The position numbers and the translations under genes are program-made. The notes under the pieces were generated by a model that worked only from the letters and a program-made list of their open reading frames with translations, did no database searches and was not told where the DNA came from. Below are positions 1-64,000 of a stretch of DNA of 64,000 nt, piece after piece. The DNA is from an uncultured cyanobacterium (lineage in GTDB: Bacteria; Cyanobacteriota; Cyanobacteriia; Cyanobacteriales; CAWUOF01), in the NCBI GenBank assembly GCA_963744145.1, contig CAVUSO010000001.1, positions 1,024,001 through 1,088,000 on the forward strand. The letters run 5' to 3'. How positions within the stretch are numbered: the stretch's first letter is position 1; each line of letters begins with the position of its first letter.

Positions 1-441
1 ATTTTCGCGATCGCCAAAATTTTCCTTGGCTGCATCCACAGCATTGGTAATATCTACTGCAACTACTTCACAGGAATTTTTTGAGGCAATATCAAGGAAT
101 CTACCAGCACCACATCCTACCTCTAAAATCCATTTTCCTTTCATCCATTCAGAAGTCCAGCCTGTTTCTGAGTAAAACCGTTTTTCTGATAAGTTTGTCT
201 GGTTAAAAGAATCAACTTGTTCTAATTTAAACTTATGCCATTGATAGCCAAAAGATGAGGCATAATTATCTTGATTGACAAATCGTGGTATACCTGATTC
301 AATCGGATATTGATTGGGACAATTACTACACTTAAGATATCCTTCAATTATTTCTTCATTCATGCCCACCATGGTTTGGTTGCAAAAAAGTTCGCTAGCG
401 CAATGTGGGCAAACTAAAATTTCTAACAGTTTGAGTTTCAT
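1..441 (-). CDS. Trm112-like zinc-ribbon + class I SAM methyltransferase (partial, runs off the window start)
   Basis: Not in the ORF track. Manual translation from ATG at 441: MKLKLLEILVCPHC...CSNC...YPIESGIPRF...WILEVGCGAGRF (SAM motif I). GAGGA RBS upstream. Confidence 0.8.
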   Translation of the reverse strand, partial: MKLKLLEILVCPHCASELFCNQTMVGMNEEIIEGYLKCSNCPNQYPIESGIPRFVNQDNYASSFGYQWHKFKLEQVDSFNQTNLSEKRFYSETGWTSEWMKGKWILEVGCGAGRFLDIASKNSCEVVAVDITNAVDAAKENFGDREN

Positions 442-515
442 AGTATCCTCATTTTTTCTTTCAATCACTCAGCAAATTTTGGCCGATTTTATCAATAGGT
501 TAACTCTGGCAATAC

Positions 516-1502
516 TTAATGGTGAATCCAGAGGTAATCGGGGGCAAGAGAAATTCTCGGAAATAGGGCAGATGAAGGATTTTCTACATATATTTCAATC
601 CCTCTAGGATCAAGAATTTGGCGCTTCATTTCATAGATAATTAGATCAATAGGAACCATAATTGGTAAAGGTTTTAAAGTATCATGGATCTGACCTGGTG
701 GAGAACTATAAAATGATGCCATGTTAGGATACTGTTGTGGATCTTGATAGAAATAAGCCGGATTATTTAAATCTATTCCACAAAGAACAATGCGCTGATA
801 ACCGAGTTTGATGGCAAAGGTAATTAGGGCACTTAATGTAGCTCGAAATTTGAAGAGTTTATCGATCTGAGAAGATGGGTGAAAAACATCTGTATTCAGA
901 AGATAGCGAATATTGGCATCTAGCTCTAATTCATTACGTGCAAAAGCTGAAACGATCGGAACCGCGTACAGATTTTGACGGAACCCATCTGGCAAATCTT
1001 TAATAAAAGATATACGATCTGGATAGAGATCCGTGATAAATTTGATGACGGAAGAGTATTCGGCTTCCTTCTTGGCAACTTCCTCATGGAATACTTTTGC
1101 CATTAATGTTTCTAGTTTGGGACATTCTGGAATCTTATAGTTATAGGATGCTGGTTCAAAGGTATAGAAAGTTGGAATATGCTTGTGGCAAAACCAAAAG
1201 TTAAATCCGATCGAGTCGTGAGATGAAATTATTTGCCATTTGTGAGGGGAAATTTTGTTAATAGAAGAACCACTTCCCAAAATAAAAATAGTATTACTTT
1301 TTTTGACTTTGCTCAAATCTAACTCTTGCAGAAGAGGCATTCCTATTTGACGCCTTGCTTGTTCAAACTGGAGATATTCATACTTGTGTTTGTAAGAAAA
1401 ATGTTTAGCATAATATAATCTCATTGCGAGAGGATAGGGCAGGGTTTTTCCTCGCTCTTTTAAAAATTTGACTAAATCTTCCTGAAATGCAAAACTATTC
1501 AT
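516..1502 (-). CDS. Maf/GT42-like putative nonulosonic-acid (pseudaminyl) transferase
   Basis: IFILGSGSSIN and IVLCGIDL..YFY motifs resemble CstII/Maf-type transferases; lies in the pse cluster. ATG at 1502 preferred over the track's TTG at 1565. Confidence 0.5.
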   Translation of the reverse strand: MNSFAFQEDLVKFLKERGKTLPYPLAMRLYYAKHFSYKHKYEYLQFEQARRQIGMPLLQELDLSKVKKSNTIFILGSGSSINKISPHKWQIISSHDSIGFNFWFCHKHIPTFYTFEPASYNYKIPECPKLETLMAKVFHEEVAKKEAEYSSVIKFITDLYPDRISFIKDLPDGFRQNLYAVPIVSAFARNELELDANIRYLLNTDVFHPSSQIDKLFKFRATLSALITFAIKLGYQRIVLCGIDLNNPAYFYQDPQQYPNMASFYSSPPGQIHDTLKPLPIMVPIDLIIYEMKRQILDPRGIEIYVENPSSALFPRISLAPDYLWIHH

Positions 1503-1606
1503 AGATATCTTTCCTCGGTGATCTGTTTGATTGAAAGTTTCCAGCCTCCAATTATATTTCCTCAATTAGAGTGTGCGATCTGGATGTTTTTCAGTAATTA
1601 CAGAAA

Positions 1607-3412
1607 TTAATCAATGTTGGCCATTGCTTGAAATTCTAAACTTCTAGCAAGTAGTTGATGGTAAGTTCCAGAACAGGAGATTTTACCTGACTGTAAAAAA
1701 TAAAGGCGATCGCACTTTTTCACTGTACTCAAACGATGAGCAATCATAATTATAGTTTTCTCGCCACTTAATCTTTCTAGTGCTTTGGTAATTTCCCTTT
1801 CAGTTTCATTGTCTAAAGCAGCAGTGGCTTCATCCATTACTAATATTTCTGGATCATGATAAAGAGCGCGAGCAATACCAATCCGTTGACGTTGACCTCC
1901 AGAGAGACGAATCCCGCGATCGCCCACCAATGTATCGAGCTGTTCTGGTAAGCTATAAACTAACTCTTTCAGTTGCGCTGCTTCGATCGCTGCCCATACT
2001 TTTTGTTCATCAATTTCCTCGATTGGTAAACCAAAGGCAATATTAGATCGAATAGTATCGTCGGAAAGGTAAATATTCTGAGGAATATAACCGATCTGTC
2101 GTTGCCAACTGTTAAGGTTAGTTTGGATATTTTCACCATCGACCAGAATCTCACCTTGAGTGGGAGTGAGTAATCCTAAAATTAGATCCACCATTGTTGT
2201 TTTTCCAGCTCCTGAAGAGCCAACTAAACCAATAGAGTGAGATTTAGGAATAGATAAAGAGATGCCATTCACTGCCGGATTTTTAGCATTGGGATACTGA
2301 TAGTAAACGTTTTTAATTTCTATAATTTTGTTAAAATCTATAGATTTTTCTACATATTTAGGTACTGGAGGAGTCAAATTTCTAGTTTTTTCTAACGCTA
2401 ATAAGTCGCGATAAATCACATCTACTGAATAACTAAAATAACGAATAGTTGTCAAAGATGCTAAAATCCGGTTAGCTGAGGGCATCAGACGGAAAGCGGC
2501 GATCGCGAATAAGGATAAAGTAGGTAGAATCGATTGCATATTTCTCCCTTGTACCAGCACTACTACGACAATCAAAAGTATGGTAATTACAGCGATACTC
2601 TCTAAAAATAATCTAGGCAAAACGCTAATTGTTTGTACAAATTGAGAAGCAATCGCATATTCACTAGAGTGTGCTGTAAAGGTATTAAGAAAAAATTTTT
2701 CTCGACCTAGAACTTTAACTTCTTTCAATCCTCCCAAACCTTGGTTAATCCATTGAATCATTTTGCTGGAATGGTAGTGTCTGACTTCCCCTAATTTACC
2801 TGTCCGTTTACGAATTAAACTATAAAATCCTACTGTTGCTGTACCAATCACACCTACTGACACAAGAGATGCTAAGGGTTCCATTATAATTAAAAATACT
2901 GCCACAAAAGTAGTAACTAAAAGTTCAGCTAATAAAACTATTCCGGGAATCAAAACATTAATAAACATCACCAGAACTTCGTTGCTGAGGTTGAGAATTA
3001 GTTCAGCTGGATTACGTTCTAGGTGAAAAGTATATGGGCTATAAAGATAGGAACTAAATAAGCGATCAGATAGAGATACTTGCTGATTGAATAAAAATTT
3101 AAATTGCACATATGTTAAAAGACTAAGGTAGATATTTTTGAGAACATAAAATATGATTAAACCGCCAGCTACTAAAATGAGAAATTTTTGGATGGAATCC
3201 ATTCCAGTCAGTTGATATATCCAAAGTAAATACTTATTCTGTTGGATAATTTCTGGTTGGCTAAGTAAATGGACAAATGGTGGAATTAGGCCAATCCCTA
3301 TCATTTCAATTGCTGCGCCTAAGATCATAAGTACAAAAATAGCCCCAGCCTGAATTTGTTCGCGCTGATTGAGTATATAAAGTAGCTTGGGAATAAGTTT
3401 AGCCATGTTCAA
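1607..3412 (-). CDS. ABC exporter, fused permease + ATPase (PglK/MsbA-like glycan flippase)
   Basis: N-terminal TM helices, Walker A GSSGAGKT, signature LSGGQRQR, Walker B ILVMDE, H-loop IAHRL. Confidence 0.9.
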   Translation of the reverse strand: MNMAKLIPKLLYILNQREQIQAGAIFVLMILGAAIEMIGIGLIPPFVHLLSQPEIIQQNKYLLWIYQLTGMDSIQKFLILVAGGLIIFYVLKNIYLSLLTYVQFKFLFNQQVSLSDRLFSSYLYSPYTFHLERNPAELILNLSNEVLVMFINVLIPGIVLLAELLVTTFVAVFLIIMEPLASLVSVGVIGTATVGFYSLIRKRTGKLGEVRHYHSSKMIQWINQGLGGLKEVKVLGREKFFLNTFTAHSSEYAIASQFVQTISVLPRLFLESIAVITILLIVVVVLVQGRNMQSILPTLSLFAIAAFRLMPSANRILASLTTIRYFSYSVDVIYRDLLALEKTRNLTPPVPKYVEKSIDFNKIIEIKNVYYQYPNAKNPAVNGISLSIPKSHSIGLVGSSGAGKTTMVDLILGLLTPTQGEILVDGENIQTNLNSWQRQIGYIPQNIYLSDDTIRSNIAFGLPIEEIDEQKVWAAIEAAQLKELVYSLPEQLDTLVGDRGIRLSGGQRQRIGIARALYHDPEILVMDEATAALDNETEREITKALERLSGEKTIIMIAHRLSTVKKCDRLYFLQSGKISCSGTYHQLLARSLEFQAMANID

Positions 3413-3610
3413 AATTAGTAATTCAGTAGATACTATGACTAAATATTACCTAAATTAGTTCCCGATGTTTTGAGATGATTTGTCAGATTTTTGCTAATAT
3501 TCGTGTTAGATGATTGCCTAGAAATTATTTGCCAATAATAACAAAAAAACCGGATAATATATACAGAATTAACTTTGCTAATCCGGAACATTCACTGAGC
3601 GAAGTTTGAT

Positions 3611-4660
3611 TTATAATAAGCTCCAGGTCACAGGTGTTCCGGTTTTAGCATCTTGCTTGATTGGTTTTCCTAGTAATGCTTGCTCATACTTTGGTGGTAA
3701 TCCTAGTCCTGGACGTACCGCTCTGAGATTTTCTGAAGTAAAGATATCTCCGGCTTTCATATCCTGGGCTATATATAGCGATCGCCTGTAAATTAAGGAT
3801 TTTTTCTCAGCTTCTGTTTGTCCGTAATGGATCTTACCCAGAGATTGCCAAGCTCGTTCTGTCTCGATTACTAGCGATCGCATTTCAGCGGGTTCCATCG
3901 AAAATGTTGAATCTACACCACCATCAGATCGTTGTAAGGTAAAGTGTTTTTCGATCACTGTAGCACCTAAAGCAACACTAGCGATCGCAACTCCAATTCC
4001 CATCGTGTGATCGGATAGTCCAACTTGCACATTAAACAAGTCCCGGAGATGAGGAATGGTCAGAATATTAGTGTTTTCTGGTGATGCTGGATAAGTGCTA
4101 GTACATTTGAGCAAAACTAAATCTTGACACCCAGCATCCCGCACCGCTTGAACTGTCTCATCTAACTCCGCAACAGTTGCCATTCCAGTCGAGATAATTA
4201 TCGGTTTTTTGGTACTAGCAACTTTGCGAATCAAAGGCAAATCAGTATTTTCAAAAGAGGCTATTTTATAACAAGGTACATCCAGAGATTCTAGAAAATC
4301 AACTGCGGTGCTATCAAAGGGGGTACTGAAACCAATTATTCCCAATTCTTGACAGCGGTTAAAAATTGGTTTGTGCCATTCCCAAGGAGTGTATGCTTGC
4401 TGGTACAGTTTGTACAAAGAGTTACCTTGCCATAAACTATTGGGATCGTCAATATAAAATTCGCCAGTCTCAATATTTAAGGTCATGGTATCAGCAGTAT
4501 AAGTCTGAATTTTTAGAGCCTGTGCCCCAGTGTTTGCTGCTGCTTCAACAATTTCTAAAGCTCTTGCTAATGATTGGTTGTGATTGCCAGACATTTCAGC
4601 AATGACAAAGGGAGGATAATTAGCACCAATTTTTTGATTAGCAATAGTAATCTCTCGCAT
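3611..4660 (-). CDS. pseI: Pseudaminic acid synthase
   Basis: IAEMSGNHNQS, KIASFE, GLSDHT, VIEKHFTL, C-terminal SAF domain (RRSLY..RPGLGLPP). Confidence 0.93.
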   Translation of the reverse strand: MREITIANQKIGANYPPFVIAEMSGNHNQSLARALEIVEAAANTGAQALKIQTYTADTMTLNIETGEFYIDDPNSLWQGNSLYKLYQQAYTPWEWHKPIFNRCQELGIIGFSTPFDSTAVDFLESLDVPCYKIASFENTDLPLIRKVASTKKPIIISTGMATVAELDETVQAVRDAGCQDLVLLKCTSTYPASPENTNILTIPHLRDLFNVQVGLSDHTMGIGVAIASVALGATVIEKHFTLQRSDGGVDSTFSMEPAEMRSLVIETERAWQSLGKIHYGQTEAEKKSLIYRRSLYIAQDMKAGDIFTSENLRAVRPGLGLPPKYEQALLGKPIKQDAKTGTPVTWSLL

Positions 4661-4684
4661 CTGCTTACTCCAATAATTAATTGA

Positions 4685-6178
4685 TTAACGGATTTTAACT
4701 AGATGTATAGCTGGCTGGTTTCGCACTATAGTTGGTTCTATATTTTGAAATCCACTTTTGATAAAGGCTCGAATTGATGATTGATTTTCTGGCTTTATGT
4801 AAGCATGAATTTTAGTTATTTCCCCACTATGAAAAAGTTTTTCCGATGCTAGCTGAATTAAAATAATTCCATAGCCATGACCACGAAAATGGCGATCTAT
4901 GCTCAGAGAAACGATCGCTTCATTTTGGTTAATATCATAACGAATTTGACCGACAGGAATATCTTGGTGATTCAGGGCAATATACATAATACAGCTAGGT
5001 TGTGTCAGCTTTTCTTGGAACCATTTAATATGATCTTCCCAAGAAATAGGTTCTGAGGAAAAGGAAACGGCACGCACCTCTGGCTCATTTGCCCATTCCC
5101 AAATCAATTTACTATCATCAGCATCAACTAAGCGAAATTTTAATAATTTGTTTTCTAGATGTTTCAAAACTCGCTTACTTCCTTTACCATCCACTAGCTT
5201 TTGATTTTGTCTGCTTATTTCTATCCGTTGTTCTAGTGTTGTTTGTAATTGGGTGGATACAACTGCGGCTATTTGCTCCATCGAAATATCTTCATGCCAG
5301 CCTAAATTAATGGTTATTCCTATTTCATTTAATTTTTCAGCGATCGCTCGTTGGTTATCAGCCAAAATTAGCATTAAACTCGGTAAACCCATAAAAGCTA
5401 ATTCCCAACAAGTCGATCCACCAGCAGCGATCGCCAGATCAGCCCAAGCCATTAATTCAGGCATATTTCGGACATTATTTTTCAGAGAAATTGGAAACCG
5501 TGACTCTTGTGCAAACAAGCGTAAGTGATCACCGTGGGGATTGTTTCCTCCCACCACAACTATTGCTTCCAGCCCATTTATTTCTACTTGCTGTAATCCT
5601 TGTAGGACTTTAAGCGTTACATTATCGCGATCGCTACCACCTAAAGTAACTAAAATTTTGTGAGCGATCGGCGATATTTTCCGGTGCCATCCCAACCAGG
5701 GCCAAAATTCCTGCCGTAATAGGGTATAGCGAGTTCCTAATAATAGTTGAGTATGAGGTTCTCGGTTCACGTATAAATTTTCATTGGCATAGATATTCTG
5801 ATTTAAAATCAGGTCTGCACAGTAGGATTGTGCGTGTCCGTAATCATCAAGAAACAAAAGATATAATCCAGCTTTTTTGATAATTCGCTGATACTCAGCT
5901 CCAAAATGATAACCATCTACAACAATCCAGCTTGCTGCTACCTGCCGTGCTAAATCTATGGTTTGAATTGCATCTTCAATACTACCTGGTTGAGCTAATA
6001 GATGCACAATTTCCATTCCCTGCGATCGCAAACGTTCAGCTAGTGCTGATGCAACCACATCCATCACAAAAATTGCTTGCCGTCTAGCTTTTTGCCAAAC
6101 CTGAGCCAAAGCTAAACACCGCATCAGGTGACCTGTGCCAATTTGAAGAGAAGCATCTGTCCGAATAATGATTTTCAC
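4685..6178 (-). CDS. pseG: PseG UDP-sugar hydrolase fused to a PseH-like GNAT acetyltransferase
   Basis: IRTDASLQIGTGHLMRCLALA, VVDGY, TLGGSD, AAGGSTCWE; C-terminal GNAT domain (RGHGYG, N..SIRAF.K.GF). Confidence 0.88.
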   Translation of the reverse strand: MKIIIRTDASLQIGTGHLMRCLALAQVWQKARRQAIFVMDVVASALAERLRSQGMEIVHLLAQPGSIEDAIQTIDLARQVAASWIVVDGYHFGAEYQRIIKKAGLYLLFLDDYGHAQSYCADLILNQNIYANENLYVNREPHTQLLLGTRYTLLRQEFWPWLGWHRKISPIAHKILVTLGGSDRDNVTLKVLQGLQQVEINGLEAIVVVGGNNPHGDHLRLFAQESRFPISLKNNVRNMPELMAWADLAIAAGGSTCWELAFMGLPSLMLILADNQRAIAEKLNEIGITINLGWHEDISMEQIAAVVSTQLQTTLEQRIEISRQNQKLVDGKGSKRVLKHLENKLLKFRLVDADDSKLIWEWANEPEVRAVSFSSEPISWEDHIKWFQEKLTQPSCIMYIALNHQDIPVGQIRYDINQNEAIVSLSIDRHFRGHGYGIILIQLASEKLFHSGEITKIHAYIKPENQSSIRAFIKSGFQNIEPTIVRNQPAIHLVKIR

Positions 6179-6218
6179 AAGTCAATTTGAGAATGTTTCT
6201 ATTATTAATCTTTACCAA

Positions 6219-6977
6219 CTACAGCCGTACATTTATATTATGTTTTTTGAGAAAACGCTTGGCTTCTAAGGGAGTTTGCTCAGTAAAATGAAACATACTG
6301 GCTGCGGCAACAGCGGATGCGTGACCATCAATTAATGCTGCTGCCATGTGTTCGTAATTACCCGCACCACCAGAGGCAATAACGGGAATAGAAACAGCAT
6401 TACTTACGCATTTTATTAACTCGATATCGTAGCCATTCATCGTTCCATCTAAGTCAATTGATGTGAGGAGAATTTCTCCAGCTCCGAGGGATTCAACCTC
6501 CTTAGCTAAAATTACTGGATCTTTACCAGTAGGCTGTTTACCTGAATGGGTAAACACTTCATAGGTGCCATTAGGTAATTTTTTTGCATCAATTGAAACT
6601 ACCACACATTGAGAGCCGAATTGCTGGGCTACTGACTGAATTAGTTCTGGTGTAGATAACGCTGCTGAGTTAATAGCAACTTTATCAGCACCAACTTGCA
6701 AAAGTTTTCGTACATCTGCAACTGTTTGGATACCACCACCTACAGTTAAAGGCATAAAACATTCATCAGCAATTTCATCAACGGTTTCAAAATCAGGGGA
6801 ACGTCTCTCATTGGTAGCGCTAATATCAAGGAAAATTAACTCATCAACTTCCCGCATATTATAAACTTTGATCGCTTGCATCAGACTACCTATCCGTCGC
6901 CAGCTATCAAAACTTATCCCCTTGACTAAACCAAAATTTTTGAACAATAAAGTTGGCATTACACGGACTTTAAGCAT
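6219..6977 (-). CDS. HisF-like cyclase-fold subunit (glycan amidation, WbuZ-like)
   Basis: DELIFLDI, PLTVGGGI, GAGEILLTSID.DGT..GYD; follows an amidotransferase and a HisH-like gene. Confidence 0.88.
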   Translation of the reverse strand: MLKVRVMPTLLFKNFGLVKGISFDSWRRIGSLMQAIKVYNMREVDELIFLDISATNERRSPDFETVDEIADECFMPLTVGGGIQTVADVRKLLQVGADKVAINSAALSTPELIQSVAQQFGSQCVVVSIDAKKLPNGTYEVFTHSGKQPTGKDPVILAKEVESLGAGEILLTSIDLDGTMNGYDIELIKCVSNAVSIPVIASGGAGNYEHMAAALIDGHASAVAAASMFHFTEQTPLEAKRFLKKHNINVRL

Positions 6978-6989
6978 ATTAGCTACATC

Positions 6990-7607
6990 CTAAAGGGCAA
7001 GAAAATTTTTGAGGAGTTGAAATCCTAACTTCTGGCTTTTTTCCGGATGAAATTGAACTCCGAAAATATTATTTCTCCTTATTGCTGAAGCAAAACCACC
7101 ACAATAAGAGGTAGAAGCGATCACTTCCTGCTGATGATTGCAGGAAAAATGGTAGCTGTGGACAAAATAAAAATCTTTACCAGAAGGAATATTTTGAAAC
7201 AAAGGTGAGGGCTGGTTGAAGATAACTTCATTCCAGCCGACGTGAGGAATACGCACATCAGGATGGTTAGATTCTAGTCGTTTTACTTCTCCATCAATCC
7301 AACCTAAACCTTCAGTTTCTCCACCTTCCCAACCTTTGCTAGCAAGTAGTTGCATCCCTAAACAAATCCCGAGAAAGGGAATGTTTTTTTCGAGAACTTG
7401 TTCTCGTAATATATCTTCTAAGCCATAACTACGAATATTTTTCATCCCGATGGGAAATGCACCCACTCCGGGCATAATTATGTAGTTTGCTAGTTCAAAA
7501 TCACGAGCTTCACGGGTAATCACTGCATCACATCCACATTCCTGAACAGCACGAGCTACAGAATCTAAATTACCCATTCCATAATCCGCGATCGCAACTT
7601 TCTTCAT
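6990..7607 (-). CDS. HisH-like glutamine amidotransferase (WbuY-like)
   Basis: DYGMGNL, PGVGAF, GICLGMQ (catalytic Cys), QFHPEKS. Confidence 0.9.
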   Translation of the reverse strand: MKKVAIADYGMGNLDSVARAVQECGCDAVITREARDFELANYIIMPGVGAFPIGMKNIRSYGLEDILREQVLEKNIPFLGICLGMQLLASKGWEGGETEGLGWIDGEVKRLESNHPDVRIPHVGWNEVIFNQPSPLFQNIPSGKDFYFVHSYHFSCNHQQEVIASTSYCGGFASAIRRNNIFGVQFHPEKSQKLGFQLLKNFLAL

Positions 7608-7609
7608 AG

Positions 7610-8824
7610 TTATACCTGCAAAATTTTGGCTGTTTTTGAGTTCCCCTGCATATCGGGTTTAGGCTCTGAACCAATTAAGTTGTCATAATTAATTTTCGTT
7701 AGATTCCCCTGTTTGTCTTTGACTAAATTACCTCGGCTATCACAGACAAACAACTTCTTGTTAGTAAAGCGATCGCAGATTTTGATGAACTCTTCCACAG
7801 TCATATCAATCTCCTTGAGAATCTCTTCCAGGGGACATCCTAAATAACTCCAAGGAAATTTGCCATCGTGGATTTTAACTAGGTTAACAGCATCTTTTCG
7901 GTAAAGCCGTCCGCGCCGAATATGTAAGCAAGCTAAGTCCGTGGCTCGTCCAAAGCCGTATTTGAGAAATTTGAAGTAATCATGTATTCCTGTATGACAG
8001 TTATCTAAGTTTTCGTAGTTAACTAAGGAACCTTCAATTGTCTTGTGATAAGTTTCAAAACCATGTGCTTGAGCATAAAGAGCATTGTGATAGCCATCCC
8101 AAGGTAGATAGTAACCCAAAAATAGCCCTGTTACTCCCACTTTTTCCAATTCTTGATCAGAAGGATATCGATACTGAATCAGGTCTTTTGCTTCAATCCC
8201 ATCCTGTCCAATCAAATCAGAAACTCTCAAACCTAAAAGTCCACCGAACTCTTCTAACCATCTGCGGGTGAGTGTATTGTTTTTTGCCGCACCAGCCGGA
8301 CCACCATACTCGTGCTGCGGGTTTTCTCCCCAGATAATCAGCGGAATATTGAGTTGTACGGCCAGCCTAACAGGTATAGTAAATATAGTTACATGTTCTG
8401 GCCAAGAAATATCTCCAACTTGAGTTAGTGTCAGACGGTTAATTTTTCGGCGTACTATGGAATTAGTTGTGACCTCAATGTAGTCTACTCCAAGATTTTT
8501 GAGATTTTCAATATTACGCCGTCCAATTTCAGACAATTTATCTGTTGTGGCGGTAATACATAGTGGATTCATCCCCATTTCTAGGATTTTTAAGACCTGG
8601 TAATGGCTGTCTTTACCACCGCTAACAGGGATAATACAGTCATAGTTACTGCCATCTTTAGAACGGTAACGATCTAGAATACTAAACAATTCTTCTTTGC
8701 GTAAATCCCAGTCAACCGCTTGCCGTTTTTCAAAATAGTAACAAGCGCTACAAACCCCATTCTCATGAATCAATAAATCCGGTTTTGTTTCTGGCATCAC
8801 ACAGCAAGTACAGTACCTAATCAT
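7610..8824 (-). CDS. N-acetyl sugar amidotransferase (WbuX/PseA family)
   Basis: YCTCC.MPETKP, PP-loop SGGKDS, HDYFKFLKYGFGRATD. Confidence 0.9.
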   Translation of the reverse strand: MIRYCTCCVMPETKPDLLIHENGVCSACYYFEKRQAVDWDLRKEELFSILDRYRSKDGSNYDCIIPVSGGKDSHYQVLKILEMGMNPLCITATTDKLSEIGRRNIENLKNLGVDYIEVTTNSIVRRKINRLTLTQVGDISWPEHVTIFTIPVRLAVQLNIPLIIWGENPQHEYGGPAGAAKNNTLTRRWLEEFGGLLGLRVSDLIGQDGIEAKDLIQYRYPSDQELEKVGVTGLFLGYYLPWDGYHNALYAQAHGFETYHKTIEGSLVNYENLDNCHTGIHDYFKFLKYGFGRATDLACLHIRRGRLYRKDAVNLVKIHDGKFPWSYLGCPLEEILKEIDMTVEEFIKICDRFTNKKLFVCDSRGNLVKDKQGNLTKINYDNLIGSEPKPDMQGNSKTAKILQV

Positions 8825-8851
8825 TAGTAAAACTCCTTTATTGGTAAAAAA

Positions 8852-9466
8852 TTAAACCGTCTTTTCTAACAAAATCCAAGTTGTGTTATCCCAAGCTGGA
8901 CTCATCCGCTGCCACAGAAAGCCATAATCGATTACTATCACTTTGTCTCTGTGCTGTTCCATCAACTCACCAGCAAAGTCACGCTTAAAAAGCTTGTCGG
9001 TATATCCTCGATAATTAATCTCGACCGGAACAGGATTGTAATATTCGTTGAGCAAGATGTACCGCGAGGAAATATCATATATTTTCTGATAAATTAGCGG
9101 CAAATCTTGAGGATTAATGTGAATTAAAACACCACAAGTAAAAACTAAATCAAATTTTTTTTCTGGGTTAAAGTCCTGAATAGATGATTGGACTGATTGC
9201 ACTCCTGGGATTGTCTCTAATTGAGCGATCGCTGTTGGATTTAATTCTACTCCTGTTAGTTGAAAATTAGAGCTGAGTTGGGCGATCGCCTGGAGATTAT
9301 GACCTCGGTTTGCTCCTAACTCACAAATTGTCTTAACTCCATAAGTTTTGGCTAAAACCTGGGCGAAAAATGGTTGACGTTGCTCAGGTAAAATCTGATT
9401 TCGGCTTGTATATTCCGTCCCAAAATTGCCTTGCCAAAACAATTCTTGCTCGGTTTTATTTCTCAT
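8852..9466 (-). CDS. Pseudaminic acid biosynthesis-associated methylase
   Basis: TEQE.FW.G.FG.EY, ELGANRG.NL, GVLIHINP, LFKRDFAGE. Confidence 0.85.
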   Translation of the reverse strand: MRNKTEQELFWQGNFGTEYTSRNQILPEQRQPFFAQVLAKTYGVKTICELGANRGHNLQAIAQLSSNFQLTGVELNPTAIAQLETIPGVQSVQSSIQDFNPEKKFDLVFTCGVLIHINPQDLPLIYQKIYDISSRYILLNEYYNPVPVEINYRGYTDKLFKRDFAGELMEQHRDKVIVIDYGFLWQRMSPAWDNTTWILLEKTV

Positions 9467-9482
9467 GTCTGGTTCCCAACTA

Positions 9483-10226
9483 TTAACCTAATTTTTTCTG
9501 TTGAACGTGAGCGTTAATTTTTACCAGCTCTGATTTTTCTTTGAGAAGTGTTAAAACTTCATCAGTTTTAAAAATCTCTCCATCTTTGGACAAAGCAGAG
9601 TAAATTTCTTGAATTAACTGCCAATCCTCTTCGGTATCTAGAGTCCAACGGTAATTGGAGATATTTTTTTGATTGGTATATTCTTGTAAAGTGAAAAAAT
9701 CAGGATGCTGATAGATGTAAGGAGTGACATGCTCTTTTTCGTAAGGCTGATGAGCTTCCTTAACAGCCCGTTCTAATGCTTTAAAAGTAAATACCTCAGC
9801 GTCTAACCCGATTGGGTAAGTCCGATTTAAAGTATTACTCAGGTAATCAATTTTTAGTCCTGCAACTGTAGTAGTTTTGAAATAATACAACATTTGCGAT
9901 AGAACTTCTGGATCAAAGAGAGGACAATCAGAGGTAATTCTGACAATAATCTCTGCCTGAAATTGTTGAGCTGCCAAATAATAGCGTTCTAACACATTTT
10001 CTTCACTACCGCGAAACCATTTTACTCCGCATTTCTCAGCCTCGATGACAATGAGATCATCTCCCAATGAGGTCGTGGTAGCAACAATAACTTCATCGAG
10101 CAACAAACAAGATTTAACTCGTGAGATTACATGAGCCAGAACGGTTTTGTCACCAAGAAGTTTCATTACCTTACCAGGTAAGCGAGTAGACCCCATCCGA
10201 GCTTGAATAATGGCAACTATCCTCAT
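9483..10226 (-). CDS. pseF: Acylneuraminate cytidylyltransferase family (SpsF/PseF-like)
   Basis: IIQARMGSTRLPGKV, RITSDCP, EHVTPY, RWTLDT.ED. Confidence 0.8.
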   Translation of the reverse strand: MRIVAIIQARMGSTRLPGKVMKLLGDKTVLAHVISRVKSCLLLDEVIVATTTSLGDDLIVIEAEKCGVKWFRGSEENVLERYYLAAQQFQAEIIVRITSDCPLFDPEVLSQMLYYFKTTTVAGLKIDYLSNTLNRTYPIGLDAEVFTFKALERAVKEAHQPYEKEHVTPYIYQHPDFFTLQEYTNQKNISNYRWTLDTEEDWQLIQEIYSALSKDGEIFKTDEVLTLLKEKSELVKINAHVQQKKLG

Positions 10227-10574
10227 AAATGTATCTATTATTCTGTCTCCATTACTTTAGTTTTTGTTCCCAGATATTTCTGATATTTTCCCAAGTTAAC
10301 GATGGTCATATTAATCGAAGTATCTAGAGAAATAACTAGGTTTAACAACTACAAATTCTTGGTTTTCTATGAATAGTTACAGGTCTAAATTTCAGAGATC
10401 CGGATTTTCAGGTAAAAGATCTTACTGATTTAGGATTTACGCAGACTTAACCTAATTCTGTCCTCGGTGTTAATGTAGCTTGATGAAGCGTTAGTGAAAT
10501 TATGCCCGGGATCTTAGCCAGATTTTGAATTTCGCGATCGCGCTAATATTTTTACCAATTGAGTATTTATTCAA

Positions 10575-12742
<2,168 letters not shown>

Positions 12743-13161
12743 TCATTGATACTTACTTCAGCTCTCAAAATTTTCAACCGGAAAATAGACTTGGTAAAAA
12801 ATGTCTATATCAATTAGAAAATCGGGTATATTGGGCAGAAGTTATATTTAATGATGCAGACTTTTGGGAATTGCTCAGGAAAAAATTACGGAATAATTGG
12901 ATGACCGCTCTGATTACGACAAATTTACATTAGAGTTGTGATGAAGCAACCCTTTGGAGCGTTTTCAAAGATTTGCTCTGTTGTTTTCACATCATCTTTG
13001 GGCCAAAAGCTATTGGCCCTAGGGCGTTGGTCGCGATCGCTATGACCAGAAATTAATAGCGGAGATTGGACACTACATTAACTAGCGATCGCAGAAATAA
13101 AGCAAACCTTTTTGTCTGATGAGGATGAGGTTGAACCTTTTCTCTGGATATATAAGCAATC

Positions 13162-14517
13162 TTAAAAAGGTAGATCGTCATATTCATTTTCTTGCGACTC
13201 AGTGGTAGCTGATGCTAATGGTTGGGTCGCGATCGCTGCTTGATTTTGCTCTGGTTCTCTTTTAGTGATTAAACTCCATCGGGTAGTTGCTTCGACTTGT
13301 GGTGCTATTTTCCCGATCGCATTTCCTAATTTTTCTTGAATTTCTTTAGTCAAAGTCACGGGAAATTTTAACTCTATTCTTTTGGATAGGGTTAATTCCG
13401 CTAATTGGGAAAACTTTACTTTTAAGCTGGGGGAATTAGCTAGTTTAAAATTAGGCGAATTTTCTAAATCTTGGACTTGCATTGCTTTTTTTACGCGCTC
13501 TTTTAAATAAGTAAATTCTGTGTCTAGTAATTTCCATTGAGACTCAATTTCTTGATAGCGTTCATTTAGCTGACTTAAGTCTTCAGGTATCAAAATATAG
13601 TGATTTTTTCGAGGTGATTTTTGCCGATTTTGCACAGTTAATCTCCAAGTTGGGATTTCAGCAATTTCTAAGCTCGGATCATTGATAAATCGTCCTAATT
13701 GTTTTTGAATGTCTTTAGTCAGAGTAATCCAAAAATCTAATTCTATCCCCTCTGTATAGGTTAACTGAGCAAGTTGGGAAAAATCTACTTTCAAACTGAC
13801 AGAACTAGATAAGTGAAAATGGTTGTATTTTTCTAGCTCTTGTGTTTGCATTATTTCTTTAATTTTTTCTTTTATCTGACTTATTTCTACATCTAGTGGT
13901 TGCCATTCAGATTCGATTTTTTGGTATTTTTCTGTTAATAATGTTAAATCTTCCGTGACTGGATCAAAGCTAATCTGCTCAGTTAATTTTCGTAAAAGCT
14001 GATCTACTTGAACTAGATATATTACATCCATTTTGGCATATTGTAGCTGTTTGTCGGTCAGCAGACGTTGCCCCCAATTTCCGGTCTGTTCACTTTTATC
14101 TACGGATAGATTACAAAGACTTTTGACTAATGTTTTTAGTTGATAATTAGGTACGGGCAGAAGGTAATAAGGAATATTCTTAGCCATTTCTAAGGTACAG
14201 GTGACATTTTTAGCTTGATCATCTCCTAAAAATTTTAGGTCATATTTAGCATTATGAAAAACTTTCTCAATCCGGGAATTGACCATAATCTGGCTAATAA
14301 AAAATTGGCTCAATTCTGGTTGATCTAAAACGTCAAAAATATAAACGCGATCGCCAGTTAAATCTCGGTAATCAGCCGTAACCTGAATTAAAGATAATTG
14401 GGGATTTTCAGTATTAAAGTCTGCTATTTCTGTATCTACCCACAGGGTTTTGGCAGAAGCAAGTTTAGCAATTTGTCCTCGAATCTGACTGGATACTGTT
14501 AAATAAGGCATGGGCAA
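13162..14517 (-). CDS. RNase D-like 3'-5' exonuclease with a duplicated C-terminal domain and acidic DDLPF tail
   Basis: DEDDy motifs VDTE, FHNAKYD, YAKMD; two homologous ~115-aa C-terminal units. Confidence 0.8.
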   Translation of the reverse strand: MPMPYLTVSSQIRGQIAKLASAKTLWVDTEIADFNTENPQLSLIQVTADYRDLTGDRVYIFDVLDQPELSQFFISQIMVNSRIEKVFHNAKYDLKFLGDDQAKNVTCTLEMAKNIPYYLLPVPNYQLKTLVKSLCNLSVDKSEQTGNWGQRLLTDKQLQYAKMDVIYLVQVDQLLRKLTEQISFDPVTEDLTLLTEKYQKIESEWQPLDVEISQIKEKIKEIMQTQELEKYNHFHLSSSVSLKVDFSQLAQLTYTEGIELDFWITLTKDIQKQLGRFINDPSLEIAEIPTWRLTVQNRQKSPRKNHYILIPEDLSQLNERYQEIESQWKLLDTEFTYLKERVKKAMQVQDLENSPNFKLANSPSLKVKFSQLAELTLSKRIELKFPVTLTKEIQEKLGNAIGKIAPQVEATTRWSLITKREPEQNQAAIATQPLASATTESQENEYDDLPF

Positions 14518-14827
14518 AGTCTCTTAATTATTAGAAGAATAAGTGCATATTTTGATGCTATCTAAGATGATTTTAACATAAATTTTAAGTAAACTTAAGA
14601 AAAATGGACATTGATGCTGTCTGATGCTCACCTATTGTCATCCAGTTTAGCGATCGGATAAAATAGTTCTAATCGACAACGGGCTCAATAGGCTGAAGTT
14701 AAAACGGTAAGACTAGCAGAACGTTGACGATCGCTGGACTCCTGCTCAAGAACTGTCCAACCCTGGGAGAAAAATTAATGATCAGGATCAATATACTTCT
14801 AGTTTTCCATCGATAAATGGAGTAAAT

Positions 14828-15412
14828 ATGACATCAAAACAAGAGCTGCAAAATACTTTAAAAGAAAAGTATGGTATTAATAAAAACATCAGTCAAAGCC
14901 TAAGTCAAGAGGAGTGTGAAAGATTGTTATTTATTCTGAGTACAGAACCGAGTGCTATCAAAATCGTCGATTCCTTTGTCGATAAAAATTCGAGTTTAGG
15001 TAAAAATAATGCTCTCTTTGGTAAAATGCGTAATCAAGCTGAGAAAAAGTTAGAAACTTTAAAATCTGAATATTATGAATTAGAACAGACTATTCAAGGT
15101 ATAGAAACTGATAAACTAGCCCTTGAAGAGAAAAAGAAACAATTAGAACAAGAGCGATTTAAGCTTGAATCGGAAGTAAAGGGTTTAGCTACGGAAATCA
15201 CTACTTTAGAAACTAAAGTCAAAAAATTAAACTATGAAAATACTGAATTATTCGGAGCTAATCAACAGCTACAAAAAGACAACAAAGATTTAAAAAACTT
15301 AGTTGATCGGATCAGACTTCAATTGGCACAAAACACTAAACAACTTTTACAGTATGAGGATAGTGAAATTAGGAAAGCTTTAGTTAAGTTATTCAAATGG
15401 ACATTAGGTTGA
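14828..15412 (+). CDS. Coiled-coil hypothetical protein
   Basis: Long heptad-rich E/K/L/Q region; GGAG RBS; first gene of a 3-gene operon. Confidence 0.7.
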   Translation: MTSKQELQNTLKEKYGINKNISQSLSQEECERLLFILSTEPSAIKIVDSFVDKNSSLGKNNALFGKMRNQAEKKLETLKSEYYELEQTIQGIETDKLALEEKKKQLEQERFKLESEVKGLATEITTLETKVKKLNYENTELFGANQQLQKDNKDLKNLVDRIRLQLAQNTKQLLQYEDSEIRKALVKLFKWTLG

Positions 15413-15423
15413 GAAATTGAGAA

Positions 15424-15810
15424 ATGTCAAGCAAAAAAAAGCAACCAATCAAGTTTAAGGGTATGAGTTACCGTCAAGTTCAGCGATTTAACTCGAATAA
15501 TAAGAAGCATCTAGAACCGGAAGATAAAAAATGGCTAAAAGATAACTTTTATAAAAATATAGGATGGCAAAATGTGATTAATCTGTACCAGAAAATTGAG
15601 GAATTTTTAGATAAGTATAAATTTGCCGATTTTACTCTCGAAGAGTTATTTTTAGAAGCAGATAGAATTGGTAATAAATATCTTACTCAGGAGGAAATCG
15701 CACAATATAATCAACAACTGTCACAAATAGTTAGTGAAATTTCTGAAGAAATTGATCAACAATTTCCCGATACAGAAATCGAAATTATCGATTTTGGTAA
15801 ACAAAAGTAA
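15424..15810 (+). CDS. Hypothetical protein
   Basis: 128-aa ORF 11 nt downstream of the previous gene. Confidence 0.7.
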   Translation: MSSKKKQPIKFKGMSYRQVQRFNSNNKKHLEPEDKKWLKDNFYKNIGWQNVINLYQKIEEFLDKYKFADFTLEELFLEADRIGNKYLTQEEIAQYNQQLSQIVSEISEEIDQQFPDTEIEIIDFGKQK

Positions 15811-15825
15811 AATTCAAGTTAATCA

Positions 15826-16296
15826 TTGGCAGAAATTATGGAAATTGAAAATAACCCTCTAGAAGAACTATTTATTCAAGCTGATCAAATTGGTAAAAAA
15901 CGTTATCATCGGCTAACTACAAAAGATTTTGAGAATTATCGAAAATTTGAATTTTGGCGATATATTAATGGTGATAGTGAATGTGGAACAACTCAAGCAA
16001 GTAAGGATTGGGTAAAGGATAATTCTGAGTGGTACTGTCCGATTTGTGGTGAAAAATATTCCCATAGGTTAGGTAAAACAATTGATCATAAATTACCCCG
16101 ATCTCAATATCCCTGGCTCTCTATGGATTTTAATAATTTATGGGTTATTTGCCAAATCTGCAATCAAGAAAAGTCTGATATGCACTGGTATGAATATGAA
16201 CATTATATGTTTACTAAGCATCCTGAATTATACTTAGATGTAAAAGCGATGCGTCCGATTCAATTGCTCAAGTCCCTCAAACAATCATCTAGCTAA
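15826..16296 (+). CDS. HNH endonuclease
   Basis: CPICG...TIDHKLPRS...NNLWVICQICNQEK. Confidence 0.85.
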   Translation: MAEIMEIENNPLEELFIQADQIGKKRYHRLTTKDFENYRKFEFWRYINGDSECGTTQASKDWVKDNSEWYCPICGEKYSHRLGKTIDHKLPRSQYPWLSMDFNNLWVICQICNQEKSDMHWYEYEHYMFTKHPELYLDVKAMRPIQLLKSLKQSSS

Positions 16297-16318
16297 TTGA
16301 TCGCGATCGCTCAGGATT

Positions 16319-16522
16319 CAATACGGTTCGTTTAAGGATATTTTGGGAGATATCGACGAATAAGGGTGAAGCATTCGGATCTAATATTACTCCCCTTCGA
16401 CTCCGCCCTTCGACCCCTTCGACTACGCTCAGGGCAAGGCTCAGGGTAAACTCAGGGTGAAGTTTGAGCTGATAAATTATCGCTAAACATGCTTCACCCC
16501 TACAATTAACCGAACCGTATTG
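16319..16522. mobile_element. MITE-like element with 17-bp terminal inverted repeats
   Basis: CAATACGGTTCGTTTAA (16319-16335) and TTAACCGAACCGTATTG (16506-16522), 1 mismatch; inner IR GGGTGAAGCAT/ATGCTTCACCC; internal CCCTTCGAC and CTCAGGG repeats; homologous copy at 40417-40646. Confidence 0.8.
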
Positions 16523-16559
16523 GCTCAGAATTAATCTTGATGTTGATTAAAATTAAGCC

Positions 16560-16597
16560 AAAAAAAAAACACCCCCCTGAAAGGAGAGTGCTTTTTA
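16560..16597 (-). terminator. Rho-independent terminator of psbA
   Basis: Minus strand: GCACTCTCC-TTTCA-GGGGGGTGT followed by a long U tract, just after the psbA stop. Confidence 0.8.
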
Positions 16598-16609
16598 TTA
16601 GCTAAGAAA

Positions 16610-17707
<1,098 letters not shown>

Positions 17708-17757
17708 TTATTTATTTTTCAAGGTACTCGGTAGCTTTGTTTTCTACCTTAATTACT

Positions 17758-17786
17758 ATATTAACTGATTTGTTTCGGTTTGTAAA
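17758..17786 (-). promoter_or_regulatory. Sigma70-type psbA promoter
   Basis: -35 TTTACA (17786-17781), 17-nt spacer, -10 TAATAT (17763-17758). Confidence 0.7.
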
Positions 17787-17912
17787 GCTTTTTCACAATT
17801 TCTTTATTTTTGTCTGATTCAAGGAGATTTGAACGGAGGAGCGATCGCGCTTAACTCTTACTATGCTTAGGTTTTGAGTTAAATCGCGATCGCCTTAACA
17901 TTTAACAATAGT

Positions 17913-18263
17913 TCAACCTGGAGGCCATTTCATTGGCCGTCCGCCTAAAATATGTAAATGTAAATGGTAGACAGTTTGTCCGGCATCTGGGCCATTATTA
18001 ATCACAATCCGATAACCATCCTTTAACCCAGCTTGTTCGGCAACTCGTTTAGCGGTTAAAAGCAAATGTCCCATCAGTGCATGATCTTTTGATTCAGCAT
18101 CAGCGAGTTTAGCAATGGGTTGTTTGGGAATGACCAGGATATGAACAGGAGCTTGAGGGTGAACATCTTTGAAAGCTAGGGCTAAATTATCTTCATAAAC
18201 AATATCCGCAGGAATCTCGCGACGGATAATTTTACTGAAGAGGGTGTCTGTAGTTTCACTCAT
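17913..18263 (-). CDS. Histidine triad (HIT) nucleotide-binding protein
   Basis: FSKIIRREIPA, HPQAPVHILVIPK, HLHLHILGGR..WPPG. Confidence 0.95.
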   Translation of the reverse strand: MSETTDTLFSKIIRREIPADIVYEDNLALAFKDVHPQAPVHILVIPKQPIAKLADAESKDHALMGHLLLTAKRVAEQAGLKDGYRIVINNGPDAGQTVYHLHLHILGGRPMKWPPG

Positions 18264-18306
18264 GTTAGGATTGGTAGTACTTATTTCTAGAGATCAATGC
18301 AAAATC

Positions 18307-20316
18307 TTATTCTGCAACGTTAAGGTTAACAATTAAACCATAAGTTGAGACATAATTTTCCAACTCTTTAATATCCACCGTACCATTATGATCAGAATCA
18401 AGAATCTTGAACAGATAATCAGTAATATACATTCTCATCTGTTCCGAACTGCGTTCTCCTGTGGTCATATCCTCAACCAGACCAAGTAGCTCCATAATCT
18501 CAGATTTATCCAGAGTTTTATTACCATCCTGATCCAATTGCTCAAACAGCTTTTTCACATCTTCGGTGGAAACTTTGGAAGAACGGAGTGTTTCCCTCAA
18601 TAGATTGTTATTAAATGAATTTAGCAGCAAGAGCTGTTCTAGGACAGGAATACAGAAAAACCCCACTGAAGCCCAATAAATTCCATACTGGAGAGCTGCG
18701 ATCGTGGAGTTGTCAAGATTAGCACTAGCTCCAGTAAATAAAGCAGCCCAAAGGAAAAAATTGGGATTAACTAGAAGTATATAAATATCTTGTGCTTCTG
18801 CTTTATTAACAAGATAAGGCTCAGAAAATTTAGCGGTTAATGCCGCCAATCCACGCATTAAAACGAAGGTAAGTATCCCAAAACCTAGCTGTTGCAGACA
18901 GTAGAAAGACTTAGTAGTATCAACCGGAACAGCAATATCAGAAATTAAAGTTACAGGAGCAAATTGAAAACCTGTTACTAATGCCATTAATCCTACTGAC
19001 AGGACTCCGATAAATTTCCATTCCTTACTATAGCGATTAGAATCAACCGGAGACTGGGAGCGCCACCATTGGGCCGCAGTTCCTGGTAGAGCTAACCCCA
19101 GGATCAGAATCACAAAGAAAAAGTTCAGATTGCCACTATTAATTGGTAACTGGGCTAGTGCAAAGGTCAATACTAAAGCGATCGGCGCAATGATTGACAA
19201 TAATCGTGATAAAACAGCCGCAGGATAAAGATTTCCACCCCAAAGGATGGATAAAATTGGCGAAGTTAGGGCTGGTGGCACCATCCAAAACATTAGCCAT
19301 AAGATGTTATCAAGATCGCTGGTATTTTGATATATCACTCCAGAAAATATTAGTAATAGACCGATCGCCCATCGGACTAGCATCCAAGCATAGACCACAT
19401 ACTGAACAGTTCGAGACAATTTCTGTTTGCTCGCCGCAAAGTCTATATCTAAATAGGTGTAAAATGTGGAGATGCCAAGACAGAGAACGATTATTCCTCC
19501 AAACAACATTCTCGGAATCCCATCTGTAATTCCAGTACCTATTTTTAGTAAACTGCCCACCAAGAAAGCAGTAGCATAAAGAAAAATCGCCCACATGGTG
19601 GCAAGATCGTTAATTTTTTTCCGTACTGCTGCAAAACCCTTTGATTCACTGTGTCGAAACTTGACTAATTCTTCTCGACTAAGAGCTTTACCATTAGGAA
19701 GTTTCAGAGGATGGTAAGCACTAGGAGGGAGATGACTTAAATAAATTGCTAAAGGTTCTAATACATATTGATGACATACCACTAGAACATTTTCGCCCCG
19801 CTTTAAGTGAGGGACTACTCGCTCTTGATAGAAATCCGCAGCACGTTTATATACTTGGCCGATTTTTTCCCCAGTGGGAGGTGCTTCGTTGTGAGAATGC
19901 AACATTTCCTCGAATCCTTCGTAACCAAGTGCTAGACGGAGAAGGTTTAGGTTACGACCGACAAAAATACCAAAAGAACGCTCACTAATTCGATGGTCAA
20001 TTTGCACAGGAATATCAGGAGAATTGAGTGCTTGACTGACTTCAAGGGCAATTTCACAGGTTTGTCTTGCCCTTCTCATGTGCGATACATATACAGCGTC
20101 AAACTTTATCCCTTTTTTCTGTAAGTCAAGTCCTGCACGACGTGCTTGTAGTTTACCAAAGGCTGTCAAGCCCACATCAATTATACCCGCAAAAATATTG
20201 CGTTCGTTGCTGGTACTTTCGCCATGACGAATAAAATATACTTGTCCTGGACAAGATTCTTGTTCTGCTACTTGGGCGTGATCTAAAGATAAATTGAGTG
20301 CTGCTATTTCTTCCAT
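18307..20316 (-). CDS. Histidine phosphatase (PGM-like) + multi-TM transporter-like domain + EF-hand pair fusion
   Basis: FIRHGES and ISERSFG; about 9-10 hydrophobic segments; EF-hands DQDGNKTLDKSE and DSDHNGTVDIKE. Confidence 0.8.
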   Translation of the reverse strand: MEEIAALNLSLDHAQVAEQESCPGQVYFIRHGESTSNERNIFAGIIDVGLTAFGKLQARRAGLDLQKKGIKFDAVYVSHMRRARQTCEIALEVSQALNSPDIPVQIDHRISERSFGIFVGRNLNLLRLALGYEGFEEMLHSHNEAPPTGEKIGQVYKRAADFYQERVVPHLKRGENVLVVCHQYVLEPLAIYLSHLPPSAYHPLKLPNGKALSREELVKFRHSESKGFAAVRKKINDLATMWAIFLYATAFLVGSLLKIGTGITDGIPRMLFGGIIVLCLGISTFYTYLDIDFAASKQKLSRTVQYVVYAWMLVRWAIGLLLIFSGVIYQNTSDLDNILWLMFWMVPPALTSPILSILWGGNLYPAAVLSRLLSIIAPIALVLTFALAQLPINSGNLNFFFVILILGLALPGTAAQWWRSQSPVDSNRYSKEWKFIGVLSVGLMALVTGFQFAPVTLISDIAVPVDTTKSFYCLQQLGFGILTFVLMRGLAALTAKFSEPYLVNKAEAQDIYILLVNPNFFLWAALFTGASANLDNSTIAALQYGIYWASVGFFCIPVLEQLLLLNSFNNNLLRETLRSSKVSTEDVKKLFEQLDQDGNKTLDKSEIMELLGLVEDMTTGERSSEQMRMYITDYLFKILDSDHNGTVDIKELENYVSTYGLIVNLNVAE

Positions 20317-20446
20317 GGTGTTATCTCTTAAGAAGGATCTTGAGATGATCTACCTTATTATTTAAAGCCGTTAAGAATCTTTCTTTATTAATAAGGTAAG
20401 CACTGAATTTAGCTGTTCTCAATTGGTAATAGCTTGAGTGGCATAA

Positions 20447-21760
20447 TCAGATTATATTTACAATCTGATCAAAAGGAAGATTCCAAGTCTGCATCACACG
20501 ACCAATTAAATACTTTTCCAGCCAAGGTGTGTTAACAGAACGACTATGCAGATTGTTAAGATTAACTTTCCACTTAATTTGAGGATTAAAAAGAGTTAAT
20601 TCAGCGGGTTGTCCTACAGCGATCGCTGCTGGAGTTTGTTTCAGACATAAAGCAGGTTGGGTGCTTAAAACTTGCCACAATTGGAGGGCTGACCATCGAT
20701 TAGTTTCGACTAAAAAATGCCAGAGTAGGGGTAAAGCTAACTCCAGACCAATTACTCCTGGTGGTGCAGAGGAAAAAGCGACGGTTTTTTCTTCATAAGT
20801 ATAAGGAGTATGATCAATGGCGATCGCATCAATAATTCCGGCTTTCAAACCATTAATTAATGCGGCTTGATCGTCCGGATTGCCCAGGGGAGGATCGAGA
20901 CGTAAAGCAGGATTATAACTAGCTAAATCTTCACTATTAAATAATAAGTGCATCCAAGTTGTACTAGCAGTGATTGGTAAACCCCGATTTTTAGCGGATT
21001 GAATCAGTTCGACTCCCCGAGCTGTAGAAATTCGCATCAAATGAACTGGAGTACCAATCACCGCGATACATTCTAACAAAGCAGCTAAAGCAGCAGTTTC
21101 GGCGATCGCTGGATTACCACTTAAACCAAACCTAATTGATGCAGCACCTTCGCGCATGACTCCGGGTCCAACTAACTGGCGATCGCATGGCCATATAGCC
21201 ACGGGTTGGCCCAAAGGTGCTACATATTCTAGGAGCCGACGTAACAGTCCTAGATCAGCTAGAGGTTGACCATCTGTAAAACCGACCACACCAGCAGCAG
21301 CCAATTCCGTCAATTCCGTCATTTGCTGACCAGCTAAATCCAGGGTGAGAGCGCCCCAAAAGTAAATCTGGGGAGCAGCAGCAGCGAAAATTTGTCTAGC
21401 AGCAGTGTTACTTTGTTGTTTCAGCCAGGATAACATGGCCGGCGAATCGAGCGGTGGTTTGGTATCCGGTAAAATAGCTAATCGAGTAAATCCACCATGG
21501 ATAGCAGAAAGCATGAGGGAGGCTAAAGTTTCGCGTTCTTCAAATCCCGGTTCACCAGAATGACTATAGAGATCCACCAATCCTGGTCCTAAAATTAAAC
21601 CCTGACAATCTTGTCGTTGGGTATCAACTGGAACATCAGCAATCTGGGAAGCGATCGCCTGAATTCTGCCCTCAGCAATTAAGACATCAGCAATTTGGTC
21701 GGTTTGCGAAACTGGGTCTAACACCCTTACTTGTTGAAGTAACCAACAACCACTAGCCAC
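20447..21760 (-). CDS. pyrC: Dihydroorotase-like amidohydrolase (cyanobacterial PyrC-like)
   Basis: PGLVDLYSHSGEPG.E.RET, GGFT, AIAIDHTP, GLELALP, SVNTP. The metal motif HxH reads YxH, so it may be the non-catalytic form. Confidence 0.8.
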   Translation of the reverse strand: MASGCWLLQQVRVLDPVSQTDQIADVLIAEGRIQAIASQIADVPVDTQRQDCQGLILGPGLVDLYSHSGEPGFEERETLASLMLSAIHGGFTRLAILPDTKPPLDSPAMLSWLKQQSNTAARQIFAAAAPQIYFWGALTLDLAGQQMTELTELAAAGVVGFTDGQPLADLGLLRRLLEYVAPLGQPVAIWPCDRQLVGPGVMREGAASIRFGLSGNPAIAETAALAALLECIAVIGTPVHLMRISTARGVELIQSAKNRGLPITASTTWMHLLFNSEDLASYNPALRLDPPLGNPDDQAALINGLKAGIIDAIAIDHTPYTYEEKTVAFSSAPPGVIGLELALPLLWHFLVETNRWSALQLWQVLSTQPALCLKQTPAAIAVGQPAELTLFNPQIKWKVNLNNLHSRSVNTPWLEKYLIGRVMQTWNLPFDQIVNII

Positions 21761-21771
21761 GATTTATCACC

Positions 21772-23115
21772 TTACAAAGCTCCAGCAGCCGTTTGATCGA
21801 GAATACCTCCGCTCAAATGAGTGGTGATATTCATCGCTTCGAGTACGGGTGGACCATCCAACCCGCGCGGATAATCAATCACAGTTACCGCACCATTACC
21901 TTGCTTAAAGTTCCAAAAATGTTCTGGACTTAAATCAAACAAATGACAGAGAATAGCTTTATTGATGGCATCGTGACCAACCACCAATCCAATGGAAGGA
22001 GATTGATTACCCGCACTAGCAACTACAGAACGCCATGCAGCGATCGCCCGTTCCCATACTTGTTGTAAATTTTCTCCTTCGGGCATTTGCACAGATGCTG
22101 GAGTAGTTTTCCATTGCTGTAATTGACCGGGAAAATCCTGTTCAATTTCGGTTTCAAACTTTCCTTCCCAGAGTCCATGACTAATTTCTCGCAACTGATC
22201 ATCCAGTTTTAATTCTACCTGTGGATGAGGATGAAGAATCAATTCAGCCGTTTCCTTGGGACGTAACATGGAGCTACTGACCGCAAAATCAATGGGAATA
22301 TCTTTCAGAAATACACTGGCTTGGCGAGATTGTTCTTTGCCTTTATCATTAAGAGGAACATCAATTTGACCTTGGAACCGACCTTGGCGATTCCATTCCG
22401 TTTCCCCATGACGTACCAATAACAACCTAGGACCGCGATGACCTTCCCTGGGTTTGGGAAATATTTCTCCGAGATGGTTAGTAATATTCATCGACTCCAA
22501 TTGCACCCCATCACCCCAACCACCTGCAAAATTCAGGATACTAATCCCACAGTTTGACTGCTGGATCGAATGATAAAAAGCTGGAGAAATTCCTAGGGCA
22601 GTGCTAATTAAAGCTCGATTAATCCCATTATGAGCCACAATCATAATGGTGCCATTGACATGACGAGACAACAGCTCTTGCCAAAATTGCTGGGCTTGGG
22701 CAAATAAAGCTAAAACGGGGAAGTGTTCTTTTGGTCCATCTTTTCCGGGTAATAACATCCGAAATTCCTGGGGTTGATCTTTCCAACAGCGATATTCATC
22801 AGGAAATTTCTGCTTGACTTCCTCTTTGACCAAAGTTTCCCATAGGGGCAGATCGATTTCCATCAGTAGATCTGTCACCTGGAGTTTGGGTGGATTTTCT
22901 AAACAGGATAAGATGACTTCTGCTGTGCTTTTTGCCCTCGTCAATGGGCTGGAATAGACTAGATCAAAATTAATTCCTTTGATAGCATCGGCAACCAGAG
23001 TTGCGGTATGACGACCTAATTCTGTCAAAATAGACTGATCAAGACGACCTTGGATACGATGCTCGATATTAAAACTACTTTGACCGTGACGCACGATAAT
23101 AACTCGAGTGGTCAG
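21772..23115 (-). CDS. Tandem (double) histidine phosphatase family protein
   Basis: Two RHG domains (VRHGQS, VRHGET). Start extended to an in-frame CTG at 23115, which has GGAGG 8 nt upstream. Confidence 0.88.
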   Translation of the reverse strand: MTTRVIIVRHGQSSFNIEHRIQGRLDQSILTELGRHTATLVADAIKGINFDLVYSSPLTRAKSTAEVILSCLENPPKLQVTDLLMEIDLPLWETLVKEEVKQKFPDEYRCWKDQPQEFRMLLPGKDGPKEHFPVLALFAQAQQFWQELLSRHVNGTIMIVAHNGINRALISTALGISPAFYHSIQQSNCGISILNFAGGWGDGVQLESMNITNHLGEIFPKPREGHRGPRLLLVRHGETEWNRQGRFQGQIDVPLNDKGKEQSRQASVFLKDIPIDFAVSSSMLRPKETAELILHPHPQVELKLDDQLREISHGLWEGKFETEIEQDFPGQLQQWKTTPASVQMPEGENLQQVWERAIAAWRSVVASAGNQSPSIGLVVGHDAINKAILCHLFDLSPEHFWNFKQGNGAVTVIDYPRGLDGPPVLEAMNITTHLSGGILDQTAAGAL

Positions 23116-23258
23116 GGTGGTATCCTCCCATTTAATTTTGATGGTGCTAGTAAATGTCCAGAGAAACCTGGAGCCGTTAAAAATATCATCAGCATTTTAG
23201 CCTGCTTTGTCTTTTATGATTTGACTAGCGCAAGAAACTTTTTTTACTGATATAACCT

Positions 23259-24809
23259 ATGACATGGAAACGTTTGATTGTAAGGCTGATTTTAATTTCC
23301 CTGACGATTATGGCAATCTGGTCGATGGGCTATGATTTACTGCAAAGTTGGCATAAACCTCAGATTCAAAGTCGTCTAGAGTTATATCAAGCCAATCTGT
23401 TTCTCCATGCTGCCCAATGGCACCCTAAATCAGATTTGGATCTAAAAAGTTTTAGTAATAATTTACGAGAACAAGCTCAAACAGGTTTAGAGCAAGAGCG
23501 AGATGCTTTGAAATTGCACCAAACCTCATTGCTCCCAGCTACTGAGTCTACCCAGATCGCTCCAAGTCCCATGATATCTGCTCAAGATCAATCCTTGGTT
23601 ACTACTAAATTGGTAACTCAATCTCAATTGGATGAGTTAGATTTGCGGTTGGGTCTAGTTAAAGCTAGTAGTGGACATATAGATGAAGCGATCCAAGGGT
23701 GGACCAGTTTGCTTGAGCGTCCCCAGACTCTGATTACAGATCCACAATTACAAGTTGAAGTCAAAACTAAACTGAAAACTGCTACAGTTTTGATCGGACT
23801 TTGGAGCAATCCACCCCGCATTTTACCTAATGCGGAAACTTTGATTCAAAAACATTTAGACGGATGGTTTCGTTATAGTGCTTTAGCTCAACTTTATCAA
23901 TTACAGCAACGTCAAGATGCTTTTACTAATCTGTTCGCAAGTGAACAGTTAATTGCCCAGCAAGCATTAGTAAAATTAGTTATTCTCAATGTTATTCCTC
24001 TGTTAGCAGGTGTAACTGGAGTCGGTTTACTGATTTTTTTACTGATCCAGTTAGCTATCAAACGTCAAGAATCTTTTCTGGCTCAAAATGCTAATCTCTC
24101 TTGGGAGACACCTTGGAATGGTGAAACTATTTGGCAAGTTTTAGTCATCGGATTTTTCTTTGTTAGTCAGATTTTTCTACCGCTCTTGCTAGGATCGCTT
24201 GGGTTTGCACCAGAAAAATTTAATGTCCGCTCTCAGTCATTTTATTTGCTGTTTACTTACGTTTTATCCGCTAGTGGAGGACTAATGGTTCTCTATTTTT
24301 TGATTAAAGATTTTCTCCCTTTACCAGAAAGCTGGTTTCGGATATCTTTAAAAAGTAACTGGTTTTGGTGGGGGTTAGGTGGTTATTGTGTCGCTTTACC
24401 CTTAGTAATTATAGTCTCGTTAATTAATCAGCAACTTTGGCAAGGATTGGGAGGTAGTAATCCGATTTTGCCGATCGCGTTAGAAGGTAAAGATGGGTTA
24501 GCTTTAGTGATATTTTTTATCACCGCTTCGATCGCAGCACCAATTTATGAGGAGATTTTATTTCGAGGGTTTTTGTTACCATCATTAACTCGTTATTTAC
24601 CCTTATGGGGAGCGATCGCTGTGAGTAGTTTGTTGTTTGCTTTAGCCCATTTGAGTTTATCTGAAGTATTACCTTTAACTACTTTAGGAATGGTGCTAGC
24701 ATTTGTCTATACCCGATCGCGTAATTTACTATCTTCCATGTTTCTCCATAGTCTCTGGAATGCCGGAACTTTATTAAGTTTATATATCTTAGGAAGTAGT
24801 ACAAATTAA
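23259..24809 (+). CDS. CPBP (Abi/CAAX) family intramembrane metalloprotease
   Basis: APIYEEILFRG, FALAH, LHSLWN; multiple TM helices. Confidence 0.9.
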   Translation: MTWKRLIVRLILISLTIMAIWSMGYDLLQSWHKPQIQSRLELYQANLFLHAAQWHPKSDLDLKSFSNNLREQAQTGLEQERDALKLHQTSLLPATESTQIAPSPMISAQDQSLVTTKLVTQSQLDELDLRLGLVKASSGHIDEAIQGWTSLLERPQTLITDPQLQVEVKTKLKTATVLIGLWSNPPRILPNAETLIQKHLDGWFRYSALAQLYQLQQRQDAFTNLFASEQLIAQQALVKLVILNVIPLLAGVTGVGLLIFLLIQLAIKRQESFLAQNANLSWETPWNGETIWQVLVIGFFFVSQIFLPLLLGSLGFAPEKFNVRSQSFYLLFTYVLSASGGLMVLYFLIKDFLPLPESWFRISLKSNWFWWGLGGYCVALPLVIIVSLINQQLWQGLGGSNPILPIALEGKDGLALVIFFITASIAAPIYEEILFRGFLLPSLTRYLPLWGAIAVSSLLFALAHLSLSEVLPLTTLGMVLAFVYTRSRNLLSSMFLHSLWNAGTLLSLYILGSSTN

Positions 24810-24955
24810 TGTTCGAGAGCGGTAATAATCATAACCAAAAATTAATCTTTGCCAACATCTGTTCAAGGTATATATTAAGCATAGAACTAATTTTGCTCAA
24901 GTTACGGTTACGAAAGTAGTCGGCTAATTCCCAATTATTTTAAGGAGAAAAATCA

Positions 24956-25462
24956 ATGACAATTTCCATGTATCATGCTTCAGTTCCTAGTCTGGTCAAG
25001 ACTCTGACCAATCTGACCAATATTTTGGAGAAAGGTGCTGAATACGCAGAAACTAAAAAGATTGATCCGACCGTGCTGATCAATACTCGTTTATATCCAG
25101 ATATGTTCCCCTTAGCAAGACAGGTACAAATTGCTTCAGATATTGCGAAAAACGGAATCTCAAAATTATCGGAAGTAGCAGCACCCGTATTTGAGGATAA
25201 TGAAAAGAGTTTTCCTGAACTGATCACCAGAATTGAGAAAACGATCATCTACTTAAATACGATCACCCCAGAACAAATTGATGGTTCAGAGGAAAAAGCA
25301 ATTGCTTTGGAAGTTGGCAAAAATACGCTGAATTTTGGGGGAATGGCATTTCTATTAGAATTTGTTCTTCCCAATGTTTATTTTCATGTTACAACAACTT
25401 ATAATATTCTGAGACACTGTGGAGTAGAAATTGGCAAACGCGATTTTCTGGGCAAGATTTAA
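24956..25462 (+). CDS. DUF1993 family protein
   Basis: RLYPDMFPLARQVQIASD, LPNVYFHVTTTY.ILRH.GVEIGKRDFLG; AGGAG RBS. Confidence 0.88.
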   Translation: MTISMYHASVPSLVKTLTNLTNILEKGAEYAETKKIDPTVLINTRLYPDMFPLARQVQIASDIAKNGISKLSEVAAPVFEDNEKSFPELITRIEKTIIYLNTITPEQIDGSEEKAIALEVGKNTLNFGGMAFLLEFVLPNVYFHVTTTYNILRHCGVEIGKRDFLGKI

Positions 25463-25502
25463 GTAAATTAAGTAGGGTGCTGAACCGAGCAGAGATTTGC
25501 GC

Positions 25503-25591
25503 TAATACCAATTTAATGTGAAGTTGCACAGATCCCCCTCGCATCCCCCTTAAAAAGGGGGACTTTAATTCATGCTCCCCCTTTTTAAGGG
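25503..25591. repeat. Cyanobacterial intergenic repeat remnant (TAATACCAATT end plus CCCCCTTAAAAAGGGGG hairpins)
   Basis: TCCCCCTTAAAAAGGGGGA hairpin and a second partial copy; the left end matches the IR of the element at 34245. Confidence 0.55.
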
Positions 25592-25603
25592 CACTAAAAA
25601 ATT

Positions 25604-26218
25604 ATGCTAGTATTAGACCCAAACAACCTCCAACCTATAGTAGATCAACGTCTCGTGCTTTACGATATCACCTGGGAACAGTACGAGCAACTTGCTGATC
25701 TGTTTGTGGATGAGTGTTCCCGGATGAATTACTTGGAAGGGACACTAGAAATTATTATGACTACTTCTCCAGAACATGAAAGACTAAAAACTATTATTGC
25801 GCGTTTAATAGAAACTTATGCTGTGGAAAAGAGAATTTCTCTTAATGGTTATGGTAGCGCTACTTTTCGTCGTCGAGCGACTAGAAGGGGTGCAGAACCT
25901 GATGAATGCTACTGTTTAGGTGTTCTCAATGAAGTACCGGATATTGTGATCGAAATTGTCTTGACTAGCGGTGGTGTTGATAAATTAGCAGTATATCAAG
26001 GGTTAGAAGTTCCGGAAGTCTGGTTTTGGGAAAATGAGCAATTTTCTCTGTACCGCTTGCGATCGCAATCATATCACTCAATCTCCAAAAGCGAGTTTTT
26101 ACCAGGATTAGATCTATCTCTGCTGATTCAATATATCGGATATTCAGATCAAACTGAAGCAGTTATTGCTTATCGAGAAGCGTTAACAATGAACTCTTTC
26201 CCTGAACATCATCCATAA
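25604..26218 (+). CDS. Uma2 family (PD-(D/E)xK) endonuclease
   Basis: ITWEQYE, G.LEI, SPEHE, EPDECY, PDIVIEI, Y..LEVPEVW.W. Confidence 0.9.
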   Translation: MLVLDPNNLQPIVDQRLVLYDITWEQYEQLADLFVDECSRMNYLEGTLEIIMTTSPEHERLKTIIARLIETYAVEKRISLNGYGSATFRRRATRRGAEPDECYCLGVLNEVPDIVIEIVLTSGGVDKLAVYQGLEVPEVWFWENEQFSLYRLRSQSYHSISKSEFLPGLDLSLLIQYIGYSDQTEAVIAYREALTMNSFPEHHP

Positions 26219-26260
26219 AATTAACATAGTAAGTTTAGTTCCCAGTCAATTTTAATATCT

Positions 26261-28675
26261 ATGGCACTTTCCCCAAAAACTTTGACCACTATCCCGAGTC
26301 CACCCCTAGAAAAGATTACCTTAGACGTGGGGGGAATGAAATGTGCTGGTTGTGTCAAAGCTGTAGAACGACAGTTAACCCAATACCCAGGGGTAATTTC
26401 TGCTGCTGTTAACCTGATGACAGAAATAGCACTAGTAGAATGTGCAACAACTGTAGATCCAATTGCGTTAGCAGAAAAATTAACATCGACTGGTTTTCCC
26501 ACCCAACCACGAATTATCAGTGAAGAGCATCAACCCCTCAGTCTAGCAGAAAGACATCATCAAGAAATTAAACAGCAAATTCGGAACCTAATTATTGCGG
26601 GAATTCTGATTTTTTTATCGGGAATTGGACATTTTAGCCAACATTTTGCCATCCTGACTAATATTTGGATTCATTGGGGGTTAGCAACACTAGCGCTATT
26701 ATTGCCAGGACGTTCCATTATATTAGATGGTTGGCGGGGATGGTGGCAAGGGCATCCCAATATGAATACTTTAGTCGGATTAGGAACGATCAGCGCATAT
26801 TTAGCTAGTGTGGTCGCTCTGTTATTTCCCCAAATGGGTTGGGAATGTTTTTTTGATGAACCAGTAATGTTATTAGGATTTATTCTGCTGGGAAAAACCC
26901 TAGAACAGATAGCCAGAGTTAGAGCTACAGCTGCTTTACAATCTCTTTTAGCATGGCAACCCGCAACTGCGCGATTAGTGGTTAATCCATCAGTACCTGA
27001 AGCAACAACTGAAAATCAAACTTCATCATTACCTATTTATGAAGAAATTCCTACCCAAAAAGTGCGCGTCGGGGATTGGGTACAGGTATTACCAGGAGAA
27101 AAAATCCCTGTGGATGGGGAAGTCTGGGAGGGAAAAACTACTGTTGATGAGTCGATGTTGACTGGGGAAGCTATACCAGTATTAAAGCAAACTGGCGATA
27201 TTGTGACTGGGGGGACTTTAAATCAGTCTGGGGTAATTGTATTGCGAGCAACTCGGACTGGCCAGGATACAACTTTAGCACAAATAGTTTCTTTAGTAGA
27301 AGCAGCTCAAGCCCGCAAAGCACCGATCCAGAAGTTAGCGGATACAGTAGCAGGTTATTTTACTTATGGGGTAATGAGTGCAGCAGTTTTTACCTTGGTC
27401 TTTTGGTATTTTCTTGGCACTCGTCTTTGGTCAGATGTATTAGTAGCTAGTAGTTCAGGGTTGATGATTCATAATTTATCAGGAATGCTGATCCCAGGTG
27501 AACTAGCAAATCTCAATCATCAACCTTTGTTGTTAAGTTTAAAATTAGCGATCGCCGTTTTAGTAGTAGCCTGTCCCTGTGCTTTAGGATTAGCTACCCC
27601 GACAGCGATTTTAGTCGGAACTAGCATTGGTGCGGAAAGGGGGTTATTAATTCGGGGTGGAGATGTTTTAGAAAGACTGCAAAAAATCGACACTGTTGTC
27701 TTTGATAAAACTGGCACAATCACAACCGGCGATCCCACCGTAACGGATTGCATTCCTATCATGGGGGATCATGCTCAGATTAATTCTCAAATTATCCTCC
27801 AAATGGCTGCTGCTGCTGAAAGTGGCACTACACATCCTTTGGCAGTAGCTATTTTAAAGGAAGCCGATCGCCAAAAATTATCTCCTTTGAGCGCCAAGGA
27901 TTTTCATACGGAAGTAGGATTAGGTGTGCAAGCGATCGTCAATGGTGATCAGGTTTTAGTCGGAACTAGGGAGTGGTTAGCAGTTCATGGGGTTGAGATT
28001 AGTAGAGCTGATGATTTGGTACAGATACTAGGAAAACAAGGAAAAACCGTAGTTTATGTAGCGATCGCAGGTGTTTTAGCTGGTTTAATTGCTTGTCTTG
28101 ATACTTTAAGACCTGATGCTAAAGCTACAATAGCCAGACTCAAGCAAATGGGATTGCGGGTAATTTTGCTGACTGGGGATCGACCTTTAGCAGCAATGGC
28201 GATCGGGACGGCGGTAGAACTTGACCCAACGGCAATCCAGGCTGATCTGCGTCCAGTGGCCAAAGCCACAGCGATCGCCCAATTGCAAGCTCAGGGATCT
28301 GTTGTTGCGATGGTTGGGGATGGGATTAATGATGCTCCCGCTTTAGCACAAGCTGATGTGGGGATTGCTTGGGCTAAAGGTACAGATGTGGCTGTAGAGA
28401 CAGCAGGGATTGTATTAATGCGCGATCAGTTAATGGATGTCATTCATTCAATTTACTTGAGTCGCCGTACTCTCAATAAAATTCGCCAAAATTTATTCTG
28501 GGCGTTTGCTTATAATACCCTGGGGATTCCGATCGCTGGGGGGATTTTACTACCAGCCTTTGGGATTTTACTTAGTCCAGCAGCGGCTGGGGCTTTGATG
28601 GCTTTTAGTTCGGTAAGTGTAGTTACGAATTCTTTATTATTACGTTATACTGCCCATTTTGATCACAAATGTTAG
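26261..28675 (+). CDS. ctaA: Cu-transporting P1B-type ATPase (CtaA-like)
   Basis: HMA motif [37 protein letters not shown] and MAFSS. Confidence 0.9.
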
Positions 28676-28797
28676 CAGACAATGTTCGATTCCTAATCTT
28701 TTGTTGATCCATTACTGATTGGGAGTGTTTTTTGCTCACAAGTATGAGCAAAGCACTAGACTTTAATTCAAAGCCTCATAAGATGTCAAATGGGGTT

Positions 28798-29224
28798 CTA
28801 TAACTTTGGCGGATGTTCTCCCATCTTCACCCACATCTTCCGTACCCGAATTAATTGCGGACGATTCATTTTCAAAGCACTAATTGTCCCTCGGACCAAC
28901 AGAGGTAAGACCAATAATTTCTGTTGCATCTTGATTCCAGGCAAAATGCTCTGACCAAGACTGAAGACAGGGATGAAATAAAGAAACTAGCTGCTCAGTT
29001 AAGGGATCAACCACCATCTGACGAATTGCTTTGTAGCGATTGCAAGCTGGGCAAGCCAAGCAGAGATTTTCCAAAACCGTCTTACCACCTGCACAGAGGG
29101 GAATAATATGTTCAAATTCAAAATTAGTAACAGTTAGCGCTTCCTGCGTCCGACAATAAGCGCAATGTTCATTAAACCTAGTGCGAACTTGTCGCTGTAA
29201 CTCGACAGAAATATAAACACTCAT
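28798..29224 (-). pseudogene. HNH endonuclease with a +1 frameshift near the 3' end
   Basis: CAYC, EHIIP..GG...NLCLAC..CN. Removing one base at ~28891-28897 restores GRGTISALKMNRPQLIRVRKMW..GEHPPKL*, matching the C-terminus type of the paralogue at 39620. Confidence 0.75.
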
Positions 29225-29565
29225 ACTGACGAGAAAGCTGACAAGCGTTTTAAGGTATATCTGGCACGAGTTTTGAGGATCGTTAGCTGATCGATTTGTG
29301 CTAAAAGATGGTCTAGCTCGGTGAGTTGTTCAGCCGAGAGTTGGGTTTTGGCATTGAGAGCAAGAAGTTCATCGAGATTGGTTTGGGTAGCGGGAGCCAA
29401 TATACTTTCAGCTAGAGCTTGTAGTTCGGCTTGACTTAAACCAGTCAAGCACTCCTCATCATCAATAGTCTTTTCGTTGGCCAACCGACTGTAGACATCT
29501 AAATCTAATAATACTCCGATTCGCTCTCCCTGCTCGTTGGTAAGATAACGTACCTGTGTACACAT
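29221..29565 (-). CDS. Small helical protein coupled to the HNH gene (putative antitoxin)
   Basis: YLTNEQGERIGVLL N-terminus; ATGA overlap with the HNH start. Confidence 0.65.
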   Translation of the reverse strand: MCTQVRYLTNEQGERIGVLLDLDVYSRLANEKTIDDEECLTGLSQAELQALAESILAPATQTNLDELLALNAKTQLSAEQLTELDHLLAQIDQLTILKTRARYTLKRLSAFSSV

Positions 29566-29835
29566 AGTGAGAGTAATTTAATTTAATAGTAACTAGGTTA
29601 ATCTTAACTGACTTTTGAGATCAATGCTTCCTAAAAACTCTGATTGATTTTGTGAATTAACGAGAGGGGCGATCGGCTCGGACGGGCAAGATGCCCATCC
29701 CAAAGCGTTTACTAGCATGAAACAGCTCTGCTGGTCTAAGAGGTGCAAGGTTTTCAACTCTGATCCTGATAAAAATTTACCCTTGCTCTTTAGAGCAAGG
29801 GTAGAAAAGAGAGCAAAGCTTTCAGCCTATAGCTG

Positions 29836-30183
29836 CTATTCAGAAAAGTTTTCCACCAGTTTCCAGTTGCGATTTTCCATAATCGCCTGTTTGACGATCT
29901 CAAACATTTGATAACAATGGTTATTGTTATGCAGAGGTAATTCCTCGTTTTTAATCACGAACTTCATCCGAATTTCGCTGTCAGTAGCAGTAGTTTTGTC
30001 GATGAGGACTTCTACAGTTACCAGTTTCGGAAAAGAGACTCCGCCCGGTATTTCTCGAGCCATCATATAGTCCTCAGTATCATAGATGATATCCATACTA
30101 CAAGCTTCTAGCACCTGTGTGAGCAAGTGCCTGAGACGTTCAATGGGAACGGCGATGATACATGAACAGGTGTAGCGAGCCAT
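29836..30183 (-). CDS. Hypothetical protein (probably conserved in cyanobacteria)
   Basis: MARYTC..., DYMMARE.PG.V.F.KLVTVEVLID, KNEELPL. Confidence 0.75.
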   Translation of the reverse strand: MARYTCSCIIAVPIERLRHLLTQVLEACSMDIIYDTEDYMMAREIPGGVSFPKLVTVEVLIDKTTATDSEIRMKFVIKNEELPLHNNNHCYQMFEIVKQAIMENRNWKLVENFSE

Positions 30184-30286
30184 AGAAGAGTCGGATGTGG
30201 TACACTAAGACCATCTAATCATACCTAACCTTGGCAAATCGGCATAATAGGTAAAATTTGATGGATTAATTTCCTATAACTACTGA

Positions 30287-31288
30287 ATGGATGGTTTTAC
30301 AGAACTTGTAGGGCAAAGTCAAGCAGTGGAGTTGCTTACCCAAGCAGTGACCAAAAATCGGGTTGCCCCTGCTTATTTGTTTGTTGGCCCGACAGGAATA
30401 GGGCGAAGTTTAGCTGCGAAGTGTTTTGTCGAGTTTTTGTTTAGCTTTAAGCTGACTGAGATGGAGTTAGTTAAATCGATTAAAAACCGGGTCAATCTGG
30501 GAAACCATCCGGATTTACTTTGGGTAGAACCTACCTATCTCCACCAAGGTAAAAGAATTTCAACCGCTGAAGCAGTAACTTTGGGGGTCAAACGGAAAGC
30601 TCCACCTCAAATTCGTCTGGAACAAGTCCGAGAAATTAGTCAGTTTCTTAGTCGTCCACCGTTATTGGGGTCACGTTCTCTGGTGGTGATTGAACAAACC
30701 GAGACCATGAATGAAAGTGCAGCTAATGGTTTACTGAAAACTCTTGAGGAGCCAGGAAGGGCTACTTTAATTTTAATTACACCTAGCTTAGACTCTTTGT
30801 TGCCCACAATTGTCTCTCGCTGTCAGCGCATTCCTTTTTATCGGTTGAAGACTGAGGATATGAACCAGGTATTACAGCAAACTGGTAATCAGGAAATTTT
30901 AACTCATCCAGAAATATTGGCGATCGCCCAGGGTAGTCCAGGAGCTGCGATCGCTTCTTGGGAACTCTGGCAAAAAATTCCGTCTGAGTTACTTCATCAG
31001 GCTCGACAATTACCCCAATCTTTTGGGGGACATGAAGCTAAATCTTTACGTTTGAGTCTGGAACTTGCTCACCAGATTGAGCAAGGATTGGAACTAGAAA
31101 CTCAGCTTTGGTTAATTGACTATTTACAACAATGTTACTGGCAACAATTTTTAGAAAAAACTATTCCGGTGTTGCTTTTAGAACCTTTAGAAAATGCCAA
31201 GCGATATTTACAAAGATTTGCTCAACCGCGTTTAGTTTGGGAATGTACTTTGATGATGATGTATAAATTAATGTATTCTGTTAATTAG
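30287..31288 (+). CDS. holB: DNA polymerase III subunit delta'
   Basis: PAYLFVGP.GIGR, HPDLLWVEP, AANGLLKTLEEP, LLPTIVSRCQ. Confidence 0.92.
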   Translation: MDGFTELVGQSQAVELLTQAVTKNRVAPAYLFVGPTGIGRSLAAKCFVEFLFSFKLTEMELVKSIKNRVNLGNHPDLLWVEPTYLHQGKRISTAEAVTLGVKRKAPPQIRLEQVREISQFLSRPPLLGSRSLVVIEQTETMNESAANGLLKTLEEPGRATLILITPSLDSLLPTIVSRCQRIPFYRLKTEDMNQVLQQTGNQEILTHPEILAIAQGSPGAAIASWELWQKIPSELLHQARQLPQSFGGHEAKSLRLSLELAHQIEQGLELETQLWLIDYLQQCYWQQFLEKTIPVLLLEPLENAKRYLQRFAQPRLVWECTLMMMYKLMYSVN

Positions 31289-31308
31289 GGCGATCAAGGA
31301 AATTACAG

Positions 31309-31890
31309 ATGCTGAAAGTCAGAAATTTTACACCAGTTTTAATCATGAGCTTGTATTTAGGTAATTATCCCCTTAGTAATAAGGTTGTTGCTGAAGTCCC
31401 GCTGCAAATAGCAGAATCAACCTGGAAAACATTTACTTCGACTGAGGATGGATTTAGTATATTAATGCCAATTATACCGACCTTACAAACTCGGGATCTG
31501 AAATTGAATAAATCTGTCATTACTTCTAAAGTATTTTCTGTCAATAATGAAGATGTGGTTTATGGGATTGAAGTTAGATATTACCCTGCCAAGGATAGTG
31601 AGATTACCATCGCTAATCCGAACGGATATTTTGATTTAATTTTATCGGAAATTGTTAGTAAGTATAATATTTTAAAACATCGACATAAGCTGACACTCAA
31701 TGGTTATCCTGGTCAAGAGTTTGAGGTAGAAATGACTACAGGTACAGAGATAAAGTTGCTGAAGAGAAGGATGTATTTGGTGAATAATAAAATGTATATA
31801 ATTGGGGCATATATGCCAATTGGAATGAGAATCAATTTGGCGACAAGTACCTCAGATTTTCTTAATTCATTTAAACTATTAGAGCAATAA
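31309..31890 (+). CDS. Secreted hypothetical protein
   Basis: Signal-like N-terminus; W..F.S..GFSILMP, LNGYPGQEF, FLNSFKL. Confidence 0.65.
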   Translation: MLKVRNFTPVLIMSLYLGNYPLSNKVVAEVPLQIAESTWKTFTSTEDGFSILMPIIPTLQTRDLKLNKSVITSKVFSVNNEDVVYGIEVRYYPAKDSEITIANPNGYFDLILSEIVSKYNILKHRHKLTLNGYPGQEFEVEMTTGTEIKLLKRRMYLVNNKMYIIGAYMPIGMRINLATSTSDFLNSFKLLEQ

Positions 31891-31926
31891 TTTACTGATA
31901 AAACCGTTAGCGATCGCCAGGTAAAA

Positions 31927-32283
31927 ATGAAAAACAGTTGGTTTATCACCATAGCGTTAATATTACTTACAATTCCCGTTAAAGCATCTGAAATTAGATG
32001 TGGATGGTTAGACAATTCAATGTCAGCTAATTGGTTGCTAATCGACCAAGATGGTAGTTGGACGATCTCAACACCAGGAGGATACCACGCTGAGGGAATA
32101 ATAAATATACCTAGTTTTGACAACCAGGAATATGTTAAAACCAAGGTTAACTATGGATATGGTTGTGAGTGCTTAAATGTTGTCACAGATAGCAGTCAGA
32201 TGAGAATTGTCAGCATCGAAAATGGTAAAGTATTAGCATTAAGTATTTGTCGTACCGATCCCTATTTGCCAAAAAAACATTAG
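31927..32283 (+). CDS. DUF4087-like secreted protein
   Basis: Signal peptide; E.RCGWLDN...NW.L.D.DG.W.I, NYGYGC.C. Confidence 0.75.
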   Translation: MKNSWFITIALILLTIPVKASEIRCGWLDNSMSANWLLIDQDGSWTISTPGGYHAEGIINIPSFDNQEYVKTKVNYGYGCECLNVVTDSSQMRIVSIENGKVLALSICRTDPYLPKKH

Positions 32284-32307
32284 GAATAGAAATTAAATAA
32301 TTCGATT

Positions 32308-32797
32308 AGGAAAACACTTTTTCACAGTTTTTAGCCTTCGCTTAACTCGCTGTTTAACTATTTGTAGATAGACATAAGGAAGTTCATTCAATTGTTTTAA
32401 TCAAGCATTTTTATAGGCCGCTAATTTATCCGTTGTTATTCTTAATAGATGGCTGTAATCCCATCTGCATAATTCTTTTAACTGTTTAACGTTGGTAGGG
32501 GCGTATTGCAATACGCCCCTACTGTATAGTTAGTTCGGGAACCAATCTCAAAGTTTATCCAGAATTTAGTCGCTGATTCCAGGCTAACAAATACCCAGAG
32601 CTGACGCTGCTTATTTTTTAGATATGACCAGAGTTCGTCCAATTGTAAATACTGAATTATTAGTCCAATCTGGCTAGCAAAAAAATGAACCTGTTCACTT
32701 TTGTCCGCTACCGCTAATATCCATCTTTCAATTGTTCTGGAATCTTTTTCTAAAACATCTGCAATCTGTTCTGCCGATCATCCATAAGTAACTAATT
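32308..32797 (-). pseudogene. IS1-family transposase remnant
   Basis: Manual translation: AEQIADVLEKDSRTIERW (HTH)...LQLDELWSYLKNKQRQLWVFV...EIGSRT...ITTDKLAAY; internal stops; interrupted by a REP. Confidence 0.75.
32495..32522. repeat. GTAG-type REP, perfect 28-bp palindrome
   Basis: GTAGGGGCGTATTGCAATACGCCCCTAC equals its own reverse complement. Confidence 0.85.
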
Positions 32798-33038
32798 TGA
32801 CGGTTTAAACTTCACTGGCGATCGCCAAGGAACACCATCCAACATTTTGACCGACAACCCGGATCAAACCATTGATCAATCGTTGTTAGTGGGTCGATGC
32901 CCCCTAGTGTTCTGGCCTGATTTTGATTTTATGTTGTAGCTATTATACCTGAATAAGACCCATTTTACCAACACCTGCACCATTTAGCAGGGAGTACCAA
33001 AAAGTCGATGAATTGATGATGACAATCAACCAGGATTT

Positions 33039-33096
33039 GTAGGGGCGGGTTCACCGATGAATTTATCACACACAAATAACTTTGATGAACCCGCCC
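33039..33096. repeat. GTAG-type REP hairpin (GGGCGGGTTCA...TGAACCCGCCC)
   Basis: 11-bp inverted repeat; degenerate relatives at ~43432-43494 and ~62917-62978. Confidence 0.7.
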
Positions 33097-33243
33097 AGCA
33101 TCACAGATCACCTTGATGAACCTACCCAATCTGACATGGCCAGACAACGCTGCCATACTTCATAAACCTGGAGTAGGCAGTAGATTCATGCTCTCTTTTT
33201 TACCAGATTCTCAGTTCATCTGCATTGAGAGTAGGAAAAGTTT

Positions 33244-33705
33244 ATGATCGCGAGCATAACCTTTTTGCAGGAACTGAATATGCTTGATATTGGACTAACA
33301 CATATCGCTCTACCAGTATCGGATATTGACCGAAGTATTGAGTTCTATACAACTTATGCTGGAATGCAGGTTGTGCATCATCGCACTGATCCAGAAGGAG
33401 GGTCTGCCGTCGTCTGGTTAACTGATTTTACTCGACCATTTGCGATCGTTCTGATTCAGACCAACTCAGTGCATCCTGTACTCTCTCCATTTGCCCATCT
33501 AGGAATTGGCTGTAAGAGCCGCGAAGCTATGAACGCACTTTGTAACCAGGCTGACCAAGCAGGAATATTAGTGGAAGAACCTAAAGATTCTGGGTATCCT
33601 GTTGGCTATTGGGCATTTTTGCGAGATCCCGATGGTCACACTCTGGAACTATCCTATGGTCAAGAGATTGGACTGACCGTGAATCAAAAATTGGCTAGTT
33701 TATAA
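33244..33705 (+). CDS. VOC/glyoxalase family protein
   Basis: LTHIALPV.D..RS..FY, AHLG, DPDGHTLELS; start may be ATG 33280. Confidence 0.9.
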   Translation: MIASITFLQELNMLDIGLTHIALPVSDIDRSIEFYTTYAGMQVVHHRTDPEGGSAVVWLTDFTRPFAIVLIQTNSVHPVLSPFAHLGIGCKSREAMNALCNQADQAGILVEEPKDSGYPVGYWAFLRDPDGHTLELSYGQEIGLTVNQKLASL

Positions 33706-33856
33706 TTATATATAGATGGGGATCAGCTATTCTCCTAAGTAAGTGGGTGGAAAAGTTTATCAGTATGTAACGAAAAGTTAACCCGTGGGGGGAGAGTTAA
33801 ATTTAACCAATTCTCTTAAACCACTGCATCCTACTTGATCTGAAATCTAATGATGT

Positions 33857-33975
33857 TTGCATAAACTATTAATTTTGGAGCAACTTCTTTAACTAATTTG
33901 AGTCGTTGAGATTCATCATCATCTAAATCTTTCTGATTTTTAAGTAACACATATTTACTCTTAATTAATCCGCCT
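33857..33975 (-). pseudogene. ISL3-family transposase fragment
   Basis: Manual translation GLIKSKYVLLKNQKDLDDDESQRLKLVKEVAP resembles cyanobacterial ISL3 transposases. Confidence 0.55.
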
Positions 33976-34244
33976 AATATTGGCGATTTTTCTTGTTGAT
34001 TTTCCAATGGCTGCTAATGGTGATGCAAGGCTTTTGAGTTATTTTACACCTCTTTCTTGCACCTGACTAGGTTTCTATAGGGCGGTAATCTATATGTTGC
34101 TAACATGGTGCGCTCCACACAGTTTCCCAAATAGCAGCGGGCAAGTTCCCCATTATTTCTAGTTCTGTGACTAACTAGTTGGCTTTGTCTATGGTGGCGA
34201 TCGCGATCTGCTCAACCAACCCCCAAGCAGCACCAAACACAGAC

Positions 34245-34322
34245 TAATACCAATTTCATAAATTAGCACTACAGATGATATATATAGACTATCTGTAGTC
34301 ATAATTGTCAGAATTGGTATTA
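34245..34322. repeat. Short MITE-like nested inverted repeat at the serC 3' end
   Basis: TAATACCAATT...AATTGGTATTA outer IR and CTACAGAT...ATCTGTAG inner IR. Confidence 0.7.
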
Positions 34323-34324
34323 AT

Positions 34325-35506
34325 CTATGGTGAAACTAGATCAAACTCAGGTTTGATCGTGGCGTAGGCCCAATCTAACCACGGGAGTAACGCTTCAATG
34401 TCTGTCGTTTCTACCGTAGCCCCGCCCCAAATCCTCAGTCCTGGAGGTGCAGCACGGTAAGAGGCAATGTCGAAAGCTACGTCCTGCTTCTCTAGAAGCT
34501 TTGCTAGTTTTTGGATGTATTCTGCCTGCTGTTGTGGACTTAAAACAGTAAACGAAGCATCGACAATCTTCAAACAGATGGATGTACAAGAGCGAATTGC
34601 TGGTTTCTCGGCTAAAAAATCTACCCAGCTACTTTGCTCAACCCAGTTGACAATTGTGGCCAGGTTTGCTTCACTGCGGCGAATCAACTCTGGCAGTCCG
34701 CCGATACTTTCTGCCCACATTAACCCGTCGATCGCATCTTCTACACACAGCATCGATGGTGTGTTGATCGTCTCTCCTTTAAAAATGCCTTCAATGAGTT
34801 TGCCTTTTTGTGTGAGGCGGAAAAGTTTTGGTAGAGGTCAAGCAGGTTGATAGCTTTCGAGGCGTTCCACGGCACGGGGTGAAAGTACAATTACACCATG
34901 TTGTGCTTCCCCACCCAATACCTTTTGCCAGGAATAGGTCACTACATCCAACTTATCCCACGGTATATCCATAGCGAACACAGCCGATGTGGCATCACAG
35001 ATGGTAAGTCCAGTACGGTCGGCGCTGATCCAGTCGCCATCAGACACCCTGACACCGGAGGTTGTACCATTCCACAAAAACACTACGTCTCGATTAAAGT
35101 CAACTTCATTTAGGTTGGGTAAACTGCCATAGGGTGCCTTCAGGAGACGTGCATCAGGCAACTTTAATTCATCAACAACATCTTTGACCCATTCCTGACC
35201 AAAGCTTTCCCATGCCAAGATGTCAAGAGGACGTTGTCCCAGGAGAGACCATAACGCCATTTCCACTGCACCTGTATCGGAAGCAGGAACGATACCCAAG
35301 CGATAGTCAGAAGGAACACCGAGAATTTTCTTAGAGCGTTCGATCACTTCTGTTAACTTAGCTTTGCCAGTGGTAGCGCGATGGGAACGACCAACACAAG
35401 CATTTTCCAGATTGGCCACACTCCAGCCGGGACGCTTCGCGCAAGGCCCAGAAGAAAAATGTGGAATGTGTGGCTTTATTGTTGGGGGTGTAAGATGATT
35501 TGACAT
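34325..35506 (-). pseudogene. serC: Phosphoserine aminotransferase with a single in-frame TGA
   Basis: [29 protein letters not shown]. The two ORFs are in the same frame; TGA at 34838-34840 replaces the expected Trp of PAWPLPK. Confidence 0.85.
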
Positions 35507-35794
35507 TGATGTTTAGTGTTGGTGTACGGTATCTGTTAGGTACTAGCTTAAATGATACCTTAATGAAGTTTCAAGACTTTGAGACATATAGTCAATACTT
35601 CCGACAGTTTTTGAGATAGATGCCCAAACCCCGCATTCTGCCAAGTAAAGCGTCTGAAAATCTGATTTCCCCTGAGCAGGTTCGTTCTATTGACTAATGT
35701 TTTAGTGGATACCAGTATAATGACTTTATGTTTACCAACTGATGCGATCGCGAAACTTGGTCTTGAATTGCTTAAAGAAGTTAGTGTTATGCCC

Positions 35795-36823
35795 TCATTT
35801 TACCAATCTAATTAAGTAATATATAATAAACCTTAACAAAGTTAAAGGTGCATAAAAAGCTAAATCAAGTCCTGAAGTGCAGATGATAATTAACTGATGT
35901 ATTGTGCTAATTTTCCCAGATTTTATACCTGTTAATTCTTCCTTTAAACGAGCAACTTGATCTCGCTGTATTCCAATTTCTTTCCCTGAAACCCGTAGGG
36001 CTTTTTCTGTTAATTTAATAGCCTTTTTCTCATTTCCTTCAGCTTGAGCAAGTTCAGCTAATCGATACAGTACCCCAACTTTTGTATCGGTGCGATTAAT
36101 TTTGTGACTAAGTTGTAAACATTCTTTATAATATTTCCTAGCTTCTTGATAATTCCCCTTGAGCAAATACCATCGACCTAAATTGATTAGTGGTGCAGTT
36201 TGATAATAAACATATTCATCTCCCAAAGAGCGATATTTTTCTAGAGCAAGTAAAAGTTCGTTTAAACTAGGAGTTAAATCGGATAACTTCAGGTAGAGAT
36301 TTCCCAAAAGATTATGGATTTCCGCTAAGTGAGCTTGTTGTTTTACCTGTAATTCACGGACTGGATTTTCTTGAGCGGTAATAATATTGAGAGCTAGACG
36401 ATAGGATTTAAGGGCAGAACCAAAACGTCTTTGTCGATGATATAATACTCCTAGATATCGTAAAGATTCACATTGTCCATAAAAATAACTAACGTCTTTA
36501 AACATTCTTAAAGATTCTTTAAAATATGATTTTGCTCGCGCAAATTCTGCATTTTCCATATAATTCCAACCCATTTGGTTTAAGACATCTCCCTGGATGA
36601 TTGTCGTACATTCAAAGACAATATTCGCACCCTGAAAGTAATATTGCCAATATCCGAACTCCCATAAATCTTTACTAATGCGCTCCCACGAATATAAAAT
36701 TAAATAAAATAACTTTCTACTTTTAAGTCGGTCATTTTCTAATAAGAATCGGTCTTTTAAAAGTTTTAGTTCTTGAATACTATTATCTCTGTCATCATTT
36801 ATATTAAAATCAAATTTAGACAT
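35795..36823 (-). CDS. TPR-repeat protein
   Basis: About 6 TPR-like units (LNQMGW, LRYLGVLY, HNLLGNLY, LINLGRWY, LYRLAEL); likely start ATG 36823, 10 nt after the upstream gene. Confidence 0.85.
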   Translation of the reverse strand: MSKFDFNINDDRDNSIQELKLLKDRFLLENDRLKSRKLFYLILYSWERISKDLWEFGYWQYYFQGANIVFECTTIIQGDVLNQMGWNYMENAEFARAKSYFKESLRMFKDVSYFYGQCESLRYLGVLYHRQRRFGSALKSYRLALNIITAQENPVRELQVKQQAHLAEIHNLLGNLYLKLSDLTPSLNELLLALEKYRSLGDEYVYYQTAPLINLGRWYLLKGNYQEARKYYKECLQLSHKINRTDTKVGVLYRLAELAQAEGNEKKAIKLTEKALRVSGKEIGIQRDQVARLKEELTGIKSGKISTIHQLIIICTSGLDLAFYAPLTLLRFIIYYLIRLVK

Positions 36824-36833
36824 AAGGTTTGAT

Positions 36834-38690
36834 TTACTCTCTATTATTAGGTCCGTATTTCCATTGAACGAATTGCTCCAGTTCCTCCAGAGAAGGTTCC
36901 CATTTTTCAACTAAATCATTACGCACACTGGTTCTTACCCAGGGGTGTAAATCATATCGCTTTTCACCTACTATATCTCTAGTTTCTGCGATTAAATACC
37001 AACGGTTAAGTTCATTACTTGCTGTTGACCATTCAGATAAACCCCAACCTTGTGAAATTTCAGCTTGGGTAATACTAGCATTCTTTTGACTAAGAATATG
37101 TAAGAGTCGTTTAGAAGTCTGAGAAAGCGCTTTCCAAGCTGTTTCTAAGGCAAATTTATAAAAGATTTGCACTTCTCCACTTGCTTCTTCTAAAGCAGAT
37201 AGAACTGGGTCGATAGCATCTTGATTATCTACTAAACCAACAACAAAATGTAATGCTAGTGGTGCACCATAAGAAAATTCATGGATACGGTGTAATTCCT
37301 CTTCTGTTGCTTGGATAAGAGCTGGTATTTGTTTATAATTTGCTTCATCAAGTAAAAGTTTTTTTGACCAGATTTCATCTAATCCTGTGATGGGAAGCAA
37401 TTTAACAAATGTAGATTTAGCTTTGACCCGACTGGTTAAAAGCATTCGACTAGGGTTAAGTATTTTGGGGATTTTAGCTAATATATCTGAATAATCTGAT
37501 GTTTCCGCATTGTCTAAAACTATCAGTCGTTTTTTCTCTCTTAGATGTTGCTGAATCCGATTTTCTGAGTTAGAGCATTGTAGTTGAATCGCTATTTCTT
37601 CTACAAATTTATCCCAAGTAAGTGATGCCGATCGCTGACTTTTACTAATTTTACTATCTACTAACTCTGTATCTCTTGCTGTTACCCACAATACATCAGC
37701 AAAAATCTTTTGATCTAAAGCTTTTTTTGCGATCGCTTTTGCTGCTTCTGTTTTCCCATACCCAGGACTACCGCTTAAACAAAATATTGATAACTCTTCG
37801 GGAGATTTCAAATAGTTGATAATTTCGGTGACTAGATCATCTCTTCCCCATACGATTCGACATAGACGATCGGGGATAAATTTTCCTTTGATTTCTGTTT
37901 GTTTTTGAGTATCAATGTAGTTGGTGCTGTTTCCTTGCCAAAAATTAATCTCTGTTCCACTATGAAAATGTACTGGACGCTGAGGATAAGTTTGAAACTG
38001 AGGATGGTTCTGAAATTCAGTTACTACTCCACTGGCAATATCTATATTATTAATATATTTACCAATCCCATAACGTTCCGGTTTTAATACTTCTAATAAT
38101 AAATGAGTTAGCACTCCATGACCATCGACAGCATGAGCTATTTCTGAGTTACGACAAGCGGCGATGAAAGAACGGTTAACAGAAGTTTTTGCAGCTAGGT
38201 TATTGAATCTTTGTAATATCGATTCAGTCAATTGACCGCTGTGACAACAATCTAACCAAACTATCTGTTCAGGAACACTACTTTCCATCAGTTGATCTGC
38301 TAAAAAATCAAAGGGTACTCCCCATCGATCGTCTTCTGGTTTATAGTCACTTGTCCCTAAATACGCGATCGCTTTTCCATAATCATCATTAACTAAACCA
38401 TGTCCAGCAAAAAATAATAGGGCTGTTGTTTTCCCATCTTTAGCTTGAAATAACTCAAAAATCTTATCTTTGAGAGCTTTAGCTTTAACTAATCCTTTCT
38501 GATCTGTTTCAAATTTTCCCTCATCTTCTTTGTCCGGGACTATTGTCACTTCAAATTGACCATACTGTCTGAGTAAATCAGCGATCGCTTGTGCATCTAT
38601 AGCTGCGTAGTCCAGATGACAACTTTTACCATCACGATCTTTGAGGAAAGGATAGCGATTAATCCCTACTACCAATGCTTGTCGGGTCAT
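36834..38690 (-). CDS. Caspase (peptidase C14) + NB-ARC/STAND ATPase + winged helix
   Basis: ALVVGINRY; intact dyad FAGHG and LDCCHSG; Walker A GSPGYGKT, Walker B LIVLDNAE, LLTSR, GAPLAL, YDLHPWVR. Confidence 0.88.
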   Translation of the reverse strand: MTRQALVVGINRYPFLKDRDGKSCHLDYAAIDAQAIADLLRQYGQFEVTIVPDKEDEGKFETDQKGLVKAKALKDKIFELFQAKDGKTTALLFFAGHGLVNDDYGKAIAYLGTSDYKPEDDRWGVPFDFLADQLMESSVPEQIVWLDCCHSGQLTESILQRFNNLAAKTSVNRSFIAACRNSEIAHAVDGHGVLTHLLLEVLKPERYGIGKYINNIDIASGVVTEFQNHPQFQTYPQRPVHFHSGTEINFWQGNSTNYIDTQKQTEIKGKFIPDRLCRIVWGRDDLVTEIINYLKSPEELSIFCLSGSPGYGKTEAAKAIAKKALDQKIFADVLWVTARDTELVDSKISKSQRSASLTWDKFVEEIAIQLQCSNSENRIQQHLREKKRLIVLDNAETSDYSDILAKIPKILNPSRMLLTSRVKAKSTFVKLLPITGLDEIWSKKLLLDEANYKQIPALIQATEEELHRIHEFSYGAPLALHFVVGLVDNQDAIDPVLSALEEASGEVQIFYKFALETAWKALSQTSKRLLHILSQKNASITQAEISQGWGLSEWSTASNELNRWYLIAETRDIVGEKRYDLHPWVRTSVRNDLVEKWEPSLEELEQFVQWKYGPNNRE

Positions 38691-38781
38691 TGACAATTCA
38701 CTACTTGTATTTTAGAATGGTTGCTAAATATTTTATATTTATTCAGCTCATCCAAGCTAGGATCTTAAACAAAACTTCAAG
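38688..38781. repeat. 94-bp direct repeat, copy 1 (upstream region of a caspase gene)
   Basis: Aligns ungapped with 42511-42604, about 10 mismatches, last 31 bp identical. Confidence 0.9.
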
Positions 38782-38897
38782 AATGCAGAAATATAATGGA
38801 ATGTAGCATTTGCGCGATCGCCATATCCTCTTGCTGGTACTAGCAGATAAAACAATACTGGACAAACCCAAGAATTAGAGATAGAGGTAATTTAACC

Positions 38898-39554
38898 ATG
38901 AATCAAATAACTGAAATCAGCTCCAATGAACAGCAAATGATTATCCAATTAAGAACTCTATCCCCTGAAAACCAACAGGTGGTAATTGATTTAATTGGTG
39001 CGTTGCAAGCGATCGCTACCAAATCACAGGAACCTAACCCAGAATTAGAGGATAATGTTAAGATTAGTGTTCATCAGGTATTAGGCAAATCTGATTTAAC
39101 TTTTGAACATGAAGGTCAAGTAATTTACACCCTAATTACTAAAGCGTTTAATCAAGGAAAAAGAGTAGTTTTATCTTTTCACAACGTCCAGAGAATTACT
39201 TGGCTATTTATTACTAAGGCGATCGGTCAGTTGTATGAGCATTTTTCTGAATCTCAGATCCAATCTTGTTTGCATTTAGTTGATCTTACTGAAGAAGATG
39301 TGGAATTTATTAATCATGTGATCGAAACGAAAAAAGAATTTTTAATAAATCCAGAAAAATTCCGACAACCAATGAGTGATGAACGGTTAGAAGAGTTGCG
39401 TCAAAAAAATCCAGAGAATTCTATACTTAAAGTATTGGGTATGTTTAAAGATGATGAAACCTTTGACGATATGTTAGCTAATATAGCGGAGTATCGTCGC
39501 GAATTAGATGAGGAACATTTTCGACAACTTGATGCGGAGTCAGCGGAAAATTGA
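38898..39554 (+). CDS. STAS-like (DUF4325-type) domain protein with antitoxin-like termini
   Basis: EGQVIY..I..AF..GKRVVLSF.NV..IT..F...AIGQLY; C-terminal GMFKDDETFDD. Confidence 0.65.
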   Translation: MNQITEISSNEQQMIIQLRTLSPENQQVVIDLIGALQAIATKSQEPNPELEDNVKISVHQVLGKSDLTFEHEGQVIYTLITKAFNQGKRVVLSFHNVQRITWLFITKAIGQLYEHFSESQIQSCLHLVDLTEEDVEFINHVIETKKEFLINPEKFRQPMSDERLEELRQKNPENSILKVLGMFKDDETFDDMLANIAEYRRELDEEHFRQLDAESAEN

Positions 39555-39619
39555 CTCTAAGAATTACCCACGGAGTCCACAGATACATACTTGACGATTT
39601 TGTAACTAAATTAGGCTGA

Positions 39620-40021
39620 TTATGGAAATAAACCTAAACGAATCCATAATTGTCGCGCTATTAACTGTGCTGGAGAGTTCAGTTCCAGACTTCCAACTGT
39701 TACTCTACCTGTAGCTGTTATTCCGACAATTGTACCAGACTCGGTTTCCACTTGAAAATGCTCATCCCATCGATCTTGTCTTGGGTGAAAAAGGGAAACT
39801 TCCGTGTTAGAGGTAGAATCAAGTCCACTGATGTTAGTCCCTTTACGCAGGTTACAAGAGCGACAAGCTAATGCGAGGTTTGACATTTGATCGTTACCAC
39901 CTCGATAAAGTGGAAGGATATGTTCAACCTCAAAAGGGAAGTTAAATAGGATTTCAGGAGCGCGACAATATTCGCAACAATGATCAGCGCGATCGGCTAC
40001 TAGGGTATAATAAGGGTTCAT
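39620..40021 (-). CDS. HNH endonuclease
   Basis: RA...CEYC, EHILP..GG....NLALAC.SCN..K, LFHPR.D.W.EHF, GRVTV. Confidence 0.88.
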   Translation of the reverse strand: MNPYYTLVADRADHCCEYCRAPEILFNFPFEVEHILPLYRGGNDQMSNLALACRSCNLRKGTNISGLDSTSNTEVSLFHPRQDRWDEHFQVETESGTIVGITATGRVTVGSLELNSPAQLIARQLWIRLGLFP

Positions 40022-40380
40022 TAACTCAATTGTTGGATAAGAGCCGATGTCCGAAATGTAGCCGCTTTAAGTTCGGCTTCGACAAGATGTTCTAATTCTG
40101 CTTGTTGTTTGGCAGAAATAGTTTGTCCGCGATCGCGTGCTGCACGCCATAGGTTCATTAATTCTGATAATTGTTTTTGTTGTTCGGCAGTAAAAAATTC
40201 GTCAGGGTTAAAGCTTTGAATAATTAGTAATACTTTGAAGTTTGTTTCGCCTAACAAAGTAATCAAACCATCTAAAGCTTGACCTGCGGTTGTACCAACA
40301 GACTGTTGATCGCCAGCAATAGCGCGATAAGATTTCTCACCGTTGGGATTAAATACAGGTAGGATAGCAACTGTAGTCAT
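40021..40380 (-). CDS. Small protein coupled to the HNH gene (putative antitoxin)
   Basis: TAATG overlap with the HNH gene; helical C-terminus QQAELEHLVEAEL. Confidence 0.65.
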   Translation of the reverse strand: MTTVAILPVFNPNGEKSYRAIAGDQQSVGTTAGQALDGLITLLGETNFKVLLIIQSFNPDEFFTAEQQKQLSELMNLWRAARDRGQTISAKQQAELEHLVEAELKAATFRTSALIQQLS

Positions 40381-40416
40381 ATCTAGTCCAAAGTTAATTA
40401 ATTATTAATTATAACC

Positions 40417-40646
40417 CAATCCAGTTCAATTAACCGTAGGGGCGTTCGCGTAGCGTGCCGTAGGCATAGCTTCGGGCGATAATTTACTACTTAAATTTTA
40501 CCCTGAGTGTTCCCTGAGCGGAGTCGAAGCTTGCCCTGAGCGTAGCCGAAGGGGGCGGAGTCGAAGGGCCATTAATTTTATATCCAAATACTTCGCCCAG
40601 TTCTTCGCCGAGATTTCCCAAAAAAATCCTTAACTTAACTGTATTG
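40417..40646. mobile_element. MITE-like element, second copy (inverted), with a nested small repeat
   Basis: Collinear with the reverse complement of 16319-16522; degenerate TIRs CAATCCAGTTCAATTAA and TTAACTTAACTGTATTG. Confidence 0.75.
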
Positions 40647-40715
40647 TGTTATAGTTATCTCTCGGTTAGTGCTATAATTTCAATCGATGATAATTGGAAT
40701 TATATCTTCTAGGCG

Positions 40716-40940
40716 GTGAATATGACTGAGTTACTTGAACGGGCGATCGCGCAATTGAAAACCTTACCAGCTAGTGAACAGGACGCGATCGCTACGATCA
40801 TACTGGAAGAACTTGAAGCAGAAATACAATGGGATGCAGCATTTGCGCGATCGCCAGATATTCTTGCCAAACTGGCAGCTAAAGCAATGACTGAGTACCA
40901 TGCTGGACAAACCCAAGAGTTAGATCCAGAAACACTGTGA
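40716..40940 (+). CDS. Putative type II antitoxin
   Basis: MTELLERAIAQLKTLP.SEQDAIA..ILEEL...WD..F; GTGA overlap with the toxin. Confidence 0.75.
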   Translation: MNMTELLERAIAQLKTLPASEQDAIATIILEELEAEIQWDAAFARSPDILAKLAAKAMTEYHAGQTQELDPETL

Positions 40941-41206
40941 AATCACAAACAACCAGATCTTTTCGTCAAACATTTGCCGAACTACCAAAGCAAGTGCAAG
41001 ATCAAACACGCGAAGCTTATCGACAATTCAAACGAGATCCTAATTATCCTAGTCTTCACTTCAAAAAGGTACATCCAGAATTATCAATTTATTCGGCTCG
41101 AATTAATAAAAACTATCGAGCCGTTGGACAGTTAGATGGAGATATCGTCATTTGGTTTTGGGTTGGTTCACATACAGATTATGAGCGGTTACTCTCTCAG
41201 TTCTAA
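40937..41206 (+). CDS. RelE/ParE-superfamily toxin
   Basis: F...F..LP..VQ, P.YPSLHFKKV, YSARI...YRAVG, WFWVGSH.DY. Confidence 0.8.
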   Translation: MKSQTTRSFRQTFAELPKQVQDQTREAYRQFKRDPNYPSLHFKKVHPELSIYSARINKNYRAVGQLDGDIVIWFWVGSHTDYERLLSQF

Positions 41207-41283
41207 TTTCACCAACTGATAAGTACGCTAAGAATTAAATAGAAGCGATCGCATTTATGAAACACAGGGAGTGCGATCGCCCC

Positions 41284-41832
41284 TCAAACCCTAACTAGCT
41301 CTCCATTTAAAATATTCAAACAAGCTGGACTTTCATCCATAAAATTGAGGTATAATTTTTCTCCTTCAATAGTAGTCTGAGTAATAATATCTTTGCCGTA
41401 CCTCCAGATTTCTTTACCTGACTCAGTGATGGCAGTTATATCAACTTCTTGAACAATTAACACAATTCCCTGATTTTTGAGGGGTAAGAAATAATAAAAC
41501 AGGGAACTTAATTTGATTCTAAAAGCGATTTGTCGATTTTTTATATTTACTCCTACTACTTCCTGGTTATAGCCGAACATAATAAGATCCAACTCTGGCT
41601 GCATTAATAAATTCGGTTTTAACCCATACCCTTGTGAACAAATGCCAATGCCAAAATAATGCAGTCCTGATGTTTGGGGACGCACAATGGCTGCATAAAA
41701 TTTCTGTTCATAATCATCATCTTCATTGAGTAATATGCTTCCTAAATCACATTGATTTAAAGAGTAAATTAGCTCTTTTTGTGTTGACCATTCTTGCAAT
41801 TCTATCACGTTTTCAGTAAAAGTAATAAACAT
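41284..41832 (-). CDS. Hypothetical protein (candidate immunity protein)
   Basis: Acidic, beta-rich, 182 aa; starts 1 nt after the stop of the upstream toxin-like gene. Confidence 0.55.
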   Translation of the reverse strand: MFITFTENVIELQEWSTQKELIYSLNQCDLGSILLNEDDDYEQKFYAAIVRPQTSGLHYFGIGICSQGYGLKPNLLMQPELDLIMFGYNQEVVGVNIKNRQIAFRIKLSSLFYYFLPLKNQGIVLIVQEVDITAITESGKEIWRYGKDIITQTTIEGEKLYLNFMDESPACLNILNGELVRV

Positions 41833-41833
41833 T

Positions 41834-42241
41834 TTAGTTGACTCCAGATTTTAAGAAAATTGTTATAAGTTTATTATTTTGCCAAACTGTCTCCATTCTA
41901 AGAGCGCCTCTTTTTCCCATCAAGAGAGAATCTTTGACAATTCGACCATCTGGTTGCGTTCTAATGATGTTGGTCGAGTCATAGAAAGCAGTTTCGATAT
42001 GGCGTACCATGTAATCCCGGTTTTCTATTGTATCATAAATTCCAATCGATTCTAGGAGTCGGAGCATTTCTCTGCTTCTGATCATGTTATCTGGACTACC
42101 AGTTGCTTGTCCAAAAAGATAAGAAAGCTTTTGAACAATCTTAGCTTGACGATGGGCTTGACGGATATCGGTAATAATAAAAGCGAGAATAATAAATGTT
42201 AGATCGGCAAGCAGAAGAGCTAGTTGAAATTTTGCTTTCAA
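41834..42241 (-). CDS. Membrane-anchored protein resembling a polymorphic-toxin C-terminal nuclease domain
   Basis: N-terminal hydrophobic helix, then KLSYLFGQATGS.DN..RS..ML..LESIGI.D and SLLMG..G..RMETVW..NKLIT; family recalled, not searched. Confidence 0.5.
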   Translation of the reverse strand: MKAKFQLALLLADLTFIILAFIITDIRQAHRQAKIVQKLSYLFGQATGSPDNMIRSREMLRLLESIGIYDTIENRDYMVRHIETAFYDSTNIIRTQPDGRIVKDSLLMGKRGALRMETVWQNNKLITIFLKSGVN

Positions 42242-42330
42242 TGTTGTTATAGTTATCTCTCCATACTTATGTATTCCTGGTCTATTGTAGATTATAGCGT
42301 GATCGCTATTCTTAACTTTCTGGTATTAAC

Positions 42331-42513
42331 GTTATCTCCCATTGGATCGATTTTAAACCTATCAGCGTTACTGACAGGTAATCTTGTCACTTTGAAGTTA
42401 CCGTGAGTTTCGAGGAGATGAGCGATCGCCTCCGCATCAGAAGCCGGTCTTTCCAAATGTTCTTTGATAACAGGATATCGGTTAATCTCAACTACTAATG
42501 CTTCTCACTTCAT
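42331..42513 (-). pseudogene. Caspase N-terminal remnant
   Basis: Manual translation MK*EALVVEINRYPVIKEHLERPASDAEAIAHLLETHGNFKVTRLP...KIDP, homologous to the starts of the 38690 and 50026 genes. Confidence 0.85.
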
Positions 42514-42604
42514 TGACTATTCACTACTTGTATTTTAGAGTATTTGCTGACTATTCTATATTCATTCAACTCCTCCAAGCTAGGATCTTAAACAAAACTT
42601 CAAG
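42511..42604. repeat. 94-bp direct repeat, copy 2
   Basis: Matches 38688-38781; contains the stop codon of the 42600-43385 gene. Confidence 0.9.
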
Positions 42605-43385
42605 GATTATTAGTTTGTGAAGGGTTATTCGCATCGTCCCACAGTTGTTTAATTCCTTTGTACAAGCCATCATAATATTTTTGGTCTTGATAGCGGGTAA
42701 TAAAAATTACAATGCTTTCATGGGTTGGCTTAAACTCCGATATTAAAGGAGAAATCCTTGCCCATCCTTTAGGTGTTTCTGGATCGACGATCCAAATATT
42801 GCAAGTGGGAAAAGCATCATAAAGAGCATAATGTAACTGTTGCGGGTAAGTTTTTTTTAATTGATCTAGCTGGTCAGTAAAATTCTTTACATCTTGCTTT
42901 AAATCATTCAGCGATCGCTTCGTAAACTCTGCATAACTTTCAGCCATTTTACTATCAGGATCGAAAATCAAAAATTTTATTTTTAACTTGGAATTATTTT
43001 TCAAAGCTTCGTCAATATATACGCTCAATCCTTGACGTACAGCAGTAGAATAGGTTGCGGCTTTAATATAAATAGTATCTTGAACCAAATCCCAAACTTT
43101 ATTAATATCTTTATTAGCAGGTACTTCTCTCCTTCTTAAATATACTGATTCCACTGGTAAACTAATCGCTTTTTGCAATTTAACAATCACCCGTTCAATT
43201 AATTCTTCTTGCAAAAAATTTTTATACAGAGTTTCCACAACTCCGATTGCTAAGGTTGCTGACCCAGCATTGCTCAAGAAATCTTTTGCATATTGATAGC
43301 TACTCGGTATTAATGCTGAAATTAGCATCATCACCAAGCCTACTAAAATAATGACAGCACCTAAGAATTTATGAACAGTTTTCAT
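42600..43385 (-). CDS. 2TM protein with a DUF5919/PLD-like alpha-beta domain
   Basis: Two N-terminal TM helices; ESVYLRR, KIKFLIFDPDS, LYDAFPTCNIWIVD, F/Y..LWD pattern; no HKD motif. Confidence 0.55.
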   Translation of the reverse strand: MKTVHKFLGAVIILVGLVMMLISALIPSSYQYAKDFLSNAGSATLAIGVVETLYKNFLQEELIERVIVKLQKAISLPVESVYLRRREVPANKDINKVWDLVQDTIYIKAATYSTAVRQGLSVYIDEALKNNSKLKIKFLIFDPDSKMAESYAEFTKRSLNDLKQDVKNFTDQLDQLKKTYPQQLHYALYDAFPTCNIWIVDPETPKGWARISPLISEFKPTHESIVIFITRYQDQKYYDGLYKGIKQLWDDANNPSQTNNP

Positions 43386-43517
43386 CGGTTTTTATACCAA
43401 TAACTCACGAAATTGCACTTAATTAGTGAGGCAGCGGTGGGTTTATTATGCTGATCTGCCTTTACCAACATTGATCGGTAAACCTGCCCCCACCAACAGA
43501 TCAATTACTGAACCATA

Positions 43518-45014
43518 TTAACCTAATATTATTTTATCATTCACTCCTCGGCATAAAAATTCTCGTACCCTAGCAATAACTTCTGCTTCAGTGCAACGAC
43601 TAGGACGGTAAAATATTGAAATAATAGGATCTTGCAATGTATTGGTACTCTCCATATTTTTGAAATTTAATTCTGATTGATTAGCCTCTTTCTTGGTTAT
43701 TAGTGCTTTCACTGTTTCACCCGGAAGTTTATGCAACCAGACTCCTACCTCTGGATCATAAGTCTCTTCACCACATAGCCATTCAAACATTTTATCTAGT
43801 AAATAAGCATTCATCCGCTTGATGGTAAAGTCACCCCTAGCTTGCAATTGGTAGGGATAAAGACCAAACGTAATAATTTTTAAATCTTTGCCTTTTTCAC
43901 CATAGCTTTTTTCTAAATCACGATCTTTATCCTCTTTCAAATCCTTCAAATACTTGGCAACGGCAAATTGATTTTCTATTTTGGTTTCTGTTTTGGTTCC
44001 TATTTTGGGTTCTATTTTTGTTTCTATTTTGGGTAACTTTTTTTTGAGCTTACCCCATTGTATGCTTAAGTTTTCCAAGGAGCGAGAGCGATCGCTCACT
44101 CCACATATATCAGGCAAAACTTTCATGTATAGTTTCTTATACTCATTATCATGTTTCAGCAAATCATCATTATTCTCAATGAGTTCGTTAATATGAATCA
44201 GAATAAGATGCCTGCCGATCGCCCGACACTGAGGCATACTAGAATTAGTCAATAACCAGCGTACTTCTGTGAGTTTATTTAATTGCTTATCTTCACATTT
44301 TTGCTCGATCCAATCTCGTTTATCCGTAGTATCTGGCAGTTGGGTAGTTGTGCCTTGAATCATATCTGATAGAATGCGTTTAAAGTTGATCAGAATTTCT
44401 TTATACTCGGAGTCAAACACAAGCTTTTGCATACCGTCTTTGACAAAATTAGTGCTGACTAACTCAAGCAATTGCTCATTCATACAAGGTGAGAGCATCT
44501 TGGTGTCTTTACCAATTTTGACATCAACAATGCAATGAGTACAACCGATCGCGATCCGTTTAGATAGAATAGAAGCATAAACAAACGGAAAATTAGTCAT
44601 CAGGTTCGTAGCACGACGAGCATCCATCAACACTTTATCAACGGGTGCTAAAGCGTCTGTTGGCTGACAAATTACGCCTTGTTCTTTTTTACATTCCTGC
44701 ACGATCGCTTCTGCATCGGTAGGAAAAGATAAACCACCACTTTCTAAAATATCCACTGTGCCACAGCTACCACCTTTAGAGGGAAGCTTGGTAACGTACA
44801 TCTTTTTATCTCCCTTTTTGTTATTTTCGCTTGCAGCTACCATCAGCCAGAGATAGCCAAAAATAGGAGTGATATTGGCAACGCATCCTGTTGATGCTAC
44901 ATCCCATCGCTGGGCAATATTTTCGCTTTCCCAAAGTTTTGACAATTGATCAGCTAGTCCCGATCGAGCCATTTCTTTAGTAAATTCATTGAGATTGAGT
45001 TTAATTTCGCTCAT
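43518..45014 (-). CDS. Divergent thymidine/pyrimidine-nucleoside/AMP phosphorylase (NP-II fold)
   Basis: TKEMARSG, DVASTGCV, GTVDILES, LAPVDK...RRAT, ASILSKR, VDVKIG and C-terminal DPEVGVWLHKLPGETVK...DPI match DeoA/Pdp motifs in order. Confidence 0.8.
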   Translation of the reverse strand: MSEIKLNLNEFTKEMARSGLADQLSKLWESENIAQRWDVASTGCVANITPIFGYLWLMVAASENNKKGDKKMYVTKLPSKGGSCGTVDILESGGLSFPTDAEAIVQECKKEQGVICQPTDALAPVDKVLMDARRATNLMTNFPFVYASILSKRIAIGCTHCIVDVKIGKDTKMLSPCMNEQLLELVSTNFVKDGMQKLVFDSEYKEILINFKRILSDMIQGTTTQLPDTTDKRDWIEQKCEDKQLNKLTEVRWLLTNSSMPQCRAIGRHLILIHINELIENNDDLLKHDNEYKKLYMKVLPDICGVSDRSRSLENLSIQWGKLKKKLPKIETKIEPKIGTKTETKIENQFAVAKYLKDLKEDKDRDLEKSYGEKGKDLKIITFGLYPYQLQARGDFTIKRMNAYLLDKMFEWLCGEETYDPEVGVWLHKLPGETVKALITKKEANQSELNFKNMESTNTLQDPIISIFYRPSRCTEAEVIARVREFLCRGVNDKIILG

Positions 45015-47782
45015 TTTTTTTCTTCCTGATGTTGAATAATTTTGTCTGGATGGTTTTGCAGTTGGATTAAAATACCGTCAACTTCTGGACGCAGATTTGT
45101 TCCCCGTGCCCCAAGGATAATCTTGTCAAAAACGTCCTTATATGCTTCTTCAGTTTTTGACTGATCGGGAACTTTGGGCATAACTTTTTCCAAATGCCAT
45201 GCTGAAGCTAGAAAAGCAAAAATCGAAGCCCAAGGATCGATATCTGGAAACTTGGAGGAATTGAGGCAATAGGCAGACAGCGCCCATCGGAGTTCTACCA
45301 TATCTAGCTTGCAGGTTTTGAGAGCAAATCGGCGGATCGTCGCGATCGCTTTGAGGGCGTTCCCGATCGGCAAAATCAATGCTTGAGACGCGGCGAGATC
45401 GGGCTTGATTAACTGAGCCACAAAAAATTCTGCACCATTTCCCTCAAATTCCACTGCCCGAAGCGCTAAATCAAGCAGGTGATAATGAAGCTTGTCTTGG
45501 CTACCTTGCGGCAATAGATTAGCCAGATTGACCAAAGAGGGAGTCAAGTGATGATTCCAGATTTCTACTTCCAGTTTGGCGAAGTCATAAGCCACCATGC
45601 CCCGATCCTGCGATCGCTCGAAGTCAATTAACCAACCCACCTGTTCCTGTTCGCTACCAAAGAGTATATTTTGCAGGTTAAAGTCGCCGTGAATAGTTCC
45701 TATATGAGCAGATAGGGTGTAGTGATAGGGAATTTTGGAGCGATCGCCAAAATAATCAAACGGGTTGGGCAATTTGTCTTTAATTCCTGGTAATTTTTCC
45801 AGCAGTTGATTAATTTCCTCACCCTTTGTTGAGAGGGCATCCTTTGTTAAAATGACCTTCTCTGCCAGGGCTACACTGAAAATCTTGTCTTGCATCTTCT
45901 TAACTTCTTGGCTGCGATCGTCCAGACACACCAGCACCTCCACCGGCATTCCCGGACGAATCCAAGTCGCACCAAACCGTTGACAAATATCTCTACCTCT
46001 GCCCCGCAGCTTGATGCGAACTCCCAGATCGGGATGGGCTAACATAACAGAACCTTCACCAAACTCCCCTTCTTGGGCGCTAACTTCTAACAACTGCCAG
46101 CCACAGAGCAAGATTTTCTCAGCATTTTGAAACTTTTGGCGATCGCCCCAAGAGGAAATATCTTCTTTGCCGGTTTTAATATCTTCTTTGTCGGTTTTCT
46201 TTTGCCTTTCCAGTTCAAACGATGCCAGAGTCCAAGCAGATTTTTCTTTGTACCCCTGAGCAATATAGGATTGCAGAGGCTTCACCTTACGCTCTTTGCC
46301 TTCGCCAGATAGATTAGCACTGTCGCTGGGGATCTCTAAATCGTCAGCAGAAACAAATTCTAAGGGAATCAGAACACCCGATAGAGGTGGTAGCGTGTTA
46401 CCTAGCCACTGCCACAAAGGAAGTTTTTCCGTTGAGAGTTGAGATTGGGCTATTCCAGAGTGAGAAAGGGGTTTGAGGACTTTTTCGAGGGTATTTTGAA
46501 TGCGACTGACGAGGAAATCTCCGCCTGTCGGTTGGTTGAGTTGTTGCTTCATCAAGTCATCCAGGGGACGCAAGCGCTGGTAGTCTTCTGGGAAACCAGC
46601 CAGAGAATACATCAGTGCGCCGGTGGGAATTTGCTCGCTGTTGCTGGGACTGACAACGGGTTTGCGGATGATGGCGGCGGCGTAGCTGTTGAGTCGGGGC
46701 TGGATCACTTGTTGATAAGCAAAATATTCTCTCTGGATGCTCAACCATGAACCAATTTTCATAAACCGGGTAGCCTGGTTTTTGGGCTTTAAGAAAAAAG
46801 TGGCTTGTGCGGCTGACTTGCCAGAGGTGAGCAGTTTGACGAGTTCGACTTCATCTCCACTAGGAAATAAGGTAGCAATCAGTGTCAAGAGGGAATCTCC
46901 CTTCGGGCTTTTATCCAGAGGTGGGGTCAAGCCAAGTTGTTTGAAGAATTTTTTGCCAAGGGGAGTGCTGATGTCAATTTTGAACTGGTTAGTAAAGGGA
47001 TTATCTTGATATGCGCTGTATAAGGTTTTAGCCGTTTCTTCTAAGTGATGTTCCAAACTGAGGTAGTGGAGAGGCTCGATCTGTTTTTCAACTTCATTAG
47101 CATTCTGTTGGGTAGAGCTATCATTATCATCTCTATGATGGGTTTGGTTTTTGTAGAAGCACCAAGATGCTCCATAGGATAAGCCTTTCTCTAGGTATTT
47201 GAGTTCTTTAATACCTGTAAATAAGAAAGAGGGAATTTCTGGATATTTCTGAGAAAGAATGTGGATGGCACGGTATCCCATGATTTTCCATTTTTCCTCT
47301 TCCTCTTCCTTTGGAATAAAATCAGTCAGGGTGGGTTTCCACTCAAAATCGACTATAAATGCCGCAATATGAGGGCGATCGCGTTCTACCTGGTCAAAGG
47401 TTATTGTAGAGGCAATTAATTCGTAACTAGGCTCTGTATTATTGCTAGGAATCCAAAGCGGTGGTGCTTTGACATCAAAGACTAATGATAAGCTGTTTAG
47501 GTTTAGACAAAATCCTTTTAAAATCTCTTCCAGATCACTATCACGATCATCACACTTGATTTTTTTGAGACAGTAATATTTGCCAATTTTTTTATCATCT
47601 GTCTTAAAATCTCGGACTATATATATATTTTTTTCGATGTCGAAAGTAACGTAGTTATTATAGTCGTCAAAAACATAAATAACTGGTTTGAGACCACCCA
47701 GGGTAATATAAAAGCTCCGGTATAGGCTCTTTTGGATAGCTTTGATATCATCTGGAATTAAATGGGACAATAGCGATGTCAT
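45011..47782 (-). CDS. Receiver domain + APH/TCAD9-like phosphotransferase (kinase)
   Basis: REC: VIYVFDD, AFIVDFEW, PSFLFTG, GASWCFYK. Kinase: TSGKSAA, FMKIG...REY..Y, HGDFNLQNIL, WLIDFE, YDFAKLE. Confidence 0.8.
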   Translation of the reverse strand: MTSLLSHLIPDDIKAIQKSLYRSFYITLGGLKPVIYVFDDYNNYVTFDIEKNIYIVRDFKTDDKKIGKYYCLKKIKCDDRDSDLEEILKGFCLNLNSLSLVFDVKAPPLWIPSNNTEPSYELIASTITFDQVERDRPHIAAFIVDFEWKPTLTDFIPKEEEEEKWKIMGYRAIHILSQKYPEIPSFLFTGIKELKYLEKGLSYGASWCFYKNQTHHRDDNDSSTQQNANEVEKQIEPLHYLSLEHHLEETAKTLYSAYQDNPFTNQFKIDISTPLGKKFFKQLGLTPPLDKSPKGDSLLTLIATLFPSGDEVELVKLLTSGKSAAQATFFLKPKNQATRFMKIGSWLSIQREYFAYQQVIQPRLNSYAAAIIRKPVVSPSNSEQIPTGALMYSLAGFPEDYQRLRPLDDLMKQQLNQPTGGDFLVSRIQNTLEKVLKPLSHSGIAQSQLSTEKLPLWQWLGNTLPPLSGVLIPLEFVSADDLEIPSDSANLSGEGKERKVKPLQSYIAQGYKEKSAWTLASFELERQKKTDKEDIKTGKEDISSWGDRQKFQNAEKILLCGWQLLEVSAQEGEFGEGSVMLAHPDLGVRIKLRGRGRDICQRFGATWIRPGMPVEVLVCLDDRSQEVKKMQDKIFSVALAEKVILTKDALSTKGEEINQLLEKLPGIKDKLPNPFDYFGDRSKIPYHYTLSAHIGTIHGDFNLQNILFGSEQEQVGWLIDFERSQDRGMVAYDFAKLEVEIWNHHLTPSLVNLANLLPQGSQDKLHYHLLDLALRAVEFEGNGAEFFVAQLIKPDLAASQALILPIGNALKAIATIRRFALKTCKLDMVELRWALSAYCLNSSKFPDIDPWASIFAFLASAWHLEKVMPKVPDQSKTEEAYKDVFDKIILGARGTNLRPEVDGILIQLQNHPDKIIQHQEEKK

Positions 47783-47801
47783 GTTGATAAATTCACCTTA
47801 A

Positions 47802-48374
47802 TCAAAACTTATCTTTATTTTCGTGCAAGTATTTAAATGTATCAAACATTAGTTGTTTTTCTTCTTTTCTGTTTGTTTTACCACTAATTGTTAAATCTTC
47901 AAATTGTTTCCAATTAAAATCAGGATCGGTTGGATTTCTTGAACAACACATATCAGGCTTTTCATTAGGTTTATCTCCAGTTGCATAAGCAATGACATCT
48001 TCAATATCATGAATAGTTACTTCAAATTCATCTAGCTCAGTTTTGCGAAAGATTCGCTCTCCCAAATCCCTTCTTTCTGGTTTTCCCGGGCTGGCAAACC
48101 AAAATATTTTGTCAGCTTGAATTTTACTATCTGTCCATATTTCTTCATTACTAGAGTGAATAAATACCACTAACATTTTCGGTAATTGTTTTATTTCATT
48201 CTCATCCAGATTCCCTTCAGTTTTAGGTTTATGTTTCTTGATTTTACCTATATCTGAAACCACATAAACTTCAGTAAATTTACTAGGCAAAATAATTTCA
48301 CTCCATTTCTTCCATCTGTCGATAACGCTATCAACCAAGCAGAATGTTAGTATATTTGTGTTTGCCGATGTCAT
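47802..48374 (-). CDS. Hypothetical alpha/beta protein, possibly a degenerate stand-alone receiver domain
   Basis: FCLVDS..R, LVVFIHSS, IFWFASPG strand pattern; AGGAG RBS; in operon. Confidence 0.5.
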   Translation of the reverse strand: MTSANTNILTFCLVDSVIDRWKKWSEIILPSKFTEVYVVSDIGKIKKHKPKTEGNLDENEIKQLPKMLVVFIHSSNEEIWTDSKIQADKIFWFASPGKPERRDLGERIFRKTELDEFEVTIHDIEDVIAYATGDKPNEKPDMCCSRNPTDPDFNWKQFEDLTISGKTNRKEEKQLMFDTFKYLHENKDKF

Positions 48375-48391
48375 AAGTCAATTTTCTCCTT

Positions 48392-50026
48392 TTACTTTTC
48401 TTTTTCATTAATAAAAGAAATAGCAACTAATCTAAGTGTATCCTCTTCCATGTAAATTGAACTAGGGCTAAAAAAACCTTTGTCGCTAATCAACAAATTC
48501 ATCCACAAGCTTATTATTGCTTCTCTTGTATTACCAACAGGTTTAGGAGTATAAATATTTTTCGCCAGAGCGGATACTTTTTTAGCTAAACTTTCCGTTT
48601 CTCTTGGGGCAGGCTCATCAGCAGGCCATTTAAAGACAATGTTTAATGCAGTTCCCTTGTACTGGAAGAACGCTTTGCTTACCATAGATGTTTCTGCTGA
48701 ATCCCGTTGCTGAAATAAATGAAAAAACAATTGACATAAAGCGATCGCTGATGACTGAGCTGTGTCTACATCTTGCCGATGAAATAAAGGTGATTTTGCT
48801 GCACTGAGATCTTGCCAGTCAACCCTTTGAGTCAGAAATTGTATATCCATATCTTTCCAAGCTAGACGGTGTGCCATAAGTGCTAATAAATAAGCTGCTC
48901 CAACTGAAATATGGCGACTTCTTTTAGGATTATCTTGGCCTAAAAAATAACTACCACAAAGATGCTTAAGGGATTCATGTAAGTTCTTAACAGAATTTTC
49001 ATTCCACCAATGCTCAGGAAAAGTAAATCCAAGAGCTTTTTGAATTTCTTCTTTATATTTATCAACCTCATATTTAATGTCAGCGTTAGTCTGACTTTCT
49101 TGAAAATGTTTAGCGATTTTTTGAGATTCATGTTCCAATATAAAGTCTTTCTTAACATCCGATGCTGAAAACCAGTTAGCTGTTGAATTCCATAGTTGTT
49201 TCAGTGTTATTTCTATAGAACTAGAATATGAGTAGATTGAATCAGGAACACCTCCATTTTTTGTAAGAATAATAGGATGATCACTATTTCTTACCATTGG
49301 GCGTTGAGGCTTATCAAAATTTTTTTCTACTATAAAATTTTCATCCGGTCTGTCTTCAATAAACTCTTTAAGTATATGGCTAGTAATCCAATCACGAGAC
49401 TTTGATAATTTAGGGTTAAGACCTTCGATAAGAGCTTTGACTAGGGGGCTACGATCATCTGCATCAGCATAGAGTGGCTCTTCTACGTTGGATGAGACAA
49501 TCCAGCAGCGATCGCGCCCTGGTTTATCTTCATCATCTTCAGGAAATTCCAATAGTTCTCCACTATGGCCACAAACTAGCCAAACAACTTGTTGGGGAAC
49601 AGGACTTTTTTTCAGCAATCCACGCAACCATTGGAGAGAAACGCCCCACGCTGGCTTACCTTTGCTATTTTCGCTTTTAGTATCGCTAGTTGCTAGAAAT
49701 CCTTCAAAGTTACCTGACTGGTTTGTTCGGCGAAGACCGATTCCGGTAAAAAATAGCAGGGCTGTATCAGGTATACTTTCTTTGGCTGCGAATAAATCTG
49801 TAATGGCAGTTACCAAATCTTTTTGCCTTACCAATCCATTAGGATCGAATTGCCATTCATCGAGTCCAAACGGCAGTCGCTTGACTTCAAAGCCGCCATA
49901 TATTTCCAAGAGACGGGCGATCGCTTCTGCATCTCTAACAGGCGTAGTTAATTTCGGAGTAAGGCCATCCTTATCCTTGAGCTGGGGATACTTATTTATA
50001 CCGACAACTAATGCTTGTCTCCTCAT
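48392..50026 (-). CDS. Inactive caspase-like domain fused to an unknown C-terminal domain
   Basis: RQALVVGINKY, DAEAIA; dyad degenerate (FTGIG for FAGHG; LVCGHSG for LDCCHSG). Start ATG 50026 or 50041. Confidence 0.8.
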   Translation of the reverse strand: MRRQALVVGINKYPQLKDKDGLTPKLTTPVRDAEAIARLLEIYGGFEVKRLPFGLDEWQFDPNGLVRQKDLVTAITDLFAAKESIPDTALLFFTGIGLRRTNQSGNFEGFLATSDTKSENSKGKPAWGVSLQWLRGLLKKSPVPQQVVWLVCGHSGELLEFPEDDEDKPGRDRCWIVSSNVEEPLYADADDRSPLVKALIEGLNPKLSKSRDWITSHILKEFIEDRPDENFIVEKNFDKPQRPMVRNSDHPIILTKNGGVPDSIYSYSSSIEITLKQLWNSTANWFSASDVKKDFILEHESQKIAKHFQESQTNADIKYEVDKYKEEIQKALGFTFPEHWWNENSVKNLHESLKHLCGSYFLGQDNPKRSRHISVGAAYLLALMAHRLAWKDMDIQFLTQRVDWQDLSAAKSPLFHRQDVDTAQSSAIALCQLFFHLFQQRDSAETSMVSKAFFQYKGTALNIVFKWPADEPAPRETESLAKKVSALAKNIYTPKPVGNTREAIISLWMNLLISDKGFFSPSSIYMEEDTLRLVAISFINEKEK

Positions 50027-50082
50027 GTCTGCTACATCCATTACAATTACAATTGGTATGGTATCTCAACATTAACACGATT

Positions 50083-50568
50083 ATGTCTCATTATGAATCT
50101 GAAGCCTATCCATCTGCTACATCGACTCCTGCTGCCACCAGTACACTATTAGCTCTGTTACTGGCTCTGAAAAACCTAGAATCCCATCTCAACAAAAATG
50201 AACTAGCACAACTCTATGAAATAGGCGAACAACTAAAACTTGACCCAGATGATTGGGAGTTTATCTATGATGGGTTAAAAAGCATTGTTGAAAGCAACAC
50301 TTCTCTCAAGGAAGCTTTTCAATCTGCATACGCTCGCGTCCTAGATGACGATGAGAGTGTTATTAGGAAAGATGTGATCTCTTCATTGGAGATTCGCGGT
50401 TATGTCGATAATGAACAAGATTTGGTCAGTAGAGCAGTTATTTATATTACAACTAGGTTACTTAAAAGTGACGATCTGCAAACCACAGCCAGAAACCTAA
50501 ACCTACCTTTTTCGATTACGGATACGGATAGGGACTTCAGAACAATCTCCATAATAGAACGTAGATAA
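50083..50568 (+). CDS. Small hypothetical protein, paralogue A
   Basis: TLLALLLALKNLE...EIGEQLKLDPDDWEFI, shared with 50759-51199; in-frame ATG at 50083. Confidence 0.75.
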   Translation: MSHYESEAYPSATSTPAATSTLLALLLALKNLESHLNKNELAQLYEIGEQLKLDPDDWEFIYDGLKSIVESNTSLKEAFQSAYARVLDDDESVIRKDVISSLEIRGYVDNEQDLVSRAVIYITTRLLKSDDLQTTARNLNLPFSITDTDRDFRTISIIERR

Positions 50569-50574
50569 GGAGAA

Positions 50575-50693
50575 TCGGCTGATTCAGCATCCTGTACCGC
50601 ACTCATTAAATGTTGAGCCTCACTCATCGGCGTTTTCTTAAAAAGGTAGCAATTGATACCAACCACTAATGCTTGTCGCTTTATCTCACCCAT
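50575..50693 (-). pseudogene. Truncated caspase N-terminus
   Basis: MGEIKRQALVVGINCY...HLMSAVQDAE, after which homology stops. Confidence 0.8.
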
Positions 50694-50758
50694 ATCGACT
50701 TATATCATCCATATAGACTAAAATTGACCTAACTCATTTATGATACCACCATTAGTTT

Positions 50759-51199
50759 ATGGACACAATCTTTCGCGACAAAACATTGCTAGCCCTCTTA
50801 TTAGCTTTGAGAAACCTGGAAGACCCACTTAGCCAATTTCAACAGGCCCAGCTACATGAGGTAGGTGAACAACTAAAGCTTGACCCAGATGATTGGGAGT
50901 TTATTGAAGAGGGGTTGCTGGCTGTTGTTACTAGCAATACATTGCTCAATAAAGAGTTTGAAACTGCCAAAGCTAAATTAGATTCTGTGGATAATATCCA
51001 AGAACTCCTACCTACTGACAACGATATAGATGAGAAGATTTTTCTCAAGATAGAGAGACGTGGGAATAACACCGAACAAGAGGAAAATAGGCCACCGATT
51101 GTAAAAATAACTTGTAAGTTTTTAAAAGATGATGATCTAGCCAAAATAATCAAAAAATCAAGTTGGATTGAGCGAGTTTTGAACAGCCTAAATTATTAA
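50759..51199 (+). CDS. Small hypothetical protein, paralogue B
   Basis: TLLALLLALRNLE...EVGEQLKLDPDDWEFI. Confidence 0.8.
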   Translation: MDTIFRDKTLLALLLALRNLEDPLSQFQQAQLHEVGEQLKLDPDDWEFIEEGLLAVVTSNTLLNKEFETAKAKLDSVDNIQELLPTDNDIDEKIFLKIERRGNNTEQEENRPPIVKITCKFLKDDDLAKIIKKSSWIERVLNSLNY

Positions 51200-51248
51200 T
51201 CATCAAAAAATCAAGTTGTCGGGGTGGTAGTTATACCAGGTAAAACCT

Positions 51249-54200
51249 ATGGTTAAACTTGTCTTAAATTTCAGACAGGGAAGTTTTGAAAAGGGATTTG
51301 ATGCGACCCTGGAAATAAGCGATCGCGATCGCATTTCCACAATACAGGGTCAACTACCACCACAGCCCACCCTACCCAAAATCTATGAAGATTGGCAAAA
51401 TATCTTTAATACATACGATTTAGGAGAGGAAGAAATTGTCAAAGAAAAAGCAAAACCTCTGCGCGAGGATTTGAACACCTGGCTAAATTCGGAATTGTTT
51501 AGTCCGATTAAATCTAAATTAGCAGAAATTTTCACATCATCTGAAGAAGTTCGCTTGTTAGTTCAAGCCGAAAACTATCAACTCTGGCGACTTCCTTGGG
51601 AGCAATGGGACTTTTTCGCTAATTATCCCCAACTTGAAATAGCATTGAGTTCCCCAGTATCTAAATCTATCAAAAGATGTCCCCTGAATCAACCAAAAAC
51701 TAAAATTAGAATTTTATGTATTCAATGTAACACTAAGAAAATTGATACGGAAATTGATATCAAAGCCTTAAAAACTTTTTTCCAAGATCAGGCAGATATA
51801 AAATATGTTAGCAAGCCTAGTAAGAAAGAACTGTCTCAATATTTGAGAAATAAAAAAGGTTGGGATATGATCTTTTTTGCGGGTCATTCTAGCACGGATA
51901 GCCAGCAAAGAGGTATCCTTGAAATTAACGATGAAGAAAATTTGACAATTCCTGAATTAAAGTATGCTTTAAGAGCAGCGATCGCTCTGGGCTTAAAATT
52001 AGCAATTTTCAATTCCTGTGATGGTTTAGGATTAGCCAGAAACTTAGCTGACTTGCAAATCCCTAGCGTAGTTGTTATGCGAGAACCAGTTCCCGATCAA
52101 GTAGCTCAAGTATTTGTCGAAGAATTTCTTAAACAATTTGCCAACAATGAATCATTATATGCTTCAGTGCGACAAGCACGGGAAAGTTTAAAAACCCTAG
52201 AAAATCAGTATCCTTGTGCTAGCTGGTTACCTGTAATTTGTCAAAATCCAGCCGAAGATGCGATCGCTTATGAGGGGTTACTAAATGGATTAAATACCGA
52301 TACAAACTGGGAAGGAGCTTGTCGTACTCTACTCACTCTGGATGCGATTAAACGGCTCGAATCAAATATGTTGACAAATAAAAAGGGTATAGAAATTGAC
52401 GATATTTATGTTCCCCCTAACTTAGATTTAGTCAAACGATTTAAGAAAAAAGATCCAAAGGAGTTATCCCAGGAAGAACAAGAACAGCAAAAAAGAGAAA
52501 ATCAGTTTCTCGATATTTATCAAGAGGATAATTTTTTCAAACAAGTAATCGAGTCGGGAAGAAGTATTTACAGCCAAGGGCGCAGATTAGCAATTATTGG
52601 CGAAGCAGGGATCGGCAAAAGCCTATTTTTACAACGGCTCGGACGAATGGATTGTCTGGGAGTCAAACACTACCCATCAAGTTGTGATCTGGGTATCTTT
52701 AGCTGACTTGAAAACAGCGCAAAGTCTGGAAGACTATCTCCAGCAAAATTGGCTTGAACGCGCCAAACAACAAGTAAAGATTCCCGCAAATAATCAAGAA
52801 GATTTAAGATTGCTATTTGCATCAAGACGAGTATTCTTGCTGTTAGATGGAGCCGATGAAATGCCTGTCCGCATTGGTAATCCTCTCGAAGTAATTGTCA
52901 GACAGCTCGCTACTTCTGAGTGGATTTCTCAAGCAAGGATTTTACTAACTTGTCGCGTCAATGTCTGGGAAGCCAACCAAAATATTTTGCAAAATTTCGA
53001 TGTTTACCGTCACTTAGATTTTAGCGATCGCGCTCAATATGGTCAACCGATTAACCAAGTAGAAGCCTTTATTTCTGGTTGGTTTAATGGTAGTAAACAA
53101 CAAAGAAAAATTGGTCTAAATTTGCGCCAAGAGTTAGAGCAAGAAGGCAAGCAAAAAATTAAAGATTTGACCAAAAATCCCTTGCGGTTATCATTGCTAT
53201 GTTTAGTGTGGGAAGAGCAGGGGAGGTTGCCAGATACTAAAACAGAACTTTATCAGCAATTTGTCGAGGAAATTTATAAATGGAAGCAACAGCAATTGAA
53301 GCTAGATAAATCCAAAATAGAAAATTTAAACAAAAAATTAGCAGAGTTAGCAAAACAAACGTTAGATCAAAAAAACATATTACCTCGACAAAAATTGTCA
53401 GACAATCTACCTCTAGCAGAAATAGAACTACTGTCTCCATTTCGGATTTCTCATGTTTTAGCAAGGTTAACTCTTGGTAAGGATTTTGACTTAGCACTAA
53501 AGTTGGGTTGGTTGAATCAGGTAGGAGTCTCGCCAAACAAAACAGAGGAACCCATCTATGCCTTTTTGCATCCGAGTTTCCAGGAATATTTTGCGGCACA
53601 AGCTATTGCTTTTGATCAGTGGAATTATTTTTTAGACAGCGGCAACGAGATTCATCGAGTTTTTGAGCAGAAGTGGCGGGAAGTAATTTTGTTTTGGTTT
53701 GGACGACCTAGTGAGAAAAATATTGATAATAAATACTGGAAAGAAAGTTTTATCACAAGGATTTGGAAATATAACGATTTTTGTAAGGGATTTTATGCAT
53801 TTAAAGCACGGCTTTTAACGGCGGAAGCTTTGGGAGAATTTAGAGATTGTAGTGATGAAATAGCAGAAAAAATAATAGCTGAAGTCGTTAAATTTAGCAT
53901 TTGCTATTATATTGATGAAAATGATTTTTCCTTACCTGAACAGGCAATAAGAGAGAGAGGTTATGCAGCACTATTGCAAATAAATAGTAGCAAATTTAAA
54001 GATTATTTAGTCAAACTTCTAAGTCGTCTTCCGCTAGATCACATAGTTAGTCGTTCTGAGATTGCTGATGTTCTAGCACAATTAGATCCTGGTAATCAAG
54101 AAGCTATTAATACTCATCTTGATTTGATCAAAACTGTTAAGACTGGAGATTATAACTTTGCCTGTGGGCTTATTCGCTATAGTTCAATGAAAAAAATCCA

Positions 54201-56134
54201 GCAAATAGCTCATGGGAATGCTGTTGCTATTAAAGAGTTAAAACAGCTATTATATAGGTCTCAAGATGAGCATGAGCGGGCGCGTATTGCTACTACTTTA
54301 GTAATAATTGCTAGTAAGGAAATAGCAGAAAAAGGTTTGAACACCTTAATTGAGTTATTATATAATTGCCTACCAGATTATGTTTTATCTTATTTAGATT
54401 ATTTTGAAATGATTGCCATTAATAATTTCGATCCTGATACAAAAATAATGGTGGTTGAACGACTGACTAAATTACTTAATCCTATTGAATACAGACAATT
54501 GCCTAGTGAGTGGAAATTGAATAGACACAAAATTCCTTGGTATGAAAACTCTTCACATCAAAATACTTATAGTCATCTTAAAATTTCCGCTTTTACACAG
54601 TATTTACGGATTAGTATAGTTGCAGCTCTTAGTTTATTAAAAATTCAGCCAGAACATAAAGCTGCGGTCAGAACATTGGTTGAGTTCCTAGCAATTGATC
54701 CCAACAAGTATCCTTTAATCCAGCATATTGATGCGAATCATATCTGTCAGATAATTGCTTATCAAATAGAAAACTCTCGTATTGATAATCAAACGCTTAT
54801 CAATACCTTGAGTGAATATATCACAACGATTGATGATCAAGATGCTTTGTTGTGGTCCTGTTAACCTTTTAGGAAAAGTAGCCGCCGGTACAAATGATGA
54901 AGGTGCTATTATTGCCCTAAATTCACAACTACAGACAACCTCGGAGTCTAACCGGAAAATATCTTATACTTTTCCGAACATAGCTCATACTTTGGGAAAA
55001 GTAAACCCAGGTAACCCTGATGCTATACAAGCTCTTACTAAATTAATACGTTTTCCAATTACTAATCGTCATGAGGTTTCTGAACTTTCCGAATCGATAA
55101 GATTACTTGGAGCAATCGATCTAAACAATCCAGAAGCCACTAAAGCTCTAATTAAATTGCAACAGTTTGCTCAATCTAGATTGGATGATTTTATTAAACG
55201 GTTTGACATCAAACCGGAAAATGTGGATCAGGCTCTCTCTGAATTGTTGAGCGAATACTGTAAAAAATTTGGGTACGAATCTAAAATAACAGAAGTTGTA
55301 AGAGAAGCTTCAGGAATACATACACTATTCATCGAAAATATTAAAATTTTTGCAGAGATCAATCGTGAAAATACAGAATCCATAAACTTTTTAACAAAAC
55401 TGCTAGCCCATCCTGAAGAACGAATCCGTTTTGAAGCAGCTTTGAGTTTGGCAAAAGTTGACCCAGGCAATTTAAACGCACTCAATGCACTGGTTGTAAT
55501 ATACCGTACTGCTAAGACAAAATACTATTTTGAATTTGATGGTTCGTTACCTAATCAGTTACTAGAAATTAGAGATCCTCAACGCCGTAAAAATCTGATT
55601 GGAGCTATCACTGAAATAATAGAGACTGAACCACCATCCGAATGCTATTATATTGCTGAAGCTTTGGCTAAAGCCGATCCGGGAAATGACCGGGCAGTGA
55701 CAACCTTGCTCGATTACTTGCAAAATCCCCTAAATGACCCACTTAGAGCTAGCGCTACGAGAAAAATAATTAAAACTTTAAAAGCAACTTTGCGAGAAGA
55801 ACAATTTAAACAAATAGTAAGTAGATTTAAAAATCCTCTATTCGATGCCGAGAGTAACAATGATACAGAACAATTTGAAATCTACTATGAACTCTTCTTG
55901 CATTGTGCTGAAAATATTAGCTATCGTGACTTCTTTCAAGCTTTGCACTATAACTCGGGTTTCATTAGTAATATGAAACCCTCTACGCATGCACGAGTTA
56001 TAGCGATCATTATAGCAGGCGAAGCATGGATGAAGATGAGCAGTTGCGTATCTATAATCAAAAGGTTATTATTGTTTGTGTATAAACGGTTATATGCTGT
56101 GTGGATATTTATCATTCGTTTTTTAGACAGGTAA
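51249..56134 (+). pseudogene. CHAT-NACHT-HEAT protein, copy 1, split by two +1 frameshifts
   Basis: Three ORFs collinear with 57280-62457; extra base at ~52643 (CTCGGACGAATGG vs CTCGGCGAATGG) and at ~54855. Confidence 0.85.
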
Positions 56135-56394
56135 CGTAAATAAATCAATAGCTACACAACACTCCCCTATCTGTTCTATGGGGCGATCGCGACCAATAAA
56201 TCATCACTCTTCTGAGTTTAGTTCTGATTACTGGTTTGTTAGCAGAAAGCGAGGGCTAAAACCCCTACTACAAACAATGTTTAACCTGCACTTTCCAGCG
56301 TTCCTAATCCCAAAAGTGTAGCTCTTGTTACTGACATGATCTGAACAAGTTCGGTTGCTAGTTGAAGCTGAGAGCGATCGCTATACTCATCAAA

Positions 56395-56706
56395 TCACCT
56401 TTGATAAACAGAAAGAGCAAAATCTAAGACTTCACGCTTGCGTTCCTCTGATAAACGGGAAACTACAGCATTTACCTGCTCAGATAGGGGCAGCCAACTC
56501 TTAGTTTTCGCTTTCCAAACCACAATTAACTGTTCAGATAATAGTGTACACAACGCAACAGTTTCCCCATCTTGATTGCTAAATTCAACTTCATACTCAT
56601 TATGATCAAAACACTCCACAATGGCTCCCTGAATCCCTGCAAGAAGATTATATTCAGGTAAATCTACTAATAACTCAATGACATCAAATAATTCTGGCTC
56701 AATCAT
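56395..56706 (-). CDS. DUF4926-like protein (putative antitoxin)
   Basis: ELFDVIELLVDLPE..L.AG.QGAIVE...YEVEF....GET. Confidence 0.8.
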   Translation of the reverse strand: MIEPELFDVIELLVDLPEYNLLAGIQGAIVECFDHNEYEVEFSNQDGETVALCTLLSEQLIVVWKAKTKSWLPLSEQVNAVVSRLSEERKREVLDFALSVYQR

Positions 56707-57083
56707 TCTTGTTTCCTCACATATAACGTTACTAATCTAGCCACATCACTACCAGGCTCAACGATCCAACCCGTCCGAACAATCTCTTGCTGTCCCTCTT
56801 CTAGCCCTCTAACCTCCAAATCTACCTGATAGCGTTGTCCGTGTTCATCTGTACGCTGCAAAATTGCTTCAGTTTCTAAGGCTTGAACCAAAATCTGTTG
56901 TAGTAGGGATTGATAGTTATCTTTAGTAAAACCTAGATGACGCTCGAACATGACAGCTTTATCAGCCCCTTTGGGATTATCCAAGTTAAGTGAGTATTCT
57001 GTCAGCTTACGAGGATCGATAACCAAGCGGCGGACAATATCTCCGAGCTTCATATTTACCTGCTCATTGCCTAGCAAAAACAT
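56703..57083 (-). CDS. DUF6883-like protein (putative nuclease toxin)
   Basis: IDPRKLTEYSLN..NPKG.DKA..F...LGF, HGQRY, VRTGWI, RLVTLY; ATGA overlap with the downstream gene; start may be ATG 57053. Confidence 0.78.
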   Translation of the reverse strand: MFLLGNEQVNMKLGDIVRRLVIDPRKLTEYSLNLDNPKGADKAVMFERHLGFTKDNYQSLLQQILVQALETEAILQRTDEHGQRYQVDLEVRGLEEGQQEIVRTGWIVEPGSDVARLVTLYVRKQE

Positions 57084-57279
57084 AAATTGGCTGCCACTAG
57101 CTAATCATTATAGCCTAATTGACCTTTATGACTCTTTTTTTCCAAATTTTGTCAATTTATCTGATCCAGATCGACTAAAATTGATTTAGCTCATTTATAA
57201 TACCACAATAACTAGGACATACTTGAGCAAAAAAAACTGTGTTGCTTGTATTTGTAGTAATTATTCTGACTAATCACCG

Positions 57280-60200
57280 ATGGTTAAACCGATGGTTAAA
57301 CTTGTCTTAAATTTCCAGCAAGGAAGTTTTACAAAGGGATTTGATGCGACCCTGGAAATAAGCGATCGCGATCACATTTTCACAATACAGGGTCAACTAC
57401 CACCACAGCCCACCCTACCCAAAATCTACGAAGATTGGCAAGATAGCTTTAACAAGAAAGATGGTTTCGTAGAGGAAGAAGTCAGAAAAAAAGCCAAATC
57501 TGTACAAGAGAATCTGAATACCTGGCTAAATTCGCAGTTGTTTAGTCCGATTAAATCTAAATTAGCAGAAATTTTCACATCATCTGAAGAAGTTCGCTTG
57601 TTAGTTCAAGCCGAAAACTATCAACTCTGGCGACTTCCTTGGGAGCAATGGGATTTTTTTGCTCATCATCCTCAACTGGAAATAGCCTTAAGTTCCCCAG
57701 TATCTAAATCGATCAAAAGATGTACGCTAAATCAACCAAAAACTAAAATTAGAATTCTATGTATTCAAGGTAATACTAAGGGAATCAATACGGCAATTGA
57801 TATCGAAGCTTTACAAACATTTTGCCAAGATAAAGCAGATATCAAACTTTGCCAACAACCCAGCCGCAAAGAACTATCGATCTGTTTAAGAGATAAAAAG
57901 GGTTGGGATATTATATTTTTTGCGGGTCATAGTAGCACCGATAGTCAGCAGACAGGTCGAATTGATATTAACGAGCGGGAAAGTTTGACGATCCCCGATT
58001 TAAAGTATGCTTTAAGAGCAGCGATCGCCCTGGGCTTAAAATTAGCAATTTTCAATTCCTGTGATGGTTTAGGATTAGCCAGAAACTTAGCTGACTTGCA
58101 AATCCCTAGCGTAGTTGTTATGCGAGAACCAGTTCCCGATCAAGTAGCTCAAGTATTTGTCGAAGAATTTCTTAAACAATTTGCCAACAATGAATCATTA
58201 TATTCTTCAGTGCGACAAGCGAGGGAAAGTTTAAAAAACCTAGAAAATCAATATCCCTGTGCTAGTTGGTTACCTGTAATTTGTCAAAATCCAGCCGAAG
58301 ATGCGATCGCTTACCAGGAATTACTGAGTGGACTAAACACCGAAACAACTTGGGAAGGAGCTTGTCGTACTCTACTCACCTTGGATGGGATTAAGCGGCT
58401 GGAATTAAATATGTTAACAAAAAAGAAGGGTCTAGAAATTGATGATATTTATGTTCCTCCTAACTTAGATTTAGTCAAACGATTCAAGAATAACCACCCA
58501 CAGGAGCTATCTCAGGAAGAACAAGAACAGCAAAAACGAGAAAATCAATTTCCCGATACTTATCAACAGGATAATTTTTTCAAACAAGTAATTGAGCGGG
58601 GTAGAAGTATTTACAGCCAAGGACAGAGATTAGCAATTATTGGCGAAGCAGGGATCGGCAAAAGCCTATTTTTACAACGGCTCGGCGAATGGATTGTTTG
58701 GGAATCAAATACCACCAATCAAGTTGTAATCTGGGTATCTTTAGCTGACTTGAAAAGAGAGCAAAGTCTGGAAGACTATCTTCAGCAAAATTGGCTTGAA
58801 TACGCCAATCAGCAAGTAAAAATTCCCGCAACTAATCGAGAAGATTTAAGGGCGCTATTTGCATCAGGACAAGTATTCTTGCTATTAGATGGCGCGGATG
58901 AAATGCCCGTCCGCCTTGGTAATCCTCTCGAAGTAATTGTCAGACAGATCGCTACTTCCTCGGTGGTTTCCCAAGCAAGGATTTTACTAACTTGTCGCGT
59001 CAATGTCTGGGAAGCCAACCAAAATGTTTTGCAAAACTTTGATGTTTACCGTCACTTAGATTTTAGCGATCGCGCCAAATATGGACGAACAATTAACCAA
59101 GTAGAAGCTTTTATTGATCGTTGGTTTAATGGTAGTGAACAACAAAGAAAAATCGGTCTAAATTTACGCCAAGAGTTAGAGCAAGAAAGCAAGAAAAAAA
59201 TTAAAGATTTAACCAAAAATCCCTTGCGTTTATCATTGCTATGTTTAGTGTGGGAAGAGCAGGGGAGGTTACCAGATACTAAAACTGAACTTTATCAGCA
59301 ATTCGTCGAGGAAATTTATAAATGGAAGCAACAGCAATTACAGCTAGATCAAGCCAAAATAGAAAGTTTAAATAAAAAATTAGCAGAATTGGCAATAAAA
59401 ACCTTAGATCAGAGCAGACAAAACTTGGTTAAATGGGTAATGTCCAGATGGGAAATGTCCCGTGCAGAAAAAAGTAACATACCTCTAGCAGAAGCGATGA
59501 TCAATTGGTCAGGCAATTCACTACTTCTATCGAGAATGGGACCACAAGAGTCGCCTTTTCGGATTCCTTACTTTATAGCATGGTCAATTTTAGGTAACAA
59601 TGATGATTTTGCGATCGCAGAAAAATTAGGTTGGTTGAATCAGGTGGGAGTGTCAGCAATTAATCCACAGGAGCGAATTTATGCTTTTTTACATCCAACT
59701 TTCCACGAATATTTTGCGGCACAAGCGATTACTTTTGAGCAGTGGAATTATTTTTTAGATCACCATAACTTTTTCACTAACCATCCCGCTTATGGGACGT
59801 ACCGAATTTTTGAGCAGCAGTGGCGGGAAGTGATTTTATTTTGGTTTGGACGACCTACTGAGGAAGGTACTTACGATAAAGTCTGTAAAGAAAGCTTTCT
59901 CCAAGAGCTTTGGGAGTTTAGAGATAAGTGTAAGGGATTTTATTCTTTGCAAGCACAGCTTTTAGCAGCTACGGCTTTGGGAGAATTTAGAAATTGTAGT
60001 GATGAAATAGCAGAAAAAATAATCCCTGAAGTAATTCAATATAGCTTTGTAATTGAGAAAAGTAATTTTTTACCTTACGATACAGTCATAAGAAGAGCTT
60101 ATTTTGCGCTGTTACAAACAAATAGTAGCAAAGTTAAAGATTATTTAGTTGAACTCCTAAGTCGTATTCCACTAAATCATAGAGTAACTCGATATAACAT

Positions 60201-62457
60201 TGCTAATGTTATATCAGAATTTTATCCTGGCAATGAAGAAGCCATTAATACTTATCTGAACTTGATTCAAATTGATAGGGATGATTTTCATCAAATAAAA
60301 ATTCAATTTTATGCTAAAGAAAAATTGGCAGAAGTTGCTCATGGTAATCGCAAAGTTATAAATTATTTATGGCAGCAATTTTATCGAAATCATAATCAAG
60401 ATAATAGAGAAATAAATGCTGTTATTCTAGGGATTATTGCTAGCGGGAAAATTGATGTAGTAAAAAAAGCGATTGAAACTTTAATTGAAATACTATTTAC
60501 TTGTTCAGAAGAATCTTATTCTTATAGTTTCTATGAATATTTTGAAGAGATAGCTTTGGAAAATATCGATATAAATGTTACTCAAAAAGTCATTGAATAT
60601 CTAACTTACTTACTGGAAACTAAAGAATATAAAAATTTACCTTGGTTAACACCCATGCAGCGGCAAAACCTTCCTTGGTACGAGCAATCAGATGATTCGG
60701 AGGATTGTAAAAGCATAGCTTTTACTCGATATCAACAGATTCGCTTGTGTGCTGCTCAAGCTTTATTCAAGATTAATCCAAACAATCTAGATGCAGTTAT
60801 TACATTAGCTGACTTGATAAAAATTGAAGAATATTATCCTTTCGTTAATGATAAAGATGCAGATTTTATTCGTAGTTCAGCTGTGGAGATATTAGAAAAA
60901 TTTGGGGTTGATAATCAGGTTGTTATCTCGGTTTTAAGCGAGGGTATAGTCAATATTGAAAATGATAATACATTGCGAATTACTGCCGATACTTTAGGAA
61001 AAGTAGCTGCTGATACTAATAATGAATGTGCGATCGAAGCTTTGATTGCACGAATACATAAAACTGAAGATTTATGGAGAGGAAAACAACTTGCTGAAAT
61101 TTTGAGTAAAATTCAACCAAGTCATCCAGAAGCGATTAGATTTTTGCATGAATTAATACTCTCCACATTAAAAAATAATCAACGGGATGAACCTCTAATT
61201 TTAACTGCGGCTAAGGCTTTGGGAACAATTTCACCAAATAATACCCAGGCAATCAATACTTTAATGGAATTACAACAGTTGATTCAAGATCGATTAGATG
61301 ATTTGCTCAATCAGTTAGGGATCAGTTATAAAAATATGGCTGCTTCTACTATTAATGAAATATTAGAAGGAAATTGTAATATTTATGAAGATACTTTTAC
61401 TAGAAATAATTTGTTGAGAGACATATCAAAAACATACATAATCCTAAGAAGATCTATAAAAAATTTAGGTGAATTAACTTACAGTAATGCCAAAGTTATT
61501 GATAGGTTAACAAATTTACTAAGATATCCAGGAGAACAAGTACAGTATGAAGCAGCTTCGAGTTTGGCAAAAATTGACCCCGGTAATTCAAAAGCACTCG
61601 ATACACTGATTGAAATACACCGTAATGCTAAGAGCGAATTCCTTCGCGATCAAGCAGGTGGGATCTTCCAGTTTTTAGCAAATCAAGTACGAGAAATTAG
61701 CGATAGTCAACGGCGTGAAACACTCATTAATGCTATCATTGAAATCATGGAGACACACCCGCACCCATATCAAAGATATCATACGGCTCAAGCTCTAACT
61801 GAAGTTCTTCCCGGTAACGATCAAGTAGTGTCTACTCTACTGGATTTGTTAAATAATTACCCAGAGGTATATCAAGAAAAAATTATTAATACTTTGAAGG
61901 AAACCTTAAGAGGTAAGCAGTTTCAGCAAATAGTTATAGCTTCTAAAAATCCCCTAGAAGATGCTGATAAAAATCATAATGTTAATCTCTTTAAAAACTA
62001 CCACGAACTTTTGTGTTTTTGTGCTGAAAATCTCAGCTATCCTGACTTCTTTCGAGCTTTTCACAATCAATCGGATTTCGAGCATTTGAAACCCTCTATG
62101 CTTCTGGGTAGAGCGATCACACTGATAATTTATTTCCAGGCTAAGGTTAGCTTTTATGTGTCTCAAGTTCGAGAACATCCTTATTATCTAATTTTTGATA
62201 TTTTGCAATTACTGTTTATCGGTATCAAGTGGTCATTAAAATTAGCTGCACTTACTCTTTTTACTCCTTTATTTATGATTTTTTTGTTAATATTTGGGAT
62301 TTTTAATATAAAACTATGGTCTCAATTATTTTATATCCTCAAATCATTTATAGTATTTTTATCGGGACTTATTGTAAGTTTATTCTTTTTTCTGTATGGA
62401 TTGTTATATGCTTTGTGGATACTTATAATTCGTTTTTTAGATAGGTGGCGAAACTAA
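57280..62457 (+). CDS. CHAT protease - NACHT NTPase - HEAT repeats - C-terminal TM protein (NLR-like)
   Basis: CHAT dyad FFAGHS and FNSCDG; Walker A GEAGIGKS, Walker B LLLDGADE, LTCR, NPLRL, FLHPTFHEYFAA; repeated L.KIDPGN..A...L units; hydrophobic C-terminus. Confidence 0.9.
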   Translation: MVKPMVKLVLNFQQGSFTKGFDATLEISDRDHIFTIQGQLPPQPTLPKIYEDWQDSFNKKDGFVEEEVRKKAKSVQENLNTWLNSQLFSPIKSKLAEIFTSSEEVRLLVQAENYQLWRLPWEQWDFFAHHPQLEIALSSPVSKSIKRCTLNQPKTKIRILCIQGNTKGINTAIDIEALQTFCQDKADIKLCQQPSRKELSICLRDKKGWDIIFFAGHSSTDSQQTGRIDINERESLTIPDLKYALRAAIALGLKLAIFNSCDGLGLARNLADLQIPSVVVMREPVPDQVAQVFVEEFLKQFANNESLYSSVRQARESLKNLENQYPCASWLPVICQNPAEDAIAYQELLSGLNTETTWEGACRTLLTLDGIKRLELNMLTKKKGLEIDDIYVPPNLDLVKRFKNNHPQELSQEEQEQQKRENQFPDTYQQDNFFKQVIERGRSIYSQGQRLAIIGEAGIGKSLFLQRLGEWIVWESNTTNQVVIWVSLADLKREQSLEDYLQQNWLEYANQQVKIPATNREDLRALFASGQVFLLLDGADEMPVRLGNPLEVIVRQIATSSVVSQARILLTCRVNVWEANQNVLQNFDVYRHLDFSDRAKYGRTINQVEAFIDRWFNGSEQQRKIGLNLRQELEQESKKKIKDLTKNPLRLSLLCLVWEEQGRLPDTKTELYQQFVEEIYKWKQQQLQLDQAKIESLNKKLAELAIKTLDQSRQNLVKWVMSRWEMSRAEKSNIPLAEAMINWSGNSLLLSRMGPQESPFRIPYFIAWSILGNNDDFAIAEKLGWLNQVGVSAINPQERIYAFLHPTFHEYFAAQAITFEQWNYFLDHHNFFTNHPAYGTYRIFEQQWREVILFWFGRPTEEGTYDKVCKESFLQELWEFRDKCKGFYSLQAQLLAATALGEFRNCSDEIAEKIIPEVIQYSFVIEKSNFLPYDTVIRRAYFALLQTNSSKVKDYLVELLSRIPLNHRVTRYNIANVISEFYPGNEEAINTYLNLIQIDRDDFHQIKIQFYAKEKLAEVAHGNRKVINYLWQQFYRNHNQDNREINAVILGIIASGKIDVVKKAIETLIEILFTCSEESYSYSFYEYFEEIALENIDINVTQKVIEYLTYLLETKEYKNLPWLTPMQRQNLPWYEQSDDSEDCKSIAFTRYQQIRLCAAQALFKINPNNLDAVITLADLIKIEEYYPFVNDKDADFIRSSAVEILEKFGVDNQVVISVLSEGIVNIENDNTLRITADTLGKVAADTNNECAIEALIARIHKTEDLWRGKQLAEILSKIQPSHPEAIRFLHELILSTLKNNQRDEPLILTAAKALGTISPNNTQAINTLMELQQLIQDRLDDLLNQLGISYKNMAASTINEILEGNCNIYEDTFTRNNLLRDISKTYIILRRSIKNLGELTYSNAKVIDRLTNLLRYPGEQVQYEAASSLAKIDPGNSKALDTLIEIHRNAKSEFLRDQAGGIFQFLANQVREISDSQRRETLINAIIEIMETHPHPYQRYHTAQALTEVLPGNDQVVSTLLDLLNNYPEVYQEKIINTLKETLRGKQFQQIVIASKNPLEDADKNHNVNLFKNYHELLCFCAENLSYPDFFRAFHNQSDFEHLKPSMLLGRAITLIIYFQAKVSFYVSQVREHPYYLIFDILQLLFIGIKWSLKLAALTLFTPLFMIFLLIFGIFNIKLWSQLFYILKSFIVFLSGLIVSLFFFLYGLLYALWILIIRFLDRWRN

Positions 62458-62560
62458 ATCAAGAGCTATACAAAACTCCCCTATCTTTTCTATTAGGCGA
62501 TCACGATCCTGCTCAAATTATCGCCAACTCTATCATAACACTTTTACATCTTTTATACCT

Positions 62561-62741
62561 GATAATTCTATGCTGATTCTATAGATAATTTAGATAATTC
62601 TACGCTGATTCTATGGATAATTTCTACAATTCTCTGCTCATTCTACCCTGATTCTATGGATAATTTCTCCAATTCTCTGCTAATTCTACCCTGATTTAAC
62701 AGTTTTCTATGAACATAAAGCTAATTCTCTGCTAATTCTAT
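62561..62741. repeat. Degenerate tandem array of (A/T)ATTCT motifs with a 43-bp higher-order unit
   Basis: CTGATT recurs at 62573, 62605, 62648 and 62691; the units 62605-62647 and 62648-62690 differ at 2 positions. Confidence 0.8.
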
Positions 62742-62979
62742 GGTGACGAGAGAGTTTCTACTAATAAAATCGAGAATCATTCGTTGATTCTCCGAAGTTT
62801 ATTCAGTAATTATCCGATCATCTATGTAAAATTCTACAGTAATTCTACAGCCATGTATATAAATTTCTATTTATTACAGTGTTTACAGCATATTCCCGAT
62901 TTATAGTGTGATGGTTGTGGTGGGGCGGATTCACGCCAGAAGTTTGCCCCACCGACAACGGCTCAAAACCCGCTCCGCT

Positions 62980-63270
62980 TCACTGCTGCACCAACCAAGT
63001 CTGTAACTCTTCCACCGTGGAAAAGTCTAGTAACTCCTCAGCCAATGCTTCCAATTGCTCCAGTGACAAACGAGTAATTTGCTGTTGCAAGGTTTCATCT
63101 AAGGGTCCGACACGACGATTTAACAGGCGCAATACTAACTGCACTTCTCCTGCTAGTCGTCCTCGTTGTTCACCTCGTCGTTCACCTTCTTGCAAGCCTT
63201 TTTGCAAACCTTCTTGCAAACCTTTTTGTAAACCTTCTTGCAAAATTTGCTGATACCAAGGAGACTCTAT
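62980..63270 (-). pseudogene. Rpn/DUF4351 C-terminal fragment
   Basis: ESPWYQQI, LQEG/LQKG repeats, LVLRLLNRRVG...LSLEQLEALAEELLDFS...L..WL; N-terminal nuclease domain absent. Confidence 0.8.
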
Positions 63271-63457
63271 TAAGACTGTCAGCCTTAGTTTGAGAAATCT
63301 GACTAAAAGTTTTACCTAAGTTTGCCACATCTTTGACTCTTGGGATCATTTCTTGAGCGCGAACTAATTCAGGCTGATTCGATGATGGAGTTGTTGAGGT
63401 AAACGCAAATTGATGTTCGCGTTCTACCTCAATCAATTGAGTTTGGTTGAACTAGCA

Positions 63458-63676
63458 ATGTTTTTCAGTAAGGACAAACCGGAACTATTTCCTGAAGCGA
63501 TCGATGGTATTGTTGATGAAACGATTTCTTCTATGCAGCCCGGAAGAGTCAAGTGTCTAGGGAGTTATTGGCCAGCAAGACTTTACCAATTTGAGCGTCC
63601 AGTAACTCTAATTCCTGAGCAAACTGTATCTGTTGTTGGTCGTGTCGGAATTACTTTGCTGGTAATTCCGATGTAA
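63458..63676 (+). CDS. NfeD-like OB-fold small protein
   Basis: G.VDETI....PGRVK..GSYWPARL...V.VVGR.GITLLV.P; in-frame ATG at 63458. Confidence 0.8.
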   Translation: MFFSKDKPELFPEAIDGIVDETISSMQPGRVKCLGSYWPARLYQFERPVTLIPEQTVSVVGRVGITLLVIPM

Positions 63677-63688
63677 TTAGGTTAAGTG

Positions 63689-64000
63689 CTAAATAAAATC
63701 TAGGTCTTCATCACCTTGGGTTGCAGCTAGTTCTAGGGCGATCGCTCGCAATAAAGGTAATCCTTTTCGCTTCCAAAAAGAGTTGATTGTTTGAATATTG
63801 ATGTTAAACTCTCTGGCGATCGCTGTCATTTTGTCTGGTGTTTGTTGCAATAATAATCGTTTTCCCACTGATTGACAGTTACAATTAGGATGTTTTTGCG
63901 GATGACATTGTTGCAGTTTTCCTTCTGGATCTTTCTCAATATATCGTTTTAACTTGGTAGCAAAACGCTGCTTTTTTTCCTGCTCAATTTTTTCAATGTA
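63689..64000 (-). CDS. C-terminal part of a cyanobacterial HTH/sigma70-region-4-like protein (partial)
   Basis: Manual translation ...YIEKDPEGKLQQCHPQKHPNCNCQ...MTAIAREFNINIQTINSFWKRKGLPLLR...FI*. Confidence 0.6.
   Translation of the reverse strand, partial: YIEKIEQEKKQRFATKLKRYIEKDPEGKLQQCHPQKHPNCNCQSVGKRLLLQQTPDKMTAIAREFNINIQTINSFWKRKGLPLLRAIALELAATQGDEDLDFI

Follow-up and report, generated by a model that had tools for sequence, protein, structure and literature searches.

What does the fold of a nucleoside phosphorylase do once its active site has been rebuilt and its gene has been coupled to that of a kinase? This question is raised by a 498-residue protein of the NP-II (thymidine/pyrimidine phosphorylase-like) fold, encoded from an ATG start codon at positions 43518..45014 on the minus strand of the window, by which we mean the whole stretch of 64,000 nucleotides analysed from an uncultured cyanobacterium. 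From its open reading frame, its sequence matches in the PDB, a structural model, fold matches and family context, the product is the split-off C-terminal module of what we define in the present analysis as the TCAD9-kinase/NP-II fusion family.

Homology of the window protein to NP-II enzymes is far beyond chance. A phmmer comparison with PDB sequences gave 17 matches, 14 of which are NP-II sequences, with PyNP 7m7k_B the best (E 6e-8) and E. coli TP 1azy_A at 1.2e-7, and a profile of 25 homologues gave 14 matches that are NP-II in 14/14 cases (best 1brw_A, 1.5e-16). The predicted structure (pLDDT 86.8, pTM 0.91) superposes best on AMP phosphorylase 4ga5_A (Z 25.9, rmsd 3.1 A, 342 residues aligned), with PyNP 1brw_A at Z 23.7 and a Foldseek E of 6.9e-13, which bears out the NP-II fold named in the original prediction. 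By VIA, NP-II phosphorylases align across model residues 1-494 with Z values of 21-26, whereas TrpD reaches only Z ~14, in rows confined to model residues 1 to ~354. The protein has the alpha/beta fold of glycosyl transferase family 3 followed by a C-terminal PYNP_C domain, where YDPEVGIWLHKLPGE is a weak C-terminal profile match aligned to the PYNP_C region. Family profiles score below threshold, with 12.6 bits for PF00591 (cut-off 27), 57.1 bits for TIGR02644 (cut-off 409) and 54 bits for NF004490 (cut-off 269). The AMP phosphorylase profile TIGR03327 gives 26 bits against a cut-off of 535, and thus the earlier description of an AMP-phosphorylase homologue holds for likeness of fold and fails at the level of sequence score. 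Leads from the ESM Atlas for this protein, all to ‘thymidine phosphorylase’ clusters, stayed below 0.9.

The active site has been altered at many positions, which we number as in E. coli DeoA via an alignment of the window protein with annotated DeoA. As originally claimed, the canonical loop DKHSTGGVGD is replaced by DVASTGCVAN (residues 38-47; 44874..44903, minus strand), so that Lys84 and His85 become Val39 and Ala40 and Asp92 becomes Asn47, with Ser95 exchanged for Pro50 further along. The loss of Lys84, His85 and Ser95 amounts to a loss of phosphate-activating and leaving-group-stabilising residues. In TP and PyNP the phosphate site comprises Ser86, Ser95, Ser113 and Thr123, and this set is incomplete in the window protein: Ser86 (Ser41) and Thr123 (Thr86) are retained, as is Thr87 in the loop, and both Ser95 and Ser113 (Pro78) are proline. 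The base clamp is intact in the segment RRATNLMTNFPFVYASILSK (44559..44618, minus strand), where Arg133, Ser148 and Lys152 stand for Arg171, Ser186 and Lys190, and Arg134 replaces Asp172. The DARRAT and ASILSK motifs said to be retained lie within residues 131-152, and the GT.D.LES motif is found as GTVDILES at residues 85-92; Asp164 and the DVK.G strand are also retained. Roles for Arg171, Ser186, Lys190 and His85 in E. coli TP are among those given in PMC5238616.

Residue changes exceed the list that was first drawn up, with the base-stacking positions Tyr168 and Phe210 also exchanged. Tyr168 and Phe210 are the ring-stacking residues of TP and PyNP, and in their places the window protein carries Met130 and Lys172, the latter located at 44499..44501 on the minus strand by alignment. 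In addition, Leu246 and Asn252 are replaced by Gln262 and Arg268, which belong to QCRAIGR (residues 262-268; 44211..44231, minus strand), a clade-specific Gln/Arg/Arg motif that occupies the position of the canonical L-x-S-x-x-G-N.

These replacements recur when 59 kinase-linked rows are compared with 43 canonical rows. Lys84, like the Lys84-His85 pair, is present in 43/43 canonical and 0/59 kinase-linked rows, where a hydrophobic residue almost always takes the place of Lys84. Among the kinase-linked rows, His85 is Ala in 55/59, Asp92 is Asn in 55/59, Ser/Thr95 is Pro in 56/59, Tyr168 is Met in 53/59, Asp172 is Lys or Arg in 55/59, Phe210 is Lys in 57/59 and Asn252 is Arg in 49/59, and Ser113 is still Ser in 40/59. 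Other residues are retained (Ser86 and Thr87 each 59/59, Thr123 55/59, Arg171 57/59, Ser186 58/59 and Lys190 56/59). In a set of 35 sequences sharing 27-60% identity with the window protein, K76, G85, D88, S148, D164, K166, G168, K172, R264 and R268 are invariant, as is G267 within the QCRAIGR motif; a few clade members (P0052, P0056) have lost pocket residues. Because the replacement residues are almost invariant in 59 aligned relatives, the changes are a coordinated rewiring and not decay. The conserved replacement set (Ala, Asn, Pro, Met, Lys/Arg, Lys, Gln, Arg, Arg) brings a net gain of ~4 positive charges, and the new Lys and Arg residues are predicted to line the pocket by the positions of their canonical counterparts. 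Judged from the alignments, the NP-II pocket is retained yet rebuilt, with the base clamp and the Ser-Thr/Thr loop residues kept.

Elsewhere in the protein, the long charged insertions noted earlier are present, with ~144 residues inserted over 12 segments; residues 333-376 (43887..44018, minus strand) have no canonical NP-II counterpart and are 36-75% charged. The claim that the N-terminal helical domain is absent needs to be restated, given that the domain is shortened and about half of it remains, with two helices left in the model. Only 37 residues stand ahead of the loop, where the median for 40 canonical sequences is 79.5, PF02885 has no match in the window protein, and profile matches begin at model position 55-60. 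This truncation is confined to the small subclade of the window, whereas sister cyanobacterial forms and fused forms have a longer N-terminus.

The kinase partner lies immediately upstream, and the stop codon of its gene overlaps the NP-II start (ATGA). This 923-residue protein (45011..47782, minus strand) carries a REC-like domain (~residues 31-253) and a TCAD9 kinase (~residues 282-869), as indicated by its model and by PF19974 at 1.7e-51 (176 bits, cut-off 40). The kinase residues G321, S323, K342, H698, G699, D700, N705 and D720 are invariant and E352 is almost so, and with its catalytic residues intact the kinase is predicted to be active. Structural matches of the model include APH(3')-Ia (Z 15.5), maltokinase (Z 13.8) and MTR kinase (~Z 12), and its receiver part matches a response-regulator REC domain (Z 11.4). 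All kinase rows among the best 50 structural matches are of the APH family (APH(3'), maltokinase, MTR kinase, glucosamine kinase, PsiK) and act on small molecules, except 9dk2_A and 8jsu_D, which belong to peptide-modification systems. These fold neighbours, found at modest Z (12-15.5) with a 923-residue model, suggest that the TCAD9 kinase may be of the small-molecule type. A complex prediction that paired TCAD9 residues 424-923 with the NP-II protein, run without controls, returned a score of 0.01 (mark 0.32).

That the kinase is a genuine partner, as first proposed, is evident from the relatives, most of which are fusions. Of the 246 representatives at E<=1e-10, 38 reach E<=1e-30, and 25 of these 38 are proteins of 1146-1700 aa with NP-II at the C-terminus, and TCAD9 is present in 34/34 long relatives scanned (34 of 37 proteins, with P0066, P0106 and P0148 outside the scan). 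Wherever a locus has DNA upstream of a full NP-II match (13/13), TCAD9 is fused or lies immediately upstream. The window protein carries the marks of this family, namely the D-x-A-S-T-G...N loop, Pro50, Met130, Lys172, PQCRAIGR and an adjacent TCAD9 gene, and residues 29-915 of the window TCAD9 protein align at 38% identity with the first 1014 residues of a fusion. The usual order on one polypeptide is an N-terminal domain, a receiver-like domain, the APH-type kinase (TCAD9) and NP-II. Further upstream, a 190-aa ORF (47802..48374, minus strand) corresponds to the N-terminal domain of longer TCAD9 proteins, here detached as a gene of its own: over 153 aa it shares 35% identity with the N-terminus of L001:4675-7983 (E 1e-19). 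L036, L037 and L038 likewise have a homologous ORF separate from TCAD9, and an ESM Atlas search with the 190-aa ORF found nothing. In the window cyanobacterium, the machine is divided among three translationally coupled genes. Other TCAD9 proteins carry a DSP/PTP phosphatase at the C-terminus (L068:6673-8994) or an extra EEP domain (P0038), and the C-terminal position of TCAD9 proteins is thus a swappable enzyme slot.

The surroundings of the operon agree with the immunity setting that had been suggested, in that the neighbourhood is an immunity/cell-death island, whose members include a caspase-NB-ARC protein (36834-38696). Upstream lies the gene for a caspase-fold protein of 549 aa (48392..50041, minus strand; PF00656 at 2.6e-7) that lacks both catalytic residues and has a conserved C-terminal domain of ~300 aa whose fold is not assigned. 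It carries GIG and VCGHSG where neighbouring caspase-STAND proteins have GHG and DCCHSG, which we take to be the motifs of the catalytic His and Cys. All three of these neighbouring caspase-STAND proteins have both catalytic residues, whereas the operon caspases have GIG, GRG or GVG for GHG and C-[GS]-x-S-G for C-C-H-S-G in 6/6 cases. The homologue is conserved upstream of TCAD9 in 7/8 split-type loci and, in related loci, shares 35-44% identity with the active caspase domains that neighbouring STAND proteins carry; its profile found no caspase match among PDB sequences. It resembles c-FLIP, a catalytically dead caspase paralogue, in keeping the fold without the catalytic His and Cys, but differs in having its bacterial C-terminal domain of unassigned fold. 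A divergently transcribed gene of 146 aa (50759..51199, plus strand) is conserved upstream of the caspase homologue, as found by BLASTP (L036:4588-5034, L001:1570-2022 and L038:4687-5136, each transcribed away from the caspase gene); its product matches no Pfam family, and a paralogue lies at 50011-50568 on the plus strand.

In cyanobacteria, the TCAD9/NP-II pair follows a dead caspase homologue inside caspase/CHAT-STAND gene islands, and this neighbourhood suggests a defence role for the kinase/NP-II operon. Outside the cyanobacteria, the fused form is followed by a NUDIX plus single-chain beta-beta' RNA-polymerase-like giant, recognised by a NUDIX box and a beta' AADFDGDE motif in 2/4 loci with downstream DNA; a third such locus, L041, has the NUDIX box but runs off its contig after 604 aa. 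A shared adaptor domain is unsupported, given that the 190-aa ORF has no similarity to the caspase homologue and the caspase family has none to the 1036-aa protein ahead of the fusion in L042. The 261-aa membrane protein encoded downstream (42600-43385) and the ORFs beyond it show no conservation in related loci, and we therefore exclude them from the system. A promoter/terminator scan yielded no excess over shuffles.

In a FastTree phylogeny of 106 rows, the 22 canonical rows stand apart with a branch support of 99, as anticipated for a protein distinct from housekeeping salvage phosphorylases, and the window protein falls inside a 55-row kinase-linked clade, also with a support of 99. The rewiring is common to a large radiation, which extends to stand-alone proteins whose loop is DxPSTGG and whose N-terminus is complete, and many such stand-alone ‘thymidine phosphorylase family’ proteins with the rewired site are probably mis-annotated as salvage enzymes. 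A search with one stand-alone relative, P0067, returned mostly canonical PyNP. No full-length NP-II match was found in 400 other genomes sampled from the phylum, none of 54 pattern matches in viral contigs was confirmed as a relative, and plasmids gave no relative, only 13 records that partially match canonical deoA. PADLOC-DB 2.0 contains nothing for the NP-II protein, TCAD9, the 190-aa ORF or the downstream ORFs and only a generic caspase match for the caspase homologue, and PHROGs has no matches for six locus proteins. The sequencing runs listed for this DNA comprise two DNA metagenomes and no RNA run.

We tentatively favour the view, held with a little less than even confidence, that the module is an enzyme, coupled to a kinase, for forming or cleaving N-glycosidic bonds in a substrate of more anionic, nucleotide-like character, and that it serves as an effector or signal generator. 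In such a scheme, the NP-II domain would still bind a base-pentose ligand, albeit one with more negative charge, and candidates include nucleotides and phosphopentoses, among the latter ribose-1,5-bisphosphate and PRPP. The domain would then break or make the N-glycosidic bond by a mechanism without His85, the kinase half would supply or use up the phosphorylated co-reactant of the NP-II step, and the receiver-like domain would gate the combined machine. The output could be nucleotide destruction or a nucleotide-derived signal, which in cyanobacteria the dead caspase, acting as an adaptor, might couple to the neighbouring active caspase-STAND death modules. Archaeal AMP phosphorylase (4ga4/4ga5), the best structural match, is an NP-II enzyme that acts on nucleotides and not on nucleosides, and nucleotides may likewise be the substrate class of the window protein. 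However, the lead in Z over PyNP is only ~2, and the model covers chain residues 96-493 of that enzyme, whose extra N-terminal domain is without counterpart.

A more specific proposal, which we regard as unlikely, is that of a two-step synthase in which an anomeric-type sugar kinase makes a pentose-1-phosphate-like donor that the NP-II domain joins to a base, or in which the reverse is carried out on a nucleotide. Methylthioribose kinase and maltokinase are among the fold neighbours of the kinase. What would result is a dedicated messenger molecule (a second messenger) or a toxic analogue, nucleoside- or nucleotide-like in character, that triggers caspase-STAND death via the dead-caspase adaptor in multicellular cyanobacteria, and feeds or controls the NUDIX and beta-beta' polymerase in proteobacteria.

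The main rival to a catalytic NP-II domain, to which we give a lesser though appreciable chance, is that the domain, as a pseudoenzyme, would do no more than bind a nucleoside, nucleotide or base of host or phage origin and allosterically switch the kinase, whose activity would be the real output. A conserved pocket is just as compatible with a pure ligand sensor: the residues for binding (Arg171, Ser186 and Lys190) are retained, Lys84, His85 and Ser95 are absent from all 83 non-canonical alignment rows, and the C-terminal position of NP-II is where STAND-like immune proteins usually have their sensors. Moreover, the adjacent caspase homologue is catalytically dead, and therefore inactive borrowed modules are in use within the operon. 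A sensor is less easily reconciled with replacement residues that, even at catalytic-loop positions, are almost invariant over very divergent sequences, with the effector-typical enzymes (DSP/PTP phosphatase, EEP) in the same C-terminal slot of other TCAD9 proteins, or with the many stand-alone proteins that have the rewired site and no kinase to regulate.

It is quite unlikely, in our estimation, that the module is directed at nucleic acids, with a cationic pocket that either binds DNA or RNA without catalysis or flips out and removes a base, perhaps a modified one of phage origin. The nearest folds are small-molecule phosphorylases (Z 22-26), and Ser86/Thr87 and Thr123 of the small-molecule phosphate and ribose site are retained, even though the positive charges gained around the site, the preserved base clamp, the association of the family with a polymerase-like protein and the EEP nuclease/phosphatase domain of P0038 would all suit such a role. 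There is a precedent in this superfold, for the YbiB protein of the TrpD2/YbiB branch has lost catalysis and binds nucleic acid, and the TrpD loop lacks the Lys-His pair, as does that of the window protein. However, TrpD is structurally farther away than TP and PyNP (Z 14 versus 23-26) and is without the PYNP_C-like domain. An ordinary, divergent salvage thymidine or pyrimidine phosphorylase seems extremely improbable. The window protein shares with TP and PyNP (DeoA, Pdp) the two-lobed fold including the PYNP_C-like domain (Z 21-24, ~342 residues aligned) and the base-binding triad, but Lys84, His85, Asp92, Ser95, Tyr168, Asp172, Phe210 and Asn252 are exchanged for another conserved set, the N-terminal domain is halved and the protein is heavily inserted. 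It also scores far below the TIGR02644 and PF00591 cut-offs, belongs to a separate clade with strict TCAD9 linkage, is missing at full length from the other sampled genomes of the phylum and lies outside any salvage operon, with no deo-type operon found around the gene by Pfam analysis of the window ORFs.

To our knowledge, the known immune effectors of the nucleoside-phosphorylase type have the NP-I fold, as do those predicted in PMC7159879. Such PNP/MTAP-like effectors of CBASS, Detocs and VMAP systems cleave the base from a nucleotide in a conflict system, as the window protein would if the kinase-coupled enzyme we favour is the right reading, but their fold is unrelated to NP-II. Literature searches gave no example of an NP-II nucleosidase effector, no thymidine phosphorylase tied to anti-phage defence and no published description of a TCAD9-kinase/NP-II module, and they found the name TCAD9 only in one figure legend. 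Kaur et al. (PMC7159879) predict, among other things, a base-cutting role for PNPase-superfamily domains in conflict systems, and this paper, the source for systems of the TCAD9 type, emphasises that modules are as a rule taken up inactive; its main text and two supplements contain neither ‘TCAD’ nor ‘thymidine’, and its other supplements could describe the architecture. The partner gene clearly belongs to TCAD9, a family known from the vWA-MoxR-VMAP ternary conflict systems, but no MoxR, vWA or VMAP family was found by Pfam in 44 window ORFs or in the scanned flanks of related loci.

Nucleotide-cutting and nucleotide-signalling enzymes are at the core of bacterial immunity, and the conserved kinase linkage of the NP-II protein suggests a nucleotide-handling module that has yet to be described. 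What is otherwise a textbook fold of salvage enzymes and drug targets here carries a coherent and conserved alternative active site, tied to a small-molecule kinase and a receiver-like switch, and this arrangement recurs in cell-death islands of multicellular cyanobacteria and beside an unusual polymerase elsewhere. The natural fusions, such as L042:6983-11464, provide a directly testable pair, with two sites on one polypeptide. If the NP-II domain is active, the family would add new chemistry to the NP-II fold and a new class of effector or signal generator, and if the two-step synthase proves true, it would represent a new, NP-II-based class of immune signalling by nucleotides. If inactive, it would be a clean case of a metabolic enzyme turned ligand sensor.

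The NP-II gene (43518..45014, minus strand) is a single ORF of 498 aa whose ATG start overlaps the stop codon of the upstream TCAD9 gene in an ATGA. Close homologues begin at the same place, which indicates that the short N-terminus is real and supports the 498-aa start over a public gene call for the identical protein (P0001), which has 441 aa, starts at Met58 and has the DVASTG loop cut off. All motifs named in the original prediction are present, namely DVASTGCVAN (residues 38-47), GTVDILES (85-92) and DARRAT...ASILSK (131-152). The Pfam match to PF00591 lies below the gathering score (E 0.11, 12.6 bits versus 27), and the NCBIfam TP/PyNP models match at 1e-15 but with 57 bits against a cut-off of 409. 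A phmmer search of PDB sequences with the window protein gave 14 NP-II chains among 17 matches (best E 6e-8), including E. coli thymidine phosphorylase (E 1.2e-7, query residues 81-186), and a 25-homologue profile gave 14 PDB matches, all NP-II, down to 1.5e-16, with the C-terminal YDPEVGIWLHKLPGE aligned weakly to the PYNP_C region. Family membership is invisible to Pfam alone, yet by these comparisons we consider the homology secure.

An AlphaFold2 model built from a 25-sequence alignment (pLDDT 86.8, pTM 0.91) retrieved PyNP 1brw_A with Foldseek (E 6.9e-13), then all TP, PyNP and AMP-phosphorylase entries. VIA-align superposed it on AMP phosphorylase 4ga5_A with Z 25.9 (rmsd 3.1 Å, 342 residues aligned), on PyNP and TP with Z 21-24 and on TrpD with Z about 14. 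The fold is therefore NP-II, C-terminal domain included, as had been proposed from the sequence alone. Some 150 of the protein's 498 residues have no place in this fold, and the long charged insertions noticed earlier are real, comprising 144 extra residues in 12 segments relative to 40 canonical sequences, with residues 333-376 being 36-75% charged. The claim that the N-terminal helical domain is missing holds in part. Only 37 residues precede the loop, versus a median of 79.5 in canonical sequences (n=40), but two N-terminal helices remain in the model, and the truncation is limited to the window's subclade, since sister cyanobacterial proteins and fused forms have a further ~35 residues that align with the helices at the N-terminus of E. 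coli DeoA.

The active site was tabulated at 22 positions in 127 aligned domains taken from the top 150 profile-search hits (43 canonical DKHSTGG, 24 DxPSTGG, 59 DxASTG-type with the window protein included, and one other), with residue numbering fixed by alignment with an annotated E. coli deoA. Compared with canonical TP and PyNP, the DxASTG-type relatives are without Lys84-His85 and keep Arg171, Ser186 and Lys190 (57, 58 and 56 of 59, respectively); roles of these three residues and of His85 in E. coli TP are described in parts of PMC5238616. Ser86 and Thr87 are kept in all 59 domains, every one of which also has a Lys at position 111, and Thr123 and Asp164 are each kept in 55. Lys84 is replaced by Val, Leu, Phe or Ile across these 59 domains, His85 by Ala (55), Asp92 by Asn (55), Ser/Thr95 by Pro (56), Tyr168 by Met (53), Asp172 by Lys or Arg (55), Phe210 by Lys (57), Leu246 by Gln (47) and Asn252 by Arg (49), and Arg occupies position 248 in 47. 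We take Lys84, Ser95, Ser113 and Thr123 to be phosphate-binding residues in TP, and Tyr168 and Phe210 to serve in stacking. Read from the alignment, the residues were exchanged in concert, for a net gain of some four positive charges, which is unlike the scatter of a decaying site. To judge by the positions of their canonical counterparts, the new basic residues probably lie along the pocket.

A profile search over 1.84 billion representatives returned 38 proteins at E<=1e-30, of which 25 are 1146-1700 aa long with a C-terminal NP-II part, nine are full-length stand-alone proteins (421-520 aa) and four are fragments. Pfam places TCAD9 ahead of the NP-II part in 34 of 34 long proteins scanned (the 25 and nine weaker hits, with three more long hits not included). 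We also compared the window with 15 related loci drawn from collections of genomes and metagenomes, leaving out fragments L044-L046. TCAD9 is fused or immediately upstream in 13 of the 13 loci with DNA upstream of a full NP-II match, which bears out the predicted kinase partner. Residues 29-915 of the window TCAD9 protein share 38% identity with residues 1-1014 of one fused protein. In a FastTree phylogeny of 106 domains (all 84 non-canonical and 22 of the 43 canonical), which has no bootstrap, long branches and a root assumed on the canonical group, the canonical enzymes fall on one side of a branch with SH-like support of 99, and the kinase-linked proteins form a 55-row clade (support 99). 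The window protein belongs to a clade of 16 stand-alone rows that branches from within the fused forms, so the cyanobacterial TCAD9 and NP-II genes look like the products of a split fusion. A large set of mostly stand-alone 'thymidine phosphorylase family' proteins of 417-608 aa (P0057-P0085 and others) is basal to the kinase-linked clade. These have a complete N-terminus, a DxPSTGGxGNK loop without Lys-His and the same changes (Met168, Lys-Arg172, Lys210, PQGR..GR), and they score far below the NCBIfam cut-offs.

The TCAD9 gene (45011-47782, minus strand) encodes 923 aa (Pfam TCAD9, 1.7e-51) and is preceded by a 190-aa ORF (47802-48374, minus strand) that corresponds to the N-terminus of longer TCAD9 proteins (35% identity, E 1e-19). 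Across 33 TCAD9 proteins G321, S323, K342, H698-G699-D700, N702, N705 and D720 are invariant and E352 is nearly so, which we take to be all the residues that a working eukaryotic-like kinase needs. The kinase domain spans about residues 282-869 of the model (pLDDT 83.6, 923 residues); its best VIA-align neighbour is APH(3')-Ia (Z 15.5), and others are mycobacterial maltokinase (Z 13.8), PsiK, glucosamine kinase and 5-methylthioribose kinase (Z about 12), values that are modest for a model of this size. No Hanks-type protein kinase is among the best 50 VIA-align matches, although partial matches to the TNIK and ALK5 kinase domains do occur in the Foldseek list. Residues 31-253 superpose on response-regulator receiver domains (114 of 117 residues, rmsd 2.2 Å) with a similarly modest Z of 11.4, and at the positions expected of a receiver the family consensus has DD, D, T and K. 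One related locus (L040) has a gene for a histidine-kinase ATPase ~5 kb ahead of the fusion, and partly receiver-like sigma-54-type AAA+ proteins are encoded upstream of it in L003 and L042.

The conserved cyanobacterial cassette has five elements: a small divergent gene, a caspase homologue, the 190-aa domain, TCAD9 and NP-II. The caspase homologue (48392-50041, minus strand) is present in seven of eight split-type loci, L043 being without it, and in all six full-length copies the His position is Ile, Arg or Val and the Cys position Gly or Ser. Both GHG and CCHSG are present in three neighbouring caspase-STAND proteins aligned with the operon caspases, whose sequences are 35-44% identical to the active domains of such neighbours in related loci. 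The operon caspase homologue looks like a dead paralogue serving as an adaptor or decoy. Catalytic residues are kept in the caspase-STAND proteins at window 36834-38696, L002:10054-12105 and L038:2002-4653. The small divergent gene (50759-51199, plus strand, 146 aa) has a paralogue at 50011-50568 (plus strand), and no Pfam family was found for either. Both contain the hairpin CCCAGATGATTGGG, at 50884 and 50244, respectively, which points to a local duplication; single homologues occupy the same divergent position in L001, L036 and L038.

The neighbourhood of the cassette in the window includes a caspase-NB-ARC gene and its TPR partner (35795-38696), an HNH gene and a pair of CHAT-NACHT-HEAT systems (51249-62457), and related loci carry caspase-NACHT, caspase-WD40, EAD4-NB-ARC-TPR and WYL genes. 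Despite the Pfam name TCAD9, we rejected a VMAP ternary system because no MoxR, vWA or VMAP gene occurs among the 44 window ORFs scanned with Pfam. The cassette is rare. A full-length match turned up in a single one of the 401 phylum genomes sampled, the window's own, which carries the NP-II gene and TCAD9 once each; the other 114 hits are partial matches to canonical enzymes (1e-11 to 1e-20) in other families of the phylum. TCAD9 occurs in 20 of the 401, 19 of them without this NP-II. Elsewhere in the window, a photosystem II reaction-centre gene (16610-17692, minus strand) confirms the cyanobacterial host, and a nonulosonic-acid-type sugar biosynthesis cluster (3611-12727, minus strand) includes NeuB, a cytidylyltransferase, DegT aminotransferase, Polysacc_synt_2 and HisF/HisH-like genes.

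In the non-cyanobacterial loci the fused form belongs to another operon. There, in L042 (11461-17379, 1972 aa, N-terminal NUDIX box) and L039 (5089-9891), the gene immediately after TCAD9-NP-II encodes a very large protein that combines a NUDIX box with beta domains 3, 6 and 7 and beta' domains 2 and 5 of RNA polymerase. Both copies retain an intact AADFDGDE metal-binding motif, and by its domain content the protein is a single-chain beta-beta' polymerase-like enzyme. A gene with a NUDIX box comes next in three of four fused-type loci with downstream DNA, the third (L041:3822-5633) showing a NUDIX box and a beta domain 3 hit in the 604 aa encoded before the end of its contig. L003 and L042, which share 80% identity and were counted as one lineage, have two genes ahead of the fusion, one for a sigma-54-type AAA+ protein and one for a 1036-aa protein with no Pfam family. 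In another family of the phylum, one TCAD9 protein (L068:6673-8994) is fused to a C-terminal dual-specificity/PTP phosphatase domain, and the fused relative P0038 (1476 aa) carries an endonuclease/exonuclease/phosphatase (EEP) domain behind its NP-II part. Given these two proteins, the C-terminal position of TCAD9 proteins looks like a slot for exchangeable enzymes. The N-terminus of the L068 protein weakly resembles isochorismatase, and the next gene encodes a methyltransferase; another TCAD9 protein without NP-II comes after a WD40 protein.

The NP-II fold is intact, its pocket is conserved in altered form, and it is obligatorily coupled to a small-molecule-type kinase that appears active and carries a receiver-like domain, in a cassette that sits in cell-death/immunity islands or next to nucleotide enzymes. 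We tentatively favour, at somewhat less than an even chance, a kinase-coupled glycosidic-bond enzyme that acts on an anionic ligand and yields nucleotide destruction or a signal. The main rival, which we consider rather unlikely, is that the NP-II domain is a non-catalytic ligand sensor controlling the kinase. The loss of Lys84, His85 and Ser95 would suit a sensor, as would the fact that the operon also employs a dead caspase. Less easily reconciled with it are how little the replacement residues vary, the exchange of enzymes at the TCAD9 C-terminus and the occurrence of the rewired site in many stand-alone proteins. A nucleic-acid-directed role seems improbable to us, and an ordinary salvage enzyme is barely credible.

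The name TCAD9 appears in the searched literature only in a figure legend of one paper, and nothing relevant was found that pairs TP/PyNP with defence. Kaur et al. 2020 (PMC7159879) refer to kinases of the APH type and to NP-I-type (PNPase) domains; thymidine phosphorylase and TCAD go unmentioned in its main text and two supplementary files, and its other supplements may list the architecture. We rate the active-site variant and the architecture as novel and undescribed, and the fold and the building principles of conflict systems as known. Under the favoured glycosidic-bond reading, the NP-II domain would bind a base-pentose ligand more negatively charged than a nucleoside and would make or break the glycosidic bond without His85, while the kinase would supply or remove the phosphorylated partner. 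The outcome would be nucleotide destruction or a nucleotide-derived signal, and in cyanobacteria this output may be tied to caspase-STAND modules via the dead caspase.
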